Shown piece by piece: positions 1 through 64,000 of a DNA stretch of 64,000 bases. The translations under genes were made by a program, and so were the position numbers. The DNA comes from Patescibacteria group bacterium (GTDB lineage: Bacteria > Patescibacteriota > Patescibacteriia > XYB2-FULL-38-15). How positions within the stretch are numbered: position 1 is the stretch's first letter; every line of letters begins with the position of its first letter. Where the stretch lies: positions 837-64,836 of the forward strand of contig JBAZEY010000006.1 of assembly GCA_041653675.1 (NCBI GenBank). The letters run 5' to 3'. Under the pieces are notes generated by a model. It did no database searches. It was given only the letters and a program-made list of their open reading frames with translations, and was not told the origin of the DNA.

Positions 1-318
1 TTCTCCCTTTGTGAAATTAAATTCACTTTAATTTATTTAAATTTGGAGGAAAACCCTCTGTTTCCATTAATATTGTATTACAATAATATTACGGAAAGAT
101 TAAGAAATTATTTAATCTTAATCCTCTGCCCAGATTAGTCAACCCCGTAGTGAAATTTTGGATTTTTGCCGAAGGCAAAATAAAATATTTTAACTTCATG
201 CATACAACGCATATATTATGATGTCATGCTTATTAATAACAAAAATTAGTTTATCTTCCAAAATTCTACTACGGGGTCAAGTTTAAAAAACCTCGGTCAA
301 ATCCGAGGTTTCGCTAGA

Positions 319-1155
319 TTATTTTTCCATTTTTGAAAAAAGGCGTCTGGCATTTTCCGTTGTTATTTTTTCTACTTCCTCGTATGATTCGTTTTTTACT
401 CGCGCGACTTCCTTCGCGACAAACTCAACATAAAGCGGCTCATTTCTCTTTCCACGATGCGGCTCGGGAGTAAGATACGGACAATCGGTTTCTACCATTA
501 TTTTATTCAAGGGAATTTTTGCCAAAGCCTCACCTTCATAATGAGCAAAAGTGATCACGCCAGTAAAAGAAATCAAAAATCCTAAATTTAAATAACGCCT
601 TGCCTCTTCAAAACTTCCCGAAAAACAATGCATCACTCCTCTTACATCAGGACCGGCCGGCTTATCAAAATTTTCTAGGAGCTGGATTAAATCGGCGTGA
701 GCTTCGCGGCAATGAACAATTACTGGTAATTTTTTTTCCACGGATAACTTTAAAAATTCTAATAAAACTCCTTTTTGTAAATTTTTTATTTCCGTTGGAG
801 ATTTTATTTGCCTACCGCTTACTCCGCTGCCGGAGCCTTCCGGCCGAATTGACGACGGCATTCTAAAATAATCTAAACCAATTTCCCCAAGTGCTACGAC
901 TTTTGGATGCACTGCCAGTTTTTTATATTCTTCTATATCAATATCTTCATCTAAAACATGAACCGGGTGAAGTCCAACCGCGGCGTAAACACCGTCGGGA
1001 AATTCTTCGGCAATGGCTACGGCCTTTTTGCTTGTTTCTAAATTACTGCCAACATTAATAATTTTAATTCCAGCATCAAGCGCCCGCTTGGCTGTTTCCC
1101 GCCAATCATTTTCAAACGCTTCAAAATTAAGATGGGCGTGAGTGTCAAATAACAT
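319..1155 (-). CDS. tatD: TatD family metal-dependent hydrolase/DNase
   Basis: N-terminal MLFDTHAHLNF and later HxH/D motifs typical of the TatD (PF01026) TIM-barrel fold. It contains a short GSGSG-rich inserted loop. Confidence 0.8.
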   Translation of the reverse strand: MLFDTHAHLNFEAFENDWRETAKRALDAGIKIINVGSNLETSKKAVAIAEEFPDGVYAAVGLHPVHVLDEDIDIEEYKKLAVHPKVVALGEIGLDYFRMPSSIRPEGSGSGVSGRQIKSPTEIKNLQKGVLLEFLKLSVEKKLPVIVHCREAHADLIQLLENFDKPAGPDVRGVMHCFSGSFEEARRYLNLGFLISFTGVITFAHYEGEALAKIPLNKIMVETDCPYLTPEPHRGKRNEPLYVEFVAKEVARVKNESYEEVEKITTENARRLFSKMEK

Positions 1156-1660
1156 AAGATTTTAATTGTTTAACCACTTCCGGAAGAAGAGGCATCAAAA
1201 TTTTCCCAACAGCGATAAGATAATGTGCAACTTTTGAATCAGCTAAAGAATTTATAAACCAATCGCCAAGGGGATATCTTTCCGCGACAAAAAGAGTCAA
1301 ACCCAAAACCAAAGTACCTTCCAAAAATCCAAACACCCCGCCCAAAAGCCGGTTGATGGTGCTTAAAAAAGGAATAATTTTTAAAAATGAAAAAATCTTG
1401 TCAATTATCCAAAAAACTAAACCCACGAGGCGGTTAATAATAATAAAAAGAAGTAAAAAGCAGACGACTTTGGCTAAATTTTCATGGCCGCCAAAAAGAA
1501 AACCAAGCCATGAAGCGACATCGTCGTACCACCGTGCCGCTAAAAACGCGCCGGCAATCGTCCCAACCAAAACCCCGAGAGCGTTAATTAAACCAAACCA
1601 TAAGCCATAAAGCACAAATCCGCCGAGAATTAGGAGAAGAATGAGGTCGAAAAGAACCAT
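1145..1660 (-). CDS. CvpA-like integral membrane protein
   Basis: 171 aa with four predicted TM helices. Size and hydropathy resemble the colicin V production protein family. The match is weak. Confidence 0.4.
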   Translation of the reverse strand: MVLFDLILLLILGGFVLYGLWFGLINALGVLVGTIAGAFLAARWYDDVASWLGFLFGGHENLAKVVCFLLLFIIINRLVGLVFWIIDKIFSFLKIIPFLSTINRLLGGVFGFLEGTLVLGLTLFVAERYPLGDWFINSLADSKVAHYLIAVGKILMPLLPEVVKQLKSYVI

Positions 1661-1669
1661 ATAATTATT

Positions 1670-3190
1670 TTATTTTATTAATCTCGGGAACAAGGCCGTT
1701 CCTTTTTTTATCTTTTTCCCCGGAACAAGTCCGCCCCACTCTTTCGCTTCTTCCAAATTTTTCTTCTTTTCCGTTTCCGGCTTCAAGCCGAGCTGCTCAA
1801 AAATTTTATCCGAAGTCATGGGCATAAACGGCGCGATCTGCCAGGCAATGTGCCGCAAAGTTTCAATCAGGGTATAAATTACTCGCGACAATCTTTCTTT
1901 ATCAACTTTAGCCAATTGCCACGGCGCTTCGGTATTTATAAATTGATCGCAAAAAGAAATCAAATCCCAAACGTCTTTCAGCGCCAAATGCGGCGCCAAT
2001 TTTTCCATATTTATCTCGTAACTCTGCCAAGTCCGCTCCACGCTGCCGGAAGTTTTATCCGGAATTTTACTATCAAAATATTTTTCACACATTGAAAGAA
2101 CCCGAGCGACAAGATTTCCTAAACCATTAGCCAGTTCTGCGTTATAACGTTCTTCCAGGCGCGTAAAACTAAAATCCCCGTCTTCTCCAAAAGAAACTTC
2201 ACGCGAAAGGAAATAGCGCGTTTCGTCAACGCCGTATTTATTCGCCAGCTCCACCGGGTCAATAACATTGCCAAGCGACTTACTCATCTTCTGCCCGTCA
2301 ATTGTGAAATATCCATGGACAAAAAGTTGTTTCGGCAAATTTTCACCCATAGCTAAAAGCATCGCCGGCCAAATCGTAGAATGAACGCGCAAGATGTCTT
2401 TGCTCATCAATTGAACATCTGCCGGCCAGAATTTTTTATACGCCTTCTTGTCTTTCGGCCAGCCGAGTCCAGTCAAATAGTTTAAAAAAGCGTCAATCCA
2501 AACATAAAGCGTGTGGTTTTTATCGAACGGCAATTCTATGCCCCACGGCACTTTTTCTTTTTTCCGCGAAATGGCTACGTCCCTTAATCCTTCCTTTTCA
2601 AAAAAAGAAATCACTTCGTTTTTACGCGTTTCCGGACTGATTTTAAATTTATCGTTTTTAATGTGTTTTAATAATTCATCCTGAAATTTGGACATTTTAA
2701 ATAAGTACGCTTCCTCCGTATGGATTTCCGGTTCAGTTTTATGATCAGGGCATTTTCCGTCAACTAATTCCGCTCTGGTTTTGTATTGTTCGCACCCGAC
2801 GCAGTAGAGCGCTTCGTATTTTCCTTTATAAATAAATTTTTTATCAAAAAGTTCCTGCGTCACTTCGGCCACGGCTTTTTCGTGCGCCGGATCGGTCGTG
2901 CGGATAAAATTATCATTTGAAATATTCAAAGTATCCCAGGCCGCGGAAAAGGCGGCGGAAATTTCGTCAACAAATTCTTTCGGCTTTTTTCCAACCTTAT
3001 CGGCGATCTGTTGGATTTTAGCGCCGTGCTCGTCCGTGCCGGTCAAAAAGAAAACTTCCTCGCCGCGCATACGGTGATAGCGCGCCAAAACATCAGCCGA
3101 AATAGTTGTATAAGCGTGGCCGATGTGCGGTTTTGCGTTTACATAATAAATCGGAGTGGTGATGTAAAATTTTTTATTTTTTGCGGCCAT
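1670..3190 (-). CDS. metG: methionine--tRNA ligase
   Basis: Class I aaRS HIGH motif (PHIGHAYT) and KMSKS motif, with a CxxC zinc knuckle. The likely start is the internal MAAKNKKFYITT, which leaves a 4-nt gap to rsmI. The ORF track extends the frame to 3220. Confidence 0.9.
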   Translation of the reverse strand: MAAKNKKFYITTPIYYVNAKPHIGHAYTTISADVLARYHRMRGEEVFFLTGTDEHGAKIQQIADKVGKKPKEFVDEISAAFSAAWDTLNISNDNFIRTTDPAHEKAVAEVTQELFDKKFIYKGKYEALYCVGCEQYKTRAELVDGKCPDHKTEPEIHTEEAYLFKMSKFQDELLKHIKNDKFKISPETRKNEVISFFEKEGLRDVAISRKKEKVPWGIELPFDKNHTLYVWIDAFLNYLTGLGWPKDKKAYKKFWPADVQLMSKDILRVHSTIWPAMLLAMGENLPKQLFVHGYFTIDGQKMSKSLGNVIDPVELANKYGVDETRYFLSREVSFGEDGDFSFTRLEERYNAELANGLGNLVARVLSMCEKYFDSKIPDKTSGSVERTWQSYEINMEKLAPHLALKDVWDLISFCDQFINTEAPWQLAKVDKERLSRVIYTLIETLRHIAWQIAPFMPMTSDKIFEQLGLKPETEKKKNLEEAKEWGGLVPGKKIKKGTALFPRLIK

Positions 3191-3194
3191 AATT

Positions 3195-3869
3195 TTACTT
3201 TTTACCGACCACGACAACAAATTCTCCTTTTGTCGTCCCGGCTTTTAATTTTTCTAAAACCTCACTTACTGTTCCCCGATAAATTGTTTCAAACATTTTA
3301 GTTAACTCACGGCACACGGCAATTTGTCTCTCCCCCGCCGCCGTCCGCAATTCTTCCAATGATTTTAAAATTCTGTGAGTTGATTCATAAAAAATAACTG
3401 TTTCTTCCGTTGCGTCAATTTTTTTAAAAAAAGCGGCGCGGCCGTGTTTATGCGGCGGAAATCCTAAAAACAAAAATTTATCAGTCGGAAAACCGGAAAT
3501 AGAAGCCGCAGTAGCGACGGCTGTCGGACCTGGGATTGGAATAATTTCTGCTTCCTCGCCAAACATTCTCAAAACTTCTTCCACCAATTTTCCACCCGGA
3601 TCAGAGATGGCCGGCGTGCCAGCATCTGAAACTAAAGCCAAATTTTTTCCGTTCCGCAAAAGTTCGATAATTTGTTGAATCTTCTGCAGCTTGCTGTGCT
3701 GATGATAACTCAAAGTCGGCTTTTTTATTTCATACTTATCCAAAAGTTTACGCGTCTCGCGTGTATCTTCACACAAAACTAAATCAACCTCTTTCAAAGT
3801 CCGAAGAGCGCGCAAAGTTATATCCTCCAAGTTTCCGATTGGCGTAGCAATAATGTAAAGTTTTCCCAT
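3195..3869 (-). CDS. rsmI: 16S rRNA (cytidine1402-2'-O)-methyltransferase
   Basis: MGKLYIIATPIGNLEDITLRAL...LCEDTRETRKLL matches the RsmI/tetrapyrrole-methylase N-terminus. Confidence 0.85.
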   Translation of the reverse strand: MGKLYIIATPIGNLEDITLRALRTLKEVDLVLCEDTRETRKLLDKYEIKKPTLSYHQHSKLQKIQQIIELLRNGKNLALVSDAGTPAISDPGGKLVEEVLRMFGEEAEIIPIPGPTAVATAASISGFPTDKFLFLGFPPHKHGRAAFFKKIDATEETVIFYESTHRILKSLEELRTAAGERQIAVCRELTKMFETIYRGTVSEVLEKLKAGTTKGEFVVVVGKK

Positions 3870-3911
3870 GAACAGATTATATCAATTTTACCTTTAAATT
3901 TCAAGAGAAAA

Positions 3912-4457
3912 CTACCACCTCGCGTTTTTAACGCGCAAAAGATATCCAATATTATTTGTAGCAATATGAAGAACTGGGCTCGCAATTAAAATCACCACCA
4001 CGGCCAGAGGAGGCGGAAAACAAATCGGCGCGGCAAAAATTAATGCGCCGAGCACAAAATCAAGTTGATCAAAAGGAATCCACGGCGCCCCGGGGGCGAT
4101 TTTTATTCTTCTTTTAAAAAAACTTTTTATCAAATCCCCAAAGAGCGCGCCAAACCCGAAAAGAAATCCCAGGAGCCACAGATTTGTTTCGGAATAATTT
4201 AATAAACTTAAATTTTTAAAAATCGGGACAGAATACAAAAAATATTGTAGCCAAGCGATAGCGATTGCCGCCACGATGCCAACCACAAATCCCCGCCAGG
4301 TTTTATGCGCGCCAAAAATCGGCTGGCCGCGCCAAATCCGACCGTCGTCAACCGGCCGCGCTAAAAATTTTAGCACGCCAAGCTTTTCTGCAAAAACCGG
4401 CGCCATGTTCGCGATGTACGCCGGCAACATAAAATATAAGCCCTGGAGGATAATCAT
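3912..4457 (-). CDS. CDP-archaeol synthase-like (DUF46/CarS family) membrane protein
   Basis: Multi-TM protein with a HKTWRG motif, like the CDP-2,3-bis-O-geranylgeranyl-glycerol synthase family. Its stop overlaps the start of the downstream phosphatidyltransferase gene (4454-4457). Confidence 0.55.
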   Translation of the reverse strand: MIILQGLYFMLPAYIANMAPVFAEKLGVLKFLARPVDDGRIWRGQPIFGAHKTWRGFVVGIVAAIAIAWLQYFLYSVPIFKNLSLLNYSETNLWLLGFLFGFGALFGDLIKSFFKRRIKIAPGAPWIPFDQLDFVLGALIFAAPICFPPPLAVVVILIASPVLHIATNNIGYLLRVKNARW

Positions 4458-4972
4458 CTCAGCTTCAAAATATTTAAAACAACTAGACCGCGATACGTAT
4501 AATTTATAAAAGCAAGAGCAAGCGAGATTGTCACGGCGCCAAAAAAGATATTGGGATAAAAATCAAAAATTACCGCGAAAAACATTATTGTTTGCATAAA
4601 AGAATTAAGCTTCCCCCAAAAAGTATGGGCAAGAGTAATGTTTTTTGTTTGAAAAAGCATTACCCATCCTAAAATTATATAGAGATGATAAAAAATGGCA
4701 AAAATTGCGAGTCCCGGCGGCAAGCCGTGATTCAAATATAAAATTAAAAAAGCAAGGAGCGCCAAAAGCCGGTCCGCGGCTGGATCCAAAATTTTTCCGA
4801 GCGTCGTGACCTGATTATATTTTCTTGCGAGATAGCCGTCCAAAACATCTGTCGCGATAGCCAATAAAAAAACTCCCGCTGCGGGAATTTTATAAGAATT
4901 AAAAAGAAGAACAGCAAAAACAAAGGCCAGTACAACGCGGATTAAACTTAAAATATTAGGGAGATTTATCAT
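4454..4972 (-). CDS. CDP-alcohol phosphatidyltransferase (PgsA-like)
   Basis: D-x2-DG-x2-AR...G-x3-D-x3-D motif (DVLDGYLARK...GKILDPAADRL). Confidence 0.8.
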   Translation of the reverse strand: MINLPNILSLIRVVLAFVFAVLLFNSYKIPAAGVFLLAIATDVLDGYLARKYNQVTTLGKILDPAADRLLALLAFLILYLNHGLPPGLAIFAIFYHLYIILGWVMLFQTKNITLAHTFWGKLNSFMQTIMFFAVIFDFYPNIFFGAVTISLALAFINYTYRGLVVLNILKLR

Positions 4973-4994
4973 ATTTTTATCCCTTATATTATTA

Positions 4995-5050
4995 TACTAA
5001 ATTTTCGCCTAAAAGAAAAACCCCGACAAAAAGTCAGGATTTTTCTTTGG
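4995..5050. terminator. hairpin plus T-run terminator between the DUF262-HNH gene and pgsA
   Basis: CCCCGACAAAAAGTCAGG hairpin with flanking A/T runs and a GC-rich stem just upstream. Confidence 0.35.
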
Positions 5051-5092
5051 CTCCACGCTCCGAGCAAACTGCCCCGCCGCCTAAAATTATTC

Positions 5093-6262
5093 TTACCGAT
5101 TTCCTTTCGCTCGATTGTGTGTCTTGCACAACATCTGACAGTTTTTGGCTGCTGTTTTGCCACCTTTGCTCCAAGCCGCGACATGGTCGGCATCCATCTC
5201 GTTCAAATTCCAAATCTTTTCCTTGTTGGCATCGTGTCCAACGGCACAAAGCGGGCAGTTTGATTTTTCTTTCTTTTCAGCCGCAGCGGTCTGTGTTGCA
5301 TACACAGTTTTCTTTGTCGCTTCATCAAAAATTCTGACTTCAAGTAATTTCGTATCAGTGGAATCACCAAGAATATACTCAAAAATTCCTCTACGATTTT
5401 TTACATACGGATCCGCATAAAGTTTATGAACTTCCGCCGACACTTTGGCAGGATTATACGCTTTCTTGTGATATGTTTCGTAAAGCCGTCCCCACGGAAG
5501 CCCGCACATTTCGCTTTCTACGTCAGTAAATACGCTAGATACCCAATCAATGACGGTGTTAAAATATTTTTTCAACTCATCAATATTTTTGTCTTTGCGA
5601 TGTTTGCTCATATAATCGCCAATATTGTCTTTGCTTACCCAATCAAGAGCACATTCCAAAAATTCCTGCCGGTTAGCGCTGCCGGATACATACGCGCTCC
5701 ATTTTTGGATATTGGCGTTTTGGCTATTGCTGAATTCCTCTTTACCGAGTGTCACAAATGGTCCGGAATAAACCGCATTGAGCAATTCCTGATTATTAAG
5801 CGGAACACCGGCAATATTTATTGTTTTAAACCATTCTTTTATCTCGCTTTCTTCACCTTTACATTCATAAATAGTTAGTGTTGTATTCAATATTTTAGAT
5901 TGCTTATTTTTTGCAAGACCTGAAAAATATTGCTCCATACCATTTTCGTCTTTGATGGCGAATTTGTCATTCACAAAACGTCCAACGCTAGTGATGCGCT
6001 GTTGCCCGTCCAAAACTTCCAGATTGTTTTCAGATACCTTATTAAAATAAATCAAACCAATCGGATACCCCTTGAGAATCGAATCAATAACAGCAACCTC
6101 TCTTTTTCCACCATCGGAGGCATAGATATAGTTACGCTGATATTCCGGCTGAATAGTGAGCTTGCCGGACAATCCGAATAGTCCCTTGCCTTCAAGTTCG
6201 TTATAGACAAACCCATCGCAAATATCTTTGACAGTAATGTTGATCTTTAAAGCTGTATTCAT
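5093..6262 (-). CDS. DUF262 (ParB/Srx-like, DGQQR motif) N-terminal domain fused to a canonical HNH endonuclease; GmrSD-like type IV restriction candidate
   Basis: N-terminal ...[12 protein letters not shown] is the DUF262 signature. The C-terminus CPLCAVGHD...[12 protein letters not shown]...[15 protein letters not shown] is a CxxC...DH...N...CxxH-N HNH motif. The start overlaps the Dam gene by 4 nt. Confidence 0.75.
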
Positions 6263-7110
6263 ATTGTTATTAAATCAAAATTTATATTTTTAAGTTTAGA
6301 ATCAAAAAACAAAATTTCTTTACCTTTTTTAACACAAAAAGCTGTATAAATTAAATTAAATTCAAAACTATTCTTTACAAATTTATATAAATTTTTGATT
6401 TTTGAAGTATTATCATATGAAACTATCCAGTGAATTGTTTTTATTTTTTTAATTTCTTGCGATACTTTTTCATGATCTTCACTACTGTAAGAATTTTTGT
6501 AAAGACTTGGGCCTTTTAAATAATATGGCGGGTCAAAATAAAAAATAGTTTGCTGATTTTTAGATTCATCTTTAATTTTTTCAATCAGCTCAATGGCGTC
6601 TAAATTGAATAATTGAATTTGCTTTTTAAATTTTGCTATTTCCCTTATTCTTTTAATTAACTCCTGTTTCTTAAAACGACAATCCATTTTATAATTTCCA
6701 TCTTGCTTAATTCCTCCTATCAACCCGCCATCAATAATTCCGGACATGTTAACTCTATTAAGGAAAAAAGTAGAAAAGCCGAGCTGGATTAAGGATGAAT
6801 ATTTTTTTGTTTTTTGAATTGCCTTTGCCTTTCTCCAAGTTTCAACATTTATTTCAACATCTTCAATCATCTTACACAATTTATTTGTATGGTTTAAAAC
6901 AGAATACCAGAAAGCATAAATAGAGCGATCGTAATCATTTATAGTAATACTATCTACTTTTCCTTCTAATAATAAATACAAAGCCACAGATGCGCCGCCA
7001 GCATATGGCTCTACATAATGACTATTAATATTATTATCAACACAAATTTGAGCAATAAATTTTGCCAGCTTATTTTTTCCGCCTGGATATCTTAACGGTG
7101 AGTAGAACAT
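6259..7110 (-). CDS. DNA N6-adenine methyltransferase, Dam/D12 class
   Basis: N-terminal RYPGGK SAM-binding motif ([11 protein letters not shown]) and catalytic DPPY (FYFDPPYY). Confidence 0.85.
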
Positions 7111-7112
7111 AT

Positions 7113-8393
7113 TTATTCTTTTTTAGTTTTAAAATAAGTTTCTAAAATATCTCCCGCAACATATGACATTTTCAACACGTCCTGTTTCGAAACACTTATA
7201 TTGCCGTGAGCATATTTTCCAAGCAGTGCCTCAAACTCAAACCTTTTGTTTAAAAAATCTGAAGTAATACTCAAATAGTTTACAACTTCTTTATCTTTGC
7301 ATTCTTTTTGAAATAATTTAATAAAACTCAAATAGGGATTCTCTTGATTTGCATTATCGGTATCTCCTTGACTTCTGTAATAAATTCTAGAAGCAACATC
7401 CAATATTAACCTCGTAGACATTCCTACAATTAACAAAATATTCTCATCATCCGTTCCTTTTTTATAAACTTTATCAACTGCCAAATACAAATCATTTACT
7501 GGACCCTGTTCTAATTGCAAAACTCTGCCAAAAAGAATATCTTTCTTCTTTGTTGCTGGAGTTTTTTGAGGTTTTATCAATTTTTCAGCTTGTTTTTTAC
7601 TAATTGATATTTCTTCAAAAACACTATTTTCTGGGTTCTTCAGTATTTCATCAATAGATTTATCTTTGTTAATTATTGTTTTTAGTTTTCCTCTGTTATT
7701 TCGAGTAGATATATCACCTTTTTGTAAAGCATCCTGTGTTGCCTCAAAAATTTTAATGAGCTGTCCATCTGAATATTTACTATAAAGTTTGCCTTCCTTC
7801 AGATCTATTCCGATATCTTTAAGATTTTTTTCATTTAAAACCTCTTCTTTCACAAATCTTTTGTTTAAAGTTTTGTTTCCTTTTAAAAAACCCGTTTGAT
7901 CATTAATGGACACAAAAATACTTTTTGGTTTATTTTTAAAATGTAACAAAAAGTAGTCTCTTTCGAGTTCTCCCCACGATCCATTATCAATATGTTTCCT
8001 TTCAATACTCGTAACAGCAGTATTTTCATCACAAACATTACACGGAAGAGTGGTTTGTTCTCTCAATAATTTTGGCTCAAGTTCTCTGAATAACTGCCCC
8101 ACATACTTGGAATACTTACTATCATCTTGTATTATTTTTAGCAAAGCAACTCTTCTGTTTCCATCATAAACTACATACTTATCATCTTTTTTGACGACTA
8201 TGGGTAACTCTGAATAATCGTAATATTCGCCCATTTTTTGTACTAACTTTTTTATATTCCATTTATTATCCGAGTCTTGGATAATACGATCAATGATTTC
8301 TTCATCGATTTTTTTAGCATCAATTGGATCTCTTGGGTTTTCCGTCCAGAGATGTAAATTTTTTATTGGGATGTTTAGAATTTCTTGTTTCAT
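7113..8393 (-). CDS. ParB-like nuclease-domain (ParB-N/sulfiredoxin fold) protein, function unknown
   Basis: N-terminal ...VYDGNRRVALLKI matches the ParB-N GxxR motif. The ~300-aa C-terminal region has no recognisable motif. It is tightly packed between two MTase genes. Confidence 0.6.
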   Translation of the reverse strand: MKQEILNIPIKNLHLWTENPRDPIDAKKIDEEIIDRIIQDSDNKWNIKKLVQKMGEYYDYSELPIVVKKDDKYVVYDGNRRVALLKIIQDDSKYSKYVGQLFRELEPKLLREQTTLPCNVCDENTAVTSIERKHIDNGSWGELERDYFLLHFKNKPKSIFVSINDQTGFLKGNKTLNKRFVKEEVLNEKNLKDIGIDLKEGKLYSKYSDGQLIKIFEATQDALQKGDISTRNNRGKLKTIINKDKSIDEILKNPENSVFEEISISKKQAEKLIKPQKTPATKKKDILFGRVLQLEQGPVNDLYLAVDKVYKKGTDDENILLIVGMSTRLILDVASRIYYRSQGDTDNANQENPYLSFIKLFQKECKDKEVVNYLSITSDFLNKRFEFEALLGKYAHGNISVSKQDVLKMSYVAGDILETYFKTKKE

Positions 8394-8403
8394 AATCTCA
8401 AAA

Positions 8404-9519
8404 TTATTTTTTCTTATGTCTTATAAGTATTCGGGTATAGAGTCTTTCGTTGTTTACATAACCCCTATCTAACTTACCTGTCCATTTAGGATTAACCAAT
8501 TTAGGTAATAAACCCTCTTTGATATTGTAATCACTTCCTAATATCTCAAACTGGTCCGGATTATATTTATCCAGAAAACTGCTCGGCACCCCCATTGCGC
8601 CACTATAATCGCTTGGGATGGAATCAGTAAACGGCACCTCTATAGCATTGTAATTGTCATATTTATCATATGTTTTTTTACCTTTAATTTCTTTGTGTTT
8701 GCTGTATTTCAAATTTTCTTCCATTGTCATAAGCGGCAATGGTTGGTGACGACGTCCGTGGTCAAGATTTGTCAACCAAACGGCAGGCACATTTTTCATA
8801 TTGACACCATCAATCACCTTATCGACATCACCATCATCCATCGTTACGAACCATAATCCGCCAGACCATCCTGTTTTTCCTGACCACATTTTATTGGCTT
8901 TAATCAACGGAAAAATTTCCTTGGATGTTACGTTATTTTTATTGCCAATAATCACAAACTTTTTATTATAATCAAAAAGTTGTTTAACATATACGAGAAA
9001 CAAACTGAACGGCGGATTTGTTACCACAATGTCGGATTGTTTAAGTAGATTTATACATTCATCACTGCGAAAATCGCCGTCGCCGTCTAGTGGCGCCCAT
9101 TCGTTTTGTTTGTTTGCTTTTAACTGCTTGGCAATATCCTTTAAGTTGAATTCGCCATCGCCATCTATGTCATGCACTTCGTTAATAATAAATTTGTTAG
9201 CGGTTACTTTCGGACGGCCTTTTGATTTCGTGAGAGTTTTGTCATCGCCATACAATGGTAGTTCCAAATTGGCAACGGGCGAGGGTTTGTAGCTCGTAGT
9301 GATAAGCCGTTTCAATCCAATCTTGTTAAAATTGAGCACGAAATAGCGAAAGAAATTACTCTCGAACGGATCGTCGCAGTTGCAATATACTACTTTGCCG
9401 CGAAAGACATCGGGATTAAAATCTAGATACGCCTGAATTTCTTTTTGAATATCGCCATACTGAGTATAAAACTCATCATTTTTCGCTCTTTTTGCGTTTG
9501 TAAGATTTTTGTTTGCCAT
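8404..9519 (-). CDS. adenine-specific DNA methyltransferase, EcoRI-methylase family
   Basis: N-terminal NDEFYTQYGDIQKEI...VYCNCDDPFESNF and catalytic NPPF (VVTNPPFSLF). It carries an insert with two DxDGDG loops. Confidence 0.75.
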   Translation of the reverse strand: MANKNLTNAKRAKNDEFYTQYGDIQKEIQAYLDFNPDVFRGKVVYCNCDDPFESNFFRYFVLNFNKIGLKRLITTSYKPSPVANLELPLYGDDKTLTKSKGRPKVTANKFIINEVHDIDGDGEFNLKDIAKQLKANKQNEWAPLDGDGDFRSDECINLLKQSDIVVTNPPFSLFLVYVKQLFDYNKKFVIIGNKNNVTSKEIFPLIKANKMWSGKTGWSGGLWFVTMDDGDVDKVIDGVNMKNVPAVWLTNLDHGRRHQPLPLMTMEENLKYSKHKEIKGKKTYDKYDNYNAIEVPFTDSIPSDYSGAMGVPSSFLDKYNPDQFEILGSDYNIKEGLLPKLVNPKWTGKLDRGYVNNERLYTRILIRHKKK

Positions 9520-9687
9520 ATTTTATTTCAATAAATCGTCGAGCGAAACGCCGAGCGCATTGACGATTTTGTGAGACGTTTGATTAAATGCATCTTCCCT
9601 TAATTTTCCCGCAAAAGAGACGAATTGTCAATTTACTCTACATTCCGTCTTTTTGAAACAAGGTCGCTATGTTATAATTGAAATGAT

Positions 9688-9900
9688 ATGAAATTAACCA
9701 ATGACAGCTATACAATTTTAATTGGCACCAAAAATTTCACTGAACGTTATTATCGCGACAAAGAGGGATGGGTGAAGATATCAGCACGCGGTAAAATCTT
9801 CCGTATGACTGCCGAACAAGTTTTAAACCATCTCTTACCAGCACTATCTGGAATTAAACCAAACCTCACAACAAAAGTGACCCACAATAAAGGAGAGTAG
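9688..9900 (+). CDS. hypothetical small protein (70 aa), divergent from the MTase operon
   Basis: Preceded by TTGAAA-N14-TGtTATAAT. There is no recognisable domain. Confidence 0.3.
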   Translation: MKLTNDSYTILIGTKNFTERYYRDKEGWVKISARGKIFRMTAEQVLNHLLPALSGIKPNLTTKVTHNKGE

Positions 9901-9959
9901 AATCTATCACCCCATAAACACAAAAACAAAATACCCAACTTGCGTTGGATATTTTGTTT

Positions 9960-9982
9960 TGGCTCGGGAGGTGGGATTCGAA
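9960..9982 (-). repeat. direct repeat of the tRNA-Asn 3' end (23 nt, identical), att-like
   Basis: tggctcgggaggtgggattcgaa is identical to 10086-10108. It lies 103 bp from the intact tRNA in the same orientation. Confidence 0.8.
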
Positions 9983-10085
9983 GGCTCCTCGGTGCGGATT
10001 CTGCCGCAACGACCTGGCGGAGTGTGGGTTCTTTCCGAACCCCAAACAAAATAAAAAACCCAACGCAAGGTTGGGTTCTTTATTT

Positions 10086-10160
10086 TGGCTCGGGAGGTGG
10101 GATTCGAACCCACGACCAACGCGTTAACAGCGCGCTGCTCTACCACTGAGCTACCCCCGA
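10086..10160 (-). tRNA. tRNA-Asn (GTT)
   Basis: Reverse complement folds as a cloverleaf. The 7-bp acceptor stem has one G.U pair, the D-arm is GCTC/GAGC, the anticodon stem is GCGCG/CGCGT with loop CTGTTAA, the T-arm is GTGGG-TTCGAAT-CCCAC, and the 3' end is GCCA. Confidence 0.9.
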
Positions 10161-10202
10161 ATAATGTAATATTTACCAAAATTACTTTGGTTTTATACTT
10201 TA

Positions 10203-11435
10203 TCAATAATCCCTTAATTTTTCAATACCCTTGAACCCTTGCACTTTTTCCAAAGCTTTTGCTTCAATTTGCCGAATGCGTTCGCGGGTTACGCCAAATT
10301 CCTCGCCAACTTCTTCCAAAGTATGCGAAACGCCGTCGGAAAGGCCAAAACGCATTTCCAAAATTTTCTGTTCGCGAGGCAGGAGGTCCTTAATTGCTTC
10401 TTTAACATATTCCCGCAAAAGCTGCAATGCCGCCGCGCGATCCGGAGAAACGTTTTTGAAATCTTCTATAAAATCTTCGAGCACGCTATCTTCATCTTCA
10501 TCGCCGACCGAAGTATCAAGCGAAACCGTGTCTTGGGAAATCTGAATTAAATTTCTAATTTTTTCCACATCCTCGCCCATCTCCGAAGCAATCTCTTCGG
10601 GCAAGGGTTCGCGCCCCAAATCCTGAATCAATTGCCTCGCCACTTGCTGATAACGGTTAATAGTTTCCACCATATGCACCGGAATTCTGATAGTGCGAGA
10701 TTGATCCGCAAGGGCACGCGTCACGGCCTGACGAATCCACCAAGTTGCGTAAGTTGAAAATTTATATCCTTTACTCGGATCAAATTTTTCCACGGCGCGC
10801 ATCAAACCAATATTCCCCTCTTGAATCAAATCTGCCAAAGATAAATTTTTTCCCACGAATTTTTTTGCAATAGAAACAACAAGGCGCAAATTGGCAACCA
10901 TTAATCTCTGCGACGCTTCCTGGTCTCCCTGATCCTTGCGGCGGGCCAAAGCCATTTCTTCTTCAGTCGTTAAAAGCGGCACTTTTCCGATTTCACGAAG
11001 ATACATCTGAATGGAATCGGTAGAAATATCGCCCAAGTCCAATCGCTTCTTTTCTTTACTGACGCCAATATCGGCCAAAAGTTTTTTTCTCTCTTCAGTG
11101 CGCCCCAAAATATCAGATTTAACTTCCACCACAGAAATTCCGGCCTCATCAATTTTATCTAAAAATTCTTCGTATTTTTTTATGTAATTTTCCAAATCGG
11201 CGAAAGTGAAAAGGATTTCCGAATCAGTCAAAAAACCTCTCATGCGGCCCTTGTCCAAGAGAGTTTTTATCGTTTCATCGCTTGGCGGAAGAATTTTTGG
11301 TGCGACGACTCTGGCGACTTTTTTCGCCTTAATTTTCTTTCCACCTCGTTTGGCTATCTTTTTCTTCCCGCCCGATTTTTTAATTTTTTTCACGCCGCCC
11401 TTCTTCTTCGGCCGACGCACTTTTTTAGTTTTCAT
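10203..11435 (-). CDS. rpoD: RNA polymerase sigma-70 factor RpoD
   Basis: Regions 2-4 are present ([34 protein letters not shown] region 4.2). The N-terminal 40 aa are Lys-rich. Confidence 0.9.
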
Positions 11436-11522
11436 CTATTTAAAATGGTCAAAATTTTAATCAAATCGTTAGCCGCCAAAAACAAATTACAAAACTCCCC
11501 TCCCCGCTTTATTTTTCTGCTA

Positions 11523-13322
11523 TTAAATATTTATCAACTTATTAAATTCTTCAGCCAGTTCTTTTATCCGACCGAGTTCTTTATTCTCTTCAGCTTTTTT
11601 CATCTCGGTTTGCAGCCGCCTTTGTTCATTTTTGATATAGCCTTCGCGTAAGGACTTAGCATTCTGTAAAATTTCATTTCCGATTTCTTCCTCACTAAAT
11701 TCGGCAAAATCTTTTTCCGCCAAAAGAAACAAACTCGCGATGTATTTTTTTTCATTCGGATCGTCTGAAACACCCAACATAACACTCTCCAAATCCGTTT
11801 TATCCACAGACTTATTATAATACAAAATCAGGTTTTTGTAAATTTCCCCCGACAAGCGATCCGGAAACATAAACGGCTCAAGATACGGGATAGCCAAAGA
11901 GAATTGGTTGGGATATTTAAAAACTAAAGCAATGAATCTTTCCGCGATAAGTGAGGGACGATTTTTTACCGCAGTGGCGACATTTTTTTTATCAGATACA
12001 GCCGGACCGGCCGCGATTTTTTCATGGGGCAGAGATTCCCGCAAAACCTGCTCGGGCACTCCCAAAATATTTCCCAACTTTTCCAGATAAAAATTTTGCT
12101 CAACTTTATCGGGAATTTTTATTAATTCCGCAAGCAATGTTTTCGCCGCCTTCTTTTTATCTTCAACTTTTCGTAAATCAAGCCCGTTCAGAGTTTTTTT
12201 AATATAATAATCCATGAAGGCCATGGAATTCGCAATCGCGTCGCGCCAAAGAGCCGGATCTTTTTTAATATAGTCATCCGGATCTTTTCCAATTTCGGGC
12301 GTTAGCATTATAACTTTGATGTTAATTCCCTCTTTTAAGGCAACATCGATTCCGCGCATCGCCGCCGTATTGCCGGCAAGATCCGCGTCAAAAGAAATCG
12401 CTAAATTCGGCGAATATCTTTTTAATAAATTCACTTGCTCAATGGTCATTGCCGTGCCGGACGATGCCACAACGTTTTGCACGCCAGCCTGATGCGAAGC
12501 AATAACATCCATATTCCCCTCAACCATCACCGCCAAATTTTCTTTTTTAATTTCCTGTTTGGCAAAATCCAAACCATAAATCACGCGGCTCTTGTCATAC
12601 ACCAAAGTCTGGGGTGTGTTCACATATTTTCCACCAGCATTTTCTTTTTTCTCCGCCTCGGGCATTAAGCGCGCCGTAAACCCGATAACGTGGCCGTGAA
12701 TATCACGAATAGGAAACATTATTCTCCCTCGAAAACGATCATAAAATCCCGAACCGCGTTCTTTTTTTACAGAAAGCCCTGCCAAAAAAATATCATTTTC
12801 CGTAAACCCCTTGCCACGCAAAAAATTTATGGCGCTATCCCAGGAATTCGGCGCGAAGCCAAGAAAAAATTTCTCTACCGTTTCCTCGGTCAGCGCCCGT
12901 TTCCCAAAAAGATAATTTCTCGCCCCTTCGGCTTCGGGTATTTTTAATAAATTGTAATGATAAAATCTTGCCGCCGCTTCCAAAATATCAAGCAATTTTG
13001 TTTTTTGATTACTCAAACTTTTATCTTCGTAGCGAAGTGTCACACCAGCCCGCTTCGCCAAAATTTTTAAAGCCTCGGGAAATTCAATATTTTCAATTTT
13101 CTGGACAAAACTTATTACGTCACCGCCCTCACCGCAGCCAAAACAATGCCAAATCTGCTTATCCTTGGAAACCATAAAAGAAGGCGTCTTCTCGTTATGA
13201 AACGGACAAAGACCCTTCCAATTACCACCCGCCTGCTTCATGTTGGACACGTATTCACCAATAACTTCAACAATGTCCAGGCGGTTTTTAATTTCCTCAA
13301 CTTGCGAATCGGGCATAAACAA
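11523..13322 (-). CDS. dnaG: DNA primase DnaG
   Basis: Zinc ribbon CPFHNEKTPSF...HCFGCG and a TOPRIM domain (MVEGNMDVIA). It forms the classic dnaG-rpoD arrangement. Confidence 0.9.
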   Translation of the reverse strand: MFMPDSQVEEIKNRLDIVEVIGEYVSNMKQAGGNWKGLCPFHNEKTPSFMVSKDKQIWHCFGCGEGGDVISFVQKIENIEFPEALKILAKRAGVTLRYEDKSLSNQKTKLLDILEAAARFYHYNLLKIPEAEGARNYLFGKRALTEETVEKFFLGFAPNSWDSAINFLRGKGFTENDIFLAGLSVKKERGSGFYDRFRGRIMFPIRDIHGHVIGFTARLMPEAEKKENAGGKYVNTPQTLVYDKSRVIYGLDFAKQEIKKENLAVMVEGNMDVIASHQAGVQNVVASSGTAMTIEQVNLLKRYSPNLAISFDADLAGNTAAMRGIDVALKEGINIKVIMLTPEIGKDPDDYIKKDPALWRDAIANSMAFMDYYIKKTLNGLDLRKVEDKKKAAKTLLAELIKIPDKVEQNFYLEKLGNILGVPEQVLRESLPHEKIAAGPAVSDKKNVATAVKNRPSLIAERFIALVFKYPNQFSLAIPYLEPFMFPDRLSGEIYKNLILYYNKSVDKTDLESVMLGVSDDPNEKKYIASLFLLAEKDFAEFSEEEIGNEILQNAKSLREGYIKNEQRRLQTEMKKAEENKELGRIKELAEEFNKLINI

Positions 13323-13331
13323 TCTATGCTG

Positions 13332-14396
13332 TTAATTTATTTCTATTTCTCTGCCACAATAAGGGCATTTAAATGGCGACCTATAATTATAACAAGTAGT
13401 TGCATACGTTACTCTTGATGAATAAAAACGATTAAGAGAATCCTTATTATATCCATATTCAGAAAGTTCTTTTTCTATATTTTTACCACAAAATGGACAA
13501 AATTTTCTTTCCGCTTCTATTACATTTGAAATACGGAACGTCCCGAAATCATTGTTTAATGAAGAAGAAAATGGCAAATTGATGCCCGATGAAACAGACG
13601 CTAAAGCGGGCGGCTCTATGCCACAATTAATTGTTCTATAAGTTCTATCAAATTTTTTCTTTTGTTCTTCTGTATAATTTTCCTTAAATTCCTTATCCAG
13701 CATATCAAGCGGGTTTTTGTACCCACTTATTTTTATATTTTCAACATTAGTCTTTTTTATAGATGTTTTTACTCCCTCATTTAATAATTTTTTTCCACAA
13801 TCTTCAAAATAATCTTTATCATCTACGCATAAAATACATTTTTGTTTCTTATCAATTTTGCTATCTTCCAAAAATTTTAAAAAAGATTCAAATGCAATAC
13901 AATCGAGGTCTTTCACATAAGCCGTTTTTCTGGGGTTCTCCGTCCATGGTGGTTCCTTTAACGAAGATCTCACCATGCCCCGAATTAAGATATCACCAGT
14001 TAATGGAATCTTTTTTGTATTTTTATGACTCATAATCCGCTTAATAATATCCTCGTTGGATCGCTCAATGTCTTCTACGGATTTTACGTTGTCTTTTATG
14101 CTTTTCGTAATTTTTTCATGTATTTTTTTGAACTGGTCTTTCTCCTTTGAAGACCCAAAAATTTTAGATGAATCTATGCAATTAATATTATCCTTTATTT
14201 CTTTAAATATTTTTTTATGTTCATCGAATATTTCTTTTTCAATTACTTCTGGAACAACAAGAACCATCTTACCGCTATCAACCTTATTTTCAATTTTTTT
14301 CAAAACATCTATATCTAAATCATCTATCTGTTCCAAGGCACAACTAATAAAAATATTTGTATCAATAAAGACTATTTGGGGTAGATTTCTTCTCAT
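13332..14396 (-). CDS. PIN-like domain protein with C-terminal zinc ribbon, function unknown
   Basis: N-terminus IVFIDTNIFISCAL resembles the first PIN acidic motif. The C-terminus has CPFCG...(x18)...CPYCG. Confidence 0.5.
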   Translation of the reverse strand: MRRNLPQIVFIDTNIFISCALEQIDDLDIDVLKKIENKVDSGKMVLVVPEVIEKEIFDEHKKIFKEIKDNINCIDSSKIFGSSKEKDQFKKIHEKITKSIKDNVKSVEDIERSNEDIIKRIMSHKNTKKIPLTGDILIRGMVRSSLKEPPWTENPRKTAYVKDLDCIAFESFLKFLEDSKIDKKQKCILCVDDKDYFEDCGKKLLNEGVKTSIKKTNVENIKISGYKNPLDMLDKEFKENYTEEQKKKFDRTYRTINCGIEPPALASVSSGINLPFSSSLNNDFGTFRISNVIEAERKFCPFCGKNIEKELSEYGYNKDSLNRFYSSRVTYATTCYNYRSPFKCPYCGREIEIN

Positions 14397-14421
14397 AGAA
14401 TTCGCTTTTAATAGCTAAAAA

Positions 14422-14430
14422 TGATATAAT
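14422..14430 (+). promoter_or_regulatory. extended -10 (TGaTATAAT) for the glucan phosphorylase gene
   Basis: TGATATAAT lies 55 nt upstream of the ATG at 14485. Confidence 0.3.
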
Positions 14431-14484
14431 ATTTAAATTCATTTGCTCTAATATTGTAGTTTAAATTTCATTTTTAGTAAAGGT

Positions 14485-16176
14485 ATGGCTGATAAAAAAA
14501 TTCCTGAGTTAAAAAACCTGACGAACGAACCGAAAATCGCTTATTTTACGATGGAAATCGGGCTTCGCGAAGAAATTCCAACTTATAGCGGAGGTTTAGG
14601 AATTTTGGCCGGAGATGCAACAAAATCCGCGGCAGATTTGGAGATTCCTTTTATCGCCGTCACGCTTTTAAATCACAAAGGATATTTTACGCAAGAATTG
14701 ACGCGCAATGGCCAACAAATTGAACATCCGGTAAAATGGAATCCAAAAAAATATTTAAAACCATTGCCTTTCACAACCGAGGTGCATATTCACAGGCGGC
14801 GGGTCGTAATTAAACCCTGGCTTTATACCATCCGGGGCGCCAGCGGAGCAAAGGTTCATGTTTTGTTTTTGGACACCGATCTTAAAGAAAATATTTTGAA
14901 AGACAGAAAAATTTCTTATTTTCTCTACGGGGGCGACGCGAAATATCGGCTGAAACAGGAAATTGTTTTGGGTGTAGGCGGCGCGCGCATTTTAAAAATC
15001 CTCGGCGTTGATGTCAAAAAATATCACATGAACGAAGGCCATGCCGCGTTTTTAACTTTGGAACTTTTGCGGATGAATAATTTTAATCTGGAAGAAACGC
15101 GAAAAAAATGTGTCTTCACAACCCATACGCCAGTAGCTGCCGGGCATGATCATTTTGATTACGCGCTCGCGGAAGAACAAATGGAAGCGCTTGTCGCGCC
15201 GGAGCTTCTCCAAAAACTTTGCGGCAAAGAAAATTTAAACATGACTCGCCTCGCCTTTAACATGAGCCATTACGTAAACGGCGTGGCCAAGCGGCATAAA
15301 GAAATCTCTGAAAAAATGTTTCCAGGATACGAAATTCACGCTATTACAAACGGCGTTCATTCTTACACCTGGACTCATCCGGCTTTTCGCAGACTTTATG
15401 ATAAATATCTGGCGGGATGGGAATCTGAGCCAGAACTCTTTATTCGCGCCCCGATAATTCCCAATGAAGAAATCTGGGCGTCGCGCAATAAGGCAAAAAA
15501 AGATTTGATTGATTACGTAAATCGTTTGACTGGCGTCGGCATGAAAAAAGATGTTTTAACTATTGGTTTTGCCCGTCGCGCTACGGCTTATAAACGCCAT
15601 AATTTTATTTTCAGAGATTTGGAACGCCTTGAAGAAATTGCTAAAAAATTTCCTTTGCAAATAATTTTTGCCGGCAAAGCTCATCCGCGCGATCTTGGCG
15701 GAAAAAAAATAATTAAAGAAGTTTTCCAAAATATCAGAAAACTTAAGGGAAAAATCAAAATAGTTTATCTTGCGAACTACAACATTGAAATGGCGAAAAA
15801 AATAACTTCCGGTGTTGACGTTTGGCTGAATAATCCCGAACGGCCGATGGAAGCCTCGGGAACTTCGGGAATGAAAGCGGCACATAACGGCGTCGTGAAT
15901 TTTTCTGTTTTAGACGGCTGGTGGCTTGAGGGGTTTGTGGAGGGCGTGACCGGCTGGGCAATCGGACCAAAGCCTGACGAAAAAATAAGCCCAGCGGCGG
16001 CGGAAAAAAGAGAATTGGATGATTTATACAATAAACTTGAATATACAATTTTACCGATGTATTATGAACGCCGCGATGAATGGATGACAATGGTGGAAAA
16101 TTCTATCAGCAAATTAGCTTATTATTTTAATACTCACCGCATGATGCGACGATATGTCCTTTATGCGTATCTATAA
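14485..16176 (+). CDS. glgP: alpha-glucan (glycogen/maltodextrin) phosphorylase, GT35
   Basis: PLP-site motif EASGTSGMKAAHNG and an archaeal/short-type N-terminal domain. Confidence 0.8.
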   Translation: MADKKIPELKNLTNEPKIAYFTMEIGLREEIPTYSGGLGILAGDATKSAADLEIPFIAVTLLNHKGYFTQELTRNGQQIEHPVKWNPKKYLKPLPFTTEVHIHRRRVVIKPWLYTIRGASGAKVHVLFLDTDLKENILKDRKISYFLYGGDAKYRLKQEIVLGVGGARILKILGVDVKKYHMNEGHAAFLTLELLRMNNFNLEETRKKCVFTTHTPVAAGHDHFDYALAEEQMEALVAPELLQKLCGKENLNMTRLAFNMSHYVNGVAKRHKEISEKMFPGYEIHAITNGVHSYTWTHPAFRRLYDKYLAGWESEPELFIRAPIIPNEEIWASRNKAKKDLIDYVNRLTGVGMKKDVLTIGFARRATAYKRHNFIFRDLERLEEIAKKFPLQIIFAGKAHPRDLGGKKIIKEVFQNIRKLKGKIKIVYLANYNIEMAKKITSGVDVWLNNPERPMEASGTSGMKAAHNGVVNFSVLDGWWLEGFVEGVTGWAIGPKPDEKISPAAAEKRELDDLYNKLEYTILPMYYERRDEWMTMVENSISKLAYYFNTHRMMRRYVLYAYL

Positions 16177-16178
16177 AT

Positions 16179-16886
16179 ATGCGACAAGAAGAATTACAAG
16201 AAATTAAAAAAAATCCGGCGTTAATCGCCAAATATATTGACCATACCGAAGTCAGCCCGAATTCCACTGCCGCCGACATTAAAAAACTTTGCGCCGAAGC
16301 GAAAAAATACGGATTTTATTTGGCTATGGTTTTGCCTTATTACGCGCCGCTCGCGAAAAAATTATTGCGCGGCACAAAAATAAAAATCGGTGTGGTAATG
16401 GGTTTTCCTTTTGGCGCGCAATGTACCGAGGCGAAACTCGCGGAAATGAAAAAGGCATTTCCTTTTGCTGATGAATTTGATTTTGTTATAAACCGCCAAG
16501 CCTTGAAAAATAAAGATTATGGATTTATTCTGAAAGAGCTAAAAACTTTGGCCCGGGCGAAACGCGGAAAAATTATGAAAGTTATCATTGAATCACCGGA
16601 ACTCACGAACACAGAAATTTATAAAGCCTCACAGTTAATTTTGGCCTCCGGCGCCGATTTTGTAAAAACCGCAGTGGGTTTACGCGGCGGCGCGAAAATT
16701 TCCGACGTTAAAATAATGAAAAAAGTTGTGGGTGATAAAATAAAAATTAAAGCTTCCGGCGGAATTAAAAATTTCAAAACCGCTCTCGCGTTTCTCGCCG
16801 CCGGAGCCTCGCGGCTAGGAACTTCGCACGGCGTGGAAATCGTCAAAGGCGGATCGAGCAGTAAGAAAAGTTATTTTCACGAATGA
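16179..16886 (+). CDS. deoC: deoxyribose-phosphate aldolase-like class I aldolase
   Basis: GADFVKTAVG...IKASGGI matches DeoC Schiff-base lysine context. Confidence 0.65.
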   Translation: MRQEELQEIKKNPALIAKYIDHTEVSPNSTAADIKKLCAEAKKYGFYLAMVLPYYAPLAKKLLRGTKIKIGVVMGFPFGAQCTEAKLAEMKKAFPFADEFDFVINRQALKNKDYGFILKELKTLARAKRGKIMKVIIESPELTNTEIYKASQLILASGADFVKTAVGLRGGAKISDVKIMKKVVGDKIKIKASGGIKNFKTALAFLAAGASRLGTSHGVEIVKGGSSSKKSYFHE

Positions 16887-17521
16887 AAACATTAACTATA
16901 AAAATAAATCCACGGAATCCGGAAAAAGAAAAAATAGAAATAGCCGCCCAAATTTTAAAAGAGGGCGGTTTAGTTGTTTTTCCCACGGATACGGTTTACG
17001 GCCTAGCCGCTGATGCAAAAAATCCGCGGGCGGTTAAAAAAATATTTAAAGTCAAAAAAAGGCCGCTCTCTAATCCCCTGCCCATTTTAATCGCGAGAAA
17101 AACTGATCTCAGAAAATACACGAAAGAGACATCAGCGAAAATAAAAAGATTAACTGATAAGTTCTGGCCAGGTCCATTGACGCTTATCTTACTAAAGAAA
17201 AAAAATATTTCAAATATTGTGACTGCCGGCCTTCCCCGCGTAGGTGTGCGCGTACCAGATAATGCCGTGGCCCTCGCATTAATCCAGGCATTCGGCCGAC
17301 CGCTCGCCACGACCTCCGCAAACATCGCAGGTAAACCGAGCCCGGCCACCTCACGCGGCGTCAAAAAATATCTGAATAATAAAATAGATTTGATCCTGGA
17401 CGGTGGAAAAACCAAACTCGGCCAAGAATCCACTGTTTTAGATTGTAGCGCTTCGCCGCCAACTTTTCTCCGCTCCGGCGCGATTCCGACAAAAAAACTG
17501 AAAAAACTTATTTCAAATTAA
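16883..17521 (+). CDS. tsaC: L-threonylcarbamoyladenylate synthase (YrdC/Sua5 family)
   Basis: GGLVVFPTDTVYGLAADA...NPLPILIA is the YrdC signature. Confidence 0.85.
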   Translation: MKTLTIKINPRNPEKEKIEIAAQILKEGGLVVFPTDTVYGLAADAKNPRAVKKIFKVKKRPLSNPLPILIARKTDLRKYTKETSAKIKRLTDKFWPGPLTLILLKKKNISNIVTAGLPRVGVRVPDNAVALALIQAFGRPLATTSANIAGKPSPATSRGVKKYLNNKIDLILDGGKTKLGQESTVLDCSASPPTFLRSGAIPTKKLKKLISN

Positions 17522-17524
17522 AAC

Positions 17525-17553
17525 GGGGTTGCAAGAAAGATTCTTACAACCCC
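17525..17553. terminator. bidirectional hairpin shared by convergent tsaC and the GC-island gene
   Basis: GGGGTTGCAAGAAAGATTCTTACAACCCC forms a 7+5-bp stem. Confidence 0.55.
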
Positions 17554-17561
17554 AGACGACC

Positions 17562-17885
17562 TCAATCCCATGGGCCTCCTTTCAGCATATCCTCGGTGCG
17601 GCCGCAGCAAGAGCAACGAGCAAGATACCAGTTCACGACGTGTTCTTTCTGCCGTCCGCAGATCTTGCATACATGTGTTACCACTTCCTGCATCCGCTGC
17701 ATCGCCCTCCCGCAGCATCGAGTGAGCGTGTAGTTCTTCTTGAGTCCCCAAAGTCTTGGGGCGGGCTCAATCCGTTTCTCGCCGATCTGCTCCCAGTCCG
17801 GCTCATGTCCCACACACTTGCTGTGAACGCACGAACCGTTGTGGACATGCAGCTCGCAAGGAACTCCCTGGTTGGCATTGGCCAT
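17562..17885 (-). CDS. Cys-rich hypothetical protein (107 aa; CxxxC, CCGR, CKICGR, CSCCGR motifs) in GC-rich island a
   Basis: Strong SD AAAGGAGGG lies 7 nt before the ATG. GC content is far above that of neighbouring genes. Confidence 0.55.
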   Translation of the reverse strand: MANANQGVPCELHVHNGSCVHSKCVGHEPDWEQIGEKRIEPAPRLWGLKKNYTLTRCCGRAMQRMQEVVTHVCKICGRQKEHVVNWYLARCSCCGRTEDMLKGGPWD

Positions 17886-17929
17886 CGCAATCCCTCCTTT
17901 TCGCCTCCCATTTTTGGGTGCTGATTAAT

Positions 17930-17958
17930 AGTGTATACAAAAATCATAAAAAGTCAAG
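17930..17958 (-). promoter_or_regulatory. putative sigma70 promoter (TTGACT -35) for the Cys-rich gene
   Basis: TTGACT lies 60 nt upstream of the start. The -10 is ambiguous (TATACA or TACACT). Confidence 0.3.
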
Positions 17959-18009
17959 CCCACAGCGGAATAACAAAAAACGGACCGAATGGCCCGTTTT
18001 ATATACAAC

Positions 18010-18038
18010 CTTGACAAAATCCTTCAAACTAAATAACA
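18010..18038 (+). promoter_or_regulatory. sigma70 promoter TTGACA-N17-TAACAT for the RHH gene
   Basis: Consensus -35 with 17-nt spacing, followed by SD GAAGGAGG and a GTG start. Confidence 0.45.
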
Positions 18039-18060
18039 TAGCTTTAGAAGGAGGAATAAC

Positions 18061-18315
18061 GTGGCGAAATCACGGAAACCATCAGTCGAACTGAAGAACC
18101 ACATCATCTCTGTGCGCATACTGGGCTCCCATCTGGAGGCGCTGGAAGCCCTGGCCAGAGTCGACGACACAACGTTGGGAGAGCAAATCCGAAAAGCGCT
18201 CAACCGATACGTGGCGAAACGCATCCGCAACAAAAACTTCCAGAAACAACTCCTGGCCTACAAGAGAAGGATGAAGGCACTCCTCAACGTGCTGAGGAAG
18301 AAACCCGGCGACTAG
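18061..18315 (+). CDS. ribbon-helix-helix (CopG/Arc-like) DNA-binding protein, GTG start
   Basis: N-terminal KNHIISVRILGSHLEALEALARV fits a beta-strand plus helix RHH pattern. It sits in GC-rich island a. Confidence 0.5.
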   Translation: MAKSRKPSVELKNHIISVRILGSHLEALEALARVDDTTLGEQIRKALNRYVAKRIRNKNFQKQLLAYKRRMKALLNVLRKKPGD

Positions 18316-18347
18316 GAGGTCGCCGCCGCCATATTCAACCGGGTTTG

Positions 18348-18375
18348 CCAGTTTACCAAAAACTGGCGTTTTTTT
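18348..18375. terminator. intrinsic terminator (CCAGTTTACCAAAAACTGG + T7)
   Basis: Hairpin followed by TTTTTTT. It serves the RHH gene and the convergent membrane-protein gene. Confidence 0.55.
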
Positions 18376-18688
18376 ATTTCACCAAAAGATTGATTACAAA
18401 CGCCACCAAAAGAATCACAAATAAATTCGCTACGGTAAAAAGAAGCATTTTCACGGCTTCTTTTTTAGCGTTATCAAACCAAAGATAAACCGGCCGGCCA
18501 AAAACTAAAAGTCCGCAGACGAGGGCGGAAAAAACGAAGAGCAAGAGAAACGTGACCGGTCCCCAATAATTTTCCATTTGACCAAAAATTTTTTCGCCGT
18601 TCGTCATGACCAAAACCACAAGCATTACGTAAGCGAAAACTCCGACCGCGTTCGCCGCGGACCACAACCAAATTTTCTGATTTTTCAT
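18374..18688 (-). CDS. hypothetical membrane protein (3 TM)
   Basis: Hydrophobic 104-aa ORF in the host-GC range. Confidence 0.4.
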   Translation of the reverse strand: MKNQKIWLWSAANAVGVFAYVMLVVLVMTNGEKIFGQMENYWGPVTFLLLFVFSALVCGLLVFGRPVYLWFDNAKKEAVKMLLFTVANLFVILLVAFVINLLVK

Positions 18689-18702
18689 AGATTTTTTAAT
18701 TA

Positions 18703-19983
18703 TTATTCTTTTTTAAGAGCGACAATTGGTTCAAGGCGCGCCGCGGCGCGGGCTGGGTAAATTCCGGAAATCAAACCAACCAAAACGGAAATGCCGACCG
18801 CGAGCAAAATATATTGTGGTGAAAGATGAAATTTCCAGGCGAAACCTAAAGAATTCGCGACGACACCCACTAAAAAAGAAATGATCGTGCCCAAAATAGT
18901 TCCGGCTAAACCGCCCAAAAAAGTTATCCCGACGGCCTCCATCAAAAATTGATTTAAAATATCATTGCGCTTCGCGCCGATGGCTTTACGCAACCCAATT
19001 TCAAAAGTCCGCTCGGCCACGGCCACGTACATTACATTCATAATTCCTACGCCGCCGACTACAAGTGAAATACTGGCCAAGGCAAAAAGTAAAATTTTAA
19101 TCGCGCCAGTGACCGTACCAAGCAAGGCCAATCCTTCCGCAGCAGACATCACGGCAAAATCGTCTTTCGTGGGATCATCTATATCATGCAATTCGCGCAT
19201 CCGCACGGTAACATCGTCGACGGTCACATCGGTGAGAGCAGTATCCTTAATTTGAATAAAAATAAATTGGATATAATCTACGCCCAAAATTAATTTCTGC
19301 ATCGTACGCAAGGGCATGATGGCAATGTCATCAAAAGAAAAAACTCCGGCGCTCCCCCGCTCTTTCATTACGCCAACAACTCGATAACTTTGTTTTCCAA
19401 TTTTTATTTTTTTCCCAATGGCATCTTCGTCACCAAATAATCGATTTTTTAAATTACTGCCTAAAACCACAATTCGCGCTAAACTTTTATCTTCCGCGTC
19501 GGTGAAAAAACGGCCGTCCTCCACTTCCCCTGAATCTATCTCGTCGAATGACGACGTAACGCCAAAAATCAAAGTCACTTTATTTTCTTCTTTATAAGAA
19601 AAAACCGCCTGGCCAGTTTGGCCGGAATAAACATCACTGACATTAGCAATTTTTCTCAATTCATCCGCGTCTTTTTCTTTTAAGGTAGTAATCGTAACGC
19701 CCTGAGCCATACTCGCCGCGTTTTCGCTTGAAACATGCTCCGTTGAAGGAACCTTCACTTCAACTTCAATATAGTCTGTTCCAAACATTGTCACCTGGCC
19801 GACGATAAAATCTTCAATGGCTCGTCCAGCTGAAAGTACAACAATCACGGCGGTAATCCCGACTGTAATACCCAAAACCGTTAAAATAGTTCTGAGCTTA
19901 TGCCGTATAAGCGCGTCAAGGGCAATATTGATTGGTGTTTTTAAAAAAGATAAATTCATTTTACTCGTAGCGCAAGGCTTCAA
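18703..19983 (-). CDS. ABC transporter permease, MacB/FtsX family
   Basis: MacB-like periplasmic core domain and C-terminal FtsX 4-TM domain. Confidence 0.8.
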   Translation of the reverse strand: MKPCATSKMNLSFLKTPINIALDALIRHKLRTILTVLGITVGITAVIVVLSAGRAIEDFIVGQVTMFGTDYIEVEVKVPSTEHVSSENAASMAQGVTITTLKEKDADELRKIANVSDVYSGQTGQAVFSYKEENKVTLIFGVTSSFDEIDSGEVEDGRFFTDAEDKSLARIVVLGSNLKNRLFGDEDAIGKKIKIGKQSYRVVGVMKERGSAGVFSFDDIAIMPLRTMQKLILGVDYIQFIFIQIKDTALTDVTVDDVTVRMRELHDIDDPTKDDFAVMSAAEGLALLGTVTGAIKILLFALASISLVVGGVGIMNVMYVAVAERTFEIGLRKAIGAKRNDILNQFLMEAVGITFLGGLAGTILGTIISFLVGVVANSLGFAWKFHLSPQYILLAVGISVLVGLISGIYPARAAARLEPIVALKKE

Positions 19984-21202
19984 TCGGATTTAATTTCGCT
20001 GCCCGTCGCGCCGGATAAATTCCAAAAACTAATCCTATCAAAATGGATATTGAGCAGGAGAGTAAAATCGCTTTATAAGAAATTATTAAATCCCATTCAA
20101 ACCCGAGCTGCCGCGCCACAAGAGCCACGAGAAGCGAAATCAAAATACCAAAAATAACACCGACAACTCCTCCTGACAAAGTTACAACAATCGCTTCCGC
20201 CAGAAATTGGCTTAAAATATTTTTATTTTTAGCACCCAAAGCTTTCCGGAGGCCCACCTCCCGCGTCCGCTCTACTACGGCGATTAACATTATATTCATA
20301 ATCCCAATGCCGCCGACTAAAAGAGAAATCGCGGCAATTGCCGCCAAAAAATAAGTTAGAGAATCAGTAATCGCCGAAAAAATTTCAATGGCTTGCGTTT
20401 GCGGGCGAAGACTGAAATCGTCGGGCTCATTTTTATCAAGATTATGGCGATCTCGAAGAAGCACCCTGATGTCGGCGACGGCCCGATCCGTATTTTCTTC
20501 AGAATTTATCTGTACTCTGGCCAAAGAAACATAGTTAACGCCAAGCATTATTTTTTGCGCGGTGGAAATTGGAATAAAAGAGAGCGCGTCCTGATTTTCA
20601 AACATTTGCGTGCCCTGTTTTGCCGCGACGCCAATAACTTTAAATTCTTCTTTTTTTATTTTAATATTTTTCCCGATAGGGTCCGTATCCCCAAAAAGTT
20701 CTTCGGCAACATCTGATCCTAATACAACCACGCGGGCTAAATCTTTTTCTTCGTCTTCATTTAAAAATCTTCCCCTTGCTATCTCCGTATTATGAACTTT
20801 CACATAACTTGTCGTTGTGCCAACAAACGTTCCGTCGTATTTTCTTTCTCGCCACTGAAAAGTCCCCACTCCACGATTGTAATAAGTCACGGCTGTAGCA
20901 TTCGGAACATTATTATTTTTCATTATCGCGTCCAGGTCGGCATTTTTTAAAGTAGTGTTAACGATCCCTAATGCCGACGGCGGCGGACCTTCTTCTTCTG
21001 AAGCGCCGGGAAAAATTCCAATTAAATTTGATCCCATCCCTTTGACCTGATTCAAAATCAAACTCTGCGCGCCGCCACCCACGGAAATAATAATAATAAC
21101 CGAAGAGATGCCAATAATTATCCCGAGCATTGTCATAAATGTTCGGGATTTTTTTGTTTTAAGTCCAATGTAAGCGATACGAACTATCGACTGTAAATCC
21201 AT
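19961..21202 (-). CDS. ABC transporter permease, MacB/FtsX family (paralogue)
   Basis: Same architecture as the upstream permease, and the two genes overlap. Confidence 0.8.
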   Translation of the reverse strand: MDLQSIVRIAYIGLKTKKSRTFMTMLGIIIGISSVIIIISVGGGAQSLILNQVKGMGSNLIGIFPGASEEEGPPPSALGIVNTTLKNADLDAIMKNNNVPNATAVTYYNRGVGTFQWRERKYDGTFVGTTTSYVKVHNTEIARGRFLNEDEEKDLARVVVLGSDVAEELFGDTDPIGKNIKIKKEEFKVIGVAAKQGTQMFENQDALSFIPISTAQKIMLGVNYVSLARVQINSEENTDRAVADIRVLLRDRHNLDKNEPDDFSLRPQTQAIEIFSAITDSLTYFLAAIAAISLLVGGIGIMNIMLIAVVERTREVGLRKALGAKNKNILSQFLAEAIVVTLSGGVVGVIFGILISLLVALVARQLGFEWDLIISYKAILLSCSISILIGLVFGIYPARRAAKLNPIEALRYE

Positions 21203-21206
21203 AACA

Positions 21207-21938
21207 CTATTTTATTAAATCTTCAGCGTCTTTCGCAAAGAGCCGCTGTTTGACTTCCATGTCTTCCTGAACGGTCCCGTCCATAATTTTTATAATGCGG
21301 CGGGCATGCTCAGCCGTATATTTTTCATGAGTAACTAAAATAATCGTTTTACCTTTTTCATTCAAATCTTGTAAAATTTCCATAACTAATTTTCCACTTT
21401 TAGAATCAAGATTTCCAGTCGGCTCATCAGCAAAAATTAATTCCGGCTCAGTCACAAGTGCCCGGGCGATGGCTACTCTCTGTTTTTCACCTCCGGATAA
21501 TTGATTGGAAAGATTATCCATGCGATGATATAGCCCGACCGCTTTAATCGCTTCTATGATAGCCTTTTTATGGTCTTTAATTCTTTTTTTCTCATCGTAG
21601 AGAAGCGGGAGGCGGACATTATCATAAACTGAAGTTTTGGGTAAAAGATTAAAAGACTGAAAAATAAATCCAATTTTTTCATTTCTAATTACGGCCAGTT
21701 CGTCATCAGTGAACTTGCTCCCGTCAAGGTCCTCAAAAAAATATTGCCCGCAGGTTTGCCGTTCCAGAAAACCTAAAATCTGCATCAAGGTTGATTTTCC
21801 TGAACCAGACGGACCCATAATCGCGACAAACTCCCCCTTGCCAATTTCTAAATCAACCTCATGCAAAACTTTGGTAATAACACCGTCGTTATTGTACTCC
21901 TTGCAAAGATGAATTGTTTTTATAAGTGGTTCTGCCAT
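21207..21938 (-). CDS. ABC transporter ATP-binding protein (MacB/LolD-like)
   Basis: Walker A GPSGSGKST, ABC signature LSGGEKQR and Walker B ELIFADEPT. Confidence 0.9.
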   Translation of the reverse strand: MAEPLIKTIHLCKEYNNDGVITKVLHEVDLEIGKGEFVAIMGPSGSGKSTLMQILGFLERQTCGQYFFEDLDGSKFTDDELAVIRNEKIGFIFQSFNLLPKTSVYDNVRLPLLYDEKKRIKDHKKAIIEAIKAVGLYHRMDNLSNQLSGGEKQRVAIARALVTEPELIFADEPTGNLDSKSGKLVMEILQDLNEKGKTIILVTHEKYTAEHARRIIKIMDGTVQEDMEVKQRLFAKDAEDLIK

Positions 21939-21941
21939 AGG

Positions 21942-23810
21942 TTACGGTTTTTTTGTAAGTATAATTACTTTATCTCCGACAGAAAGGCCGGAAATAACCT
22001 CAATCTCGCCCTCATCGCCTCGCAAACCAACCTCCACGTCTTTTTCCACTGGTTTTTCATCAATTAAAATTTTTACAAATTCTCTGCCGTCTTCATCTTC
22101 CTCAAGCGCCCTATAGGGCATAGTCAAAACATTTTCACGGCTTGCCGCAAGAATATCACAATTCGCCGTCATGCCAGACTTCGCTTCATAAGTTGATTCA
22201 TCCATTTCCACCTTAACTTTATAATACACAACATCTTGAATAACTGATTCTGCCGGATAAATAAGAATTACTTTACCGTTAAACTTCACATTATCGGGGT
22301 ACGCGTCAAGGGTTATGGAAACGGGATTTCCAAACTTAACTTTAGCAATATCGGATTCCGGGATATCCACTTCAACGTAAAATTTATTTTTTCCAAGCAT
22401 AGAGATAACTGCCTTAGTTAAACTCGTCTGCTCGCCCGCGCTATAATTCACAAAAGTTATTTTTCCGTCGGTCGGAGCCTTTAAAATATAATCATCGAGT
22501 TGGCTTTTGTAATATTGCAGCGATGCGCTCGCTTGGGCGACCTGGGCGCGATAGTAAGATACATCAACCGTGCGCGGCGCAGCGGTCTTATAATCAAGTT
22601 GAGCTTTAGTTAAATTGTAAGAACCCAGGGCGCTATCCACGCTGGCTTTGGAACTCGCGAGCTGAACATCTTTGCTCGCCATAGCCGTGGTGAGATCAGT
22701 GCGGGCCGCGAGCAAACTACTGCTTGCCGTGTTGACGGCGGCCTGGTAAGTATCAATCTGCGTCTGATAATTATTTTGCGCGTTCAAAAGCGCTTGCTGG
22801 GCAGTTTGCACCGCAGACAGGGCCGTAGAGGTTGAAGTTTGGTCTGTCTTAACGCTCGTTTTCAAAGTTTCAATGGTGGTTAATTCGTCGAAACTACCGG
22901 CCGCAGATGTGGAAATCGCCGCCAAGAGATTAGAGAGAGATGTTAAAATTTTATTTAAAGCCAAAACCGTTTGGTTCAAAGCGGAGTAAACATCATTTAC
23001 ATCATTAGTCGTTTTTGCAACAGATAAAGCAGCTTTAGCGGACGCGGACGCGCTAATAGCCGCGAGTCGATCGTTATCGGCTTGATAAACTTTTTGCTGG
23101 TCGGACGTAATACCGCTTCTTATAATGGATAAATTATAATTAATATTATTTAAAACTATGTCGCCCGAAAGCAAATTCGTTTCCATTGAAGTAAGGGTAG
23201 TACTCTTGGCACTCGTGACACTTTGGCTGTAATACACTTTCGCATTTTCCAAATTTTTCTGGCTGTCGGTAAGCGAAGTTTCCGCCGAAGTTATCGCCTC
23301 TTCATAACCATCGATATCCCTTTCCAGTTTAGCCGCGAGCGCGTCGTAATCACGTTTTGCGCTTTCATAAGCCGTCTTTGCATTATTAACCGTCTCTTCG
23401 GATATTTTTACGTCTTCAGAACTTGCTCCGGCCAAAATTTTATTTAAATTAGAAACTGCTGAAGACAAACTAGCCTGAGCCTGCGCCACTTGTGCTCGAG
23501 CGGATCTATCGTCAAGGCGGGCTAAAATTTGGCCAGTTTTTACCTCATCGTCTTCGCTCACGGAAATTTCAGTCAATGTTCCCGCCATCTTAAAACTCAA
23601 ATCAATTTTTTCAGAAGTTGTAACCGCGCCAGTAGCCGAAACCGTCTGGCTAATATTGCCGATTTTAACCTCCTCGGTAACATACTCGATTTTGTTAGCC
23701 TTAATCGCGGCATTAACAAAATATGCGCCGCCGAGAACGACTATGACTAGAATTATCCAGAAAATCTTTTTTTTGATTAGAGACTGTAAAAAACTTAATA
23801 CCCCACCCAT
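21942..23810 (-). CDS. HlyD/MacA-family membrane fusion (periplasmic adaptor) protein with a long coiled coil
   Basis: N-terminal TM, lipoyl-like segments (GTLTEISVSEDDEVKTGQILARLD) and a ~300-aa coiled coil. Confidence 0.7.
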   Translation of the reverse strand: MGGVLSFLQSLIKKKIFWIILVIVVLGGAYFVNAAIKANKIEYVTEEVKIGNISQTVSATGAVTTSEKIDLSFKMAGTLTEISVSEDDEVKTGQILARLDDRSARAQVAQAQASLSSAVSNLNKILAGASSEDVKISEETVNNAKTAYESAKRDYDALAAKLERDIDGYEEAITSAETSLTDSQKNLENAKVYYSQSVTSAKSTTLTSMETNLLSGDIVLNNINYNLSIIRSGITSDQQKVYQADNDRLAAISASASAKAALSVAKTTNDVNDVYSALNQTVLALNKILTSLSNLLAAISTSAAGSFDELTTIETLKTSVKTDQTSTSTALSAVQTAQQALLNAQNNYQTQIDTYQAAVNTASSSLLAARTDLTTAMASKDVQLASSKASVDSALGSYNLTKAQLDYKTAAPRTVDVSYYRAQVAQASASLQYYKSQLDDYILKAPTDGKITFVNYSAGEQTSLTKAVISMLGKNKFYVEVDIPESDIAKVKFGNPVSITLDAYPDNVKFNGKVILIYPAESVIQDVVYYKVKVEMDESTYEAKSGMTANCDILAASRENVLTMPYRALEEDEDGREFVKILIDEKPVEKDVEVGLRGDEGEIEVISGLSVGDKVIILTKKP

Positions 23811-23850
23811 ATGATTTATAAATAGTTAATGATTATATTATTATATCATT

Positions 23851-24090
23851 TTATGGCTTTTTGTACTTATTTATTTTTTTTAAAACGCCTGTCATCTCTT
23901 TAATGAGAGAATTAAATTTTTCCGGCTTGATCATGGCAATGATTTCGTCATCATGGGCGAAAATAAAAAACTTTTCTCCCGAATGGATCTTCATAACCGC
24001 CCTGACCTCTTTCGGGATAACTATCTGTCCTCGCTCACCGATTGTAGTTACTCCGTAAAATTTAAAATCGTCTGGTGAAAAATGCGACAT
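23851..24090 (-). CDS. AbrB/MazE/SpoVT-family DNA-binding protein
   Basis: TTIGERGQIVIPKEVR matches the looped-hinge helix (swapped-hairpin) motif. Confidence 0.65.
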   Translation of the reverse strand: MSHFSPDDFKFYGVTTIGERGQIVIPKEVRAVMKIHSGEKFFIFAHDDEIIAMIKPEKFNSLIKEMTGVLKKINKYKKP

Positions 24091-24195
24091 ATAATTTTGG
24101 TTAAATTTGAAAAGTATGATTTATCATATTTTTCATAATATCAAAAAAACCGTACCTTGTCAATACGGTTTCTGTGGATAATTTTTTCTAGAAAA

Positions 24196-24426
24196 CTACT
24201 TTTTTTCAACTACTAATGTGCATTTCGTCAGTATGCCGGCAATAGCTCCAACCGCGGCTAAAACTGGAAGAAGTACCGCGCCAACCACGACAAAAGTTAG
24301 GGGGATTTCCATTATACTTTCCTCTTTTTCGTTTTTAATAATAATTTTCCGAGCATTCCCCTCTTTAATTACCTCTTTTACTTTTTTCAAAATTTCTTCG
24401 CCGGAAACTTTAAATTCTTCAGTCAT
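24196..24426 (-). CDS. DUF4342-like small protein with a C-terminal TM helix
   Basis: Soluble acidic N-terminus, then a single Gly/Ala-rich TM. This resembles DUF4342. Confidence 0.45.
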   Translation of the reverse strand: MTEEFKVSGEEILKKVKEVIKEGNARKIIIKNEKEESIMEIPLTFVVVGAVLLPVLAAVGAIAGILTKCTLVVEKK

Positions 24427-24440
24427 ATAAAATAGTTAAA

Positions 24441-24719
24441 TTATTTATTTTTTTTAATCTTTATGTCAAATTTAATGGTGATTATTGTCCCCACAAAAGC
24501 TCCGAACGCCGCCGGAATCAAATACCACATATTGTTAACATAAGCTAAAACAACAAGACCGCCTATGACAACAATCGAGGCGGAAAAAGCCGCGGCGGCA
24601 ACAGCCTTGCCTTCGCTTGTCCGGCGGATATAAAAAACCCATAAAATGTCGGAAGCGGCTGTCGCAAGAAAAATAAGAACAGCTTCAACTGCGTTAATGT
24701 CCAATATAAGGTCAAACAT
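24441..24719 (-). CDS. hypothetical membrane protein
   Basis: 92 aa with 3 TM. Confidence 0.4.
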   Translation of the reverse strand: MFDLILDINAVEAVLIFLATAASDILWVFYIRRTSEGKAVAAAAFSASIVVIGGLVVLAYVNNMWYLIPAAFGAFVGTIITIKFDIKIKKNK

Positions 24720-24754
24720 TTTTTATTATTTAAAGTTTATCTTTAATCAAATCC

Positions 24755-25219
24755 TTAGTGAATATTTTCCAAATTGTTCTGGACTCTCTCCATTAAAAAT
24801 CTTGAAAAAGAAAAATAATCACTTATTTTATGGCTGGCCAAAAAATCAGACCAAGTGCTCTCCAGCATGATTTTATCTTGTTTATCGGTAATTTCCGCAA
24901 TCTTCGCGCTGATCGCTTCTGCTTCACTCGCGCTTATTGCTGCTATCTTCGAATCTCCGGCAACCAAAAAAGTTTCAGCCGAATTCTTGAGAATATCCAC
25001 GTTTACTTTTGCTTTATTCAAACCCTCGTCAACTAAACTGCGAAGTTGATCCAATTGTTCCCGATCTTTCCGTGCGTCGTCTTGCGCCCGCGCCAAATCA
25101 GCCCGCACCACAGAAATATTTTTTTCGTTTTCTCTGCCCTGCCAATAAAAATAACCTGCGGCGAAAATTGCTAAAGCCGCGACAATAATTGCGACTATCA
25201 AATAAATTTTTTTATTCAT
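24755..25219 (-). CDS. hypothetical membrane-anchored coiled-coil protein
   Basis: N-terminal TM followed by a charged helical region. Confidence 0.45.
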   Translation of the reverse strand: MNKKIYLIVAIIVAALAIFAAGYFYWQGRENEKNISVVRADLARAQDDARKDREQLDQLRSLVDEGLNKAKVNVDILKNSAETFLVAGDSKIAAISASEAEAISAKIAEITDKQDKIMLESTWSDFLASHKISDYFSFSRFLMERVQNNLENIH

Positions 25220-25308
25220 AAAAACAAGTTAAATTTTAACTTTATTATATCTTATCATAAATTAGCATAAATAAAAATAACGCCAAAATGGCGCGTAATT
25301 TAAACAAA

Positions 25309-25326
25309 CGGAGAGGGCGAGATTCG
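25309..25326 (-). repeat. degenerate copy of the tRNA-Ser 3' end
   Basis: cggagagggCgaGattcg compared with the tRNA's cggagagggAggGattcg (25427-25444), in the same orientation. Confidence 0.6.
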
Positions 25327-25426
25327 GGCTCCTCGGTGCAAAGTCGGCCGCAACGGGCTAGCGGTGTGAGTTCTCATCAAAACCCTCAATTTTTCAAATC
25401 TGCCACAAAAGGCAAATTTGAGAAAA

Positions 25427-25511
25427 CGGAGAGGGAGGGATTCGAACCCTCGATACCTTGCGGTATGCACGCTTTCCAAGCGTGTGCACTAGGCCACTAT
25501 GCGACCTCTCC
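25427..25511 (-). tRNA. tRNA-Ser (GGA)
   Basis: Class II tRNA with acceptor GGAGAGG/CCTCTCC and anticodon stem CACGC/GCGTG with loop TTGGAAA. The long variable arm is ATACC-GCAA-GGTAT and the T-arm is GAGGG-TTCGAAT-CCCTC. CCA is not encoded. Confidence 0.85.
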
Positions 25512-25550
25512 ATTTTTTAAATTCTATACTAAACTGATCTAAAAATCAAA

Positions 25551-25571
25551 CCCCGCCGGTAATGCGGCGGG
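25551..25571. terminator. bidirectional hairpin CCCCGCCGgtaatGCGGCGGG
   Basis: 8-bp GC stem between the tRNA-Ser 5' side and the dsbA-like gene end. Confidence 0.45.
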
Positions 25572-25597
25572 ATTTGTATTACTACTACGAAAGTCTA

Positions 25598-26344
25598 TTA
25601 TAATTTGCTGTCGATAATCTGTTTAAACTGATCGTAGGGAATTGCGCCACTCACCAATTCACCGTTTACGAAAGTCGCTGGTGTGCCTTCCACTCCAGCA
25701 GCGACCCCCGCCTCTTCTTCAGCGGCAATTTCGCTCGCGTATTTTCCGGAGTCAAGACATTCGTTAAATTTTTTCGTATTCAACCCAAGATTTTTTGCTT
25801 CTTCTTTCCATTTATCTACACCCATTGTCCCGGCCTCGTTAGCCGCAAAAATTTTGTCATACATTTCCCAAAACTTCCCTTGCTCAGCGGCGCACTCTGA
25901 AGCTTCTGCTGCTTTTTCCGCGTTTGCGTGGAAAGAAAGCGGATAATGTCGGAAAACTACCCGGACATCGTTTCCGTAATCATTTATAATTTTATCTATT
26001 GTAACTTTATGATTCAAGCAATAAGGGCACTCAAAATCAGAATATTCTATTAATGTCACTTTGGCATTTGCGGAACCAATGACATGGTCGTCAGAAGTTA
26101 CGGCCGGTACCGGAGTAAATGATGTTTCAGCTGGCTCATTCACAACCGCTTGATTAACATTTGCCGCGGCGTTTACGTTGCCGCTCTCTTTATTAGTCAA
26201 ACTTACTCCTTGGCCGGAAAAAGCCAAGATAAAAAAACCTACTAAAGCTAAAGTGCTTACCCCCGAAATTCCGCACATAAGCCCAAGAAAAAAAGAAGTG
26301 CGCCGGGTTCCCTTAACTAAGTCTGTATTAATTTGCTCATTCAT
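25598..26344 (-). CDS. DsbA-family thiol:disulfide oxidoreductase (membrane-anchored)
   Basis: N-terminal TM and a thioredoxin fold with CxxC (FECPYC). Confidence 0.75.
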   Translation of the reverse strand: MNEQINTDLVKGTRRTSFFLGLMCGISGVSTLALVGFFILAFSGQGVSLTNKESGNVNAAANVNQAVVNEPAETSFTPVPAVTSDDHVIGSANAKVTLIEYSDFECPYCLNHKVTIDKIINDYGNDVRVVFRHYPLSFHANAEKAAEASECAAEQGKFWEMYDKIFAANEAGTMGVDKWKEEAKNLGLNTKKFNECLDSGKYASEIAAEEEAGVAAGVEGTPATFVNGELVSGAIPYDQFKQIIDSKL

Positions 26345-26409
26345 AAATCTTAAATAAGTTAATGATTTAATATTTAGAAACTTTACTATAAATAATTTGT
26401 GATGTCAAG

Positions 26410-27174
26410 TTATGTTTTTTCGATAATTTTGGTCTTTAATTTTAAAAAAAGATAAATTCCCGCCGCCAATAAACCAACCGATAAATATTGTGCCAGCGTT
26501 AATCCGAAATATCTTGGATCCGCGCCAACTAAATCCTCTGCCCGCAAAAAATCCAGCAGAAATCGCGCCACGCCATATGAGGCGGCAAAAGTCGCGACGT
26601 AAAATCCGGAAAACCATTTTCGACGATGCAAAAATAAAAATACTAAAAAAATAACGAAGCCAAGAAGCGCATCATACAATCCCAAGTCGTGGCGAACTCC
26701 GCCGGGATAATTTACTCCCAAAAAAAAGTCTGTCTTCGCTCCGGGATGATCGTGGATAAAAAAACATCCGAGCCGACCGACAAAAAGTCCGAGTGGCAAA
26801 CCAAAAACTATCGCGTCGGCGTATTGCCAAAAATCAAGTTTATATTTTTTTAAATAAATAACGCTAGCCAAAATCGCGCCTAAAAATCCTCCGTAAATAG
26901 ACATTCCTCCCTGCCATAATTTTAAAATATCAAGTGGCGCGCCCAAATAAAAATTTAGATATTCTGCGATATAAAGCAAACGGCCGCCAATAAGCGCTGA
27001 TAAAATTATCCAAAAAGCCAAATCGTAAACGCGGCTAGTTTCCAGTTTGTTTTTTCTCAATTCAAAATAAGCGACAACCATTCCGACAATAAAGCTAAGA
27101 GAAACAAAAATTCCCCAAACATTCAATTTTAGGAAACCTGCATTTATTGATTGATATTCAAACCAGGGAATCAT
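26410..27174 (-). CDS. lgt: prolipoprotein diacylglyceryl transferase
   Basis: Lgt signature region (GGMSIYGG, HPGAKTD, 7 TM). Confidence 0.75.
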   Translation of the reverse strand: MIPWFEYQSINAGFLKLNVWGIFVSLSFIVGMVVAYFELRKNKLETSRVYDLAFWIILSALIGGRLLYIAEYLNFYLGAPLDILKLWQGGMSIYGGFLGAILASVIYLKKYKLDFWQYADAIVFGLPLGLFVGRLGCFFIHDHPGAKTDFFLGVNYPGGVRHDLGLYDALLGFVIFLVFLFLHRRKWFSGFYVATFAASYGVARFLLDFLRAEDLVGADPRYFGLTLAQYLSVGLLAAGIYLFLKLKTKIIEKT

Positions 27175-27182
27175 TTTTTAAT

Positions 27183-27860
27183 TTAAATTTTTCCCAGAAG
27201 CATCAGAACGCCAAGTACGAGCGATCCCAATCCAAGCACTAATCTCAGCCACTTTCTATTTTTTGTCCTCCATTCTTCCATCTGTTTCGCGGAAATCCCA
27301 AAATAAACTAAACCCAAAATAATAAAAAGCGGCAAGACAAAAATTAAATTGTAAAGCAGCAAATATGGCACGGCGGAAATTTGTGTTTCATGGCTCGCGA
27401 GTAATCCCAAAATTGCGATGTATACTCCCCCGGTGCAAGGGAGTTCAAAAGCGGAAACTAAAAAACCAAGCACGATAGCCGCGGGAATTGAGGCCTTGCG
27501 CACATATTTTTCAATCAATGGTTTTTTTGATTCGGGAATCGCCAGCGTAAAACCCTTGCCATACCAAAAAAAATCTTTAACATTCACGAGACCGACGAAA
27601 ATTAAAATTACGGCGGCAATTTTATAAATAATCCCCGCGACGCCAAACGTTGTCAGGATTTTTAATAATCCTAATCCCGCTAAAAAATAAACCACAAAAA
27701 CCGTGGCGATATAAACTAAACCAACCCGTAAAATTAATTTAGGCGAACCAATGGCCAAAAGATATCCGACTAAAAAAATCAGTACGGCAAAAGCGCAGGG
27801 ATTAATTGAATCAATCGCCGCTCCCCCGACCAATGCCGGAATGGTTAATGAATCAAACAT
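27183..27860 (-). CDS. ccdA: cytochrome c-type biogenesis/disulfide-reductant transporter CcdA (DsbD TM domain)
   Basis: Two conserved Cys, in NPCAFAVL and ELPCTGG, within 6 TM. Confidence 0.75.
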   Translation of the reverse strand: MFDSLTIPALVGGAAIDSINPCAFAVLIFLVGYLLAIGSPKLILRVGLVYIATVFVVYFLAGLGLLKILTTFGVAGIIYKIAAVILIFVGLVNVKDFFWYGKGFTLAIPESKKPLIEKYVRKASIPAAIVLGFLVSAFELPCTGGVYIAILGLLASHETQISAVPYLLLYNLIFVLPLFIILGLVYFGISAKQMEEWRTKNRKWLRLVLGLGSLVLGVLMLLGKI

Positions 27861-27861
27861 T

Positions 27862-28380
27862 TTATCTCCTTAAAAAATAAAAAATAATTAAACCAATGCC
27901 GATCGAGACAATGACTCCAATAATTACCCAGCCAACTATTTCATTTTGTCCCGCCCCTGAAGTTTCTGTCTGGTTGGTATTATTATTTATATCAGAAGTT
28001 TCCAATTTATAAAGCGGCGAAATACAAGTTTCCGCGGAACATTTTTCCACGGCATTTTTTAATTTTTCATAATTTTCCCCGACGATTGCTTCATCACCAA
28101 TAAAAATTGTTGGGACGCCGCTTGATCCGACTCCGTAGGCTTTAGCCATCTTTCCAAATAAATCCTGGTTTTCCTTGTTAAAATAAACTTCAAAATCGTG
28201 AACCGTAAGATTCGGATAATCAACTTTCATTCCTTCGAGAAAACTCTTCATTTTGGCGCAATGTTGACAGCCCTGTCCTTCAAAAAAATACAGCTCCACG
28301 GGATTTCCTGCCGCCAAACCAACTAGCGGAAAGAATAAAGCTAAAAGAAAAATAATTGAAATAATTTTTTTCATATTCAT
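27862..28380 (-). CDS. thioredoxin-fold protein with signal peptide and C-terminal TM anchor
   Basis: CxxC (GCQHC) and GVPTIF cis-Pro motifs. Confidence 0.55.
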   Translation of the reverse strand: MNMKKIISIIFLLALFFPLVGLAAGNPVELYFFEGQGCQHCAKMKSFLEGMKVDYPNLTVHDFEVYFNKENQDLFGKMAKAYGVGSSGVPTIFIGDEAIVGENYEKLKNAVEKCSAETCISPLYKLETSDINNNTNQTETSGAGQNEIVGWVIIGVIVSIGIGLIIFYFLRR

Positions 28381-28425
28381 TAATTTTACAACTAAAGGTC
28401 TCTCCGGTCAAACTGTTATCCCTCT

Positions 28426-30657
28426 TTATAATTTCACTCTTTTTAACCTCAAAGAATTTCCCACGACGCTTATACTCGATAACCCCATCGCCGCCGCAGC
28501 CAAAATCGGATTCAATAAAACTCCAAAAAACGGATAAAGGACACCCGCGGCGACTGGAATCAAAATTGTATTATAAGCATAAGCCCAAAATAAGTTTTGT
28601 TTTATAATTTTCATCGTTGCCCGGGAAAGTTCTAACGCCGCGACAACACCCGAAAGATCGCCCTTTATCAAAGTAATGTCTCCCGCCTCCATAGCGATAT
28701 CTGTGCCCGTTCCCATAGCAATGCCAATATCCGCGGCAGCCAAAGCTGGAGCATCATTAATTCCGTCGCCAACCATTGCTACAATTTTTCCCTCTGCCTG
28801 TAATTTTTGGACTTCTTCCGCTTTTCTTTCCGGTAAAACTTTAGCAATAACGCGTTCGATTCCAACTTCACGCGCGATCGCCTCAGCGGTTTTTTGATTA
28901 TCGCCAGTCATCATAATTACTTCCAATCCCATTTTTTTCAATTTTTCTACGGCGGCGCGCGAACTTTCTTTTGGTGTATCAGCCACGGCGATTAAACCAA
29001 TCTCTTTCCCATCTACTGCTACAATCATTACCGTTTTCCCCTGCCCCTCTAACTCGGCCATTTTTTCTTCCCCGCCCGACATAACAACTTCCTGCCCAAC
29101 CATCAATTGTTTTGTCCCAACTAAAACTTTTTTTCCGGAAATTTTTGCCCGAACGCCCGCGCCAGCGACGGCTTCAAAACTATCCGCTTCAGACAAAGCG
29201 ATATTTTTATTTTTTGCAGCCTCGACAATCGCCTGGCCGAGAGGATGCTCGGAATTTTTTTCCGCGCTTGCCGCCAAAAAGATTATTTCATTCTCCGGCA
29301 AAGAAGTGAAAGAAACAACGTCCGTTAAAGACGGCTTACCCGTCGTGATTGTTCCTGTTTTATCCATAACAACCGCGTTTGCCTTATGGGCGATCTCCAA
29401 ACTTTCCGCATCTTTAATTAAAATTCCGTTTGCCGCGCCAAGTCCTGTCCCAACCATAATCGCCGTCGGCGTCGCAAGTCCCAGGGCGCAAGGACAAGCA
29501 ATAATTAAAACTGCGACAAAGTTTAAAAGCGCAAAAGTAAACGCCGGAGCCGGACCAAAAATTAACCAAATAATAAAAGTTATCGCGGCAATCCCCAAGA
29601 CCGACGGAACAAAAATCGCTGTAACCTTGTCGGCTAATTTTTGAATTGGCGCTTTAGATCCTTGGGCGCGCAAAACTAACTCAATAATTTGCGCGAGTAT
29701 CGTCTCTTTTCCAACTTTAGTCGCTCTGAATTTAAACGCTCCGAATTTATTTATTGTCGCGCCGATAACCGGCTCGCCGACTTCTTTTGTCACCGGCATT
29801 GATTCACCGGTCACCATTGATTCGTCTATTGAGGTTTGTCCTTCAATAATAATTCCGTCAACTGGAATTTTTTCTCCCGGACGGACGACAACAATATCAC
29901 CGACTGCTACTTCTTCAACCGGAATATCTTTTTCTTCGCCGTCGCGCACGACGCGCGCGGTTTTTGCCCGCAGACCCATCAATTTTTTAATAGCCTCCGA
30001 AGTTCCCGCCCTGGCCCGAGCTTCAAGAAGCCGGCCGAGTAAAATTAAAGTGATGATAATCGCGGCCGTGTCAAAGTAAAGATTTACTTCCAAACCCGCG
30101 CCGCGAAAAACTTCCGGAAAAAAAGTCGCGACAAGGCTGTATCCATAAGCCGCTGAGGTGCCAACCGCGATCAGCGTATCCATATTCGCCATTTTATTTT
30201 TAAGCGCAATTAAAAATCCACGATAGAATTGCCAGCCGACCCAAAATTGAACTGGCGTAGCTAGAAAAAATAAAACTACGCGATTCATTAAAAATTCCGG
30301 CGTCCAAAAAAACCACTCAGGAAAACTTCCCCAAAAAACAAGGGTGCTTAAAACCGCGCCAACAAAAACTTTTCTTTTTAAATTTTTTAATTCTTCTTCG
30401 CGCATCATTTTTTCATGATCATGTCCGGGCGCGTGCATCGCATCAGTATCCATAAGGCTCGCCTTATATCCTAATTTTTCTATTGCTTCGATAATTTCTT
30501 TCTCGCTAACTTTTATCTCATTAAAATCAACCGCCGCTTTCGCCGCCGGCAAATTAACATTCACTTTTTCGATACCATCAATCTTTTTCAAAAAAATCTC
30601 AATATTGGCGGCGCAACTCGCGCAATCCATTCCTAAAACTTGAAAAATTTTCTGCAT
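28426..30657 (-). CDS. copA: copper-translocating P1B-type ATPase
   Basis: N-terminal HMA domain GMDCASCA, a TM CPC motif, DKTGT phosphorylation site and GDGINDAP. Confidence 0.9.
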
Positions 30658-30689
30658 AAAATATAACGTTAGTTTATTTTTAAAAAATT

Positions 30690-31823
30690 TTAATTAACAA
30701 TAAATTTTCCCCAAACCATCTTCATTCCGCAGGAAAAGGGAATCTCTCCTGTTTCGGTCGGCGTAAATTCAATGATATTTTCTCCATATTTCAAATCTTT
30801 TCTGATCCCGAATTTTTCCAGTAAAATCGCGTCGGTACAGCCGCTCATCTGTTTCACGTTTATAATCCATCTGACCGGCACATCCTTTTTTACATACAAA
30901 ACATTTGGCACATAACCGCGGTAAGTCAAATCCATTTTTATAATTTGGTATTCGCCTTCAGCCGGCGGCTCACCGCTCGCAGGATTTTCCACCACCTGCC
31001 CGTTCGGCAATAAATTTCTAAATCCCCAGCCGAAATTGGTAAGTCCGCGATTTAACATAAATAAACCCAGAATAATAACGACCACGCCGGAAATCTTCAT
31101 CATTTTTTTCACTCGTTCGCTGGAAATTGAAGTAATAAAATATCCAAAACCAAGCATCAAAAAAACCGTACCCGCACCAAAGAAAAACAAGGAAAGCGCG
31201 CCAGAGAGGGCGCTTCCGGTACCCAAGGCGTAAAACTGAACGGCTTGCAGAGGACCGCACGGCATAAATCCATTCAAAAATCCAATGATAAGCGGCCCTT
31301 TTGATTTCTTCTCGTATTTTTGGGAAAACAAATATTTGGCCACGAACATCGGCATCTTTGATTTTATTTTTTCAATGAAGTTAATGTTTTTAACAAGCGA
31401 CGCGCCCATGGCAAGCATTACGGCCGCGGCGAACAAAGTCAGGACACCGGAAAAAATGGGATTAACCCCAAAAAATGATCCGATGCCGCCCAAAACCGCC
31501 CCAACCAAAGTATATGAAATAATTCTTCCAAAATTATAATAGAGATGAGGAAGAATTTTTTTCTGATTCCCTTCTTGAAGACAGTTGCTGGCGGTGTAGG
31601 TTACTACAAACCCTCCGCACATTCCCACGCAATGAAAACTGGCAAGAATCCCGATTACAAATAATAACCCATATCCCAAATTTTTGTCCTGAAGCCGGGA
31701 AAAAATTTGAAGAACGCCGTTTTTTTGCAAAATAAAATAAACTCCCAAAAGCACTACTGCCCCTAAACCGATCAAAATATATTTTGTTGCCCTGACCTCA
31801 AAATTATCTTTTTTGTCTGACAT
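30690..31823 (-). CDS. DsbD_2/UreH-like transmembrane protein (HCxxMCGG) with C-terminal cupredoxin-like domain; probable copper handling
   Basis: HCVGMCGG motif in TM2. The C-terminal ~110 aa is a beta-rich domain with Cys/His/Met ligand candidates. The gene sits between csoR and copA. Confidence 0.45.
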
Positions 31824-31825
31824 TT

Positions 31826-32104
31826 TTAAATTTTGTTACTTGTTTTATAAATCCCCATCAATTCCTGCACCATGCTCCGCTGTTTATTCTTGCTTCTCCC
31901 GAGGGCGGCGCTAACCACGCAAGTGTCGAAGTGGCTGCCCAAAATTAACTCGTTAACTTTATGTAACGCGTTAATCACCGCTTTATTTTGTTTAATCACG
32001 TCAATACAATAAACGTCATTCTCAACCATCTTTTTAATTCCGTCCAAATGGCCTTTTAAATAACTCATTCTTTTTAAACATTCCTTTTTGACCGCGGGTT
32101 TCAT
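31826..32104 (-). CDS. csoR: CsoR/RcnR-family metal-sensing repressor
   Basis: LKRMSYLKGHLDGIKKMVENDVYCIDVIKQ...H...C carries the CsoR W-X-Y-Z ligand pattern (Cys, His, Cys). Confidence 0.8.
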   Translation of the reverse strand: MKPAVKKECLKRMSYLKGHLDGIKKMVENDVYCIDVIKQNKAVINALHKVNELILGSHFDTCVVSAALGRSKNKQRSMVQELMGIYKTSNKI

Positions 32105-32141
32105 AACTTAAATAATTTTAAAAAATTAAATATTTATTTCC

Positions 32142-32166
32142 TACCCTCCCCCAGGGGGTATGGGTA
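32142..32166. promoter_or_regulatory. putative CsoR operator (TACCC-N-GGGGTA type GC-rich palindrome)
   Basis: TACCCTCCCCCAGGGGGTATGGGTA lies ~40 bp upstream of the csoR start. It resembles known CsoR operators (TACCC..GGGGTA half-sites). Confidence 0.5.
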
Positions 32167-32273
32167 AAAGATAACATAACTAAAAAAATCTGTCAAAAAG
32201 TTATCCACATCCCCAAAAACAAAAGCAACCCGCCAAATTGACGGATCGCTTCTAAAACTTTTCTTTTGATAAA

Positions 32274-33176
32274 TTACTTTCTTTTTCTCTCAGCCAACTC
32301 TTCCCACAAAACAAGCGCCGGGCTTGCGATGAAAATTGAAGAGTAAGCGCCCAAACCAATACCGACAATCAAAGCCAGAGCAAAATATTTAACCGTCTCC
32401 CCTCCCCAGAAAAATACTGCCACGAGCGCGAGCAAAGTTGTGAGAGTTGTGTTTATTGAGCGGGCAAACGTTTGATTAACACTTTCATTTACAATCTTAT
32501 CAAAATTTTCATAATCTCCGCCGGCATGAATCAAATTTTCTCTAGTACGATCAAATACTACAATCGTATCGTTTACCGAATAACCCAAGATCGTTAAAAT
32601 CGCTGCGACAAAAGCGCTGTTCACTTCCACTCCGGCGAAATGTCCAAGTACAGCAAAAAGTCCAATAGGAATGCCGACGTCGTGAAGCAAGGCCAAAACG
32701 GCAATCATACCGTATTTCCAAGAAGCAACAGGTTTGGAAACTTTCCGAAAAGCCCAGGCGATGTAAAGAATAATACATATCAAAACAATCACCACGGAAT
32801 AAACCGCCTTGGCGCGTAATTCTTTACCAATTGTCGGCCCAATAGATTCAAATCTTTTCTCCTCTACTTCACCAAACTTTTCCCCAAGATGTTTTAAAAT
32901 TTCCTGATGTGTTTTTTCATCAACTGATTTAAAACGCAAGAGCATTCCCTCTTCTCCCACCGGCTGGATACTAACCTCTTCCGCGCCAAAATTTGCGAGA
33001 TCAGAAGCTAAATCCACGGTTGTCGGCCGATTTGCAAATGTCAGCTCCAAAAGCGATCCTCCCGTAAAATCAATGCCAAACTTCAGTCCCCATAACGAAA
33101 CGGCCACAATAGATAAGACAACTAGCGTGCCCGCGACAAGAAGCCAAAATTTTCTGTGTCCAATAATGTTAACCAT
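32274..33176 (-). CDS. secF: protein translocase subunit SecF
   Basis: 6-TM SecF architecture. It lies immediately downstream of secD. Confidence 0.85.
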   Translation of the reverse strand: MVNIIGHRKFWLLVAGTLVVLSIVAVSLWGLKFGIDFTGGSLLELTFANRPTTVDLASDLANFGAEEVSIQPVGEEGMLLRFKSVDEKTHQEILKHLGEKFGEVEEKRFESIGPTIGKELRAKAVYSVVIVLICIILYIAWAFRKVSKPVASWKYGMIAVLALLHDVGIPIGLFAVLGHFAGVEVNSAFVAAILTILGYSVNDTIVVFDRTRENLIHAGGDYENFDKIVNESVNQTFARSINTTLTTLLALVAVFFWGGETVKYFALALIVGIGLGAYSSIFIASPALVLWEELAERKRK

Positions 33177-33195
33177 ATTTATAAATTCAGATTAA

Positions 33196-35253
33196 TTACT
33201 TTTTATTTTTCACACCAAACAACCATGTCCCCTTATGAAACCACGGCGCGATAAAATTCAAAAGCGACCGCGTGATAAAAAGAGCTGAAAATAAACTCAT
33301 AATAACACCAACTGAAAGCGTCAGGGCAAAACCTTTAATCATACTCGTGGAAAACCAGAATAAAACTAAACAAGAAATCAAAGTAGTTAAATTTCCGTCA
33401 CGAATCGAAGGCCAGGCCCGCTTGAATGCCTCATCAATTGCCGAACCCAAAGGTTTTCCCCAGCGCAATTCTTCTTTTAATCTTTCAAAAATCAAAACAT
33501 TCGCGTCAATAGCCATACCTACTGACAAAACAAAGCCAGCGATACCAGCTAAGGTCAAAGTAACTGGGATTAATTTAAAGAGCGCGAGAACAAGTACAGC
33601 GTAACAAACCAACGACAAAGCGGAAAGCAAACCCGGTAAACGATAATATAAAATCATGAAAATAACTACAGCTAAGAACCCGAGTAAGCCAGCCATTAAG
33701 CTCTTTGCTACTGACTCTTGGCCCAAAGCCGCGCCAATTGTTTCCTGGCTAATCAAATTAATCGGCACTGGCAGAGCGCCGGCATTCAACCGTTGCGCCA
33801 AAAGTTTTGCTTCAGGAATTGTAAAGCTTCCGCTGATAACCGCCTGGCCATCTTTAATTGGTTCCTGAACGTTCGGAATGGATATTGCTTCACCGTCCAG
33901 GAAAATCGCTACTGGCTTGTTAACATTCCGTGTAGTAATTTCTCCAAATAATGTTTTTCCCTCATCATTAAATTCCAAAGCAACCTGCGGCTCGTTAGTA
34001 TTCGGATCAAATTGAACCTGGGCTTTTGTTAACTGTTTCCCCGTAAGACCGGTATAAGCCCATTCCTCGGCCGGAGGCAAAATTTCCGCTTCGGTTTTTT
34101 TATCAATTAAAATTCTTGAAACGCGGTATTCTTTAACTGCCCGTTCGTCTGTTTTATAAATTAAATGATATCCAAATTGTGTTTCAATTACGTCAGAAAT
34201 TTCTCCAACCTGCATAGAAAAAGTAGCATCTTCAAAAGGTTTAACCATCATCCCCTTGCCAAACCACCCCAAATCGCCGCCAGAAGTCGCCGCACCCGGT
34301 TCAGTGGAATTTGCTTTGACTAAATCAATAAAATTTTCCGCGGTCGCTTGTGTTTTCAATTCATCAATTTTTTTCTTGGCTTCTTCTTGAGTCAAACTAC
34401 CCGTGCAGCTCTGCGCGCCTTCCCAACAAATCAGTAAGTGATTGGCTTTAACCTCTTTTGAATCTTGTACTGCCGTTAATTTTAAAATGCCAATATTTTC
34501 GTCAGATTCGATCAAACCACTCACCCCGCCAACTTTAAGTTTTGCCGCGTCATCGTACCAATCTGAATATACTCCGTTTTTTGTAATAAAACCCAGGTCG
34601 CCGCCAACTTCTTTGGTTGCTTCATCCGTAGAATATTCTTTGACCAGAGCGGCAAAATCCGAGTTCTTTGCCCGGGCTTTTCTCAAAACTTCATTTGCTG
34701 TCTTTTTTGCCGCGGCATTATAATCGTTCATTTCTTTTTGCTGTTCGGCGGTCAGTTCTGTCGCGGTCGCAGTAGCTTGTTCTTTAAATTCTAAAAGCGG
34801 CGTTTCACCAATCATTTGAATTGCCTCTGACACATCTTTAATTCCGGCCAATTCCACAATCACCCGCTGGCTGTCTCCGGTACTCGTTGTCTGCACTACC
34901 GGCTCGGCCACGCCAAACGCGTTTACTCTTCGTTCAATCACGTCTCGCACGCCTTCAAGCGCGTCATCACGGTCTTTAGCAGGAATCGCCGAAGTATCCG
35001 CTTCATAAATCAAATGCGTTCCGCCTTGTAAATCAAGGCCGAGACGAAAAGGAATTTTATAAAATTCCGGCAAAGCAATGCCTGTGGTTTTTTTCAGCCA
35101 ATTTACTCCCTGATCATAATATTTTGGATAATCCAAAAATCCGGCAAGTACCGTGACGGCCAAAATTAAAATAATTAGCCACCAAACTTTAGCTCTGGCG
35201 GTCGTAAATAGCTTTTTTCCCGCGTTTGCGAAGAATCTTTTGATTTTGTTCAT
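33196..35253 (-). CDS. secD: protein translocase subunit SecD with inserted parvulin-type PPIase domain(s)
   Basis: SecD TM and P1 domains, plus two GGDLG(F/W) parvulin motifs (GGDLGFITKNG..., GGDLGWFGKGMMVKPFEDATF...FGYHLIYK) in the periplasmic region. Confidence 0.8.
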   Translation of the reverse strand: MNKIKRFFANAGKKLFTTARAKVWWLIILILAVTVLAGFLDYPKYYDQGVNWLKKTTGIALPEFYKIPFRLGLDLQGGTHLIYEADTSAIPAKDRDDALEGVRDVIERRVNAFGVAEPVVQTTSTGDSQRVIVELAGIKDVSEAIQMIGETPLLEFKEQATATATELTAEQQKEMNDYNAAAKKTANEVLRKARAKNSDFAALVKEYSTDEATKEVGGDLGFITKNGVYSDWYDDAAKLKVGGVSGLIESDENIGILKLTAVQDSKEVKANHLLICWEGAQSCTGSLTQEEAKKKIDELKTQATAENFIDLVKANSTEPGAATSGGDLGWFGKGMMVKPFEDATFSMQVGEISDVIETQFGYHLIYKTDERAVKEYRVSRILIDKKTEAEILPPAEEWAYTGLTGKQLTKAQVQFDPNTNEPQVALEFNDEGKTLFGEITTRNVNKPVAIFLDGEAISIPNVQEPIKDGQAVISGSFTIPEAKLLAQRLNAGALPVPINLISQETIGAALGQESVAKSLMAGLLGFLAVVIFMILYYRLPGLLSALSLVCYAVLVLALFKLIPVTLTLAGIAGFVLSVGMAIDANVLIFERLKEELRWGKPLGSAIDEAFKRAWPSIRDGNLTTLISCLVLFWFSTSMIKGFALTLSVGVIMSLFSALFITRSLLNFIAPWFHKGTWLFGVKNKK

Positions 35254-35284
35254 AGATTAATTATACTAAACCAAAATTTTATTT

Positions 35285-35349
35285 CCTGAGCCTGTCGAAG
35301 GATAAAATTTAAGTTTCACTGCATCAGTTATGCCTTCGACAAGCTCAGG
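35285..35349. repeat. palindromic repeat family A copy 1 (17-bp inverted arms CCTGAGCyTGTCGAAGG)
   Basis: cctgagcctgtcgaagg-N31-ccttcgacaagctcagg. Related copies are at 46329, 55366 and 60489. Confidence 0.7.
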
Positions 35350-35419
35350 CAATAACTGATTGGTAAATAAATAATTGTTTTAGCAGTTTAGCGCAGATTG
35401 ATTAAAGTGTAAAGTAGCC

Positions 35420-35707
35420 CTATCGCCCCGGTTTTATTACGATCTCTCCGTAATTTCCCTGCTCAATATCTGACACAAATCCGTTAAGGCCCTCCATCTG
35501 TTCATTTAGCTCGGCCATTTCAGCACGAAGTGTTTCCGCGCGGCTTGCGTCAATCGCTGGATCATTTAATTCAGTTTTTATTTCTTCAATTCTTATTCGC
35601 AATCCCTTCGCGTACTCTGTCATATCTCCGCCCAACTGCTCAATTTCTTCTGGAGATAAAACTTTTTCCGGACTCTCGGTTTCCGGACTTTTAAATTTTT
35701 CTGTCAT
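35420..35707 (-). CDS. hypothetical acidic protein (95 aa)
   Basis: ORF with host-like composition, but no motif is recognised. Confidence 0.35.
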   Translation of the reverse strand: MTEKFKSPETESPEKVLSPEEIEQLGGDMTEYAKGLRIRIEEIKTELNDPAIDASRAETLRAEMAELNEQMEGLNGFVSDIEQGNYGEIVIKPGR

Positions 35708-35754
35708 ATATTGTATTTCTTGACCATTTTACACAAATTTGATACTTTTAATAT

Positions 35755-35945
35755 AGCCGTAGGGAGACCTGGCCGAAATCCCTACTTCTCCTTCTGGAGC
35801 TGGAATTTCCGGACCCAGTGATGGAAGGAGCGGACAGGCGAGGGGCTGCCGCGAGAGAGTTGGGATACCTCTTCATAAGGAGCAGACGTGCTTCTTGTGT
35901 TGTACCGAAACCCCGACGTCCCTCTCTCTCGCGGCCTTTTTTTAT
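35755..35945 (+). ncRNA. putative structured ncRNA or GC-rich palindromic element (class unknown)
   Basis: A ~190-nt GC-rich segment in an AT-rich intergenic region. It has a local 7-bp hairpin at the 5' end (GTAGGGA...TCCCTAC) and a long-range stem GGCTGCCGCGAGAGAG/CTCTCTCGCGGCC ending in a T7 run. It has no SD-preceded ORF. Confidence 0.35.
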
Positions 35946-38689
35946 TTTCCGCAACACTTTTTATATTTTTGTCCGCTGCCGCAAGGGCATGGATCATTTC
36001 TCCCAATTTTTTCTCCTTCCGCCGTTCGCGGTTTGGCTTTAATGTCGGCCGGAGCGTTGCGGCTGTCGCCCTCTTTTGCTGGCGCGGATAATTTTACACC
36101 TTGGCGTTGCATCAAAGACGGCGCGGTTTTTGTCTCCAGACCAACTTTATAAACATTATAAACAACTTCTCGATTTATAAAATGCATCAATTCCTGAAAC
36201 ATTCTGTATGTTTCTTTTTTATATTCCACAAGCGGATCGTGCTGGCCATAACCGCGGAGGCCAATGCCAGTGCGCAAATAATCAACCGCGCTCAAGTGAT
36301 CAACCCAAAGCGAATCAATCGCCCGAAGCATCATCGCCCGCTCAATCTGGCGCATAATTTTTTCTCCATCTTGTTTTATTTTTTCCGCCTGCTCGGAAAT
36401 TCTCTTTTCTAAATTTTCATAAGCTCCGCGCGCGAGTTCCATCAAATATTCAATGATGCGAGTCCGAACCGCCGCGTCATGCGCCTTGTCTCCGGCCCAA
36501 CGGCGAAGATCATCCATCTTAATCCGCGCTTCCGGCGCGACCGGAAAAATCGTTCCTACTACTTCGTAAATTTCTTCCAAATTCCAATCCCCTTCCTGCT
36601 CCGAAGCGGTATGAAATAAAACGACTTGCTCAATTTCATCTTCAACCATTTCCAAAACTTTTGTTTTGCTGTCTTCCGCCGCTAAAATGTCGCGGCGTTT
36701 TTTGTAAATAACTTCACGATGTTTATTTAAAACATCATCATAATCAAGCAAATGTTTTCTAATATCAAAGTTGTGTCCTTCTACGCGATGCTGGGCTGTT
36801 TCAAGTGAACGCGAAACCATCCGATTTTCAATCGGCATATCTTCCGGCATATTGAGCCGCGCCATCAAACCCTTCAGCCGGTCCCCGGCAAAAATTCTCA
36901 TCAAATCATCTCCAAGCGAAAGATAAAATTGCGAAGAACCAGGATCGCCCTGGCGTCCAGTGCGGCCGCGCAACTGATTATCAATTCGGCGAGACTCATG
37001 GCGCTCAGTACCAAGAATGTGCAAACCGCCTAATTCCCGAACCTTTTTCGCTTCTTCCGCCGAAGGCGGGTTCCCGCCTAAAATAATGTCTACGCCGCGG
37101 CCAGCCATATTTGTCGCGACCGTCACAGCGCCCTGCCGCCCGGCCTGAGCAATAATTTCTGCTTCTTTTTCATGATGTTTGGCATTTAAAACTTGATGCG
37201 GCACGCCTTCACGCTCGAGCATTTGGCTTAAAATTTCATTTTTTTCAATGGAAATTGTGCCGACCAAAACCGGCTGCCCCTTTTCGTGGCGTTCTTTGAT
37301 TTCTTGAACCACGGCCGTAAATTTTCCCTGCTCTGTTCGATAAATCCTGTCGGGCAGGTCCTTACGAATCATTGGCTTATTTGTCGGAATGGAAATAACT
37401 TCCAAACTATAAATTTTGGAAAACTCTTCCGCCTCGGTAAGCGCGGTACCGGTCATGCCAGCAAGTTTTTTGTAAAGCCTAAATAAATTTTGAAAAGTAA
37501 CTGTGGCCAAAGTTTTTGATTCTTCGCGGACGCGCACGCCTTCTTTTGCTTCAATCGCCTGATGCAAACCTTCGCTGTAGCGCCGGCCTATCATCAGTCG
37601 TCCGGTAAATTCATCCACAATTATTACTTCACCTTCCCCGCCTCGCGTCGGCTCGCCTTCGCGAGTCGAGGCGGGACGGACAACATAATCGCGGTCGCGT
37701 TTAAATAAAGTTTCGGCGCGCAGAGCCTGCTCAATATGATGAACCATGGTAATGCCACCTGAAGTATAAATATTTTCCACGCCGAGCAATTTTTCCATTT
37801 TGGTAATGCCCGCTCCGGTCAAGGTTGCCGCACGCATTTTTTCATCAATATTATAATCTTCATTTTCTTTCAAGCCGCGCACAAGATTGGCAAATTTTGC
37901 GTAAAGATCTCCCGACTCTTCGGCCGGCGCGGAAATAATCAAAGGTGTTCTTGCTTCATCAATTAAAATGCTATCAACTTCATCAATAATCGCATAATTC
38001 AATTCGCGCTGCGCCATGTTTTCCAAACTTGTCACCATGTTGTCGCGCAAATAATCAAAACCAAATTCATTATTCGTGCCATAAAGAATATCCGCGGCAT
38101 AAGCGTCTTTTCTCGGAACTGGTTTTAAAAATTCTTGAACGACTTTGAAACTGGCGGCCTGATCATCTCCCGATGGAGTCTCGTCTTTATATTCTGGATC
38201 ATACAAAAATGCCGCGTCATGTTGGATGCAGCCAACTGATAAACCCAGTGCGTGATAAACCTTCCCCATCCAAACCGCGTCTCTTTTCGCCAAATAATCA
38301 TTCACAGTGACAACATGGACGCCATTACCCGTTAGCGCGTTCAAATATACTGCCAAAGTCGCGGTCAAGGTTTTGCCTTCACCGGTTTTCATCTCGGCAA
38401 TTTGTCCGCGATGCAAAACAACGCCGCCAATTAACTGCGCGTCAAAATGTCGCTGGCCCAAAACGCGCTTGGCAGTTTCCCGGACTACGGCAAAAGCTTC
38501 CGGCAAAATATCGTCCAGTGTCTCGCCTTTCACCAACCGCTCCTTAAATTTTCCCGTCTCGTTTTTTAATTCTTCAAAAGAAAACGACTCGAATTTCGGT
38601 TCGAGTTCGTTTATTTGCCGAACAATCGGCTCTATTTTTTCAATTATTTTTTTATTCGGATCACCGAATATTTTAGTTAACAAACTCAT
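35942..38689 (-). CDS. secA: preprotein translocase ATPase SecA
   Basis: DEAD-like motor with Walker A (GEGKT) and a C-terminal zinc-binding tail [14 protein letters not shown]. Confidence 0.95.
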
Positions 38690-38885
38690 AAATCAAATTA
38701 ATTTAGAAAGAAAACTATGATAATCATCACGTCTCGCCCCGCTTGAAGCCTCAAGATTAACACTAATTAAAATCAAATGGAAGCCGCCAGGCGTTTCCGT
38801 GGAACAGACATTAAATTATTTTATAACTGACTTCGGGCTTTGTGCGGGGTCACCAAAAATCTTTTGAAGTAATGGCATAAAAATT

Positions 38886-38987
38886 TACCCCCATACCAAT
38901 ATTTACAACTCTTCAGTGGGAGATTTTTATCTAAAATTATTTTGTTTATATTTTAAAATTCATTTCACGGATTGGTGTGGGGGTTTA
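38886..38987. repeat. palindromic repeat family B copy (ACCCCCAyACCAAT inverted arms, 67-bp spacer)
   Basis: tacccccataccaat ... attggtgtgggggt. The same core (CCCCCACACCAA) forms the tight palindrome inside murC. Confidence 0.6.
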
Positions 38988-39527
38988 CGGCACAAACACC
39001 GCCGCGGAAATAACAGTCGTCCACAAACCATTTTTATCGGCGATGGCCGACTGGGTAATGTTTGTTGTTTTAACTATTTTTCCACTGACTTTATAAATTT
39101 GTTCGCGCTCGTCCCAAGCCTGGTTGGAATCAAATTCCACGCCGAGTGTTGAAGCAAGCATGGAAGCGGCCAAATCTTCTGCATATTCTCCAGCTTTTTG
39201 ATCTGTTTCGCCAAATGGATGATGTTCTGATAGATATCCGTATTGAGCTGGGTCAGATGGCACGGCCAAACCAATTGACGAAGCTATAAGCCGGTTCGGC
39301 TCATTGGTTGCGTTTCTTGCCATGACGCAAAAAACCACTTCGCCAGCTTTAAGTTCAGTAAGCCCTTGAGTTTTGTTAATTATTTTACAACCCGGCGGAA
39401 AAATACTTGAAACACAGACAATGTTAAATTTTTCAATTCCGGCGTCTCGGAGCGCCGCTTCAAAAGACTGCAACATTTCTTTGTCCCGGCCGACTCCTTT
39501 CGTGAAAAAAACTTTACTTGGAACCAT
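38985..39527 (-). CDS. pdaD: pyruvoyl-dependent arginine decarboxylase (archaeal PdaD type)
   Basis: Size ~170-180 aa. The self-cleavage site context [13 protein letters not shown] has an internal Ser-Ser, and overall similarity is to PF01862. Confidence 0.6.
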
Positions 39528-39559
39528 CTCTTTAAAAATTAAAATTATGAATTAATAAA

Positions 39560-39988
39560 TTAAATTCCTTCGTCCCGCTCTCGTTTTCCTTTTATTTCCT
39601 CGTCTTCCGGCCGCACGCCTTTTGCCACGACTGTCATTCTTTTCGCCAGCCGCGCACCGCGTTTTACTTTCGCGTCTTTAGTGCCTTTATAAGATTTGAT
39701 CTGCCTCTCCAATTCTTTTTTCACGAGGACAATCGCTTGGCGCAAATCTTTGTGCGTTTCCTCTGCCCGCAAAATTTTTCCCGGCAAACGAAGATCTGCT
39801 TCGGCAAGATAAACCATTTCTCCGGTTTTATGATGTTTGCTTGTCCGCGCCACTTCTACCCAAACCTCAGCCACGCCGTCGGCATCATAGGTCGGAATAA
39901 ATTTTGCCAAGCCGCCGATTTTTTCATCAACAAAAACATCAATACTTTCAATCGGTTCTAAGTTTGTCCATTTTAAATTAATTTTCAT
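39560..39988 (-). CDS. hpf: ribosome hibernation promoting factor (HPF/RaiA/YfiA family)
   Basis: MKINLKWTNLEPIESI... sigma-54 modulation protein fold with a short Lys-rich C-terminal tail. Confidence 0.75.
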   Translation of the reverse strand: MKINLKWTNLEPIESIDVFVDEKIGGLAKFIPTYDADGVAEVWVEVARTSKHHKTGEMVYLAEADLRLPGKILRAEETHKDLRQAIVLVKKELERQIKSYKGTKDAKVKRGARLAKRMTVVAKGVRPEDEEIKGKRERDEGI

Positions 39989-40050
39989 AAAATAGCAATA
40001 AATTTATATTAAAACATTATAACACTACGGCACTAATTTTCAATCATTCT

Positions 40051-41043
40051 CTAAAATCCCACGTATTCTATTTCTTCCTGCAATTGTATCCCTGTCTCGT
40101 CGCGGACTTTTGTTTTTACTAAACTCGCGAGGGCAATAACATCAGCCGCCGTCGCCCCTCCCGCGTTCACGATAAAATTGGCGTGCTTCTCGGAAATTTT
40201 TGCCCCGCCGATTTGTTTTCCTCTCAGGTCGCACTGAGTTATAAGCCACGCCGCGGGAATTTTCCCTTTCTCTAAATAATCAGCTGGCACATCTTCATGG
40301 GCATGTTCTTTTATTGTTTTTACTATCTCGTCTGTAACTTCCACATTTTTCATAAACGATCCGGCGGAAGGATCCTGTGGAATTTTTCCGTCTCGGGCCG
40401 CGAAAATTTTATCCATTTCCTCTTTTATTTTATTTTTATCTCCCGGAACTAATTTAAAAATAACTTTCAAAACAATTCCACCTTCGCGCTTAAAAATACT
40501 TTCTCTATATCCAAACTTACAATCTTCTTTGCTATAACTTTTCACTTTTAATTTTTCTAAGGCCTCCACTCTTTCTATTGCCTCGCTTGTAGATTTTCCG
40601 TACGCCCCGGCATTTCCTCGTACCGCTCCGCCAACCGTCCCCGGAATTCCCGCTGCCCATTCCAGGCCAGTTAGACTATTCTCCATCGCCACGTTAACAA
40701 TTTCAGCTAATTTCACTCCCGCATCTGATTCAATTTTTGCCATGCCCCGCACCGAGCTTTGCTCTGGTGCGCGGGTACCTTGAACTTCGTATTTAGTATT
40801 TTGTATTTTTACAACTAGTCCATCAAAGCCGACATCAGAAAATAAAACATTACTCCCGCCGCTCAAAACAAAAATTTTCAAACCTAAATCTTTCGCCGCT
40901 TCCGCCGCTTTCACAATTTCCTCGGAACTTTTGGCAACAAAAAAATATCTGGCCAGTCCGCCGATTTTAAAAGTGCAATGGTTGGCGAGCGGTTCATTCT
41001 CCAAAACTCCCTCGCCTAATTTTTCTCTCAATTTATTTATCAT
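40051..41043 (-). CDS. murB: UDP-N-acetylenolpyruvoylglucosamine reductase MurB
   Basis: ENEPLANHCTFKIGG...SGGSNVLF FAD-binding motifs. The start is reassigned to MINKLREKL. The ORF-track N-terminal extension (to 41100) would translate the T-run terminator of the neighbouring GC island. Confidence 0.8.
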   Translation of the reverse strand: MINKLREKLGEGVLENEPLANHCTFKIGGLARYFFVAKSSEEIVKAAEAAKDLGLKIFVLSGGSNVLFSDVGFDGLVVKIQNTKYEVQGTRAPEQSSVRGMAKIESDAGVKLAEIVNVAMENSLTGLEWAAGIPGTVGGAVRGNAGAYGKSTSEAIERVEALEKLKVKSYSKEDCKFGYRESIFKREGGIVLKVIFKLVPGDKNKIKEEMDKIFAARDGKIPQDPSAGSFMKNVEVTDEIVKTIKEHAHEDVPADYLEKGKIPAAWLITQCDLRGKQIGGAKISEKHANFIVNAGGATAADVIALASLVKTKVRDETGIQLQEEIEYVGF

Positions 41044-41052
41044 AACATCAAC

Positions 41053-41100
41053 AAGTTTAGCAGAAATTGAATACAAAGACAAGAATAAAAAAGCCCGCAC
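41053..41100 (-). terminator. intrinsic terminator of GC island b gene (GCCCGCA...TGCGGGC + T6)
   Basis: On the minus strand, GCCCGCAttggtcaattccggttcgtcggagtttggctggTGCGGGC is followed by TTTTTTATT. Confidence 0.45.
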
Positions 41101-41143
41101 CAGCCAAACTCCGACGAACCGGAATTGACCAATGCGGGCATCA

Positions 41144-41602
41144 TCACGAAGCTACGCGATGCAGTGCCTCCGCAAGAGTTGCGGGACGGTCTTCGCCCTC
41201 CCACTCGTGGATAACGAACTCACGCAGCCACTTGCCTCCGAAGTCGGCCGTATAATCATACGGTCCGCCGCCGAAGCGAGGACCTCGCTTGTATCCAAGG
41301 ATGCGGTCGTAGACCGCCTGTCCTGCCGCCTCCCCCTTCCGGCAAAACTCATCGAACTTCGCTTGATCCGCAGAAACTTGGATCAACGCCGCCTTGTGCT
41401 CATCTTCACCGCGCCCATCCAAGTCGTACCAACAGAGAAGAATGTGCTGACCCGGAGCGACCGTCACCCGGAAGTAACAGTCGCCATGCGACTTCCGCGT
41501 TGGACATTCGACCAGCACCTTCGCCCCGTCGGTTTCCAGACGCCCGTAGTAACCGGAGGGCGAATCGTACTCGGAAAAGTAGAAAGAACAAACCCCAGCC
41601 AT
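41144..41602 (-). CDS. hypothetical protein (152 aa) in GC-rich island b
   Basis: SD AAAGGGAGGG lies before the ATG. GC is high, and no motif is recognised. Confidence 0.5.
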   Translation of the reverse strand: MAGVCSFYFSEYDSPSGYYGRLETDGAKVLVECPTRKSHGDCYFRVTVAPGQHILLCWYDLDGRGEDEHKAALIQVSADQAKFDEFCRKGEAAGQAVYDRILGYKRGPRFGGGPYDYTADFGGKWLREFVIHEWEGEDRPATLAEALHRVAS

Positions 41603-41771
41603 TTTACCACTCCCTCCCTTTATTCAACTCGCTCAATTCTTCATCAAGCGAGTGTAAATTTTCACTCTTGGCTCTTACCCGCCGGCGCACCATGCGACCG
41701 ACAAGCATTTGCCAATGCTTTATATTATTACCCTTTTACCTTTTTGTCAATAAGATGTATAATTTCAAATT

Positions 41772-42542
41772 ATGGATAAATCTTGTCAAAAAATAGAATC
41801 TGACGATCCGCTGGCCGAGAAGAAATATTCGCCGGTTAAAGGGATTGTCCGCAAATATTCTGACCGGGTGATCTTTTGTCCGACCTACGCCTGCCCCTCG
41901 CACTGCGATTTTTGTTTTAGAAAAAATTTGGTTGACGGAAAAAACGGCGAGCTTAGTGAAAGCGAAATGTCCGCGGCAATTGATTATATTAAAAAAAATA
42001 AAACCATCCGCGAAGTGATTTTGTCCGGCGGCGATCCATTATTTTTGAGTGAAAAAACTTTGTCGGATATTTTAAAAAAACTCCGCGTGATTCCGCATAT
42101 CAAACTTTTGCGCGTCCACACCCGGATTCCGGTTACGTTTCCAGGACGTGTCACAAAAAAACTTGTGGCCATTTTTAAAAACGCCGCGCCGATTTGGATT
42201 GTCGTTCACATCAATCATCCAAGAGAAATAACGCCGCAATTTAAAAAAGCTGTCACGGAATTAAGAATAGTAGGCATTCCCCTTCTCTCCCAATCGGTTT
42301 TACTCCGCAACGTAAACGACAATGCGGAAACTTTAAAAAAATTATTTTACGGACTCGTGGAACTTGGCGTGAAGCCGTATTATTTACATCAATGCGATCC
42401 GGCGCGCGGCACAAAAAAATATTGGGTTAACATAAAAAAAGGTAAAAAAATAATGCGCCAATTGCGCAAAGAAATTTCCGGAATTTGTCTTCCGACTTAT
42501 GTCCAAGACTCGCCGCACCGCGGAAAAAATCCCTTATTTTAA
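41772..42542 (+). CDS. KamA-family radical SAM protein (lysine 2,3-aminomutase-like, short form)
   Basis: CPSHCDFCFR matches CxxxCxxC radical-SAM cluster motif. It is preceded by a TGtATAAT extended -10. Confidence 0.6.
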   Translation: MDKSCQKIESDDPLAEKKYSPVKGIVRKYSDRVIFCPTYACPSHCDFCFRKNLVDGKNGELSESEMSAAIDYIKKNKTIREVILSGGDPLFLSEKTLSDILKKLRVIPHIKLLRVHTRIPVTFPGRVTKKLVAIFKNAAPIWIVVHINHPREITPQFKKAVTELRIVGIPLLSQSVLLRNVNDNAETLKKLFYGLVELGVKPYYLHQCDPARGTKKYWVNIKKGKKIMRQLRKEISGICLPTYVQDSPHRGKNPLF

Positions 42543-43997
42543 TTTTTCTAACAATAATTCTCCCACTCTCCAAACATCGCCCGCGCCCATGGTTATCACA
42601 ACATCGCCGCTTTTCACTTCTTTAGCTAAAAATTCCGCGGCTTCAGAAATTGTCGGAATATAGAGTGCATCATTGCCCTCTTTTTTTATTGCTTCTACCA
42701 AATCGCGGGAACTTACTCCGCCCGCCACTTCACGCGCCGAACCATAAATATCAATGACAATTATTTTATCTGCCCCGCCAAACGATTTAGAAAAATCTTT
42801 GAGCAACGCTTTTGTTCTTGTAAAAGTGTGCGGATGAAAAACACACCAAATCCGACGGTCTGGATATTTTTGCCGCGCCGCTTCTAGCGTCACGCGAATT
42901 TCCGTCGGATGATGGCCGTAGTCATCAATCACTAAAACTCCGCCAACTTCGCCTTTTATTTCAAACCGCCGCACCGCACCGGAAAATTTTTCTAACGCCT
43001 CGCGGATTTTTTCTAAATCAAAACCTAACTCTTTAGCCGTGGCAATTACCGCCAAGGCGTTGGCCACATTATGATTACCGAGTAACTGAATTTTAAAAAC
43101 CCCGCGCGACTCGCCTTTTTCAAAAACTTCAAATTCTACACCCCCACACCAAAAATTTTGGTGTGGGGGCATGTTCCCGCCATTTTTCTGAATAATATTT
43201 TTCGCCTGCCTCGCCGGCTCGCCTCGCTGAAGCTTGGGCGAAGCGGGTAGGCGGGCCTGCCAATCGCCGGCCGTCAATCCATAGGAAATTATTTTACACT
43301 TTGCCGACTTAGAAATTTCTAAAACATTTTTGTCGTCCGCGCACGCTACCAAAAACCCGTCTGTTGGAATTTTTGCCACAAACTTTCGGAAAGCATCAAT
43401 ATAATCTTCCGGCGTTTTGAAAAAATCAGGGTGATCATATTCCGCGCTTGTTAAAACTATCGCCCGCGGATCAAAATACAAAAACTTATTTTGGTATTCG
43501 TCGGCTTCAATAACGACATGTTCGCCACGACCAGCCCGAGCATTCCCGCCAAGTTGCGGTACAGCCGAACCAACAATCACTGTCGGGTCCGCACCTAATT
43601 CCTGCAAGACAAATCCTAACATTGCTGTTGTCGTAGTTTTTCCGTGTGTGCCAGAAACGGCAATTCCAAAACCTTCTTTCAAAATTTCGCCGAGCACTTC
43701 GGGATAACTCAAAATCGTAACCCCACTCTTCCGCGCCGCCGCCAATTCGGGATTTTCGTCAGTATAGGCCGTGGAATAAATTACCAAGTCCGGTTTTTCT
43801 TTTTCCAAATTCACCACGTCAAAACCCTCATAAAATTTTATTCCGCTTTTTTCCAAAACCTCATCAGTAAAAAACTTCTCATGCGTGTCCGAGCCCGTAA
43901 CTTCCGCCCCGCGCAATTTCAAAACCTGAGCAATGGCTGTCATACCCACGCCCTTGATCCCGATCATATAAATTTTCTTCGCGGTCTTTAAATCCAT
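42534..43997 (-). CDS. murC: UDP-N-acetylmuramate--L-alanine ligase MurC (with in-frame palindromic insertion)
   Basis: IGIKGVGMTAIA, GTHGKTTTT (P-loop) and DDYGHHPTEI motifs. It has ~35 extra residues (RLPASPKLQRGEPARQAKNIIQKNGGNMPPHQNFWCGG) relative to typical MurC. Confidence 0.85.
   Translation of the reverse strand: MDLKTAKKIYMIGIKGVGMTAIAQVLKLRGAEVTGSDTHEKFFTDEVLEKSGIKFYEGFDVVNLEKEKPDLVIYSTAYTDENPELAAARKSGVTILSYPEVLGEILKEGFGIAVSGTHGKTTTTAMLGFVLQELGADPTVIVGSAVPQLGGNARAGRGEHVVIEADEYQNKFLYFDPRAIVLTSAEYDHPDFFKTPEDYIDAFRKFVAKIPTDGFLVACADDKNVLEISKSAKCKIISYGLTAGDWQARLPASPKLQRGEPARQAKNIIQKNGGNMPPHQNFWCGGVEFEVFEKGESRGVFKIQLLGNHNVANALAVIATAKELGFDLEKIREALEKFSGAVRRFEIKGEVGGVLVIDDYGHHPTEIRVTLEAARQKYPDRRIWCVFHPHTFTRTKALLKDFSKSFGGADKIIVIDIYGSAREVAGGVSSRDLVEAIKKEGNDALYIPTISEAAEFLAKEVKSGDVVITMGAGDVWRVGELLLEKLK
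43141..43169. repeat. perfect 29-bp palindrome of repeat family B inside the murC ORF
   Basis: cccccacaccaaaaattttggtgtggggg, followed by a ~90-bp GC-rich stretch (43170-43265). Confidence 0.8.
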
Positions 43998-44015
43998 ATT
44001 TGAATTTATATTCTA

Positions 44016-44747
44016 TCACTTTTTCGCGATTGTGACAATATTCCAACCGTTCCAGGAATGTGCCTTTTTTCCCTTTTTTATATAAAAATTTTCCAAAACT
44101 TCAAGCCCCGCTCCTTTGACGAGACGCTTCAATTCCCGTAAAGTAAAAGCATGAACATACCGTTCCGCGAGAACTTCTCCACCCTCATTGCTTTTCCAGG
44201 GAACCGCGGCATCGCCAAAATCTAAATCACTCTTCCTAAATAATTTTAAAAAAATATTTTTTGTTAAGAACGCCAAATATTTTTTTCTAAAAAGCGCCCA
44301 ATTGGTCATAATCAAAAATCCGTTTGGCGCGAGCACTTTGCCAACATTTTCCAAAACTTTTTTCCGCAAATCCTCCGATGGAATATGGTGCAAAGTGGCA
44401 ATCAAAAAGACAACGTCATATTTTTCTCCCTTCCACCAATCCAAATTTGTCACGTCACCCAGTAAAAATTTTCGCGACCCGTTTTCACCCCATCGCTTTT
44501 TAGCAAACTCCAAAAGTTCCGGAGAATTATCAACACCGGTATAATCAATTGACTTTTCTTTCAAAGCCTCGTATAATCTTCCGTTACCACAACCCAAATC
44601 AAGTACACGGTCACCTGGTGCCATACTTTCAGCAAAGTCACGCATTTCATTCCAAAACCTTTGTCTAGTCTGGGAAAAATGCGGCGCGATAACCGCGTAG
44701 TTCTCTTTCACCTTATTTAATATTTTTTTCGCAACTGCTTCTTTCAT
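44016..44747 (-). CDS. class I SAM-dependent methyltransferase
   Basis: Motif I VLDLGCGNG and post-I acidic residue. The substrate is unknown. Confidence 0.6.
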   Translation of the reverse strand: MKEAVAKKILNKVKENYAVIAPHFSQTRQRFWNEMRDFAESMAPGDRVLDLGCGNGRLYEALKEKSIDYTGVDNSPELLEFAKKRWGENGSRKFLLGDVTNLDWWKGEKYDVVFLIATLHHIPSEDLRKKVLENVGKVLAPNGFLIMTNWALFRKKYLAFLTKNIFLKLFRKSDLDFGDAAVPWKSNEGGEVLAERYVHAFTLRELKRLVKGAGLEVLENFYIKKGKKAHSWNGWNIVTIAKK

Positions 44748-44750
44748 AAA

Positions 44751-46319
44751 ATGAATACTTTAGAAATCATCACGAGACAACTTATAAAAAATAAGCCCGA
44801 AACCCGCGAAAAACTTGCTGACTTAAAGCGGCAAGCGGCGGGTAAATTTAAATTGGCTTCGCCTCTCTCCGCCGATATTTTTAGAATTTATAAAAAACTT
44901 TTGCGGCAGAAAAAAATTAAACGCGACGAACGGCTGGAATTGCTTTTGAAAAAACGCGAGGTGCGGACAATTTCCGGCGTGGCGCCAATTGCAGTTTTAA
45001 CAAAATTCTATCCTTGCCCCGGCAAATGTTCTTACTGCCCGACTGAAAAAAATATGCCGAAAAGTTATTTGTCCAACGAACCGGCTGTGATGCGCGCCGT
45101 AACTTTTAATTTTGATCCCCAAAAACAAGTTGCCGGACGAATTAAAGTTTTGGAAATGAACGGCCATCCGACCGACAAACTGGAATTAATTGTGATCGGC
45201 GGAACGTGGTCGGTTCTTCCTGACCGCTACCAAAAATGGTTTATTCAAAGATGTTTTGACGGTGCGAATGGCAGGAAATCTTCTTCACTCGCCGCCGCGC
45301 AAAAAACAAATGAAACTGCCGCGCACCGCATTATCGGCATTACTCTTGAAACTCGGCCTGATTATATTACGCCTGGAGAAATTAAACGAATGCGCGAACT
45401 TGGCGCTACAAGAGTAGAACTTGGCGTACAGAGTATTTATAATTCTATCTTACAGCGAAACCGCCGCGGACACAATATTTTAGAAACCATCCGCGCCACA
45501 AAACTCCTGAAAGACGCCGGATTCAAAATCTGCTATCACATGATGCCAAATCTCCCCGGATCAACTTTGGCCAAAGATTTAAAAATGTTTAAGGAAATTT
45601 TTACTAATCCTGATTTCCAGCCGGATATGGTAAAAATCTATCCCTGCGTTGTGACGCGCGGTTCGGAAATTTATAAATGGTGGAGGCAAGGGAAATACAA
45701 ACCGTATTCAGAAAAACAACTTTTAGAATTGCTTATTAAAATTAAAAAAATAATTCCGCCTTACGTCCGTGTGAATCGCTTGATCCGCGACATTCCAAGC
45801 CCGAGCATCGCGGCGGGAAATAAAGTTTCCAATTTGCGGGAAGTCATTGCTAAGGAAATGGCGCGACGCAAACTTTATTGTAAATGCATCCGTTGCCGAG
45901 AAATTGGACACCAAAAAAATCTTAAACATGCTGCTCCAAAATTGTTTATCAAAAAATATAAAGCGTCGGGCGGCGTGGAATATTTTATAAGTTTTGAATC
46001 GCCGGACAAAAAAATTCTCTACGCTTTTGTTCGCCTCAGAATTCCTGATTTTAAAACACCGTCCATTTTGCCGGAGCTAGAAGGCGCGGCGCTCATTCGC
46101 GAACTGCATACTTACGGCCATCTCGTGCCGATTGATAAAAAATCTCCCGGTGCGACGCAGCATCTTGGTCTTGGAAAAAAATTAATGGCCGAGGCGGAAA
46201 AAATTGCGCGAAAATCAAAAATAAAAAAAATGGCTGTTATTTCCGGCATTGGCGTCCGGGCATATTATAAAAAAATCGGATACCACCTCGAAGGAACGTA
46301 CATAGTGAAACCTTTTTAG
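44751..46319 (+). CDS. elp3: Elp3-like tRNA carboxymethyluridine synthase (radical SAM + GNAT)
   Basis: Radical SAM CPGKCSYCP and a C-terminal GNAT fold. The architecture is that of archaeal/bacterial Elp3. Confidence 0.8.
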   Translation: MNTLEIITRQLIKNKPETREKLADLKRQAAGKFKLASPLSADIFRIYKKLLRQKKIKRDERLELLLKKREVRTISGVAPIAVLTKFYPCPGKCSYCPTEKNMPKSYLSNEPAVMRAVTFNFDPQKQVAGRIKVLEMNGHPTDKLELIVIGGTWSVLPDRYQKWFIQRCFDGANGRKSSSLAAAQKTNETAAHRIIGITLETRPDYITPGEIKRMRELGATRVELGVQSIYNSILQRNRRGHNILETIRATKLLKDAGFKICYHMMPNLPGSTLAKDLKMFKEIFTNPDFQPDMVKIYPCVVTRGSEIYKWWRQGKYKPYSEKQLLELLIKIKKIIPPYVRVNRLIRDIPSPSIAAGNKVSNLREVIAKEMARRKLYCKCIRCREIGHQKNLKHAAPKLFIKKYKASGGVEYFISFESPDKKILYAFVRLRIPDFKTPSILPELEGAALIRELHTYGHLVPIDKKSPGATQHLGLGKKLMAEAEKIARKSKIKKMAVISGIGVRAYYKKIGYHLEGTYIVKPF

Positions 46320-46328
46320 GTTTTTATT

Positions 46329-46374
46329 CCCTGAGCGAGCGTTAGTGAGTCGAAGGGCCTTCGACAGACTCAGG
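46329..46374. repeat. palindromic repeat family A copy 2, at the left edge of GC island c
   Basis: ccctgagcgagcgttagtgagtcgaaggg / ccttcgacagactcagg. Confidence 0.65.
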
Positions 46375-46464
46375 CCATAAACTTTACCCGCCTTTCTGGC
46401 GGGTTTTTGAAATAAAAAAAGCGAGATCCAGTGATCTCGCAGACTCGTGTTGCCGGAACATGGA

Positions 46465-47094
46465 CTAGCTTGTCCGAGCGGCCTTAGGCGGCGGTTCATG
46501 CGCGTAGCAGTTGGTGCCGCAGAAAGGACACAGTGTAGCTTCTTCGGACGGCTGATCCTTCTGACCCCCGGACCTGGTCTCGTACGCCACGTAGCCGCAC
46601 TCGCAGACCAAGGTGTACTTGTCCAGGAAATCCTGCCCGAGACCGACGTCTTCGGAGTAGCACTCCGCTTCCTCTCCGCACTTCGGACATTTGGGCTTGG
46701 GCTTGGACTTCAACTCCACCTTCTTTTCTTCGGCCATGGTTTCCTCCTTCGTCTGCTCCTCGCAAGGCAAGAGGCCAGCCCGCCCCGCCATCGCAAGGAA
46801 ATTTATCATCTCCTGACAAACAGAACCGCAATATGGTCCAACTCGGCCGTTCTCATCGTAAGCGCCGAGTTCTTCACGAAGACGATGCACATCCTGCTGT
46901 GCGGCGTCCAAGAAGGCCGCCTCTCTCGCCGGCTCCCGCCGCGCCTCGCACATGTACACGTCAAGGCGTGCAATTGAGATGTAAAGGTACAGTGCCACAA
47001 CGGCGTCAATGTTTGGTACCTGGATCGTCTCTCTAACCTTGGTGCCGCAACTTAGAAATGCAGCCGCCAAGGCAACCATGAGGATTTTTTTCAT
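46465..47094 (-). CDS. Cys-rich putative lipoprotein (209 aa) with a Y-C-G-x-V-C-Q-E-M domain, GC island c
   Basis: Signal peptide plus lipobox-like FLSC. SD GAAGGAGG and a TTGACT-N17-TATATA promoter are present. Cys pairs CPKCG/CECG/CPFCG resemble a zinc ribbon. Confidence 0.6.
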   Translation of the reverse strand: MKKILMVALAAAFLSCGTKVRETIQVPNIDAVVALYLYISIARLDVYMCEARREPAREAAFLDAAQQDVHRLREELGAYDENGRVGPYCGSVCQEMINFLAMAGRAGLLPCEEQTKEETMAEEKKVELKSKPKPKCPKCGEEAECYSEDVGLGQDFLDKYTLVCECGYVAYETRSGGQKDQPSEEATLCPFCGTNCYAHEPPPKAARTS

Positions 47095-47110
47095 CTCTTT
47101 CCTCCTTCAA

Positions 47111-47139
47111 TATATAATCACTCTGAACAAAAAAGTCAA
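47111..47139 (-). promoter_or_regulatory. sigma70 promoter TTGACT-N17-TATATA for the 46465..47094 gene
   Basis: Both hexamers match consensus and the SD-ATG lies 20 nt downstream. Confidence 0.5.
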
Positions 47140-47140
47140 G

Positions 47141-47205
47141 AATAAAAAAGGGCTTCTGCGATAAGTATTGCAACGCTTGTGCAACACTAAACCGCAAAAG
47201 CCCAA
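47141..47205 (-). terminator. terminator hairpin (GGGCTTTTGCG...CGCAGAAGCCC + T6) after the 47210..47731 gene
   Basis: Compound hairpin followed by TTTTTTATT on the minus strand. Confidence 0.4.
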
Positions 47206-47209
47206 CGAC

Positions 47210-47731
47210 TCACGGCCCGCAAAAGAGGCCGTTTGCCCTCGCCTCCAAAAGAAACTTCGTCATCTCCTGGCAGACCGGACCGCAGTAGCAATCGGTCCGG
47301 CCGCGTGCGCGGTAGACGTCGAATTCCTGGCCCAGGCGGTCCACATCGCGCTCGGCGAAGTTACGAATCGCCTGACGGGCGCTCTCCTCCGCCATCGCCG
47401 CCTCGCAGATGCCGACTTCCATACGCTGAGTTTCCAGACTGAGATACTGCCCATGTGTTCCGCCGAGCGTCGGCTCGCAGGCGACTACCTCGACCGTGAC
47501 CGGATCGGTCGGCTCTGGCAGACTTCCTCCGCAGCCGACCAAAATGAGCAGAAGAATCCCGGCCAACGTGCTGGATCCGCCGCCGAAGGCCCAAGCATGT
47601 TCGCTCGGGTCCCAAACGCGCCACGGAACCTTGAGGTAATCGTTGTCGTTCAACAGCCCGCCGATCACCGCCGCGCCGCAGAGCAAAAAGAGAATTCCCA
47701 AGAAAACCGCCGTACTTCCACAGGATTCCAT
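47210..47731 (-). CDS. Cys-rich membrane-anchored/secreted protein, paralogue of 46465..47094 (shares the ~70-aa CEA...YCGxVCQEM...GL.C domain)
   Basis: Start reassigned to MESCGST, which is preceded by SD GAAGGAGGAGG. The conserved block ...VDRLGQEFDVYRARGRTDCYCGPVCQEMTKFLLEA... aligns with ...VHRLREELGAYDENGRVGPYCGSVCQEMINFLAMA... Confidence 0.6.
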   Translation of the reverse strand: MESCGSTAVFLGILFLLCGAAVIGGLLNDNDYLKVPWRVWDPSEHAWAFGGGSSTLAGILLLILVGCGGSLPEPTDPVTVEVVACEPTLGGTHGQYLSLETQRMEVGICEAAMAEESARQAIRNFAERDVDRLGQEFDVYRARGRTDCYCGPVCQEMTKFLLEARANGLFCGP

Positions 47732-47858
47732 TGTCCTCCTCCTTCTTGCCTCAATCGCCAATTTTAGGCGAATATAAAATTATCCAACATTTTTTGCTTT
47801 TTGTCAAGATTGATGATAAAATGAAACTACTTTTAAAAATATTTTAATTTAAAAACCC

Positions 47859-49139
47859 ATGTCTTTTTTATCAAAATTTGATCCCGAAATCGCGGACGCG
47901 ATTGAAAACGAAATCAACCGCCAACGCTCTGGTTTGGAAATGATCGCTTCGGAAAATATCGTTTCCCGCGCCGTGCTTGAGGCCATGGGCACCCCGCTCA
48001 CTAATAAATATTCCGAAGGCTATCCGGGGAAACGCTATTATGGCGGAAACCAATTTATTGATGTTTCGGAAAATTTGGCGATTGACCGCGCGAAAAAAAT
48101 CTTTGGTGCCGAGCACGCCAACGTCCAACCACATTCCGGCAGCCAAGCCAACGCCGCGGCCTACCTCGCGCTTATAAATCCTGGTGATAAAATTTTGGCC
48201 ATGAATCTCGCGCATGGTGGGCATCTTTCTCATGGCTCGCCGGTAAACTTTTCCGGAAAATTTTATAATGTTGTTTTCTACGGAGTAAATAAAGATACCG
48301 GCCGGATTGATATGGATGAAGTTAGAAAAATCGCCTTGGCAGAAAAACCAAAATTAATTTTGACTGGCGCCTCGGCCTATCCCAGAGAAATTGATTTCGC
48401 CGCTTTCCGAAAAATTGCCGACGAAGTCGGGGCGTATTTAATGGCCGACATTGCCCACATCGCCGGACTAGTCGCCGCAAAAATTCATTCCGACCCAATT
48501 CCCGTTTGCGATGTTGTGACAACTACGACTCATAAAACTCTTCGCGGCCCGCGCGGCGCCCTAATTCTTTCTAAAATCGCCGATCGCCTGCGTCCAGAAG
48601 ATAAAAAAAATCTAGCGCAAAAAATTGATTCCGCCGTTTTCCCGGGAATGCAGGGCGGCCCGCTTGAACATATTATTGCCGCCAAAGCCGTGGCTTTTTT
48701 AGAAGCACTGCAACCGGATTTTATTGAATACCAAAAACAAATTGTGAAAAATGCCAAAGTTTTAGCGGACACACTTTTGGCCGGCGGATTAAAATTAGTT
48801 TCCGGCGGCACGGATAATCATTTGATTTTAATTGACTTAACCGACACCGGACTCGGGGGCAAACAAGTTGAAGACGCGCTGGGCGAAGTGGAAATTTATG
48901 TCAACAAAAACATGATTCCCTACGATACCAGAAAACCACTTGATCCATCCGGCATCCGCCTTGGCACTCCGGCGCTTACCACCCGCGGAATGAAAGAAGA
49001 AGAAATGAAATTGGTCGGCGAGATGATTGTAAAAATTATAAAAAATATTTCCGACGAAAATATAAAAAAAGAAGTCCGCGAAAGCGTTCACGGACTTGTG
49101 ACGAAGTTTCCTCTTTATCCAGGGCTTTCAGTTTTATGA
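47859..49139 (+). CDS. glyA: serine hydroxymethyltransferase
   Basis: PLP lysine context [13 protein letters not shown] and overall SHMT motifs. Confidence 0.95.
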
Positions 49140-49954
49140 CACAAATAATCGATGGCAAAAAAATCGCCGCGGAAATCCGCGGAGAAATAAAAAGGGAAAT
49201 TACCGAACTGGGAATCGTTCCCGGATTGGCTGTAATTTTAGTTGGCGCTGATCCGGCCTCGCACCTTTATGTTGGCCTAAAAGAAAAAGCCGCGGCCGAA
49301 GTTGGAATTCATTTTGAAAAATATTTATTCTTTGCCACTGAGCCGGAAGAAAAAATCATCGCGAAAATAGAGGAATTAAACGCCAGACCAGACATTCACG
49401 GAATTATCGTCCAACTTCCCCTACCCCAAGGATATAACGAAAATAAAATAATTGCCGCCATCGATCCCAAAAAAGACGCGGACGGTTTTCATCCGGAAAA
49501 TATTAAAAAACTTATGGCTGGCGAACCGAAAAATATTCCGCCGGTTATCTCGGGAATTTTGAAATTAATTGAATCAACTGGAACCGAACTCACCGGAAAA
49601 AAAATCGCCATATTGGTAAACAGCGAAATTTTAGCAGAACCGTTGGCGAAAATTTTGGAAGGAAACCAAGTGAGCGTGACGATCCGGCCGGAAGATCCCG
49701 CGATGCATACTCACGACGCCGATATTATTGTCACGGCGCTCGGCCGACCCAAAGTCATCACAGCCAACGCGATTAAATCCGGCGCGATTTTAATTGATGT
49801 CGGCACAACACGATTGGAAGATGGCAAAACTGTTGGCGATCTGGACTTCGATTCCGTTGCGGAAAAAGCCGGATGGATTACGCCCGTTCCCGGCGGCGTT
49901 GGACCGATGACTGTCGCAATGCTTTTGCAAAATGTCCTGAACCTCGCAAAATAA
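49136..49954 (+). CDS. folD: bifunctional methylenetetrahydrofolate dehydrogenase/cyclohydrolase
   Basis: FolD architecture (GLAVILVG..., PGGVGPMT) and translational coupling with glyA. Confidence 0.9.
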
Positions 49955-50086
49955 GCGCCGCGGCGGCGCTTGAAATTCCGTCGCTCGCCCCAAATGTCCC
50001 ACAAAATGGGACGCTTGCGGGCTCGCTAGAAATTATAAATTTTCTAAAAAAACACGGCCGTTTTGGAGCCGTGTTTTTTGATTATA

Positions 50087-50527
50087 TTAAATTTTATAGA
50101 GCAGCCAATTTTTTTCCTTAAAATTTACAAGCGCGTAATCCCCTTTTAATTTTTTACCCCGCAACTCAAATTTCATGGCCTTGGCATTTTTCTCTTTCAA
50201 AATAAATTTTCCCTTATCCCAAATTTCCACTTCGCCCGCGCCATACTCTCCCTCGGGAATTTCTCCCTCAAAATCAATATACTCTACCGGATGATCTTCA
50301 ACTTGTACCGCCAGTCTCTTCACTCCCGCAATCTCCGGCGGACCCTTGGGCACTGCCCAAGATTTTAAAACACCATCCATCTCCAAACGAAAATCATAAT
50401 GCAAATGGCTCGCGTGATGTTCTTGAACAACAAACCTGCTTTGGCCGGTTTGTTTAATCTCACCTTTTGGTTCTCGTGTGACGGAAAATTTTCTTTTCGC
50501 CTGATATTTTTTTAAATCCGTAGCCAC
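50087..50527 (-). CDS. stand-alone LigD-type 3'-phosphoesterase domain protein
   Basis: [18 protein letters not shown] matches the LigD-PE signature (HxHxxxRxHYDxRLE). Confidence 0.75.
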
Positions 50528-50537
50528 AAATTTTTTC

Positions 50538-51674
50538 TTATGATTCGGGATAAATTATTTTATAAATAATTCCCAAAATAAATACAAACGCCACCAAACT
50601 CAACACCCATTCGGAAATTTTAACTTTATATTCCGGCGTTCTCTTCCCTTCTTTTTCCGCCTTAAGCCAAATCAAAATTATCAAAAGTCCCTCAATTCCT
50701 CCGAGCACCGCTCCGGTAAAGCCGATGATTGAAATGAACGACGGCTTGGCCAGAAGAAAAATTATAAACGGCACAGCACAGGCCAAGAGCCAAGACAACC
50801 AGCCATTAATCTTATAATCAAATTTAAAAATCTCCTTTAAGTTAAGACCTAAAACTAGAAAAGAAGTCGCAATGGCCAAAAATCCAAAAATAGCGCCCAA
50901 AACAACTATATTATTCCCAAGCGGCGCAATCAAACCACTGATTGCTTCCGTAGAAGTATTTTCCCCGCTGATCCCAATCACCACGAAAGAAAAAAGAATT
51001 GTAATGGCAACGGGAATTGCCGTACCCCAAATCAAAGCTTTTTTCATTTTCTTTTCTTGGCCGCGCAAAAGATCGCGAATTTCCGGAACAGCCGCCGCGC
51101 CGCCCAGAGCAAAAAGGATTACCCCGTAAGGAAAAAATATCTCTTTCAGATTCATGACATAAAGATTTGGTGACCAAACGTAAGGCAGGCCAAGGGCCAA
51201 AATAACTCCTACGATCGCCAGAAGAAGAATCGTCATGGCAAATTCAATTGATGCCACGAGCTTCAATCCGGCGCCGACAAAAAGCGACATAAAAATAAAA
51301 AATCCAAGCTGGTACATCAAAACCGTTCCGCCCAAAATCGGCCCCAAAAACATGTGTAAAAATTGCCCGCCAATTACAATGTAAGCAATTAACGCGCCAT
51401 AAAAAGAAAAAATCTGCGCCAGAGCCGCCACCATCTTGCCCTTACTACCAAGATATATTTCCGCGTAACCAACCAGCCGATGCTTCCCTTCCGTGCGAAG
51501 CGCTACCTCGCCATAAAGAATATGCACGAGCAGAAGAAGCATGCCTAAAATAAAAATATAAGTAACACCCAAAGCGAAGCCCACTTTTTCCACGGCGTAA
51601 GGCACGCCAAAAAGTCCTACTCCAACAATCATGCCAACCATCATGGCAATAGCATGATAAAAACGTTTGTTCAT
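50538..51674 (-). CDS. amino acid permease (HAAAP/aromatic amino acid transporter-like), 11 TM
   Basis: Polytopic membrane protein with an N-terminal GxG-rich TM1, like the Trp/Tyr permease family. Confidence 0.45.
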
Positions 51675-51840
51675 AATTCACTAAAATTAGTTCTAATGGC
51701 TTAAAATATTATAACATAAACAAAATCATAACTCAAAATGGGCCATTTCCCGATAATTAGAGGCGTGGACAAAATGTGCAAAAATCCATTTGCTTTTTTC
51801 CCGCGAATTGTTTAAGATTTAAGAACCTAAATCGCCATCT

Positions 51841-53205
51841 ATGGCTATCGAAAAAATCACTCCGCAAAATATTGAAGCCGAACAATCTCTTTTGGGCTCG
51901 CTTTTAATTGATAAAGATTCAGTTATTCGCGTCGCCGACATTGTCCGAACAGAAGATTTTTATAAAGAAAGCCACGCCGTAATTTACGAAGCGATTTTGG
52001 ATCTTTTTGGCCGGCACGAACCGATTGATATTTTGAGTTTGACTTCAAAGCTTGAAGAGCACGGAAAATTGGAAATGATTGGCGGAAGAAGTTATTTAAT
52101 GACACTCGCAAACGGTGTCCCGACCGCCTCGCACGTTGTCCATTACGCGAACATCGTCCAAAAAAAAGCGACTCTTCGGCGCTTGCTTACTGCCGCAGGA
52201 GAGATTACTGCTCTCGGCTATAACGAGGAAGAAGACGTGGAAGTCGTTTTGGATAAAGCCGAGCAAAAACTTTTTTCCGTTTCCCAAAAATATTTAAAAC
52301 AAATTTTCATCCCGATTAAAAATATTTTGACCGAGGCCTTTGACCGCATTGATGAACTGCATCGGGAAAAAGGAAAACTCCGCGGCCTCACGACCGGCTA
52401 CCACGACTTGGACAACCTCTTGGCCGGACTTCAAAAATCAGATCTTGTGGTTTTAGCCGCAAGGCCTTCCGTCGGTAAAACTTCGCTCGCTTTGGATATC
52501 GCGCGAAATGTCGCCACAAAGGCAAAAGTCCCAGTCGGCATCTTCAGTTTGGAAATGTCTAAAGAACAACTTGTTGACCGCTTGCTTTGTTCCGAAGCCG
52601 GAGTTGATCTTTGGAAAATGCGAACTGGCAAATTATCCGACCGCGACGAAGATGATGATTTTCCGCGCATCGGCCATGCTATGGGAGTTTTATCCGAGGC
52701 CCCAATTTTCATTGATGATTCGGCAACTTCAAATATTATGGAAATCCGGACCAAAGCCCGCCGGCTTCAAATTGAAAATGGTTTGGGTCTTTTGATTATT
52801 GACTATTTGCAATTGATGGAATCCCGTTCCCAAAAAACCGACAACCGCGTTCAGGAAATCGCGGAAATCACGAGATCGCTAAAAGGTATTGCTAGAGAAT
52901 TAAATATCCCCGTGCTTGCCTTGTCTCAATTATCCCGCGCCGTGGAAGCTCGTTCCCCGGCCATCCCGAAACTCGCGGATCTCCGCGAATCGGGATCAAT
53001 CGAACAGGACGCCGACGTGGTTTTGTTTATTTATCGCAAAGCCATGGATCGAAATTTCCGCGAAGTCACGCCTGAAGAAAAAAATATCGCGGAAATCCAC
53101 ATTGCCAAACATAGAAACGGCCCGACCGGCATCGTCAATCTATTTTTTGACGAAAATCGGGTCAGCTTTAAAAATCTGGACCGCCACGCCGAAGATCAGC
53201 AATAA
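51841..53205 (+). CDS. dnaB: replicative DNA helicase DnaB
   Basis: N-terminal NIEAEQSLLGSLL, Walker A ARPSVGKTS, and a RecA-like fold with an arginine finger. Confidence 0.95.
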   Translation: MAIEKITPQNIEAEQSLLGSLLIDKDSVIRVADIVRTEDFYKESHAVIYEAILDLFGRHEPIDILSLTSKLEEHGKLEMIGGRSYLMTLANGVPTASHVVHYANIVQKKATLRRLLTAAGEITALGYNEEEDVEVVLDKAEQKLFSVSQKYLKQIFIPIKNILTEAFDRIDELHREKGKLRGLTTGYHDLDNLLAGLQKSDLVVLAARPSVGKTSLALDIARNVATKAKVPVGIFSLEMSKEQLVDRLLCSEAGVDLWKMRTGKLSDRDEDDDFPRIGHAMGVLSEAPIFIDDSATSNIMEIRTKARRLQIENGLGLLIIDYLQLMESRSQKTDNRVQEIAEITRSLKGIARELNIPVLALSQLSRAVEARSPAIPKLADLRESGSIEQDADVVLFIYRKAMDRNFREVTPEEKNIAEIHIAKHRNGPTGIVNLFFDENRVSFKNLDRHAEDQQ

Positions 53206-53211
53206 AAAATA

Positions 53212-53823
53212 ATGTCCAATTTTCCTCCGTCTCTTCAAAATCTAATTGATTATTTTTCCCGCCTGCCGGGCGTCGGACCGAAAACCGCGCTCCGGTTTGT
53301 TTTTTATTTGCTGAAACAACCAAAAATTGACGTCGAAAAATTCGCCGCGGCTCTGGGTGTTCTTAAAAATCAAATGGCCATCTGCCAGGTCTGCCAAAAT
53401 TTTTCTGAAAAAAATCCTTGCGCAATTTGCAGCGACTCCCGACGCGACCATGAAACTATTTGCGTCGTAGCCGAGTATCAAGATTTGCCAGTCATTGAAA
53501 ACACCAACGATTACCACGGTACCTACCATGTTTTGGGCGGAGTTTTAGATCCGCTTCACGGCATCACGCCAGACCAATTGAAAATTAAAGAGCTCGTGGC
53601 GCGCATCCAAAATGGAAATGGAAAAATTAAAGAAATTATTTTGGCGTTGAATCCCGACCTGGAAGGCGAGACAACAATGCTCTATCTCACAAAACTTATA
53701 AAATCTTTTGGCAAAAATATAAAAATCACTCGCCTCGCCCGCGGCCTGCCGATGGGATCTGATCTTGAATACGCCGATGAGGTGACTGTTTCCGACGCGC
53801 TGAAGGGCAGAAAAGAAATGTAA
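53212..53823 (+). CDS. recR: recombination protein RecR
   Basis: HhH (RLPGVGPKTA), C4 zinc finger (CxxC...CxxC) and Toprim. Confidence 0.9.
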   Translation: MSNFPPSLQNLIDYFSRLPGVGPKTALRFVFYLLKQPKIDVEKFAAALGVLKNQMAICQVCQNFSEKNPCAICSDSRRDHETICVVAEYQDLPVIENTNDYHGTYHVLGGVLDPLHGITPDQLKIKELVARIQNGNGKIKEIILALNPDLEGETTMLYLTKLIKSFGKNIKITRLARGLPMGSDLEYADEVTVSDALKGRKEM

Positions 53824-53888
53824 AAAATAGTAATTAGCAATTTTAAAGATACAAAAAATCAGCCGCGTTTCGGCTGATTTTTATTTTA

Positions 53889-54200
53889 TTATTTTATGCT
53901 CGTCACTTTTACCTCCGTAAACATCTGCCTGTGGCCATTTTTTCGGCGATAACGGACTTTCGGTTTGTATTTGATGATATTTATTTTTCTCGCCCGGCCC
54001 TGTTCCAAAATTTCCGCCGAAACTTTCGCTCCAGAGACGAGAGGTTTTCCGACTTTTATCTCCTTGCCGTCTTCATCGGATAAAAGTAAAACTTCAAAAT
54101 CAAGTTTATCACCGGCATTTCCGGCGACTTTTTCAATCTTTAAAATTTCCCCTTCTTTAACTTTGTATTGTTTTCCACCTGTTTTTATAACTGCAAACAT
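53889..54200 (-). CDS. rplU: 50S ribosomal protein L21
   Basis: MFAVIKTGGKQYKV is the bL21 N-terminus. Confidence 0.9.
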   Translation of the reverse strand: MFAVIKTGGKQYKVKEGEILKIEKVAGNAGDKLDFEVLLLSDEDGKEIKVGKPLVSGAKVSAEILEQGRARKINIIKYKPKVRYRRKNGHRQMFTEVKVTSIK

Positions 54201-54275
54201 AATCTTCCCTTGAGTATTAAAAAATTAACATTCAAATATTAAACCATCTATCCCAAAAATTGTCAACTTTTAAAC

Positions 54276-54845
54276 TTATCTAATACTCTTAGCTAGCTCC
54301 CTATCAACTGCCCCAATAAAACTTCTAAATCTTTCCAATTCCGGATCGTCCTGAGCTTTTTTCAAATTCTGTCTTATTTCTTCTTGCCTTCCCGCGACAT
54401 CGCCGATGGCATCATCAATATTGCCAATCTCTTTTAAAATAGCCTGAACTTTTTTCATGTCACCTTTATCTTTTGCCGTTTCCAATTGTTTCAAAAACCG
54501 CGCGCTTTCTTTATTAAGTTTATCAACCTTCGGTTTCGCGGCGGCGATCGCTCGACGTAAATCCCCGGCAATCTGCGCGACCGCCTGCTCTTTTTCATCT
54601 ATAAGTTTTTCAAAAAATTCTCGGGCTGGCGAGAGGTGTCCATTTTTTAAAGAGTCAATAATCCCATCTAAATAATCAATTCTTTGCTGCCTTATTTCTT
54701 TGCTTTGTTCATCAAATACTCCAAAATTTTGAGCGCGACGCAACTCATGCTGGAGAAAATTTATCATTTCTTCTTTTTCCTTAAAAAAATCTCGCTCCTC
54801 AATATTTCTTTCCCCCTCCACTTTTGACATATCAATCTCGCGCAT
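54276..54845 (-). CDS. hypothetical coiled-coil protein
   Basis: Charged, helical 189-aa ORF. Confidence 0.4.
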   Translation of the reverse strand: MREIDMSKVEGERNIEERDFFKEKEEMINFLQHELRRAQNFGVFDEQSKEIRQQRIDYLDGIIDSLKNGHLSPAREFFEKLIDEKEQAVAQIAGDLRRAIAAAKPKVDKLNKESARFLKQLETAKDKGDMKKVQAILKEIGNIDDAIGDVAGRQEEIRQNLKKAQDDPELERFRSFIGAVDRELAKSIR

Positions 54846-54851
54846 ATCTTT

Positions 54852-55292
54852 TTAAATTTTAATATCAACTTTATCCCCTACTTTTATCCCATAATTTTCG
54901 GCAAATCCAGCGTTAACTTCCAAAACATAATTTGCTGGTTCTTTCGGCGTATAGGTTGATAAAAATTCCGCGGCCACGACCGGCAGATTCGGCGCGATGT
55001 CAACCACCACATCATTTTTAATCCAAATAATATCAATAGAAAATTCCATATCTTTCATCCAAAACGCCGGCTGGCCCGGAGTGGCAAACACAAAAAGCAT
55101 GCCATGATTTTCATCCAAACTTTTACGATTACTCAAACCTTTTGACATTTCCGCGGCGTCATCGGCAATCTCCACTTTAACTTTTGCATTATCAATAATT
55201 ACGGAACCATGTTCTTGCGCATATTGGCCTGCTTTTAAAAATCCTGCCGCTGCCAAAATTACAATAAAAATGACTGAGTAAAAACGCTCCAT
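54852..55292 (-). CDS. DUF192 (COG1430) domain protein with signal anchor
   Basis: GMLFVF...FWMKDM...DIIWI motif set of DUF192. The start is reassigned to MERFYSV, because the ORF-track extension overlaps the inverted repeat at 55366-55452. Confidence 0.6.
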   Translation of the reverse strand: MERFYSVIFIVILAAAGFLKAGQYAQEHGSVIIDNAKVKVEIADDAAEMSKGLSNRKSLDENHGMLFVFATPGQPAFWMKDMEFSIDIIWIKNDVVVDIAPNLPVVAAEFLSTYTPKEPANYVLEVNAGFAENYGIKVGDKVDIKI

Positions 55293-55365
55293 ATTTTTAA
55301 AATTAGTATATTTTCTTCTCTTTATAATACCGCAAATTTTTTCTGGTGGCAAGCTAAAATAAAAA

Positions 55366-55452
55366 CCCTGGAGTGAGTGAATAGTCCTCGGATGTCCAGA
55401 CAAATAGAGAGAGATTTATTTGCTGAACGAAGATTATTCACTCGCTTCAGGG
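55366..55452. repeat. 18-bp inverted repeat (CCCTGrAGyGAGTGAATA) related to family A, at the left edge of GC island d
   Basis: ccctggagtgagtgaata-N51-tattcactcgcttcaggg. Confidence 0.55.
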
Positions 55453-55659
55453 TTCAAACATTTTTTGAGACCGCCACTTTTGTGATGTTCTCGAAAAATG
55501 TGGGGAACGAATGATGTGTAGTCACTCGTTCCCCGTGTGTTCGGTTTGTCTAGGCCGAAACCTGAGGGCTACTGCCTCCCTTGGACTCACCACTACGCAG
55601 GTGACGCGTTCCATCGCGGGCGGCGAGCGTTGACCTTGCGGTCAAGCGATAGCGGCTAT

Positions 55660-55839
55660 CTATCTCACGCCTACCTCCTCCTCTTCACCGAGCAGGAACT
55701 GGACGAACCGGTCCAGCTGCGGTTCATACCGCTGCATGAATCGGACCGTCGCCCGCGGTGCGATCCGGTCGGCGATTCTGACCACGATGACCGCGGAGAC
55801 AAGAATCGCCGTGCTGGCGACCTCCCGTACCACCTTCAC
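55660..55839 (-). CDS. small hydrophobic protein (59 aa, GTG start) in GC island d
   Basis: SD GAAGGGAGGAAG lies 4 nt before the GTG. The sequence has one TM-like segment (STAILVSAVIVV). Confidence 0.35.
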   Translation of the reverse strand: MKVVREVASTAILVSAVIVVRIADRIAPRATVRFMQRYEPQLDRFVQFLLGEEEEVGVR

Positions 55840-56077
55840 AATCTTCCTCCCTTCTAGCCGCCAAGGACCAGCAAAGAGGCGACAAAAGCGAAGAACAAAC
55901 CGAGCCAGAACACGTGGCCTTCTCCGGCTCCCTCCATCTCGCCGACCACCATAAGCCGGCGACGCTCGAACTTTTTGACTCCTTTCATGATGACGTAGAC
56001 GTCCGCGCCTACCACCAAAATTCCCAGAATCACCCTGGCCGTGGACAAATTTTCTTGCCTCCTCTTGGTCGGATGAA

Positions 56078-56227
56078 CTAGGAGCAATCCTCGCCGTCGT
56101 CGCCGTCGCAGGCGTCGACCACATCATCGCATCCCGCGTCCGCCTCGCACGGCGGAGAGAGATCGATGAACGTGTTGCTGCAACCGAGCGCGAACATCAC
56201 GAACAGCACCATGAACATCTTTTTCAT
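56078..56227 (-). CDS. truncated paralogue (49 aa) of the Cys/Asp-rich lipoproteins
   Basis: MKKMFMVLFVMFALGCSNTFIDLSPPCEADAGCDD... has the same signal, lipobox and first Cys-motif as the two large paralogues. It is preceded by the third copy of the leader repeat. Confidence 0.4.
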   Translation of the reverse strand: MKKMFMVLFVMFALGCSNTFIDLSPPCEADAGCDDVVDACDGDDGEDCS

Positions 56228-56371
56228 CTCGTTTCTTTCCCTTCTTTTGCCTCCGCCAAAGGCGGAAAAATTTATGAAATGAACTTTCCTCTCTTCGAGT
56301 TCACCTGTTTACTGTTCGAGCGGAGCGTTAGCGAAGTCGAGAACTTCTCGACTCACTTCGTTCGCTCGAAG

Positions 56372-56545
56372 AATAACAGATGCCCTCGAAAGAAGGCGGA
56401 ACACATTTTTTAGGTGGGTTCCGCTAAGCTCGTATTTTTTCTTGCTGTCACCTTGCGGTGATTTAGGAAAATTTACGAGCCACCGTCCGAAGGACTCGGA
56501 CGATTTCCGGCATACTTTTGGAAGCCGGCTTATTTTGGAAGGTGC
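56372..56545 (-). repeat. leader repeat copy 3 (distal ~175 bp, near-identical)
   Basis: Matches 57727-57900 and 59469-59640 almost base for base. Confidence 0.85.
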
Positions 56546-56547
56546 TA

Positions 56548-57627
56548 CTACGGGCAGTCCTCGTCGACCAGTCCGTCGCAGTTGTCGTCGAGGCCGTTGC
56601 CACACGTGTCGATGGAACCCGGAATGGACCAGATGGTTCCGGGTGGCGACGAATCGCAGGCCAGCTGGAACATCTCACCAGGCGCGTTGCAGGTGATGAC
56701 GCCGAACTCGGTGCAAAGACCTTCGTCGGAGAAGATGACGCAGGTACGACCGAGATCCTCTCGGTAGTCCTCGTCCGTTTCCCCATCGCAGTCGTTGTCG
56801 ATCTCGTCGCAGAGTTCCTGGGCGTCCGGATTGATAGCCGCGTCGCTATCGTCGCAGTCTTCCGCATTGGTAACGTACCCAGGAGGCATATCCTCGGTTG
56901 GACAGTGTGACGAGGTAGCGGTGGGGGTGTCGAATCCGAAGCCGTCGCCGTCTCGATCAAAGTAGATCGGAAAGCGATCGATGGCATCCGCGTCCGTCTC
57001 GCCGTCGCAGTCGTTGTCGAGGCCGTCGCAGATCTCGCCAACGCCGGGATGGACAGCCGGATTGTGATCGTCGCAGTCGTAGTACTCACCCGGCGAAGAA
57101 CCACAGAGCTGATGACCATCGACGTCATCATCACGTCCGACAAGCAAACAGTGATTCATCACACAACGGGAGATGATGCACTCACTGTCGCGAAAACCGC
57201 AGTCATCGGAAGTGACACACTCTGGCGGCGCGCAGGCGGGATCATCGGACGGAACGTGGCGACAGATGCCGCCAACCTCGCAGAGGTCGACCGTGCAGTC
57301 GTCGCCGTCGTCGCAGTCCGCACTCGTCTCACATTCGGTAGTCGGGAGACACACGCACATGTCGCCGGAACAAACGCCGGTTGACATGCCTTCTGCCTGG
57401 CACTCGAAAACGCAATCGGTCGGCACGCAGTCGGACGGCGGCTCGCAGGCCGGATTGTCGGAGGGAACCATGACGCAGGTGCGGTCAATGCCGCAGATGT
57501 CCACCGTGCAGGGGTCGCCGTCGGCGCAGTCCGCGTCCGAAACGCACTCCTGACTCAGATCGAGGAACGTGTTGTTGCAACCGATCGCGAACAGAACCAC
57601 GGACAGAACCATCAACGTATTCTTCAT
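56548..57627 (-). CDS. secreted Cys/Asp-rich lipoprotein with MopE/TSP3-like DxDxDGxxDC metal(Ca)-binding repeats
   Basis: Start reassigned to MKNTLMVLSVVLFAIGC (SD AAGGAAGGAAAG). It has repeats CDGLDNDCDGETD, CDEIDNDCDGETDED, CGNGLDDNCDGLVDEDC and ~14% Cys. The ORF-track N-terminus (MFRLLSRV...) is the upstream leader read in frame. Confidence 0.65.
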   Translation of the reverse strand: MKNTLMVLSVVLFAIGCNNTFLDLSQECVSDADCADGDPCTVDICGIDRTCVMVPSDNPACEPPSDCVPTDCVFECQAEGMSTGVCSGDMCVCLPTTECETSADCDDGDDCTVDLCEVGGICRHVPSDDPACAPPECVTSDDCGFRDSECIISRCVMNHCLLVGRDDDVDGHQLCGSSPGEYYDCDDHNPAVHPGVGEICDGLDNDCDGETDADAIDRFPIYFDRDGDGFGFDTPTATSSHCPTEDMPPGYVTNAEDCDDSDAAINPDAQELCDEIDNDCDGETDEDYREDLGRTCVIFSDEGLCTEFGVITCNAPGEMFQLACDSSPPGTIWSIPGSIDTCGNGLDDNCDGLVDEDCP

Positions 57628-57900
57628 CTTCTTCTCTCTTTCCTTCCTTGTTGTAAAGAACTTTGTCCCGGACACGCGAAACATCGCGGCCGAGAAACTT
57701 TCCTCTCTTCGAATTTGCCACGCAACGCGTGGTACCCTCGAAAGAAGGCGGAACACATTTTTTAGGTGGGTTCCGCTAAGCTCGTATTTTTTCTTGCTGT
57801 CACCTTGCGGTGATTTAGGAAAATTTACGAGCCACCGTCCGAAGGACTCGGACGATTTCCGGCATACTTTTGGAAGCCGGCTTGTTTTTGGAAGGAACTA
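57565..57900 (-). repeat. leader repeat copy 1 (~335 bp, identical to 59307..59640), comprising the first codons plus 5' UTR/promoter
   Basis: An exact duplicate covering the signal-peptide codons, SD and ~270 bp upstream with several hairpins (TCACC-GCAA-GGTGA, CCACGC-GTT-GCGTGG, TCCGA-GTCCT-TCGGA). Confidence 0.85.
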
Positions 57901-59370
57901 CTCGGCGATCACGAGCTTCGTGGAGGCGATCATGGGGAGACCCGACAGGAAACAGATCTCATGGCCGACGTCAATGTCGTCCGCGCTCATGATCCCGAAC
58001 TGGAAGATCTCTCCCAATTCGGGATGGTCGGCTCCGAACCCGCTCAGAGAAAGCTCGACGTACGAGATTTCGACTTCCGGCGGCACCGCGATGTTTTCGA
58101 AGACAATCTGATCGCCGGGACTCCCTTCTCCACTGGGTACGATCTTCTCCTTCCGGATCGAAACCCATTCGCCCGAGAACGGAACCCTCCCATGCAGTGT
58201 CAGCCACGCATCCAAGCTGGCATCACCCTGGAGAACCGTGAAGGCAATCCGAGGGATCACGCCTGTTTCAATCTGAACCATGAAGGCGAACTTCGCCACC
58301 GAAACCTCGTAAGTGCTGCTGTCCATCGGTGCGCACCAAGTGTCCTCGGCACACTCGCTCGGTACCACCTGTCCGTACGTAACCCAGTTGACCCACGGAA
58401 ACACGGGCGGACCACTGATGAAGAGCGAGCTGCAGAAATCCGCGGGGTAACGTGGTTCAGTGACGGTTGAAGAACAGGAATGGAAAGGATGGCTGGTGCA
58501 CGCGGGAGCTGGTGGGCAAACGGAATCTTCGTCCGTCTCGCCGTCGCAGTCGTCGTCCGCGCTGTTGCAGACCTCGGTAGTCGGGATGCAGGCAGGCCCA
58601 CAGTCCTCGTCGACCGCCGTGTCGCAATTGTCATCTCGACCGTTGCCGCAGACCTCGTCGGCGCCGGGATGAACATCCGGATCGTGATCGTCGCAATCGT
58701 AGCGTTCGCCTTCCGGCAGACCGCCGCAGAGCGACCGACCGTCGCCATCGTCATCACGTTCGAAAGCGAAGCACGAATTCGCCAAGCAGCGGAAGACGAG
58801 ACACTCGCCGTCGAAGCGAGCGCAATCGGCATCCGTGCGGCACTCGGGTGGTGTCTCACAGGCCGGATGACCGGCGCAACCAGAGTCGGCACAGTCGGCA
58901 CGACCGTCGCGATCGTTGTCTGCGCCATCCGTACACTCGCCGGGCTCGTCACCCTCGTAGTCGTCGACTTCCACATCCGCATCAGCGTCCGCATCGGCAT
59001 CGACGTCCGCGTCAGCATCCGAAGGCGTCTCGCAGGCCGGATGACCGGCGCAACCAGAGTCGGCGCAGTCGAACTGACCGTCACGGTCATTGTCCACGCC
59101 ATCCGTGCATTCTCCGGGCTCGTCGCCCTCGTAGTCGTCGGTACTTGCATCCGCGTCGGCGTCAGCATCGGCATCCCGGTCGTCCACCGGCTCGCAAGCC
59201 GGGTTGTCGGAGGGAACCATGACGCAGGTGCGGTCAATGCCGCAGATGTCCACCGTGCAGGGGTCGCCGTCGGCGCAATCCGTGTCCGACTGGCACTCGC
59301 TGTCGAGGAACGTGTTGTTGCAACCGATCGCGAACAGAACCACGGACAGAACCATCAACGTATTCTTCAT
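57898..59370 (-). CDS. secreted Cys/Asp-rich lipoprotein paralogue (~490 aa) with duplicated GECTDGxDNDRDGxxDCADSGCAGHPACETP modules and a C-terminal ~170-aa beta-rich domain
   Basis: Same signal, lipobox and first 25 residues as 56548..57627. It has poly-(DA) linkers, an internal exact module duplication and SD AAGGAAGGAAAG. Confidence 0.65.
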   Translation of the reverse strand: MKNTLMVLSVVLFAIGCNNTFLDSECQSDTDCADGDPCTVDICGIDRTCVMVPSDNPACEPVDDRDADADADADASTDDYEGDEPGECTDGVDNDRDGQFDCADSGCAGHPACETPSDADADVDADADADADVEVDDYEGDEPGECTDGADNDRDGRADCADSGCAGHPACETPPECRTDADCARFDGECLVFRCLANSCFAFERDDDGDGRSLCGGLPEGERYDCDDHDPDVHPGADEVCGNGRDDNCDTAVDEDCGPACIPTTEVCNSADDDCDGETDEDSVCPPAPACTSHPFHSCSSTVTEPRYPADFCSSLFISGPPVFPWVNWVTYGQVVPSECAEDTWCAPMDSSTYEVSVAKFAFMVQIETGVIPRIAFTVLQGDASLDAWLTLHGRVPFSGEWVSIRKEKIVPSGEGSPGDQIVFENIAVPPEVEISYVELSLSGFGADHPELGEIFQFGIMSADDIDVGHEICFLSGLPMIASTKLVIAE

Positions 59371-59640
59371 CTTCTTCTCTCTTTCCTTCCTTGTTGTAAA
59401 GAACTTTGTCCCGGACACGCGAAACATCGCGGCCGAGAAACTTTCCTCTCTTCGAATTTGCCACGCAACGCGTGGTACCCTCGAAAGAAGGCGGAACACA
59501 TTTTTTAGGTGGGTTCCGCTAAGCTCGTATTTTTTCTTGCTGTCACCTTGCGGTGATTTAGGAAAATTTACGAGCCACCGTCCGAAGGACTCGGACGATT
59601 TCCGGCATACTTTTGGAAGCCGGCTTGTTTTTGGAAGGGA
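59307..59640 (-). repeat. leader repeat copy 2
   Basis: Identical to 57565-57900. Confidence 0.85.
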
Positions 59641-60123
59641 CTAGAGCGTGATGACGCCGTCGTGACCGTACATCATGACCATCGCCATTGCGCCGTTCTT
59701 CATCACGAGGCCTCCGAGGCCTCGCACCAGCTCCCGCGCTTCCCTTCCGGTTGCGTCATCGGGAGTGGTGGTGCAAAGAGCGACATCGTCGTAGGGATAG
59801 CCGAGCTCGTCGCGGAGCCGCTGCCGCGCTTCGTCCTCCGAGGAGGACGAAGCGATGATGTGTCTCGCGGCGACTTCGATCTCGGCGTCGGTCATGTCGG
59901 GGTAGGACTTGCACTGCACCACGGCGGCTCCGACCAAACCGATGAGCTTGGTGTGCTGGGCCGCACGAATCACGGAGTTGGCGAGCGCCAAGGCCTTGCA
60001 AGGGTTGCGTTCACCCACGAAGGACATGGAGGGGTTGTGACCCCTCGAACGCTGCCATGCAGCGTGCGCCACGACCTGCTCGGCAGAGCCTTCGGGCCAG
60101 CCGAGAACACCAGACTTCTGCAT
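59641..60123 (-). CDS. hypothetical protein (160 aa) in GC island d
   Basis: SD GAAGGGAAGGAAGAG lies before the ATG. GC is high, and no motif is recognised with confidence. Confidence 0.5.
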   Translation of the reverse strand: MQKSGVLGWPEGSAEQVVAHAAWQRSRGHNPSMSFVGERNPCKALALANSVIRAAQHTKLIGLVGAAVVQCKSYPDMTDAEIEVAARHIIASSSSEDEARQRLRDELGYPYDDVALCTTTPDDATGREARELVRGLGGLVMKNGAMAMVMMYGHDGVITL

Positions 60124-60488
60124 CTCTTCCTTCCCTTCTTTCGTCCCGCGATTCTGCGGGAAGTCAACGAACTCTTGTTCCCTCTCCGCACCATGCGGTT
60201 TAGGAAATCTTTCGGACAGAAACTTGCGCTTCTGCCCTGGCTTGAATCGGCGAATCTTCGTCGCCTCAAGTCATTTGGACAAACAAAAACGGGCGGAGAG
60301 AATCCGCCCGAAATTAAATTATTTGTACAAATAATTTAGGGTGGTTTTCCCGCCACTTTGGCGAGTCTCTCTCAAACCGACCTATTTCATTGTCAACAAA
60401 TTAGTATACCATAAAAACAACAATCTGTCAAGAGCCTTTGACAGATTTTAGATGATATTTTGGCTAATTTTAGATAAAATATATTATG

Positions 60489-60553
60489 GCCTGAGCTTGT
60501 CGAAGGCCCCTTTTGATAAACCCTTCGACTTCGCGCTACGCGCTCCGCTCAGG
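60489..60553. repeat. palindromic repeat family A copy 3, at the right edge of GC island d
   Basis: gcctgagcttgtcgaagg ... cccttcgacttcgcgctacgcgctccgctcaggg. Confidence 0.65.
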
Positions 60554-60565
60554 GAATAAAATAAA

Positions 60566-61690
60566 CTACTCCCCTATTTTCTGCTCATTTTGATGCCCCT
60601 TCACCAAAACCCCAATCCAGAGTAAACCCAAAACCGCCAAAATTCCAAGAGCAAATAACTTTCCTTCTGATTTTAAAATTAGGGTTGAAGTGCCAAAAGC
60701 CAGGGTGACAAAATACAAAGAAAGCACGGCTTGGCGCTGGGTCATGCCGGCGTCCAAAAGCCTAAAATGTAAATGTTTTTGGTCAGCTAAAACCAGACTT
60801 TTTGGTCTGTTCCAAAGCCGCCGCAAAATAACAATCGCCGCGTCCAAAATCGGCAAACCCATAATCAAAAGTGTGGTCGCTATTTTACCGCCGGCAATAA
60901 TGGACAAAACTCCCAAAATAAAACCGGTAAACAAACTTCCGCCCTCGCCCAAAAAAATCTTCGCCGGATTAAAATTCCAAACCAAAAATCCCGCGCAGGC
61001 ACCGGCAAAAATTATCGAAAGCATCGCTGTCCCCGGCTGGGCGACTTCGGCCATTAAACTGACGAAAAAAATTATCACCGCGCCGATTGTTGAAACTCCA
61101 GAAACCAAACCGTCTAAACCGTCTAAAAATTTTGTCGTGTACATCATTCCCATTAACCAGAGAAATGTGAAAAGGTCGGCGAGGATCGTAATTTTGTAAG
61201 GAATGCCCTGCCACCAAAAAATAATTTTTTGCCAGGAATCAAGGTGCAACAGTCCGCCGAAAGGATTTGTAATTTGGCTGATACCCACACCACTTACAAT
61301 TACGACCGCCGTGGCGAGCACTGGCCAGATAATTTGATATTTTGGCGCCAATTTATATTTATCATCCAAAAATCCGCCGATCATTAAGAGCGCGCCGCCC
61401 AAAAATACGCCGATTAAATTTTTCGCAAAAATTTCCGTGCCCAAAATTTTATCCGTAAAAAAAACGTAATAAGCTAAAACTCCGAAAAAAGATAAAAAAA
61501 TCGCGAAGCCTCCGAGAAGCGGCATTGGCTTTTTATGAATTTTCCTCGGTTCAGTCGGCTCGTCAACAATTTTGTATTTCAAAGCCAACCGACGGACAAG
61601 CCCGGTCAAAAAAACCGCCAACAAAAAAGTGACGATGAAGGAAAAAAAATACATGAGCATTTTAACTTTATAGTTCTCTCGCTTTTTCAA
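60566..61690 (-). CDS. glycosyltransferase family 4 polyprenyl-phosphate HexNAc-1-phosphate transferase (WecA/TagO/MraY family)
   Basis: 10-11 TM with DDxxD-like DDKYKLAP and the FLDGLDGL motif. Confidence 0.75.
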   Translation of the reverse strand: MKKRENYKVKMLMYFFSFIVTFLLAVFLTGLVRRLALKYKIVDEPTEPRKIHKKPMPLLGGFAIFLSFFGVLAYYVFFTDKILGTEIFAKNLIGVFLGGALLMIGGFLDDKYKLAPKYQIIWPVLATAVVIVSGVGISQITNPFGGLLHLDSWQKIIFWWQGIPYKITILADLFTFLWLMGMMYTTKFLDGLDGLVSGVSTIGAVIIFFVSLMAEVAQPGTAMLSIIFAGACAGFLVWNFNPAKIFLGEGGSLFTGFILGVLSIIAGGKIATTLLIMGLPILDAAIVILRRLWNRPKSLVLADQKHLHFRLLDAGMTQRQAVLSLYFVTLAFGTSTLILKSEGKLFALGILAVLGLLWIGVLVKGHQNEQKIGE

Positions 61691-63926
61691 CTTTAAAATT
61701 CCCGTCGGCTTCCAGAATAATTTTATCGCGCCGGCCGACTTGTTTTGTCAAAAGTAAATTGGCCAAACCATCTTCTACTTTTTCTTGAATTACGCGGCGC
61801 AAAGGCCTCGCACCGAAAACCGGATCAAACCCGGCAGCCGCAAGCGCGGCTACTCCTTCGGGGGTAACCTCAAAGATAATTCCGTGTTTATTTTCCAATT
61901 GTTTGGCAATTTTGTCAAGCATCAGGCGGGCGATGGTTTCAATCTCAGTTTCAGTCAATGGTTTATAAACAACTACCCCGTCAAAACGATTTAAAAATTC
62001 TGGCCGGAAATATGGTTTTAATTCTGTGTTTATTAAGCGGTCTTTAATGGCCTCAATTGATAATCCGCCTCTAATCCCCTCTTGAATCGCTGGAGATCCT
62101 GCGTTTGAAGTGGCGATTAAAATAACACTCGTGAAATCAATTGTTCTTCCTTGATTGTCGGTCAAACGGCCGTCGTCCATCACTTGCAAAAAAACATTTA
62201 AAATATCCGGGTGGGCTTTTTCAATTTCATCCAGAAGCAACAATGTGAAAGGATTTTTTCTGATCGCTTCAGTCAAAAATCCTGGGGAATTGCCGGCCGG
62301 CGCGCCAATTAATTTATAAATACTTGCCTGATCCTGGTATTCTGACATATCAAGACGGACCATATTTTCTTCGCTGCCAAAATAAACTTCGGCCACGGTT
62401 TTCGCGGTTTCAGTTTTCCCAACACCGGTCGGCCCCAAAAATAAAAAATTGGCAATCGGCCGTTTGCCTTCGCGAAGTTCGGCCCGAGAACGCCGGAGCG
62501 CCGCCGCCACCATTTTCACGGCTTCGTCTTGGCCGATAACGCGATGATGCATTACTTCTTCCAACCGCAAGAGTTTTTCAGTTTCGCCTTCAGTTACGGC
62601 CGTCACGGGAATTTTTGTTTTTTGCGCCACAACTTCAGCGACGTCCTCGCCGGCAACAACCGCGCCTTCGCCTTTTTTACTATGGGTGTAATGCGCCGAC
62701 TCGCGTAAAATTTCTATGGCTTTTTCCGGCAAAAATCTTTCGTGCAAATATCTGTCGGACAAAGTGACGGCCTTGGAAAGCGCGTCGTAAGAAAAAATAA
62801 CTTTATTTTGATATTCCACGCCGCCAACTTTCGCTTCCAAAATTTGGATTGCTTCGTTTACTTCCGGCTCTTTCACTTCAACTTTTTGTAAAACATTTCC
62901 AAGCGATGATGATTCAATGTGCTTGCTCCAATTCGCCGACGTGGCTGTCGCCAAAACAAAGAAATAACCTTTGGAAAGTTCATCCGCCAAAACGCGCGAA
63001 AGATCAACGCTTTCCTCCGCCCCCGCGGTGATGCCGATTAATCCTTCAATATCTTGGATATAAAGAACAATGTTGCCGGCGCGGGCAATTTCATCGCAAA
63101 TTATCAAAAGCCGTTCCTGGGCTTCGGCCGGAGTCGCTCCCGCCACGAGTTGCCCAACATTTAAACCAATCAATCTTTTATCCTGTAAAATTTTTGGCAC
63201 GTCTTCTTCGAGCATTCTCTCGGCAATGCCTTCAATAATCGTGTTTTTTCCGACGCCGGGGTGGCCGATTAAAATTACACTCTGATGTCCGCCTTCAATA
63301 ATTCTCATTATTTCTTCAGCTTCTTTTTCGCGGTCAACGCAAGGCGCGAGGTACGCGAACTTTGCCATTAAAGTCAGATCCCGGCTGAATTGGTCCAAAT
63401 ACGGCGTGGCCATGGCGGTCATAGCTCGAGACATTGTTCCGCCCGGACGAAGCCTGGCCAATGCCCGCGACTGTTTCCATTTTTTCCGCAAAAGTTCGGA
63501 AATCTTCAGCCATTCCACCACATTTTGAAGTTTAGTTAAATCAACTTCAAGAGAATATAAAACTTCCTGAATTAATTCTTCCGACTCGGCCGTAGACAAA
63601 AGAAGTTCGGCAATGTCAATCTGTTCGCGGCGCGCCTCGTATGCTTTAAAATATGATTCAAAGAAAACTAAAATTCCCGCCGGAGAAATGCGGGGTTCTT
63701 CCCGTTCCGGCAAATCGGGCGGCAGAGAGGAGAGCTGTTTAATAATTTTTTCCTGTAAAGTTTTTAAATTCACTCCGAGCCGCCCGAAAACCACAGCCGA
63801 TTTTCCGGAAAAAAGAAGCGCGCCAAAAATATGGAGCGGCGAAACTTCCGCGTGGCCGAATTTCAACGCCGCTTTCCAGGCGTCAACTAACGCGTGCTCG
63901 GCCTCAAGGCTTAAAGTTTTAGTCAC
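61668..63926 (-). CDS. ClpC/ClpB-like AAA+ chaperone ATPase (Clp N-domain plus two AAA modules)
   Basis: Clp_N repeats, Walker A GHPGVGKN and GPTGVGKTE, and a sensor-2 region. It lacks a long ClpB middle domain, so it is ClpC-like. Confidence 0.85.
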   Translation of the reverse strand: MTKTLSLEAEHALVDAWKAALKFGHAEVSPLHIFGALLFSGKSAVVFGRLGVNLKTLQEKIIKQLSSLPPDLPEREEPRISPAGILVFFESYFKAYEARREQIDIAELLLSTAESEELIQEVLYSLEVDLTKLQNVVEWLKISELLRKKWKQSRALARLRPGGTMSRAMTAMATPYLDQFSRDLTLMAKFAYLAPCVDREKEAEEIMRIIEGGHQSVILIGHPGVGKNTIIEGIAERMLEEDVPKILQDKRLIGLNVGQLVAGATPAEAQERLLIICDEIARAGNIVLYIQDIEGLIGITAGAEESVDLSRVLADELSKGYFFVLATATSANWSKHIESSSLGNVLQKVEVKEPEVNEAIQILEAKVGGVEYQNKVIFSYDALSKAVTLSDRYLHERFLPEKAIEILRESAHYTHSKKGEGAVVAGEDVAEVVAQKTKIPVTAVTEGETEKLLRLEEVMHHRVIGQDEAVKMVAAALRRSRAELREGKRPIANFLFLGPTGVGKTETAKTVAEVYFGSEENMVRLDMSEYQDQASIYKLIGAPAGNSPGFLTEAIRKNPFTLLLLDEIEKAHPDILNVFLQVMDDGRLTDNQGRTIDFTSVILIATSNAGSPAIQEGIRGGLSIEAIKDRLINTELKPYFRPEFLNRFDGVVVYKPLTETEIETIARLMLDKIAKQLENKHGIIFEVTPEGVAALAAAGFDPVFGARPLRRVIQEKVEDGLANLLLTKQVGRRDKIILEADGNFKVEKAREL

Positions 63927-64000
63927 GTTTATTTTTTCTTTTGCCGGCAGCTGCCGAACCGCCGCCCAATCGGTTATTTCCCCGACCGGCGCCGCTTTTA

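Follow-up and report, generated by a model that had tools for sequence, protein, structure and literature searches.

At the level of gene organization, four genes packed between pgsA (4454-4972) and a tRNA-Asn gene (10086-10160) in the 64,000-nucleotide stretch of Patescibacteria DNA analyzed here (the window) raise the question of whether they form one defence system or several, and of which gene works with which. All four are co-oriented on the minus strand and, according to the ORF list, lie exactly where the original prediction had placed them. The first gene of the operon, g1 (8404-9519, 371 aa), encodes an EcoRI-family N6-adenine DNA methyltransferase, the M gene of an outer restriction-modification (RM) pair, and the last one, g4 (5093-6262, 389 aa), encodes a protein with a DUF262 domain (DGQQR) and a zinc-finger HNH nuclease, the R gene of that pair. 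The nested cassette consists of g2 (7113-8393, 426 aa), coding for a PD-lambda-5_A-like putative effector, followed by g3 (6259-7110, 283 aa), coding for a Dam-family (D12 class) N6-adenine methyltransferase of the PD-lambda-5_B type. The 4-nt overlaps that had been proposed for the block are found only between g3 and g4 (ATGA, with the g4 ATG over the g3 stop), whereas spacers of 10 nt and 2 nt separate g1 from g2 and g2 from g3, respectively. The proposed AT-richness applies to g2 (GC 0.300, z -2.5) and g3 (0.270, z -3.1) against a window value of 0.43, but not to g1 (0.375, z -1.2) and g4 (0.402, z -0.7), which stay inside the normal range of the window and are in line with the GC typical of their families (0.377 and 0.408). 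This 2+2 split in composition is a first sign of two modules in the block. Computational comparison makes it probable that the block consists of two independent defence modules, each a methylase with an effector, one nested in the other within one operon, which we infer to be expressed as a single transcript. These two modules bear out the composite restriction or defence block that had been anticipated.

A variable segment next to tRNA-Asn

The tRNA-Asn gene (GTT anticodon, minus strand; ARAGORN, Rfam tRNA 72.8 bits) is the anchor of a hotspot. It follows rpoD also in L168-L171 and in L105, and the dnaG-rpoD-tRNA-Asn backbone is kept in the four relatives L168-L171, whose rpoD genes are 90-96% identical to the one in the window. 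Each of these four relatives carries different cargo after the tRNA, which supports the acquired, variable island originally claimed, and two of them (L170 and L171) also show pgsA-carS-rsmI-metG downstream. By blastn against these relatives, the variable segment spans about 5019-9958 and includes a small ORF, the promoter region, g1 to g4 and the terminator. The whole unit, about 4.9 kb long, occupies a variable hotspot flanked by tRNA-Asn and pgsA.

On the tRNA side, the boundary is marked by an incomplete copy of the 3' end of tRNA-Asn with a downstream hairpin (9920-9982, minus strand). The predicted repeat (9960-9982) reproduces the 23 nt of 10086-10108 without a mismatch, where chance would give 0 such copies, and the similarity continues over 63 nt in total, with 76% identity. 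Homology ends at 9959 in the comparison with L170 and at 9923 with L171 (blastn), and L168 has a 95% identical tRNA-end copy 8.3 kb from its tRNA, beyond a serine-recombinase element. The caution expressed about the link of this repeat to the island was justified: the 23-nt copy delimits the variable region on its tRNA side and does not bracket the block. On the pgsA side, the fragment ttggctc, announced at about 5046, is located at 5047-5053. On the minus strand it provides a GGAGCCA immediately before a hairpin with a T-run that follows g4 (5012-5054, minus strand; inverted repeat I19, 16-nt arms, 88% complementary), a candidate operon terminator. This region aligns with the two tRNA-end modules, and by blastn the similarity to relatives starts again at 5018 (L170) and 5056 (L171); the hairpin region also marks where the variable region is bounded on the pgsA side. 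Upstream of g1, the best sigma-70-like match of a consensus scan (TTGACA-17-GAAAAT, 9603-9631, minus strand, 10/12) is a candidate operon promoter, a consensus match just as the terminator is a pattern match. Divergently from g1 runs ORF70 (9688-9900, plus strand, 70 aa), an entry of the ORF list whose status as a gene is uncertain; it is called as a gene in L081, matches no Pfam family and has no homologue in any compared locus.

The outer restriction-modification pair

The assignment of g1 to the EcoRI-family N6-adenine methyltransferases is confirmed by Pfam (EcoRI_methylase, 2.7e-115) and by a full-length match to the REBASE-derived PADLOC model MTase_II (PDLC03297, 1.3e-95), and its NPPF motif is intact at residue 168. 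Similarly, g4 is the DUF262 and HNH protein that had been foreseen (Pfam GmrSD_N/DUF262, 3.7e-21; HNH, PF01844, 1e-5), it matches the likewise REBASE-derived PADLOC model REase_II (PDLC03418) over its full length (1.9e-83), and its DGQQR, CPLC and DH...HN motifs are intact. Homologues of g4 number more than 8000, and among species representatives 587 loci were confirmed. The gene directly upstream of the g4 homologue, usually 4-5 nt away, is a g1 homologue in about 70 of 80 such species, and the pair is also present in viral contigs (about 30 of 35) and on plasmids of Enterococcus and Pediococcus (Firmicutes). From these comparisons, g1 and g4 constitute a very widespread two-gene RM unit that is highly mobile, being distributed over many phyla, plasmids, proviruses and tRNA-flanked islands. 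The adjacency of both genes in most species indicates that g4 is the R partner of g1 and not a stand-alone modification-dependent enzyme.

Like other type II RM pairs, g1 and g4 follow the order M then R, are co-oriented and nearly touching, match HMMs over their full length and are mobile. Unlike them, g4 combines a DUF262/ParB-fold domain with HNH, a domain arrangement known elsewhere from type IV enzymes stimulated by NTP, and the pair is here divided by 2.1 kb of foreign genes. With the type IV enzymes GmrSD, BrxU and SspE (DUF262 plus DUF1524), g4 shares the DUF262 N-domain with DGQQR and a C-terminal His-Me-finger nuclease; it differs from them in that its C-terminus is a PF01844 HNH with a CxxC zinc finger and in its pairing with a methyltransferase. 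In the literature searched we found no biochemical characterization of a g4-type DUF262/ParB-fold and HNH nuclease. "Type II" is a database label for g4, which may act by an atypical mechanism, for example one that depends on NTP. In the proposed mechanism, g1 would methylate adenine at its own site on host DNA and the HNH domain of g4 would cut DNA that does not carry this mark, the DUF262/ParB-like domain probably binding DNA and a nucleotide.

The inner cassette of g2 and g3

The predicted Dam-like methyltransferase g3 is recognized by Pfam (MethyltransfD12, 8.8e-19), matches PD-Lambda-5_B of PADLOC over its full length (3.3e-114) and keeps its DPPY motif at residue 193. For g2 there is no Pfam match. 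The ParB-N domain claimed for it is supported by an AlphaFold model (pLDDT 83.8), in which the N-terminus adopts a ParB/sulfiredoxin fold, DUF262-like and with intact ENPR and DGNRR; in the middle region CNxC and KH are invariant, and the C-terminal domain is helical and HEPN-like. The match of g2 to PD-Lambda-5_A is modest (best 5.5e-15 among 22 A models) and covers mainly N-terminal stretches of 90-300 residues, mostly residues 1-135 and at most about 300, and g2 therefore falls on a divergent branch rather than close to the E. coli prototype. In 83 loci, where g2 identity goes as low as 31%, a g3 homologue follows the g2 homologue immediately downstream almost without exception; g2 and g3 constitute a conserved cassette of the PD-lambda-5 kind.

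PD-lambda-5, a system of two genes, has been validated by experiment; its authors describe it as a compacted RM+Abi, and a strain lacking the mrr region was needed to clone it (Vassallo et al. 2022, Nat Microbiol, PMC9519451). The cassette resembles it in having two genes, A then B, a Dam-family methyltransferase as B and an A protein of about 430-500 aa with an N-terminus matching g2. It differs in the distant relationship of g2 to the A models and in its location, within an RM operon of a Patescibacteria chromosome as opposed to an E. coli prophage. The Dam-family methylase g3 would mark a second site, while g2 would be the effector, with a nucleotide-binding domain of ParB/Srx fold and a HEPN-like domain, and would either restrict unmarked invaders or abort infection.

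A role of g2 as a partition ParB is excluded. Its N-terminal fold is alike, and its arginine-rich DGNRR resembles the GERRxR box of this partition CTPase, but g2 has no HTH, no C-terminal dimerization domain and no parA neighbour, ends in a HEPN-like domain and has a DNA methyltransferase as partner. Another proposal was that g1 and g2 are a type II RM whose endonuclease has a ParB fold, with g4 linked to it as a type IV, GmrSD-like enzyme. The GmrSD_N domain of g4 and the fact that ParB-fold proteins can act as nucleases (PMC4619093) speak in its favour. However, g2 travels with g3 and not with g1, the C-terminus of g4 is not DUF1524, and g4 adjoins the EcoRI-family methyltransferase at a spacing fit for translational coupling, a signature of a cognate R and not of a modification-dependent enzyme. 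We regard this arrangement as highly improbable.

Nesting of one module within the other

The cassette sits exactly between g1 (M) and g4 (R). The order g1-g2-g3-g4 recurs in L085 and, with an extra RhuM gene, in L083, L087 and L089, L084 and L086 being partial examples. This recurrence in several metagenomic contigs, together with the tight packing in one orientation, would fit a single novel system that depends on all four genes jointly, as had also been suggested. Nonetheless, g2 or g3 are found in none of the 80 species representatives carrying g4, most g2-g3 pairs have neither g1 nor g4, further cargo (RhuM, NYN) differs among the nested contigs, and g1 is here closer to non-nested homologues (91% for L145, 86% for L011) than to nested ones (64-80%). 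The composition also divides the block 2+2. Comparative genomics pairs g1 with g4 and g2 with g3, and the four-component interpretation, to which we give very little credence, is already largely refuted.

The position of the cassette has parallels in other members of the outer family. About a fifth of the M-R pairs (15 of about 72) hold co-oriented cargo between both genes, and from the end of this cargo to the ATG of g4 there remain 1-80 nt, in most cases no more than 30 nt. By family, this cargo comprises PIN_8, a C5-MTase with a GHKL REase, SoFic, Bro-N/PDC-S13, Schlafen-AlbA_2, RhuM/PDC-S05, OLD/AriA-like with DUF2130, and MUG113/PDC-S57; RhuM/PDC-S05, Bro-N/PDC-S13, MUG113/PDC-S57 and SoFic are named in PADLOC defence or defence-candidate models. 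The M-R junction of this family is a recurrent slot for known or candidate defence genes: the few nucleotides between the M stop and the R start receive the cargo, and are here filled by the PD-lambda-5-like cassette.

The cassette itself is recurrently associated with RM genes. Of 47 non-redundant g2-g3 loci, 16 have a further DNA methyltransferase gene as their immediate upstream neighbour in the same orientation, type III Mod (in eight) and type IIG enzymes (in at least four) being among the upstream neighbours. At least four loci (L088, L103, L104 and L119) show the type III order mod-[g2-g3]-res, and in three further ones (L129, L145 and L151) a g1-g4 pair stands in tandem just before the cassette. 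This association suggests that the two modules could be not functionally independent. All of it would agree with g2-g3 being a dedicated guard integrated with the host RM, analogous to PrrC embedded in EcoprrI, where g2, as a nucleotide-binding switch with a HEPN nuclease, would remain silent while the RM works and be unleashed when a phage inhibits it, nesting inside RM operons being part of the mechanism. PrrC joins an ATPase to a HEPN anticodon nuclease, and the NTPase-like and HEPN-like domains of g2 parallel this design. The RM+Abi label given to PD-lambda-5 points in the same direction, but the isolated two-gene clone of the E. coli prototype protects (PMC9519451). Moreover, roughly two in three cassettes lack an RM gene next to them, the cassette has its own methylase, needless for a pure guard, and the many unrelated cargo genes found in the same slot imply that simple hitch-hiking explains the position. 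A guard function is therefore judged unlikely, and two independent modules remain the preferred reading.

The original prediction did not recognize the combination as a described system. This claim of novelty falls, since a database search gave named systems: the PADLOC models already name all four genes (MTase_II, REase_II, PD-Lambda-5_A and PD-Lambda-5_B). Both modules are of known kinds and, as far as we found, only the nesting of one within the other is new; no description of a g2-g3-type cassette inside a type II M-R pair was found in the literature searched. Embedded defence genes have been surveyed under the term "guilt-by-embedding" in Hachiman, BREX, DISARM and type I RM (Payne et al. 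2024, bioRxiv 10.1101/2024.01.29.577857). As in those systems and in EcoprrI with its PrrC, co-oriented defence genes are placed here between the components of a system that also occurs empty. In contrast to them, the system receiving the insert is a two-gene type II M-R pair or, in other loci of this cassette family, a type III mod-res pair, and the insert is itself a methyltransferase-plus-effector module. Nesting might benefit the cargo through stabilization by an addictive RM pair, or might allow R to be expressed after M. With a type II M-R pair as the host, the published pattern of "guilt-by-embedding" is extended.

The four genes and the outer methyltransferase-nuclease pair

At the level of gene content, four co-oriented ORFs occupy the minus strand exactly where the original prediction had placed them: g1 (8404-9519, 371 aa), g2 (7113-8393, 426 aa), g3 (6259-7110, 283 aa) and g4 (5093-6262, 389 aa), flanked by pgsA (4454-4972) on one side and by tRNA-Asn (10086-10160) on the other. 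The window comes from a Patescibacteria MAG, and an identical block is also present on an independent ENA contig. The domains proposed for the products were recovered by Pfam in g1, g3 and g4, g2 giving no Pfam match. Tight packing with 4-nt overlaps had been described throughout; such an overlap (ATGA) exists only between g3 and g4, g1 and g2 being separated by a 10-nt spacer and g2 and g3 by a 2-nt spacer. Similarly, the AT-richness attributed to the whole block holds for g2 (GC 0.300, z = -2.5) and g3 (0.270, z = -3.1), whereas g1 (0.375) and g4 (0.402) are unremarkable with respect to 1.1-kb windows taken outside the block (mean 0.439, sd 0.055). A promoter-like sequence match at 9603-9631 provides a candidate promoter upstream of the operon, from which a single transcript would extend to the hairpin at 5012-5048. 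On the opposite strand, a 70-aa ORF (ORF70, 9688-9900, plus strand) diverges from g1, a position in which the controller proteins of restriction-modification (RM) systems are often located; it belongs to no Pfam family and has no homologue in any fetched locus. An Rfam scan returned tRNA as the sole real match, with MIR5998 and BSnc120 scoring far below gathering thresholds.

The product of g1 is an EcoRI-family methyltransferase (Pfam EcoRI_methylase, 2.7e-115; PADLOC MTase_II, 1.3e-95) whose catalytic motif IV is intact (NPPF at residue 168). That of g4 combines GmrSD_N/DUF262 (Pfam, 3.7e-21) and HNH (1e-5) domains, conserves the DGQQR (residue 85), CPLC and DH...HN motifs, and is matched end to end by the PADLOC REase_II model PDLC03418 (1.9e-83; residues 8-388 against positions 7-371 of 372). 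A scan of one genome per species confirmed 587 relatives of g4. Among the best 80 of them, which are 79-87% identical to g4 and distributed over Patescibacteria, Proteobacteria, Bacteroidota, Chloroflexota, Omnitrophota, Planctomycetes, Verrucomicrobia, Firmicutes and a Pacearchaeota MAG, g4 is directly preceded by a g1 homologue (44-86% identity) in about 70 species, usually at a spacing of 4-5 nt, and neither g2 nor g3 is present in any of the 80. The nuclease is more conserved across these very distant phyla, archaeal MAG included, than its partner methyltransferase, the opposite of the usual RM pattern, and this is partly a selection effect of choosing the best 80 by g4. The g1-g4 pair is also found in most of 35 viral contigs and on Enterococcus, Pediococcus and other plasmids, where the RefSeq names are 'adenine-specific methyltransferase EcoRI family protein' and 'DUF262 domain-containing protein'. 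One viral contig (L183, 3636-5989) carries two tandem g1-like methyltransferase genes followed by a single g4 homologue.

A methyltransferase motif, a linked nuclease gene and a match to a curated REase model are all found in the outer pair, which places g1 and g4 among predicted type II RM systems. It had been suggested instead that g4 could be a linked type IV enzyme, and g4 does share with GmrSD and BrxU a DUF262 N-terminal domain containing DGQQR. However, its C-terminus is PF01844 HNH and HNH_5, with no DUF1524 match in Pfam, and its pairing with a methyltransferase appears obligatory (about 70 of 80 species), so that an enzyme of the GmrSD/BrxU type was rejected. Because it is paired with an EcoRI-family methyltransferase and devoid of DUF1524, g4 is probably not a methyltransferase-independent, modification-dependent enzyme, a conclusion reached on genetic grounds. 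Its DUF262 domain makes NTP dependence of the predicted cleavage possible, by comparison with BrxU and GmrSD (PMC12707154). No relative was found in the PDB by sequence, whether g1, g4 or the g2 profile served as query, and a literature search found no characterised DUF262-HNH/EcoRI-like RM enzyme. The enzymatic roles of all four genes are predicted: in the outer pair, g1 would methylate adenine at its own site and g4 would cut unmarked DNA through its HNH domain.

The inner pair, a PD-lambda-5-like cassette

Between the outer genes, g2 and g3 follow one another co-oriented across their 2-nt spacer in the A then B order. The g3 product is a Dam-family methyltransferase (Pfam MethyltransfD12, 8.8e-19) with an intact DPPY motif, and PADLOC PD-Lambda-5_B matches it end to end (3.3e-114; residues 2-277 against positions 4-277 of 291). 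The g2 product, with intact ENPR and DGNRR motifs, is matched by 22 PD-Lambda-5_A models (best 5.5e-15), mostly over the N-terminal 90-135 residues, three of them extending to about residues 280-300; the same pattern of matches is displayed by its relatives at L088, L145 and L165, three of the loci compared from other sources. PD-lambda-5 is a two-gene system identified by functional screening of E. coli DNA; it gave protection from nearly all phages tested, and its cloning host was deleted for the mrr-containing region. Phage resistance was tested for this E. coli prototype only (PMC9519451). A literature search for its mechanism found no study. In the inner module, g3 would methylate a second site and g2 would serve as a restriction or abortive-infection effector.

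Metagenome and viral scans using the g2 alignment as query identified 83 related loci. Where enough sequence is available, g2 is nearly always followed directly by g3, even at g2 identities as low as 31%, and g1 and g4 are missing from most of these loci. The g2 family is modest in size, comprising 149 clusters (50% identity; E <=1e-30) among 1.84 billion proteins, and no match to g2 was obtained by tblastn in collections of plasmids and phages. Since g1 sits beside g4 in about 70 of 80 species and g3 beside g2 in nearly all of the 83 loci, the functional units are g1 with g4 and g2 with g3. This distribution overturns the original pairing of g2 with g1 next to a linked type IV g4, and it also led to the rejection of a single four-gene system, given that g2 and g3 occur in 0 of the 80 g4-bearing species and that most g2-g3 loci are without g1 and g4. 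Both modules are assigned to kinds already known and named; their particular nested order, the cargo slot within a type II M-R pair and the cassette's habit of embedding in RM operons are new forms of a phenomenon that is itself known.

Regarding the architecture of g2, an AlphaFold model based on a 26-sequence alignment (pLDDT 83.8) presents a four-helix HEPN fold at the C-terminus. R328, R336 and H396 show no variation in this region and K393 hardly any (KYAHG), and the Rx4-6H HEPN catalytic motif is not evident among the conserved columns. Pfam searches on the isolated middle and C-terminal segments returned nothing useful, with no HEPN family match. 'HEPN-like' is consequently best taken as a statement on the modelled fold, by which an RNase role is not demonstrated. 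Assignment of g2 as a chromosome-partition ParB was rejected, as the resemblance is limited to the N-terminal fold, Pfam recovered neither ParB nor HTH, and the neighbours of g2 are methyltransferases and a nuclease rather than a parA/parS context. As a structural hypothesis, the model suggests that the A-type component of PD-lambda-5 joins a ParB-fold nucleotide-binding domain to a HEPN-like domain.

A three-gene variant, g2-ATPase-g3, with an ATPase of the ABC/AAA_15 type, occurs in several metagenomic loci (L093, L096, L101, L107, L126, L134-L136, L139). In the temperate phages L172 (Citrobacter phage phiNP) and L173 (Streptococcus phage phiGBSVK-D), a g3-like Dam methylase adjoins the integrase. 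These phage methyltransferases were rejected as PD-lambda-5, their partner being an ABC/AAA_15-type ATPase that is not g2-like and has no PD-Lambda-5_A match; methyltransferase and ATPase are thus classed as a different system.

A variable segment beside tRNA-Asn

The surroundings of the block were compared in four genomes (L168-L171) whose rpoD is 90-96% identical to that of the window. The order dnaG-rpoD-tRNA-Asn is kept in all four, and different cargo follows the tRNA in each: a large serine recombinase, SpoVG, DUF5659 and a reverse transcriptase (RVT_1) in L168 (8.3 kb), other genes including a BglII-like REase and a LexA-methyltransferase fusion in L169, DUF2178, an HTH protein and two small ORFs in L170 (1.4 kb), and two unknown ORFs in L171. 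On the far side of the cargo, pgsA-carS-rsmI-metG is found in L170 and L171. Nucleotide homology to the window ends at 9959 (L170) or 9923 (L171) and resumes at 5018 (L170) or 5056 (L171), which delimits a variable segment of approximately 5019-9958. At L169 (rpoD 92% identical), the BglII-like endonuclease gene is located downstream of tRNA-Asn, beside the fusion of LexA DNA-binding, S24 peptidase and N6_N4 methyltransferase domains (14989-17241).

At the tRNA-proximal edge, 23 nt of the tRNA 3' end are repeated exactly (9960-9982), for which chance predicts 0 occurrences, and the repeat is accompanied by a hairpin. In L168 (OZ246416.1, rpoD 96% identical), the recombinase element (10327-18698) lies exactly between tRNA-Asn and a displaced tRNA 3' fragment that is 95% identical to window positions 9923-9983. 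Because the L168 copy lies beyond the recombinase element, the copy at 9960-9982 behaves like a displaced tRNA end, only 103 nt away from tRNA-Asn in the window as opposed to the 8.3-kb element that separates the two in L168. The repeat had been described as an att-like scar beside the block. A role as one of two att sites around the block was rejected, both long copies being on the tRNA side, 126 nt apart, and the repeat is instead read from the comparison as a conserved boundary of the hotspot. The pgsA-proximal edge consists of a hairpin and T-run (5012-5054) preceded on the minus strand by GGAGCCA; it aligns with both tRNA-end modules, the tRNA sequence in common amounting to no more than about 8 nt (TTTGGCTC), an alignment regarded as no more than suggestive. 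The ORF list contains no integrase or recombinase within 5019-9958; in L168 the site is taken up by the large serine recombinase.

Association with tRNA genes extends to other M-R pairs. Co-oriented tRNA genes of many different specificities are found just upstream of g1 in over 20 loci, and at L020 a 30-nt tRNA-Arg repeat brackets an 11.5-kb island containing the M-R pair. Duplications of tRNA 3' ends (15-30 nt, located 37-140 nt downstream) were observed near tRNAs just upstream of M-R pairs at L071, L087, L053 and L045, and the window tRNA-Asn (9920-10108) shares this short-range 3'-end duplication with these unrelated genomes. With regard to composition, the GC content of g4 across loci (0.41, sd 0.03) varies far less than that of the host flanks (0.30-0.59), and therefore the near-host GC of g1 and g4 in the window constitutes no argument against acquisition. 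A second low-GC patch (0.26-0.33), at 13332-14396 on the minus strand between the dnaG and glycogen phosphorylase genes, codes for a PIN_12 protein of 354 aa whose C-terminus bears zinc-ribbon motifs; since close relatives carry an 82-aa ORF, a 228-aa ORF or nothing there, this position looks like a small variable slot.

Cargo between M and R and the lodging of g2-g3 in RM operons

The g1-g2-g3-g4 order recurs in the closest g2 relatives. At L085 it is packed as tightly as in the window, at L083, L087 and L089 an additional RhuM gene is inserted between g3 and g4, accompanied at L087 by a NYN-domain gene, and L084 and L086 are partial contigs of the nested arrangement. The window g1 is 91% identical to that of L145, which carries MUG113 cargo, 86% identical to that of L011, which has no cargo ORF, and only 64-80% identical to the g1 of other nested loci; cargo state therefore does not seem to track g1 relatedness. 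Of about 72 species-level M-R pairs, 15 have co-oriented cargo lying between the two genes, its end 1-80 nt (mostly <=30) ahead of the g4 start. This cargo comprises PIN_8 and Schlafen-AlbA_2 proteins (Pfam), a C5-methyltransferase with GHKL 'REase_II', itself a nested RM system, SoFic (PADLOC, 1.5e-104), Bro-N (PADLOC PDC-S13, 1.5e-119), RhuM (PADLOC PDC-S05, 7.5e-147), MUG113 (PADLOC PDC-S57, 1.7e-55) and an OLD/AriA-like ATPase with DUF2130 (Pfam and PADLOC). Bro-N occurs as cargo at this position in a group of viral contigs as well, the g4 of which shares about 62% identity with the window g4. Two further cargo proteins, at L031 (5915-6970, 351 aa) and L038 (6391-6999, 202 aa), have no assigned family, the former, which alone was scanned, giving no match in Pfam or PADLOC; by their position they are candidate defence genes. 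Searches for repeats or att-like sites around the g2-g3 cassette or other cargo gave only short AT-rich matches at chance level.

This configuration resembles that of the guilt-by-embedding survey, which covered Hachiman, BREX, DISARM and type I RM (bioRxiv 10.1101/2024.01.29.577857): g2-g3 is nested and co-oriented in the M-R pair, empty pairs are the majority, and g2-g3 is also found elsewhere. It differs in that the host is a two-gene type II pair, an apparent extension of the surveyed pattern. Lodging of g2-g3 is not limited to type II hosts. Among 37 immediate upstream neighbours, counted at loci other than those with g1 or g4 in that position, 8 are type III Mod and at least 4 are type IIG, further ones matching Eco57I, N6_Mtase or MmeI_Mtase, and at least 4 downstream neighbours are type III Res. 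A directly upstream, co-oriented ORF with methyltransferase motif IV was found in 16 of 47 g2-g3 loci (g2 collapsed at 90% identity, with enough upstream sequence). The mod-[g2-g3]-res order is present at L088, L103, L104 and L119, and, given that the g2 of L088 and L119 is 76% and 73% identical to that of the window as compared with 75-86% for type II-nested copies, type III-nested and type II-nested copies interleave. At L129, L145 and L151, with g2 only 37-42% identical to that of the window, g1-g4 stands in tandem immediately before g2-g3 instead of around it. The occurrence of both tandem and nested forms indicates that the association of g1-g4 with g2-g3 is recurrent in more than one arrangement.

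Alongside the computationally observed gene content, intact motifs, pairings, nesting, slot and island boundaries, a functional rationale may be proposed in which cargo placed between M and R would keep the methylase-first expression of the outer pair, and the addictive nature of RM may stabilise the cargo. The main rival explanation holds that g2-g3 guards its host RM in the manner of PrrC, the ParB-fold nucleotide switch and HEPN-like nuclease of g2 firing once a phage disables that system. The association of the cassette with RM genes and the PrrC-like domain logic of g2 speak for such a role, but the E. coli PD-lambda-5 prototype works autonomously and the same slot holds diverse unrelated cargo. 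The full reading, in which g2-g3 is both specialised passenger and guardian of RM operons, lodged preferentially between M and R of unrelated systems, in a type II host here and in type III/IIG hosts elsewhere, and the slot is a genuine cassette-capture site that creates layered immunity, is considered improbable, and the guardian step shares that low likelihood. If true, a guardian g2-g3 would reproduce PrrC-like logic from different parts.

As for the nesting itself, embedding reaches here a host of minimal size, a type II M-R pair of just two genes, as well as type III mod-res operons, and the order of the outer pair, methylase first and nuclease last, is kept around the cargo. With more than 587 species bearing the conserved M-R pair and about one fifth of the sampled pairs carrying cargo, the slot could be mined for new defence genes. 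As a working model, layered RM-in-RM units may pass among hosts that are only very remotely related, CPR bacteria and their tiny genomes among them.

Follow-up and report, generated by a model that had tools for sequence, protein, structure and literature searches.

A DUF262-HNH nuclease paired with an EcoRI-family methylase, and a PD-lambda-5-like gene pair nested between the two

The gene described here encodes a 389-residue protein, R, in which an N-terminal DUF262 domain is joined to a C-terminal HNH nuclease domain, and it lies on the minus strand at positions 5093-6262 of the window, the whole 64,000-nucleotide stretch of Patescibacteria DNA that was analyzed. Our best explanation, to which we give a probability of roughly two in three, is that R serves as the restriction subunit in a Type II-like restriction-modification (R-M) system of two genes, and that its cognate methylase is the EcoRI-family enzyme M encoded at 8404-9519. 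M would mark host adenines at a short palindrome, probably GAATTC or another site with an AATT core, and R would cut DNA that does not carry this mark through its C-terminal zinc-ribbon HNH site (Asp359-His360, Asn374 and Asn383). The DUF262 domain, with Gln42-Arg43 and a DGQQR motif, most likely binds or hydrolyzes a nucleotide and serves as the switch, or as the module for DNA engagement, through which cutting is licensed in the manner of BrxU, GmrSD and SspE, with the helical middle of R supplying the read-out of sequence or methylation. The systems of some relatives include a third, controller gene. The operon of the window holds, between M and R, a complete PD-lambda-5-like module made of a ParB-fold/HEPN-like effector and its own Dam-type methylase.

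Operon organization

The features of the operon are, from upstream to downstream:

9603-9631, minus strand: promoter-like site upstream of M (TTGACA-17-GAAAAT; 10 of 12 matches in a consensus scan, a pattern match only)
9526-9579, minus strand: possible 3' remnant of a C-protein gene, ending 7 nt before the start codon of M (weak tblastn match)
8404-9519, minus strand: M, N6-adenine methylase of the EcoRI_methylase family, 371 aa, NPPF motif (PF13651, E = 2.7e-115; PADLOC MTase_II)
7113-8393, minus strand: PD-lambda-5_A-like protein, 426 aa, DGNRR motif (matched by 23 PADLOC families, 22 of them PD-Lambda-5_A, best E = 5.5e-15)
6259-7110, minus strand: PD-lambda-5_B-like adenine methyltransferase of the Dam/D12 class, 283 aa, DPPY motif (PF02086, E = 8.8e-19; PD-Lambda-5_B, E = 3.3e-114)
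5093-6262, minus strand: R, DUF262-HNH nuclease, 389 aa (open reading frame; Pfam PF03235 and PF01844; PADLOC REase_II PDLC03418; AlphaFold2 pLDDT 93.2)
5768-6157, minus strand: DUF262/GmrSD_N domain of R, ParB/Srx-fold and NTPase-like, residues 36-165 (Pfam, invariant residues, weak Foldseek matches)
5996-6010, minus strand: DGQQR motif of R, within the DUF262 domain
5258-5767, minus strand: all-helical middle of R, residues 166-335, assigned to no family (AlphaFold2 secondary structure; conserved over its whole length)
5096-5257, minus strand: zinc-ribbon HNH domain of R, residues 336-389, CxxC ... DH ... N ... CxxH-N (Pfam HNH, conserved columns, Foldseek matches to 4h9d and 6ghc)
5007-5051, minus strand: hairpin terminator just past the stop codon of R (folding of 5005-5095 on the minus strand gives -37 kcal/mol, z = -4.7; a stem followed by a U-run)

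The gene order on the minus strand is M, PD-lambda-5_A-like, PD-lambda-5_B-like and R, with gaps of 10 nt and, from A to B, 2 nt, and with a 4-nt overlap (ATGA) between the Dam-type gene and R. M is located 2.1 kb upstream of R on the same strand; no terminator-like site was seen between the two on the operon (minus) strand, and the hairpin after R marks the end of the four-gene operon. The G+C content dips to 0.295 at 6-8 kb compared to about 0.40 in the flanks. PADLOC splits the operon into two systems, REase_II with MTase_II and PD-Lambda-5_A with PD-Lambda-5_B, and since M and the Dam-type methylase match different systems, each of them belongs to a different one. A preliminary description of this DNA had noted that two adenine methylases accompany R. 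Both are indeed encoded upstream on the same strand, with 2-10-nt gaps or overlaps, but they do not look like joint guards of one nuclease: one appears to be the partner of R and the other is PD-lambda-5-like.

Domain architecture and predicted structure of R

The reading frame of R is intact from ATG to stop. In Pfam, R scores 76.6 bits with GmrSD_N/DUF262 (PF03235; E = 3.7e-21, cut-off 33.2) over residues 36-165 and 26.0 bits with HNH (PF01844; E = 1e-5, gathering cut-off 21.4) over residues 354-389, and no match of R to DUF1524 (GmrSD_C, PF07510) was found at E <= 0.1. The motifs are Asp85-Gly86-Gln87-Gln88-Arg89 in the N-terminal domain and Cys336-x2-Cys339, Asp359-His360, Asn374 and Cys379-Lys-Thr-His382-Asn383 in the C-terminal one. 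In an alignment of 77 sequences (R, 72 diverse representatives of clusters at 50% identity and four close homologues), Gln42, Arg43, Asp85, Gly86, Arg89, Cys336 and His360 are invariant and Gln87, Gln88, Cys339, Asp359, Asn374 and Cys379 are at least 90% conserved; His382 and Asn383 of the HNH domain are also conserved. The 131 of 389 columns with at least 95% conservation are spread along the entire length of the protein. As judged from the sequence, the C-terminal domain carries an Asp before the predicted catalytic His, a putative structural Asn, a putative metal-binding Asn/His and flanking CxxC pairs.

The domain calls and the invariant residues therefore bear out what the preliminary description had observed, namely a DUF262 N-terminus with DGQQR and a canonical Cys-flanked HNH, with all motifs that it quoted, in the place of DUF1524. 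The fusion is not a new variant architecture, as had been proposed. DUF262 was noted in 2013 to be often fused to HNH, PD-(D/E)xK or HEPN domains (PMC3632139), and the DUF262-HNH architecture is already catalogued and very common: the family of R comprises 441 clusters at E <= 1e-30 in a library clustered at 50% identity.

The AlphaFold2 model of R (pLDDT 93.2, pTM 0.80) combines a head of mixed alpha/beta structure with a long middle made of helices and a small tail of the beta-beta-alpha type, with two strands and one helix at residues 356-386. Foldseek searches of the PDB with this model gave no full-length structural relative. The domain-level matches are weak: the N-terminus resembles BrxU (7p9k, top match, E = 9e-3) and ParB CTPase domains, and the C-terminus resembles the Gme HNH and McrA. 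The helical middle may, judging from the model, serve in DNA recognition or dimerization. Sequence searches of the PDB with R and with M returned no match, and no solved structure of the R family was found.

Pairing of R with an EcoRI-family methylase

The best PADLOC-DB match of R is REase_II PDLC03418, a Type II restriction enzyme model, which aligns residues 8-388 with positions 7-371 of its 372 (E = 1.9e-83, 278.7 bits) and is ahead of every other PADLOC model by more than 50 orders of magnitude. This label may rest solely on a context prediction in REBASE, a point that counts against the R-M reading; the text of the PADLOC paper does not state how the R-M models were built. The NTPase-like domain counts against it too, since classical Type II enzymes are not expected to contain one.

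R has over 8000 homologues; the 120 best matches show 84-100% identity to it, and nearly all of these are 389 aa long. In 85 loci a gene of the EcoRI_methylase family is found directly upstream of the R homologue on the same strand, usually with a spacing between a 4-nt overlap and a 9-nt gap. These pairs occur in Patescibacteria, Bacteroidota, Chloroflexota, Bacillota, Pseudomonadota, Actinomycetota, Spirochaetota and one Pacearchaeota MAG; R directly follows such a gene in a Kazan-group genome, an actinobacterial MAG and other contigs, and a scan of one genome per species added 80 loci from many phyla. The pair is also carried by small plasmids of Pediococcus, Moraxella (M. osloensis) and Lactiplantibacillus, by large Enterococcus faecium plasmids and by Flavobacterium phage laban6-1. 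Homologues of R are named "DUF262 protein", "HNH endonuclease" or "McrA", a present annotation that is misleading and that probably hides the pairing with an EcoRI-type methylase. Our literature searches found no paper that characterizes the M-R pair and no biochemistry for the R family.

The pairing with a methylase in 85 loci, the controller genes in some of them (see below) and the REase_II match together give the layout of an R-M cassette and not that of a solitary, modification-dependent enzyme. The preliminary description had placed R in the GmrSD family of Type IV enzymes, and on the same evidence this class is probably wrong. The corresponding explanation would have R cut hmC, glc-hmC or m5C DNA, with the methylases being unrelated neighbors in a defense island. 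It is in keeping with the GmrSD_N family of the N-terminus, with the weak BrxU match at the top of the structural list, with weaker PADLOC matches to other DUF262 defense proteins (NsnA, PD-T4-2_A and HEC-05/06) and with the name "McrA" given to some homologues. Type IV enzymes, however, are not characterized by near-obligate, translationally coupled linkage to a single methylase family in many phyla; the controller-protein genes upstream in some loci, the lack of DUF1524 and the best full-length PADLOC match also count against this explanation, and we consider a Type IV function very improbable. R is one more copy of a common, catalogued nuclease family and so does not represent a new kind of Type IV enzyme.

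The 4-nt overlap with R suggests translational coupling of the Dam-type methylase (6259-7110) with R in the window, and one could propose this adjacent enzyme, in place of the EcoRI-family methylase, as the partner. The first 97 loci retrieved with R (L001-L097) contain no homologue of the Dam-type gene or of the PD-lambda-5-like genes, whereas the EcoRI-family gene is present in all of those with enough upstream DNA. The Dam-type gene also matches PD-Lambda-5_B with the very low E value listed above, and, together with A, it is found in Type III and Type IIG settings that lack any DUF262-HNH. This candidate was rejected on the missing homologues and the PD-Lambda-5_B match, and its chance of being correct appears negligible.

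The wide spread of the pair, with 61-92% identity of the cassette proteins across phyla and with copies on plasmids and in a phage, would also fit a cassette that is mainly a selfish, addiction-type mobile element, maintained by post-segregational killing or by spread more than by phage defense. Recombinase or integrase genes are found near the cassette in three loci (L001, L011 and L012). In the window, a tRNA-Asn gene lies just upstream of the operon, and the 3' end of the tRNA gene is duplicated. Of att-type direct repeats flanking the island, the tRNA-proximal pair alone was found, the far end being without a copy. The ends of the cassette showed no inverted repeats or homing-site signature, which weighs against a selfish element. 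This proposal is moreover a statement on selective benefit and is compatible with an R-M mechanism; as the main explanation it seems rather improbable to us.

The methylase and its probable target site

M is homologous to M.EcoRI over its full length, with 40% identity, and M.EcoRI is up to 57.8% identical to another of the partner methylases. The gene for the true M.EcoRI adjoins that for a "type-2 restriction enzyme EcoRI" and is carried by a small plasmid of E. coli. M.EcoRI keeps 62 of the 68 columns that are conserved at 95% or more among the partner methylases and nests among them in a neighbor-joining tree. Among the methylases, three variable loops surround a conserved core. Because M descends from the M.EcoRI clade, the sequence comparison suggests that the partner methylases probably act on GAATTC or another site with an AATT core. 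If this is the site of M, the DUF262-HNH protein would fill the functional place of R.EcoRI.

The depletion of palindromes did not single out GAATTC or AATT, neither in the window nor in the pooled carrier loci. TCGA is the most depleted 4-mer in the window (observed/expected 0.55). When 76 carrier loci (1.28 Mb, carriers only) were pooled, the most depleted 4-mers were GATC, GGCC, CTAG and CATG, with AATT next to last among sixteen, and GAATTC ranked 14th among the hexamers (0.79). We take this analysis as uninformative because the comparison is made among carriers, without non-carrier loci. The window contains 15 GAATTC sites.

Controller gene and relative conservation of the two partners

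A gene for a 63-68-aa HTH protein is located in front of M in some loci. The 68-aa protein of L004 has the controllers C.BclI (E = 2.6e-7), C.AhdI and C.Esp1396I among its best PDB matches. This C gene is present in few lineages (L004/L007 and L098) and absent from most loci. In the window, tblastn finds a weak match of 18 aa to residues 51-68 of the L004 C protein (67% identity, E = 0.024), and this remnant-like match is positioned as the intact C genes of L004 and L098 are, right before M. Until M has acted, R is dangerous, as the controller upstream in some loci implies.

We compared R and M among 75 non-redundant loci, which had been picked by the similarity of their R proteins. R identity exceeds M identity in 95% of the locus pairs, with means of 67% and 54%, respectively, and the two barely co-vary (Spearman's rho 0.10); in one locus pair R is 93% identical and M 52%. 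The higher conservation of R is the reverse of the usual pattern, and part of it is ascertainment since the loci were chosen by R similarity. It could mean that R does not read the exact site of the methylase. It fits frequent reshuffling of M and R genes that share one specificity, and it would also permit an SspE-like mechanism, with DUF262 as the sensor of a host mark and not of a site. The presence of a controller gene in a minority of loci and the higher conservation of R than of M are both observations that count against the R-M reading.

In such an SspE-like mechanism, R would be licensed by host m6A marks sensed through DUF262 and would then nick or cut the unmarked invader, so that R without M would be inert and not toxic. 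SspE has a DUF262-DUF1524 architecture, and its activity depends on phosphorothioate marks of the host (PMC9646914 and PMC12065111). A sensor of a generic mark would fit the higher conservation of R and the little co-divergence better than a strictly site-matched enzyme would, and it would agree with the absence of a controller gene from most loci. On the other hand, the controllers found in some lineages would be pointless unless R were dangerous ahead of methylation, the PADLOC model puts the R family with Type II nucleases, and the partner methylases retain conserved residues in their putative specificity regions, which fits a single common site. We judge the SspE-like mechanism to be unlikely.

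The nested PD-lambda-5-like pair and other cargo

The two middle genes match the PD-lambda-5_A and PD-lambda-5_B models and keep the order A then B. PD-lambda-5 was discovered by experiment as a defense system of E. coli (PMC9519451, Vassallo et al. 2022), which its authors see as a compacted R-M plus Abi system and whose cloning required an mrr-deleted host (PMC9519451). The PD-lambda-5_A-like protein of the window has no Pfam domain, and its PADLOC match is of moderate strength and strongest at the N-terminus. Its AlphaFold2 model (pLDDT 84.3) shows a head with a ParB/sulfiredoxin fold (Foldseek probability 0.98-0.99), and the helical C-terminal tail of the predicted model weakly resembles HEPN toxins in Foldseek. 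A profile-profile comparison between its family and that of R aligned the DGNRR/DGQQR segment alone, with a probability of 2%; homology of the two N-termini is therefore not evident at this level, and both models match ParB-fold structures. The fold matches therefore point to an operon that encodes two effectors with ParB-fold heads, which differ in their tails (HEPN-like in one, HNH in the other) and are each accompanied by an adenine methylase of their own.

The same nesting recurs elsewhere. The order M-A-B-R of the window is also found in L106, with about 82% DNA identity over A, B and R, in L098 together with a controller gene and a RhuM gene, and in L100 together with MerR and DUF4325 proteins. 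Other loci carry different cargo between M and R: an OLD-like ATPase-TOPRIM protein and Bro-N proteins (L017), an SLFN_AlbA_2/HATPase_c_4 protein and a Bro-N protein (L021), a Bro-N protein (L030), a RhuM-like protein assigned from its sequence alone (L022), a DUF2806 protein (L042) and a T5orf172 protein (L163). RhuM is confirmed by Pfam in L110 and L104. In L064 a Fic protein is encoded directly upstream of R, and the contig ends before any methylase gene is visible.

Homologues of the PD-lambda-5_A-like protein were also taken with their flanks from metagenomes. The Dam-type methylase nearly always follows the A gene, in some loci with an AAA_15/AAA_21 ATPase of about 520 aa between the two. 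Where the upstream neighbor of the A gene is not EcoRI-like, it has DNA methylase or R-M domains in 16 of 25 cases, and the domains found among the upstream neighbors are Type III Mod, N6_N4_Mtase, Eco57I/MmeI-type, Type ISP and D12. Type III Res or other endonuclease genes lie downstream of the pair in several loci, and in its Type III and Type IIG settings the pair is not accompanied by a DUF262-HNH. PD-lambda-5-like pairs tend to be located immediately behind methylase genes that belong to other kinds of R-M system (Type III, Type IIG and Type ISP).

PrrC with EcoPrrI is the model for a guard that is triggered when the R-M system of its host is inhibited. By analogy, the nested module may be a co-expressed back-up "guard" triggered on inhibition of the R-M system, the DUF262-HNH protein may be an NTP-gated, methylation-sensitive nuclease, and the M-R junction may be a recurrent slot for other defense genes. 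We put these proposals forward jointly and tentatively, as possible and not as probable. We know of no description of an NTP-gated, methylation-sensitive nuclease mechanism for Type II-like systems. The operon shows defense modules nesting in one another, which matters both for counting defense systems and for understanding their regulation.

Comparison with known systems

PDLC03418 REase_II is similar to R from end to end, and the homologues of R adjoin a methylase gene; the NTPase-like DUF262 domain of R is atypical for Type II enzymes. GmrSD, BrxU and SspE share with R the DUF262 N-terminus with DGQQR, a helical linker and a C-terminal nuclease of the His-Me finger type. They end in DUF1524 (with an EHxxP-type motif in the GmrSD criterion), whereas R ends in a compact, Cys4-type zinc-ribbon HNH, and R is shorter, with 389 aa compared to about 580 for BrxU. 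R is linked near-obligately to a methylase gene, and GmrSD and BrxU are not linked in this way. From these sequence features, the R family would couple a ParB-like nucleotide switch with methylation-sensitive restriction.

The likeness to the EcoRI system lies in the full-length homology of M to M.EcoRI. In the EcoRI system R precedes M, and here M comes first. R.EcoRI is a PD-(D/E)XK enzyme, and neither the PDB sequence search nor the Foldseek comparison brought it up as a homologue of R.

PD-lambda-5 stands alone in a prophage, whereas the pair in the window is nested in another R-M operon. Embedded extra genes are familiar from Type I R-M loci, with PrrC in EcoPrrI, RloC, RhuM and Fic as examples, and those loci likewise hold defense or DNA-binding genes between the modification and restriction genes. 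The cargo families found here include RhuM, Fic, Bro-N and SLFN_AlbA_2/HATPase_c_4. Unlike in the Type I loci, the host of this cargo is a two-gene, Type II-like cassette in which M and R are normally translationally coupled.

Lineage and conservation of the methylase and nuclease

The true M.EcoRI falls, in sequence, within the group of adenine methylases paired with DUF262-HNH nucleases (L184, an E. coli plasmid, NZ_OW967970.1, compared with M, the EcoRI_methylase-family protein at window 8404-9519). This nesting suggests that one methylase lineage has had non-homologous restriction enzymes swapped onto it. Across loci L001-L097, the first retrieved with the nuclease R, together with the window, R is better conserved than M (mean pairwise identity 67% vs 54%), opposite to the usual pattern in Type II systems, and ascertainment bias may lie behind part of this difference. 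The co-divergence of M and R in the same set is slight (rho 0.10).

We also noticed that the cassette of L040, a Candidatus Peribacteria complete genome, is interrupted solely by TGA codons, three in M and four in R, one of which appears to match the conserved Gly167, as judged by position alone. The host probably uses TGA as a sense codon, with the cassette adapted to that code.

CP060226.1 (L040), 5883-6962: M
CP060226.1 (L040), 10001-11161: R

Insertions between M and R

The normally tight M-R junction holds varied cargo in about one tenth of the loci (L017, L021, L022, L030, L042, L064, L082, L088, L100, and L163), including OLD-like ATPase, Bro-N, RhuM, Fic, SLFN_AlbA_2/HATPase_c_4, DUF2806, T5orf172, and MerR with DUF4325. 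In the window, a PD-lambda-5-like pair is nested at this position.

Window 6259-8393 (-): PD-lambda-5-like pair (ParB-fold/HEPN-like protein and Dam-type methylase), between M and R

The pair was also seen in L098, L100-L103, and L104-L183. On other contigs the gene immediately in front of it encodes a methylase of a Type III, Type IIG/MmeI-like, or Type ISP system, and methylase or R-M domains are present in 16 of 25 non-EcoRI-like upstream neighbours.

Region upstream of M

Window 9526-9579 (-): 18-residue controller-protein-like stretch
Window 9961-9982 and 10087-10108: two copies of the tRNA-Asn end repeat
Window 10086-10160 (-): tRNA-Asn

The 18 residues, which end 7 nt ahead of the start codon of M, resemble the C-terminal end of the R-M controller protein whose gene precedes M in L004 and L098, at an E-value of only 0.024, and this similarity may mark a truncated controller gene. 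Farther upstream, the final 22 nt of the tRNA-Asn have an exact second copy 126 nt apart, the duplication being part of a 63-nt repeat with a hairpin. This resembles the remains of an att site adjoining the island, at whose far end no third copy was found.

Other features of the window

Window 13332-14396 (-): 354-aa protein with an N-terminal PIN_12 domain (E = 4.8e-9)
Window 56548-59499 (-): high-G+C segment encoding two paralogous Cys/Asp-rich proteins

The C-terminal part of the PIN_12 protein has two zinc-ribbon-like CxxC pairs; PADLOC gave no match for it, and it is possibly the product of a further defence or toxin gene. The second segment has a G+C content of 0.56-0.60 vs about 0.40 for the genome, is devoid of rRNA, and may be of foreign origin or stem from a chimeric assembly. 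Its two proteins, of 402 and 533 aa, each have a hydrophobic N-terminal segment and are identical over their first ~65 residues. Over the whole window, the most depleted 4-base palindrome is TCGA (observed/expected 0.55, z = -8.7).

Follow-up and report, generated by a model that had tools for sequence, protein, structure and literature searches.

Small units bounded by tRNA 3'-end copies behind the tRNA-Asn and tRNA-Ser genes of Patescibacteria

Units behind the two tRNA genes and their surroundings

The window, that is, the whole stretch of 64,000 nt of contig JBAZEY010000006.1 analysed here, is placed in Patescibacteria by RpoD homologues and contains only two intact tRNA genes according to ARAGORN and Rfam, each of which has a unit of hairpins, a module and a partial copy of the tRNA 3' end behind it. 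The gene for tRNA-Asn (GTT), at 10086..10160 on the minus strand (ARAGORN; Rfam RF00005, 72.8 bits), is intact, encodes its CCA and lies downstream of rpoD (11435..10203, with Pfam sigma-70 regions), the sense strand of the whole unit being the minus strand. Its last 23 nt (core copy 1, 10086..10108, minus) comprise the T-loop, the 3' strand of the T-stem, the 3' strand of the acceptor stem, the discriminator and the CCA. This 23-mer, TTCGAATCCCACCTCCCGAGCCA, occurs exactly twice in the window, at 10108..10086 and at 9982..9960, with no occurrence expected from 100 shuffles. In the second occurrence (core copy 2, 9960..9982, minus), identity with tRNA-Asn starts exactly at T54 and is maintained at 23 of 23 positions through the CCA. 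The starts of both copies are 126 nt apart and 103 nt lie between them, in agreement with the initial annotation, which had described an exact 23-nt copy separated from the tRNA end by about 100 bp.

The order tRNA-Asn, hairpin with T-run, module, 3'-end copy and second hairpin with T-run, as originally described, is found in full on the minus strand. Hairpin T1 (10047..10085, minus, 39 nt), detected as an inverted repeat (I3, 25 nt, 84%), by folding and by a terminator scan, is bordered by an A-run and a T-run and is thus usable as a terminator in both directions; its palindrome reaches, imperfectly, into the tRNA-Asn 3' end and the start of the module. The module (9983..10046, minus; GC 0.62), which belongs to the B type defined below, is recovered by nhmmer with E=5e-17 against the family HMM and in alignments A1 and A3. 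A 49-nt module, GAACCC...GGAGCC, had been delimited at first; it corresponds to 10031..9983, the only place in the window where its 38-nt core is matched, and by homology the module measures 64 nt (10046..9983). It folds into a 5' hairpin, GGGTTC-GGAAA-GAACCC, and an imperfect 3' hairpin with the end GCACCGAGGAGCC. Hairpin T2 (9921..9959, minus), a terminator with 17 pairs and a T-run, was found at 9959..9921, just beyond the span annotated earlier. It is homologous to T1, to which it is related as a direct (D1, 76%) and as an inverted (I1, 73%) repeat, and its loop (GCAA) is the reverse complement of the T1 loop (CTTGC), which is consistent with the inversion of a small palindrome. Further on, GGGGTGATAGATTC (9900..9913, minus) represents the first 14 nt of a second module, of the A type by comparison with the A modules of L086, L122 and L115; it overlaps the stop codon of a 70-aa ORF at 9688..9900(+) and is cut by the island described below inside an inverted T-loop-like TTCGAA.

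The segment behind tRNA-Asn is not called as a tRNA by ARAGORN or by Rfam even at E<=10, as the initial annotation had anticipated; the same holds for 9960..10046 and 25309..25387 (ARAGORN; Rfam RF00005, E<=10). The unit is not an assembly artefact, since an independent ENA assembly, L001, is identical across it. A protein-coding reading was discarded, because the ORFs that cross the region overlap the tRNA and are spurious.

The second unit lies behind tRNA-Ser (GGA; 25427..25512, minus; ARAGORN and Rfam), which is intact and has no encoded CCA. It came to light when all tRNAs of the fetched loci were screened for a partial copy of their 3' end downstream, and consists of a hairpin (25388..25426, minus), a second, 61-nt copy of the module family that also ends in GCACCGAGGAGCC (25327..25387, minus; GC 0.61; nhmmer E=4.5e-15; alignment A3), an 18-nt copy of the tRNA-Ser 3' end, CGAATCTCGCCCTCTCCG (25309..25326, minus), and a closing terminator hairpin (25269..25308, minus), for which the terminator scan flags 25294..25280. 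The copy starts inside the T-loop, two bases further into it than the tRNA-Asn copy does at T54. Since the module also precedes a tRNA-Ser 3'-end copy, it is not specific to tRNA-Asn; nhmmer with the family HMM found no copies elsewhere in the 64 kb. The module is conserved, as had been claimed, both in relatives and at a second locus of the window. It had also been reasoned that a module absent elsewhere and a one-off duplication would reduce the finding to a decayed integration scar, an argument that is inapplicable because the module was found behind tRNA-Ser and in relatives.

The tRNA-Ser unit is present in L125 and L127 as well, and its 18-nt copy is identical in the three genomes. However, the tRNA-Ser of the window has undergone two compensatory T-stem pair changes (25441-25460) with respect to L125/L127, from GCGAG/CTCGC to GAGGG/CCCTC, so that the tRNA now carries CCCTC, whereas the adjacent copy keeps the relatives' allele CTCGC. 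The tRNA changed after the copy was made and, therefore, the copy is a fossil of an older allele. Module and copy together are 84-96% identical between genomes, versus 67-74% for the adjacent non-coding DNA (Fisher p = 0.003, 8e-6 and 0.04).

Other partial copies were encountered near these tRNA genes. In the Saccharibacteria locus L014 (4739-4985, minus), tRNA-Ser is followed by a hairpin, GGACGGATTCGAAC, which is an inverted T-arm-like piece, about 85 nt of unrelated sequence, an 18-nt 3'-end copy including CCA and a second hairpin, and in L095/L113 a 15-nt copy lies 178 nt behind tRNA-Asn. Upstream of tRNA-Ser, L086 (330-2000) and L126 (3740-5400) contain small GIY-YIG ORFs directly after tRNA-Ser-like 5'-half repeats, which read ...GGTCGCATAGTGGCCTAGT...TTGGAAAGCGT and continue beyond the junction with AATATG...; L086 has three or four of these repeats and a run of N, and in L126 a variable-arm fragment is found in addition, together with an older 3'-end copy that follows a tRNA-Ser whose acceptor differs. 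The arrangement resembles an element of the homing-endonuclease type with the tRNA-Ser anticodon region as its target.

A variable island (5093..9900; delimited by Pfam, PHROGs and the comparison with L093) lies distal to the last core behind tRNA-Asn. It is about 4.8 kb long and of low GC, and encodes the 70-aa ORF, an EcoRI-type methyltransferase, a 426-aa protein of unknown function, a D12 methyltransferase and a GmrSD/HNH protein; 5093-9519 corresponds to a defence-type island, with GC down to 0.295 at 6-8 kb. The 426-aa protein, adjacent to the EcoRI-family methyltransferase, was not matched by Pfam and is similar at its N-terminus to PHROGs of unknown function; it could possibly be the endonuclease. 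This island is missing from L093, L123 and L116. The homology of the island-free L093 with the window breaks off where the tRNA ends (10086) and is taken up again at 5053, within GGAGCCA (5054..5048), a tRNA 3'-end remnant that is followed by a terminator at the far island junction (5011..5054, minus). Housekeeping genes restart there with a CDP-alcohol phosphatidyltransferase gene, called pgsA here. Elsewhere in the window, whose GC is 43%, the stretch 56400-59500 reaches a GC of 0.56-0.60 and contains the genes of two large proteins whose cysteine-rich metal-binding repeats are of the MopE type.

The tRNA-Asn locus in related genomes

Orthologous loci were fetched through the RpoD proteins of relatives and by a metagenome scan for the 23-mer. 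The GTDB species representatives were of little use for synteny, their closest RpoD being only 64-67% identical, and close loci were reached through the protein database in metagenome relatives with RpoD 87-96% identical. In these related Patescibacteria, tRNA-Asn is followed by zero, one or two units: a single one is found in the window, L093, L118, L123, L115 and L121, and two units, hence three cores, in L086 and L122. An empty site exists in L116/L117, where the pgsA start codon follows tRNA-Asn after 17 nt, without hairpin, module or encoded CCA. Units are missing, with no visible replacement, from L116, L082 and L084, and are present without an island in L093 and L123. Turnover is recent, taking place between strains that are about 99% identical. 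L121 and L122 share 98.9-99.5% identity over 16 kb and yet have one and two units, respectively, and their hairpins, which do not differ in length, are swapped; the blocks that align between the two strains stop inside the unit region, and their A-type modules diverge upstream of a common CGAACCCAC, that is, between TT and CGAA of the inverted T-loop-like sequence.

Islands stand behind the last core in the window, L086, L101, L115, L118 and L121/L122, all six of them different and, in every case, distal to the units. Their contents include restriction-modification systems, a phage-type repressor accompanied by an ImmA-like protease, and a phage protein resembling Bro-N. The interval between tRNA-Asn and pgsA is, across the genomes compared, an integration hotspot that is occupied by recombinase elements or by restriction-modification and phage-like islands, or else is left as an empty site. 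Moreover, tRNA-Asn genes with a unit or a recombinase element behind them always have an encoded CCA and a hairpin, whereas the empty-site gene of L116 (9270-9365) has neither, which hints that an element may have supplied the present 3' end of the occupied tRNA-Asn genes. In L100 (reverse complement, 1690-2260), the place of the core behind the module is taken by a promoter-like TTGACA...TACATT together with a short ORF (about 75 aa) of high GC; this insertion of about 540 bp sits at the module/core junction, and a shortened TTCGGAGCCA then precedes the pgsA terminator.

Two types of modules can be distinguished. Type B modules, of 63-70 nt, are present in the window, L086, L118, L123, L093 and L122, and type A modules, of 49-53 nt, in L086, L115, L121 and L122; both align over their first ~45 nt (alignment A1). 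Their GC content is 0.60-0.69, versus 0.17-0.33 in the flanks, and either hairpin type (AAA... or TGA...) occurs with either module type, which makes four combinations. The A module is a significantly similar inverted copy of the 3' half of tRNA-Asn, from the anticodon loop to the T arm, whose score is reached by none of 2000 shuffles, and includes a 13-nt exact reverse-complement match to the T-stem and T-loop; the inverted tRNA signal attains a Z of at least 4 in six loci. The B module of the window, compared with the tRNA, is not significantly similar in either orientation (p~0.13-0.16). Two further derivations were considered and set aside: the B module as two older, decayed direct copies of the tRNA 3' end, plausible by eye but with p~0.14 for the window module, and the B and tRNA-Ser modules as an inverted tRNA-Ser copy whose long variable arm would give the extra 19 nt, which was not significant.

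The cores, by contrast with the modules, do not diverge from the tRNA. The ten extra tRNA-Asn cores of eight genomes all begin at the same identity boundary, T54, and each is identical to the resident tRNA-Asn (10/10; 230 nt, 0 differences) across three acceptor-stem alleles, ...CTCCCGAGCCA, ...CCCCGGAGCCA and ...CCTCGGAGCCA. Between genomes, B modules differ by 16-38%, the 3' end of rpoD by 9-24% and the rpoD-tRNA spacer by 12-22%, the latter counted in alignable pairs only, so that the modules vary to a similar or greater extent than either. Under vertical inheritance of the units and a core drift equal to that of the modules (at least 8% per lineage), the probability of no core change would be about 1e-8 by our own arithmetic, and therefore the cores must be homogenised with the tRNA or often re-created.

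Some relatives carry a large serine recombinase gene directly behind tRNA-Asn, on the opposite strand (L082/L083 and L084). The recombinase of L082 has 569 aa with Resolvase, Recombinase and Zn_ribbon_recom domains, and homologous serine recombinases stand next to a tRNA-Asn core in many metagenome contigs (among the loci are L084, L094/L099, L103, L108 and L112). In contexts that resemble attP and attR, these recombinase elements contain a stretch of ~45 nt that matches tRNA-Asn exactly, starting at the anticodon loop and running through the 3' end. In L082 (9294-11036), and also in L084, L094/L099, L098 and L112, the recombinase gene ends inside the tRNA-Asn 3' end, on the opposite strand; the ~45-nt copy is preceded by GATGATATAGTCCAC and a hairpin, and L098 has two such copies, 91 nt apart. 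Since the arm is different and the identity block is of ~45 nt, any link between these recombinases and the units is putative.

In the window itself, no integrase lies between the two tRNA-Asn copies, which enclose only the hairpin and the 64-nt module; annotation with Pfam and PHROGs detected no recombinase in the island, and across the 64 kb none emerged from a crude motif scan or from tblastn with the serine recombinase of the relatives as query. A full-length parent element with the ends of the unit was not found. Core and module had no match in IMG/VR (two core alleles, three module patterns) or, by blastn, in INPHARED and PLSDB, and an attP form, with the module joined to the core, was not found in these three databases, the attP-like contigs belonging to the other arm type.

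Origin of the units

The units can be regarded, with moderate confidence, as minimal relics that site-specific recombination in the T-loop left behind, bounded by att sites, devoid of an integrase and reshuffled through their own repeats. The 23-nt repeat would then mark the distal boundary of a cargo-less cassette of about 126 bp inserted behind tRNA-Asn and composed of the terminator hairpin, the 64-nt module and the tRNA copy from the first T-loop base to CCA. The hairpin would be an element-borne terminator that now ends the repaired tRNA, on the attL side, the module would be the element-side arm beside attR, and the distal copy, together with the hairpin after it, would represent the displaced original tRNA 3' end. 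The cargo between both ends could have been lost or never present, giving a mini-element like a very small cis-mobilizable element, and the repeated cores would be substrates for recombination through which units and hairpins are gained, lost and rearranged while the copies stay the same as the tRNA, with the islands sitting behind the last copy. The T-loop is reportedly an established sublocation for tRNA-targeting integrases. Moreover, serine recombinases such as those of Bxb1 and phiC31 lose directionality when their crossover dinucleotide is palindromic, and it can be speculated that the inverted tRNA fragment arose from polarity-free recombination at the palindromic TTCGAA or, equally, from inversions across hairpins. 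This account postulates a recombinase origin of the units, a particular enzyme and a larger parent element.

The initial annotation had compared the two copies with the attL and attR sites of tRNA-targeting integrases. The comparison is favoured by the 3'-end repeat that starts at the T-loop, the empty site and the recombinase elements at the same tRNA in relatives, but the copies flank no integrase element and bound instead a 103-bp cargo-less unit in arrays of one or two. The relic reading has against it the missing integrase, the missing full-length element, the lack of matches in the viral and plasmid databases and the longer identity block and different arm of the relatives' recombinase elements. 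Moreover, recombination at the cores alone is insufficient, because all four combinations of hairpin and module exist, and the distal islands would not be expected were new elements always to enter at the intact tRNA. It is on account of the missing integrase and parent, the reassortment, the distal islands and the signs of constraint that a functional element and a palindrome-driven origin retain some probability. The view that the copy could be a decayed scar of no current function, also raised initially, is too simple, since the cores track three tRNA alleles, the units turn over and the tRNA-Ser unit is conserved above its flanks.

That the units are selected functional elements seems unlikely. 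They could be landing pads, acting as secondary att sites, or a read-through RNA with the 5' end of the module paired with the acceptor strand and a GCCA tail. Selection would fit the agreement of all ten extra cores with three tRNA alleles despite the divergence of the modules, the conservation of the tRNA-Ser module and core above their flanks, the GC of 0.60-0.69 kept in an AT-rich context and the position of six out of six different islands behind the last core. High GC and, at tRNA-Ser, conservation above the neighbouring non-coding sequence suggest constraint and not a dead scar, and leave room for a functional role. However, the tRNA-Ser copy of the window did not track the T-stem change of its tRNA, and L116, L082 and L084 do without units and have no visible replacement for them.

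As for an RNA, every unit could form an acceptor-like pairing of 6-7 bp that joins the module 5' end to the core, as read from the sequences, but it would be automatic, because the module 5' end resembles the inverted tRNA 3' end. The predicted hairpins of the window keep 82% of their pairs in nine homologues, although double, compensatory changes affect 0 of 18 pairs and shuffles equal the observed values; with 6-9 homologues, neither these counts nor RNAalifold, whose covariation term is positive in a fold with the module 5' end paired with the core, revealed covariation. No promoter-like site was found before either module, that is, between the first hairpin and the module, and each module stands behind a strong terminator hairpin. 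Rfam 15 offered no family for the segment, only hairpin-like matches to miRNA models far below threshold under permissive settings. The evidence does not support an RNA gene, though nine sequences are too few to exclude one. Two related ideas were dropped: a covariation of the module 5' end with the acceptor allele, whose pattern needs register shifts and wobble pairs and for which no claim is made, and TTTAGTATA... as a recurrent promoter motif, which has two occurrences in the window, too few for a promoter model.

An integrase-free origin driven by palindromes is quite improbable. Template switching or fold-back at the terminator hairpin, or break repair at TTCGAA, would copy part of the tRNA 3' end first in inverted and then in direct orientation, which agrees with the inverted tRNA-Asn 3' half in the A module, its 13-nt exact match and the signal in six loci. 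In addition, at both tRNA-Asn and tRNA-Ser one long imperfect palindrome spans the tRNA 3' end, the hairpin and the beginning of the module, the T2 loop is inverted with respect to that of T1, several breakpoints coincide with the TT/CGAA junction or lie next to it and the architecture behind the tRNA-Ser of Saccharibacteria L014 is similar. This route, nevertheless, leaves unexplained the common segment of about 40 nt ending in GCACCGAGGAGCC at two different tRNAs and meets a B module in the window that is not significantly tRNA-like, whereas an identity boundary that does not vary between the two module families or among the genomes is more readily explained by a defined recombination site than by error-prone copying. 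A decayed tandem duplicate of tRNA-Asn and its terminator, of which only the 3' end survives, would match the period of 126 nt, equal to tRNA (75) plus spacer (51), and the homology of the T1 and T2 hairpins, but was rejected as highly improbable, since identity falls sharply from 100% to noise at T54, with the module unaligned to the first 52 nt of the tRNA, the A-type tRNA fragment is inverted and not direct, and the module also precedes the tRNA-Ser 3' copy, which largely refutes it.

Relation to known systems and significance

The observation holds and goes beyond an isolated scar, yet it belongs to a known kind of phenomenon. Integrating elements are said to leave attR-type partial tRNA genes behind, and partial tRNA genes at island borders are a signature of tRNA-integrating elements (PMC9897764). 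The units resemble such fragments in the direct 3'-end repeat that starts at the T-loop, in the empty site of a relative and in the variable DNA beside the repeat; they differ in the 103 bp between copies, in the absence of integrase and cargo, in their arrays of one or two units, in the use of the same arm at two tRNAs and in the inverted tRNA fragment inside the unit.

The closest published parallel is the array of ssrA islands of Dehalococcoides, where tandem units behind this single-copy, tRNA-like gene are bounded by ~20-bp repeats of the gene 3' end, with a conserved motif upstream of each repeat, insertion takes place in the T-loop, a large serine recombinase lies beside attL on the reverse strand and some islands have no integration module (PMC3146451). 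Both systems share tandem repeat-bounded units, a motif before the repeat and the T-loop, and here a serine recombinase is present in the relatives L082 and L084. However, the units measure about 110-130 bp and not kilobases, they involve tRNA-Asn and tRNA-Ser instead of tmRNA, and the serine-recombinase elements of the relatives carry a different arm and the ~45-nt identity block.

Other systems share fewer features with the units. The CIMEs of streptococcal ICE families are flanked by att sites and lack recombination and transfer genes, the known ones being kilobases long and gene-bearing. The concept has also been used for the Dehalococcoides islands (PMC3146451). The units share with CIMEs the att-type repeats, the missing integrase and the tandem accretion at one site, and they are att-flanked and free of recombination and transfer genes, their mobilization in cis being putative and hinted at, indirectly, only by the one-unit difference between L121 and L122. 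Integron cassette arrays and CALIN likewise consist of short units with imperfect palindromes of ~40-90 nt and no integrase nearby, whereas here the boundary repeat is a tRNA 3' end and there are no cassette ORFs; the attC pattern RYYYAAC...GTTRRRY, tried by eye, fits the T1 and T2 stems of the window and not the hairpins of L086, L093, L115 and L123. The split tRNA 3' halves of Nanoarchaeum and Caldivirga are also free-standing 3' fragments preceded by a GC-rich segment, but in the present case an intact tRNA is adjacent, the break lies at T54 and not at an intron position, there is no matching 5' half and the host is bacterial. It seems rather doubtful that the units form a distinct family of minimal cargo-less cassettes that would use the T-loop site of any tRNA and be kept as a safe att site seeding defence islands, or as an RNA mimicking the tRNA 3' end.

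Little is known about how the tiny genomes of the candidate phyla radiation gain and lose DNA. The locus presents single-copy tRNA genes as active recombination hotspots behind which restriction-modification and phage-like islands gather and, in addition to classical kilobase islands, a recombination footprint of very small, recurrent cassettes with fast turnover. If the extra 3' ends were landing pads, the build-up of islands without risk to an essential single-copy tRNA would be explained. In practical terms, the repeats carry a risk of mis-annotation as tRNA pseudogenes and break metagenome assemblies. That the repeated core does so is suggested by several contigs whose ends lie inside the tRNA-Asn core or just a few bases away, namely L002 and L090 at their end and L101 and L103 at their start.

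Follow-up and report, generated by a model that had tools for sequence, protein, structure and literature searches.

Patescibacteria carry hundreds of islands and single-gene transfers, which make up as much as 13% of genome length and are mostly exchanged among Patescibacteria (PMC12455944, mSystems 2025). The 0.85-kb stretch studied here, which lies between tsaC and the gene for a 104-amino-acid (aa) membrane protein on a Patescibacteria chromosome (GenBank GCA_041653675.1, contig JBAZEY010000006.1; positions are those of the whole 64-kb stretch analyzed, called the window), resembles these small islands in being compositionally atypical accessory DNA of the sort scattered in streamlined genomes. 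It differs from them in apparently consisting of single genes of ~0.4 kb, each with promoter, Shine-Dalgarno (SD) site, and terminator and each located in the gap that separates a stop codon from an existing terminator, without integrase, tRNA, or repeats. Free-standing selfish genes, such as the homing-endonuclease genes of phages, and integron cassettes are also comparable, as a single small gene with its own expression signals stands precisely between conserved neighbors, and a conserved 3' hairpin travels with one of the two genes described here, encoding a Cys-rich protein. Unlike those elements, however, the locus has no HNH, GIY-YIG, or LAGLIDADG motif, no integrase, no attC, and no phage or plasmid relatives.

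The reading that we prefer, with a probability of roughly 55%, is that the stretch consists of two independent monocistronic accessory-gene cassettes, each inserted between a host stop codon and a shared terminator, designated T_anc. Current views are not overturned by such a locus, as horizontal gene transfer and small islands are already documented in these bacteria. What it would add is a worked example of single-gene uptake in streamlined Patescibacteria, in which complete expression cassettes enter the gap separating a stop codon from a terminator that was already there, and the cargo of this slot differs from lineage to lineage.

A conserved genomic site with variable content

The left border is the host gene tsaC (Sua5/YciO/YrdC; 16883..17521, plus strand; Pfam PF01300, E = 5e-62), and the insert starts directly after its stop codon. 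The right border is the host gene for the 104-aa membrane protein (18374..18688, minus strand), the last gene of a MacB/FtsX-type ABC operon. Among the related loci, tsaC is syntenic in L005, L006, L007, L024, and L133, the membrane protein is 69 to 86% identical with synteny kept in L005, L006, L007, and L024, and the gene order phosphorylase, deoC, tsaC, gap, 104-aa membrane gene, FtsX, FtsX, ABC, MFP is kept in four relatives. Between the borders are two divergent open reading frames (ORFs), as an earlier note on this DNA had described: 17562..17885 on the minus strand, encoding the 107-aa Cys-rich protein, and 18061..18315 on the plus strand, encoding an 84-aa ribbon-helix-helix (RHH)-like protein with a GTG start, the two being separated by a 175-nt spacer. 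Neither gene has a paralogue elsewhere in the window.

The composition changes abruptly over a short segment, as that note had pointed out, and this could betray a chimeric assembly or spurious ORFs. Mis-assembly can be excluded, since the identical locus recurs in four independent assemblies that come from different studies (ENA ERZ27247358, JGI 3300014205, Logan SRR6484325, and Logan SRR18595300), with the same junctions, 99.6 to 100% identity, and 0 single-nucleotide polymorphisms within the island; an orthologous locus is also present in L133. The Cys-rich ORF has 126 representative homologous clusters at E < 1e-3, is under purifying selection, and gives a confident structure model, so that both the chimera and a spurious 107-aa ORF are refuted by the evidence at hand. 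Against a spurious 84-aa ORF stand its codon-position GC periodicity (GC1/GC2/GC3 of 0.565/0.341/0.718) and its matches to RHH profiles. An artifact of either kind is scarcely credible.

Presence or absence in related genomes had been proposed as a check, and the content of the site indeed varies. In the syntenic relative L006 it is empty, tsaC and the membrane gene being only ~50 nt apart with a single terminator in that gap, and three relatives hold other cargo, namely, a 272-aa gene in L005, a 229-aa gene to the left of T_anc in L007, and a 233-aa gene to the right of T_anc in L024. These three genes are different and unrelated. In the closer relative L133, whose tsaC is 83% identical, the site is occupied, the Cys-rich protein is 65% identical, and the comparison of the two Cys-rich genes gives a dN/dS of 0.52. 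No integrase or transposase gene, target-site duplication, or flanking direct repeat was found within or beside the region, Rfam gave nothing relevant in it, and the nearest tRNAs are 10.1 and 25.4 kb away.

Terminators, promoters, and the extent of the two proposed cassettes

The earlier note had the island framed by two host terminators, the first assigned to tsaC. Each of these outer hairpins instead serves an inserted gene. T2, a 14-bp hairpin from the terminator scan (17524..17554; fold energy, −20.7 kcal/mol; z, −5.6), has a U-tract on the minus strand only and is therefore the terminator of the Cys-rich gene, while the U-tract of T3, a hairpin found by the same scan with a modest stem and a T7 run (18346..18368), belongs to the plus strand, so that T3 terminates the RHH gene.

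The terminator that we ascribe to the host stands inside the island. T_anc, which is bidirectional (17977..18000; fold energy, −17.9 kcal/mol; z, −4.4), lies between the two inserted genes. Hairpins of its type occur once per locus and only at the tsaC/membrane-gene intergenic site, in the window, L133, L006, L007, and L024. The corresponding pattern, AAACGNNC...GNNCGTTT, has 1 match in the 64-kb window, with 0.18 expected, and its matches in the other loci fall solely at this site, in L006, L007, L024, and L133; a 16-mer of T_anc is identical to that in L024. By this distribution, we identify T_anc as the ancestral terminator of the tsaC/membrane-gene intergenic region, now stranded between the inserted genes. 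Because an ancestral bidirectional terminator sits between them, the genes are assigned to two separate insertion slots, and separate insertion on either side of the old terminator in turn makes it most likely that both are ordinary acquired accessory genes rather than a toxin-antitoxin or regulator-effector pair.

Near-consensus −35/−10 boxes had been reported for both genes. The Cys-rich gene has a promoter at 17957-17930 on the minus strand (TTGACT, 16 nt, TACACT), and the RHH gene has a promoter-like site at 18011..18039 on the plus strand (TTGACA, 17 nt, TAACAT; 10/12 matches). The sites are thus present, and the −35 box, spacer, and −10 box of the former are conserved in the L133 orthologue and similar in the family members of L132 and L030, with the pattern TTGACTTTTT...GTATA being common to the Cys-rich gene and family members. 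Their number, however, is not significant on its own, as the promoter scan finds 2 sites versus 1.1 ± 1.0 in shuffles. The strong SD sites are confirmed as AAGGAGG-type sequences 6 to 7 nt upstream of both starts. That of the RHH gene (18048..18054, plus strand) is 6 nt ahead of the GTG, and that of the Cys-rich gene (17891-17897 in plus-strand coordinates) is in a 5' untranslated region (UTR) (17886..17929, minus strand) which is conserved in L133. The same UTR contains a weak mini-hairpin, CCCAAAAATGGG; such 5' UTR mini-hairpins, common to some family members, were considered as a regulatory element and dropped as thermodynamically not significant (CCCAAAAATGGG z, −0.7).

With these signals, cassette 1 would extend over ~17522-17976 on the minus strand and comprise its own promoter, 5' UTR, strong SD site, the 107-aa ORF, and T2. 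Cassette 2 would extend over ~18001-18373 on the plus strand, with promoter, SD site, the 84-aa RHH ORF, and T3. Transcription reading through from the host's tsaC and ABC operon would cross both cassettes in antisense as far as T_anc. The similar composition of the two genes, and the probable presence of both in the ancestor of the window lineage and L133, speak against two cassettes, and one rearrangement that reshaped the sequence on both sides of T_anc is conceivable.

The RHH-like protein and its relation to the Cys-rich gene

The 84-aa protein is similar to RHH repressors such as CopG, Arc, Mnt, and aCcr1 in that residues 13 to 53 are compatible with the succession strand, helix, turn, helix and align end to end with the RHH_1, aCcr1, and CopG-like and Arc-like PHROG models; its small size and a promoter of its own are further similarities. 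The alignments with RHH-type profiles lie within residues 4 to 75, mostly 13 to 62, and all score weakly: RHH_1 (PF01402) has E = 0.018 and 15.5 bits versus a cutoff of 20.5, covering model positions 2 to 39 of 39, and further matches are to DUF6290 (E = 0.12), phrog_876 (E = 2.5e-4), aCcr1 (E = 0.013), the CopG-like phrog_7325, and the Arc-like phrog_6506. In contrast to described RHH repressors, the protein stays below curated thresholds, has no sequence relative (a search of 5.8 billion clusters returned only the protein itself), bears an extra basic C-terminal helix of 30 residues, and has no operator that could be found. The N-terminal strand of RHH proteins needs the dimer to form; modeled as a monomer by AlphaFold from the single sequence, the protein is all helical with low confidence (pLDDT 71). 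As an RHH protein, it would be expected to dimerize and to repress its own promoter, and it may also act on the neighboring promoter across the 175-bp spacer.

The last possibility leads to another reading, in which both genes arrived together as one acquired module, with the RHH protein acting from the shared spacer as repressor of the divergent Cys-rich gene. Divergent genes with both promoters in 175 bp are the textbook layout for repressor and target, and the foreign composition and SD usage are alike in both genes. The spacer is 78% conserved, above the synonymous sites of the flanking genes, and because the −35 box of the RHH gene (TTGACA) seems to persist where the L133 contig ends, both genes were probably present in the common ancestor of the window lineage and L133. 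The spacer nevertheless holds the host's ancestral terminator, orthologous in L006, L007, and L024, which a single imported block does not predict. Moreover, in ten other genomic contexts the Cys-rich gene is always solo, with no RHH neighbor (the L133 contig ends before that position), no homologue of the 84-aa protein occurs in 135 loci, and the repeats in the spacer are short and at chance level, with no convincing operator among them. We therefore consider a joint module unlikely and retain two separate cassettes, whose entry would predate the split from L133.

The earlier note had suggested a regulator with a zinc-binding effector or an unconventional toxin-antitoxin pair, and neither suggestion is supported by the arrangement just described. 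For an RHH antitoxin with a zinc-ribbon toxin, it can be said that type II antitoxins often have an RHH fold, that there is one weak match to the RHH-like DUF6290, and that two small genes lie on acquired DNA. However, the genes are not an operon, since they are divergently transcribed with a bidirectional terminator between them, and each has its own promoter and terminator. Comparison with toxin, antitoxin, and defense profiles (Pfam, NCBIfam, PADLOC, and PHROGs) gave no significant match, and the putative toxin stands alone in those ten other contexts, which an unneutralized toxin should not tolerate. An operon, known families, and conserved co-occurrence, the usual marks of type II systems, are all absent, co-occurrence being judged with an L133 contig that ends early. 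A toxin-antitoxin system is thus very improbable.

A family of Cys-rich proteins and a 3' hairpin common to its closest members

The 107-aa protein is a member of an unnamed family of basic β-ribbon proteins with several predicted zinc sites. Eleven Cys/His columns are conserved in the family, and these, together with a Cys/His exchange at position 57, suggest metal binding. The four Cys clusters listed earlier are present as described, but the first, CELHVHNGSC, mixes the nonconserved C10, H13, and H15 with a motif that is conserved, C19-x-H21-x2-C24-x2-H27. As the family does not keep these residues, HUH (H13-V-H15) and HNH readings of the N terminus were rejected. C73 and C91 are invariant, the conservation of C76 and C94 is 97% or higher, and the 14-residue spacing is fixed in most members. 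The C-terminal half has a mean net charge of +6 and is positive in 80/80 members.

The AlphaFold model (pLDDT 84.6) is all beta, with strands at residues 60 to 73 and 79 to 90, and the knuckles C73-x2-C76 and C91-x2-C94 are placed around this β-hairpin as in C4 zinc-ribbon proteins (uS14, eL43, Rpo12/RpoP, and TFIIB type). In contrast to those proteins, the family adds seven conserved putative ligands (C19, H21, C24, H27, C/H57, C58, and C93), an H-x-P-x-W-E motif, and an ~85-aa core, has no Pfam or NCBIfam model, and finds its best Foldseek match at E = 0.2. From motif, charge, and predicted model, the protein would be an elongated β-ribbon held by two or three zinc ions, with C19/H21/C24/H27, C/H57/C58/C93, and the ribbon C73/C76/C91/C94 as candidate ligand sets, and it probably binds nucleic acid, presumably through the basic C-terminal half.

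Database searches place the family apart from named ribbons. Pfam ribbon matches are sporadic and restricted to a few members, no Pfam family is common to more than 2/80 members, and NCBIfam gives no match. Zinc-ribbon profiles (uS14, eL43, and Rpo12) match weakly (E of 0.002 to 0.1), and the best PDB profile (E = 0.002) covers the ribbon alone. Foldseek with the model found no similar structure (E of at least 1.6 versus PDB and at least 0.2 versus the viral models of BFVD), and a Pfam scan of longer, fused members found no informative extra domain. A word-indexed search with the 107-aa protein returned only the query itself, and a profile search based on 80 members yielded no more than seven proteins. 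The degenerate DNA pattern CCG-x13-CxxC-x14-CxCC matched nothing in viral contigs; in the metagenome collection it matched 97 stretches, and 0/80 of the loci returned held a family member by HMM. No relatives were found in 50,697 phage records, 72,556 plasmids, or IMG/VR. One clearly delimited family is thereby added, with ~85 core residues, 11 Cys/His positions, a basic β-ribbon, and no Pfam, NCBIfam, or structural neighbor.

The T2 stem, GGGGTTGYAAGA/TCTTGCAACCCC, is also found 3' of the family genes in L133 and L132, a related hairpin is found 3' of the one in L135, and no copy of the stem occurs in the rest of the window or in 130 other loci. The contexts differ from that in the window, the gene lying upstream of prs in L132 and beside a GTPase gene in L135, and the proteins are only 37 to 45% identical despite the T2-type hairpin in common. 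As other family members in unrelated contexts have a similar promoter and an SD site, and the closest of them also a T2-type hairpin on the 3' side, cassette 1 would move as a unit; the evidence that the gene is mobile at all is this difference of genomic contexts. One could go further and regard the Cys-rich gene as a novel type of minimal, self-contained mobile cassette (promoter, SD site, multi-zinc protein of 100 aa, and 3' hairpin) that spreads among SD-less Patescibacteria through gaps between stop codon and terminator, with the conserved GGGGTTGCAAGA/TCTTGCAACCCC hairpin as a site bound by the zinc protein itself, for mobility or autoregulation. We regard this extension as a long shot.

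Composition, SD usage, and origin of the genes

The GC content of the Cys-rich gene is 0.568 and that of the RHH gene is 0.541 versus a window mean of 0.431. Third-position GC (GC3) is 0.657 and 0.718, respectively, versus 0.21 to 0.50 in 49 host ORFs, and the codon-usage z values are −3.8 and −7.8. The segment had been called far more GC-rich than its surroundings. It is atypical at the codon level, but the 811-nt block is merely at the 91st GC percentile of the window, in which several stretches are GC-richer, including 46.3 to 47.8 kb and 55.4 to 60.4 kb. A GGAGG SD site precedes 2/2 island genes and 0/50 host ORFs (52 ORFs in all). With GC3, codon usage, and SD usage foreign to the host and an empty site in a relative, the proposal of horizontal acquisition stands. 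The donor pool of both cassettes would be GC-richer and SD-using, and the recipient would be a host with essentially no SD use. Imported genes with strong SD sites, in a genome without SD on its own genes, constitute a natural test of SD-led mRNA handling by such ribosomes.

Homologues at host GC had been named as an argument against recent acquisition, and here the result is mixed. Since four family members have the GC content of their hosts, the family may be native to Patescibacteria rather than imported from outside; in five others, the closest relatives among them, GC3 is high although the host is AT-rich. The family seems to circulate among ultra-small bacteria. The two genes could accordingly be native, their high GC being due to gene-specific selection (mRNA stability or expression level) on an old Patescibacteria family that was lost in relatives. 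The L133 orthologue keeps a GC3 of ~0.66 to 0.69 despite a dS of 0.44, the members in L131 (0.83) and L132 (0.69) are GC3-rich although their hosts are AT-rich, that in L135 (0.49) is above its host, other members are at host GC, and the family seems restricted to similar small, AT-rich genomes. We nonetheless hold native origin to be distinctly unlikely and favor the insertion of two cassettes. Insertion is the simpler explanation for the empty site in L006 and for the three relatives with different cargo, the RHH gene has the same bias yet belongs to no family, and the SD sites are foreign to the initiation style of the host. Furthermore, other accessory islands in the window bear the same GC3 and codon signature.

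Two divergent genes with foreign codon usage and Shine-Dalgarno sites

The ~0.8-kb island at 17560-18370, between tsaC and a gene for a 104-aa membrane protein, is real, and its best explanation is a pair of single-gene cassettes that were inserted independently on the two sides of a relic host terminator. The two ORFs, Shine-Dalgarno (SD) sites, and promoter-like boxes described in the earlier note were all found at their positions. A 107-aa Cys-rich ORF (17562-17885, minus strand, ATG start) and an 84-aa probable ribbon-helix-helix (RHH) ORF (18061-18315, plus strand, GTG start) are separated by an AT-rich spacer of 175 nt (GC, 0.38). Both have AAGGAGG 6-7 nt 5' of the start and a sigma-70-like promoter match, TTGACT-16-TACACT for the Cys-rich gene and TTGACA-17-TAACAT for the RHH gene. 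There are three strong hairpins in the region: T2 (17524-17554), with a U-tract on the minus strand alone; a central hairpin (17977-18000), flanked on both sides by A and T runs; and T3 (18346-18368), with a T7 run on the plus strand. The same locus and its neighbours were assembled independently in ENA ERZ27247358, JGI 3300014205, Logan SRR6484325, and Logan SRR18595300, with 99.6-100% identity and zero SNPs in the island, so the assembly is sound and the earlier concern over mis-assembly can be dropped.

The description of the island as GC-rich holds at the codon level, but not for the block as a whole. Its GC of 0.519 is only at the 91st percentile among 811-nt windows, with richer stretches elsewhere in the window. 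In contrast, GC3 is 0.657 (107-aa gene) and 0.718 (84-aa gene) versus 0.21-0.50 in host ORFs, and the codon-usage log-likelihood z scores, -3.8 and -7.8, respectively, are beyond the host range. Host genes essentially lack SD sequences: even a 4-mer core precedes just 3 of 50 host ORFs, the upstream regions being A/T-rich. As GGAGG is found in only 2 of the 52 ORFs examined, both of them island genes, and in 0 of the 50 host ORFs, the SD sites previously termed canonical are a foreign trait in this genome. Foreign GC3, codon usage, and SD sites, together with gap contents that differ by lineage, support the proposed horizontal acquisition. Horizontal transfer and small islands are already documented in Patescibacteria (PMC12455944); the anatomy of the insertion slot and the SD contrast with the host are new.

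The tsaC gap is an insertion hot spot

The best relatives of tsaC are from Patescibacteria MAGs, one a Falkowbacteria bin, with 68-71% identity. The gene order phosphorylase, (deoC,) tsaC, gap, 104-aa membrane gene is kept in four related loci (L005, L006, L007, and L024). Beyond the membrane gene, L006 and L007 continue with FtsX, FtsX, ABC, and MFP, to which L005 and L024 had zero matches there. The gap is empty in L006 (~50 nt with a single bidirectional terminator) and elsewhere holds unrelated cargo that differs among loci, encoding a 229-aa membrane protein in L007 (6659-7348), a 233-aa membrane protein in L024 (6690-7391), and a 272-aa charged protein in L005 (6691-7509). A closer relative, L133 (tsaC, 83%; deoC, 91%; phosphorylase, 95% identical), has a Cys-rich orthologue at the same place, which is 65% identical and has a GC3 of ~0.66-0.69 versus 0.46 for L133 tsaC. 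The orthologue in L133 and the other contents in the four relatives place the acquisition before the window/L133 split and after the split from those four. L006 (OZ246416.1), an 886-kb chromosome labelled 'uncultured Gammaproteobacteria bacterium', is CPR-sized and fully syntenic with the window at 71-89% protein identity; the label is probably wrong.

In the 64-kb window, where 0.18 matches are expected, the pattern AAACGNNC-N(4-12)-GNNCGTTT, which describes the central hairpin, is found a single time. A search of 133 loci found it at this intergenic site alone: in L006, L007, L024, and L133, as well as in the four loci that are copies of the window's own. The 16-mer CCGAATGGCCCGTTTT is the same in the window and in L024, where it lies directly 3' of tsaC. 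These comparisons identify the central hairpin as the ancestral host terminator. Relative to it, the added gene is on the left in L007 and on the right in L024, and the window has one per side. This arrangement is most simply read as two insertion events, with each gap between stop codon and terminator receiving one gene. The outer hairpins had been taken for host terminators; however, neither T2 nor T3 has a U-tract for host transcripts, and T2 follows Cys-rich family genes. Transcripts from tsaC and the ABC operon would therefore cross the inserted genes antisense and stop at the old terminator.

The earlier note had also considered a coupled regulator-effector pair or toxin-antitoxin module. 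The relic terminator between the genes argues against such coupling, as does the Cys-rich gene elsewhere, a solo, monocistronic insert in ten other contexts with no recurrent neighbour across them. Family genes lie between thyA and folA (L030), between two NUDIX genes (L130), and next to radical SAM (L031), M48 peptidase (L032), prs (L132), and GTPase (L135) genes. In L131 the neighbour encodes an unknown 132-aa protein, with RmuC two genes beyond; L133 has the gene at the tsaC site, like the window, and L134 also has a member. Homologues at host GC, which were held to argue against recent acquisition, gave a mixed answer: four members are at host GC, while five are GC enriched (window, L133, L131, L132, and L135). 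In L030, 377 nt between the family gene and folA (10283-10658) lack a convincing ORF and may hold a non-coding element. On the AT-rich L131 contig, the family gene (GC3, 0.83) adjoins the GC3-rich gene for the 132-aa protein (GC3, 0.78) at 1414-2215, and a third such gene, with a GGAGG SD (GC3, 0.67), lies 3 kb off at 4845-5468, indicating that GC3-rich, SD-bearing accessory genes recur in these genomes.

The Cys-rich gene belongs to an unnamed family and appears to travel as a unit

An exhaustive HMMER search for homologues of the 107-aa protein returned 126 representatives at E<1e-3 (46 at E<1e-10), mostly of ~100 aa. The core motif, C19-x-H21-x2-C24-x2-H27-x-P-x-W-E ... (C/H)57-C58-G-x2-M ... 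C73-x2-C76-G-R ... C91-x-C93-C94-G, includes 11 conserved Cys/His columns. Position 57 is His instead of Cys in 15 of 80 members; Cys/His exchange at a position is typical of a metal ligand. Spacing is fixed from CCG to CxxC (16 residues start to start, 104 members) and from CxxC to CxCC (13-14 residues, 74 members), and the C-terminal half is positive in 80/80 aligned members (mean net charge, +6.1). AlphaFold with the family alignment gave a confident all-beta model (pLDDT, 84.6). Nothing in Pfam, NCBIfam, PADLOC, or PHROG fits, PDB profile matches are generic ribbons (uS14, eL43, and Rpo12), and Foldseek with the model found nothing in PDB or viral models. We consider this a new, putative multi-zinc beta-ribbon family. 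The gene is real but fast-evolving, with a dN/dS against the L133 orthologue of 0.52, compared to 0.13 for tsaC and 0.05 for deoC, and every ligand kept. The N-terminal tail is variable, except that 22 of the 126 members start with Met-Asp-His (32 with M-x-H), resembling an amino-terminal Cu/Ni-binding (ATCUN-like) tripeptide. This tripeptide is missing from the window protein, which begins MAN; family protein P0011 was called too short, its true start being MDH.

The stem GGGGTTG(C/T)AAGA / TCTTGCAACCCC lies 3' of the Cys-rich gene in the window, L133, and L132, the last in another context, upstream of prs; L135 has a clearly related hairpin beside its GTPase gene. The motif has no further occurrence in the window or other loci, and T2 belongs to the Cys-rich gene. 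These proteins share just 37-45% identity with that of the window, so conservation of the hairpin far exceeds that of the coding sequence. The promoters are likewise similar (the window, L133, L132, and L030 share TTGACTTTTT...TTTT.GTATA), and an SD precedes nearly every family gene and is lacking from most neighbouring genes. The common hairpin, promoter, and SD suggest that promoter, SD, ORF, and hairpin act as one portable unit.

The 84-aa protein is a probable orphan RHH repressor

No relative of the 84-aa protein was found in 5.8 billion clusters, phages, plasmids, or the loci compared. Alignments with a number of RHH-type models fall within residues 4-75, for the most part 13-62: RHH_1 (E, 0.018), DUF6290, phrog_876 (E, 2.5e-4), aCcr1 (E, 0.013), and CopG-like and Arc-like PHROGs. 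The residue pattern IISVRI / SHLEALEALA / TLGEQIRKALNRYV corresponds to strand, helix, helix, and GC1/GC2/GC3 of 0.565/0.341/0.718 favours coding. The protein is probably an orphan RHH repressor and, because RHH proteins generally do so, may autoregulate. An exact 11-mer, ACGTGGCGAAA, occurs at 18059-18069, spanning the RHH start codon, and again within the gene at 18209-18219; by a rough estimate, chance alone would give ~0.14 such repeats per 1.1 kb.

Other compositional outliers in the window

Further GC-rich stretches at 41132-41779, 46447-47767, and 55537-60339 have GC3 values of 0.55-0.80 and codon z scores of -3.9 to -7.2, which suggests that they are accessory too. One contains a lipoprotein-like ORF with a strong AAGGAGG SD (46465-47094, minus strand). 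Another encodes paralogous MopE-type putative copper-binding repeat proteins (56548-57756 and 57898-59499, both minus strand) whose 5' regions are identical and whose signal peptides resemble those of lipoproteins. Outliers of the opposite kind are three very AT-rich ORFs at 6259-8393 and 13332-14396 (GC, 0.27-0.30, with a window mean of 0.43; GC3, 0.21-0.24), one with a PIN_12 domain.
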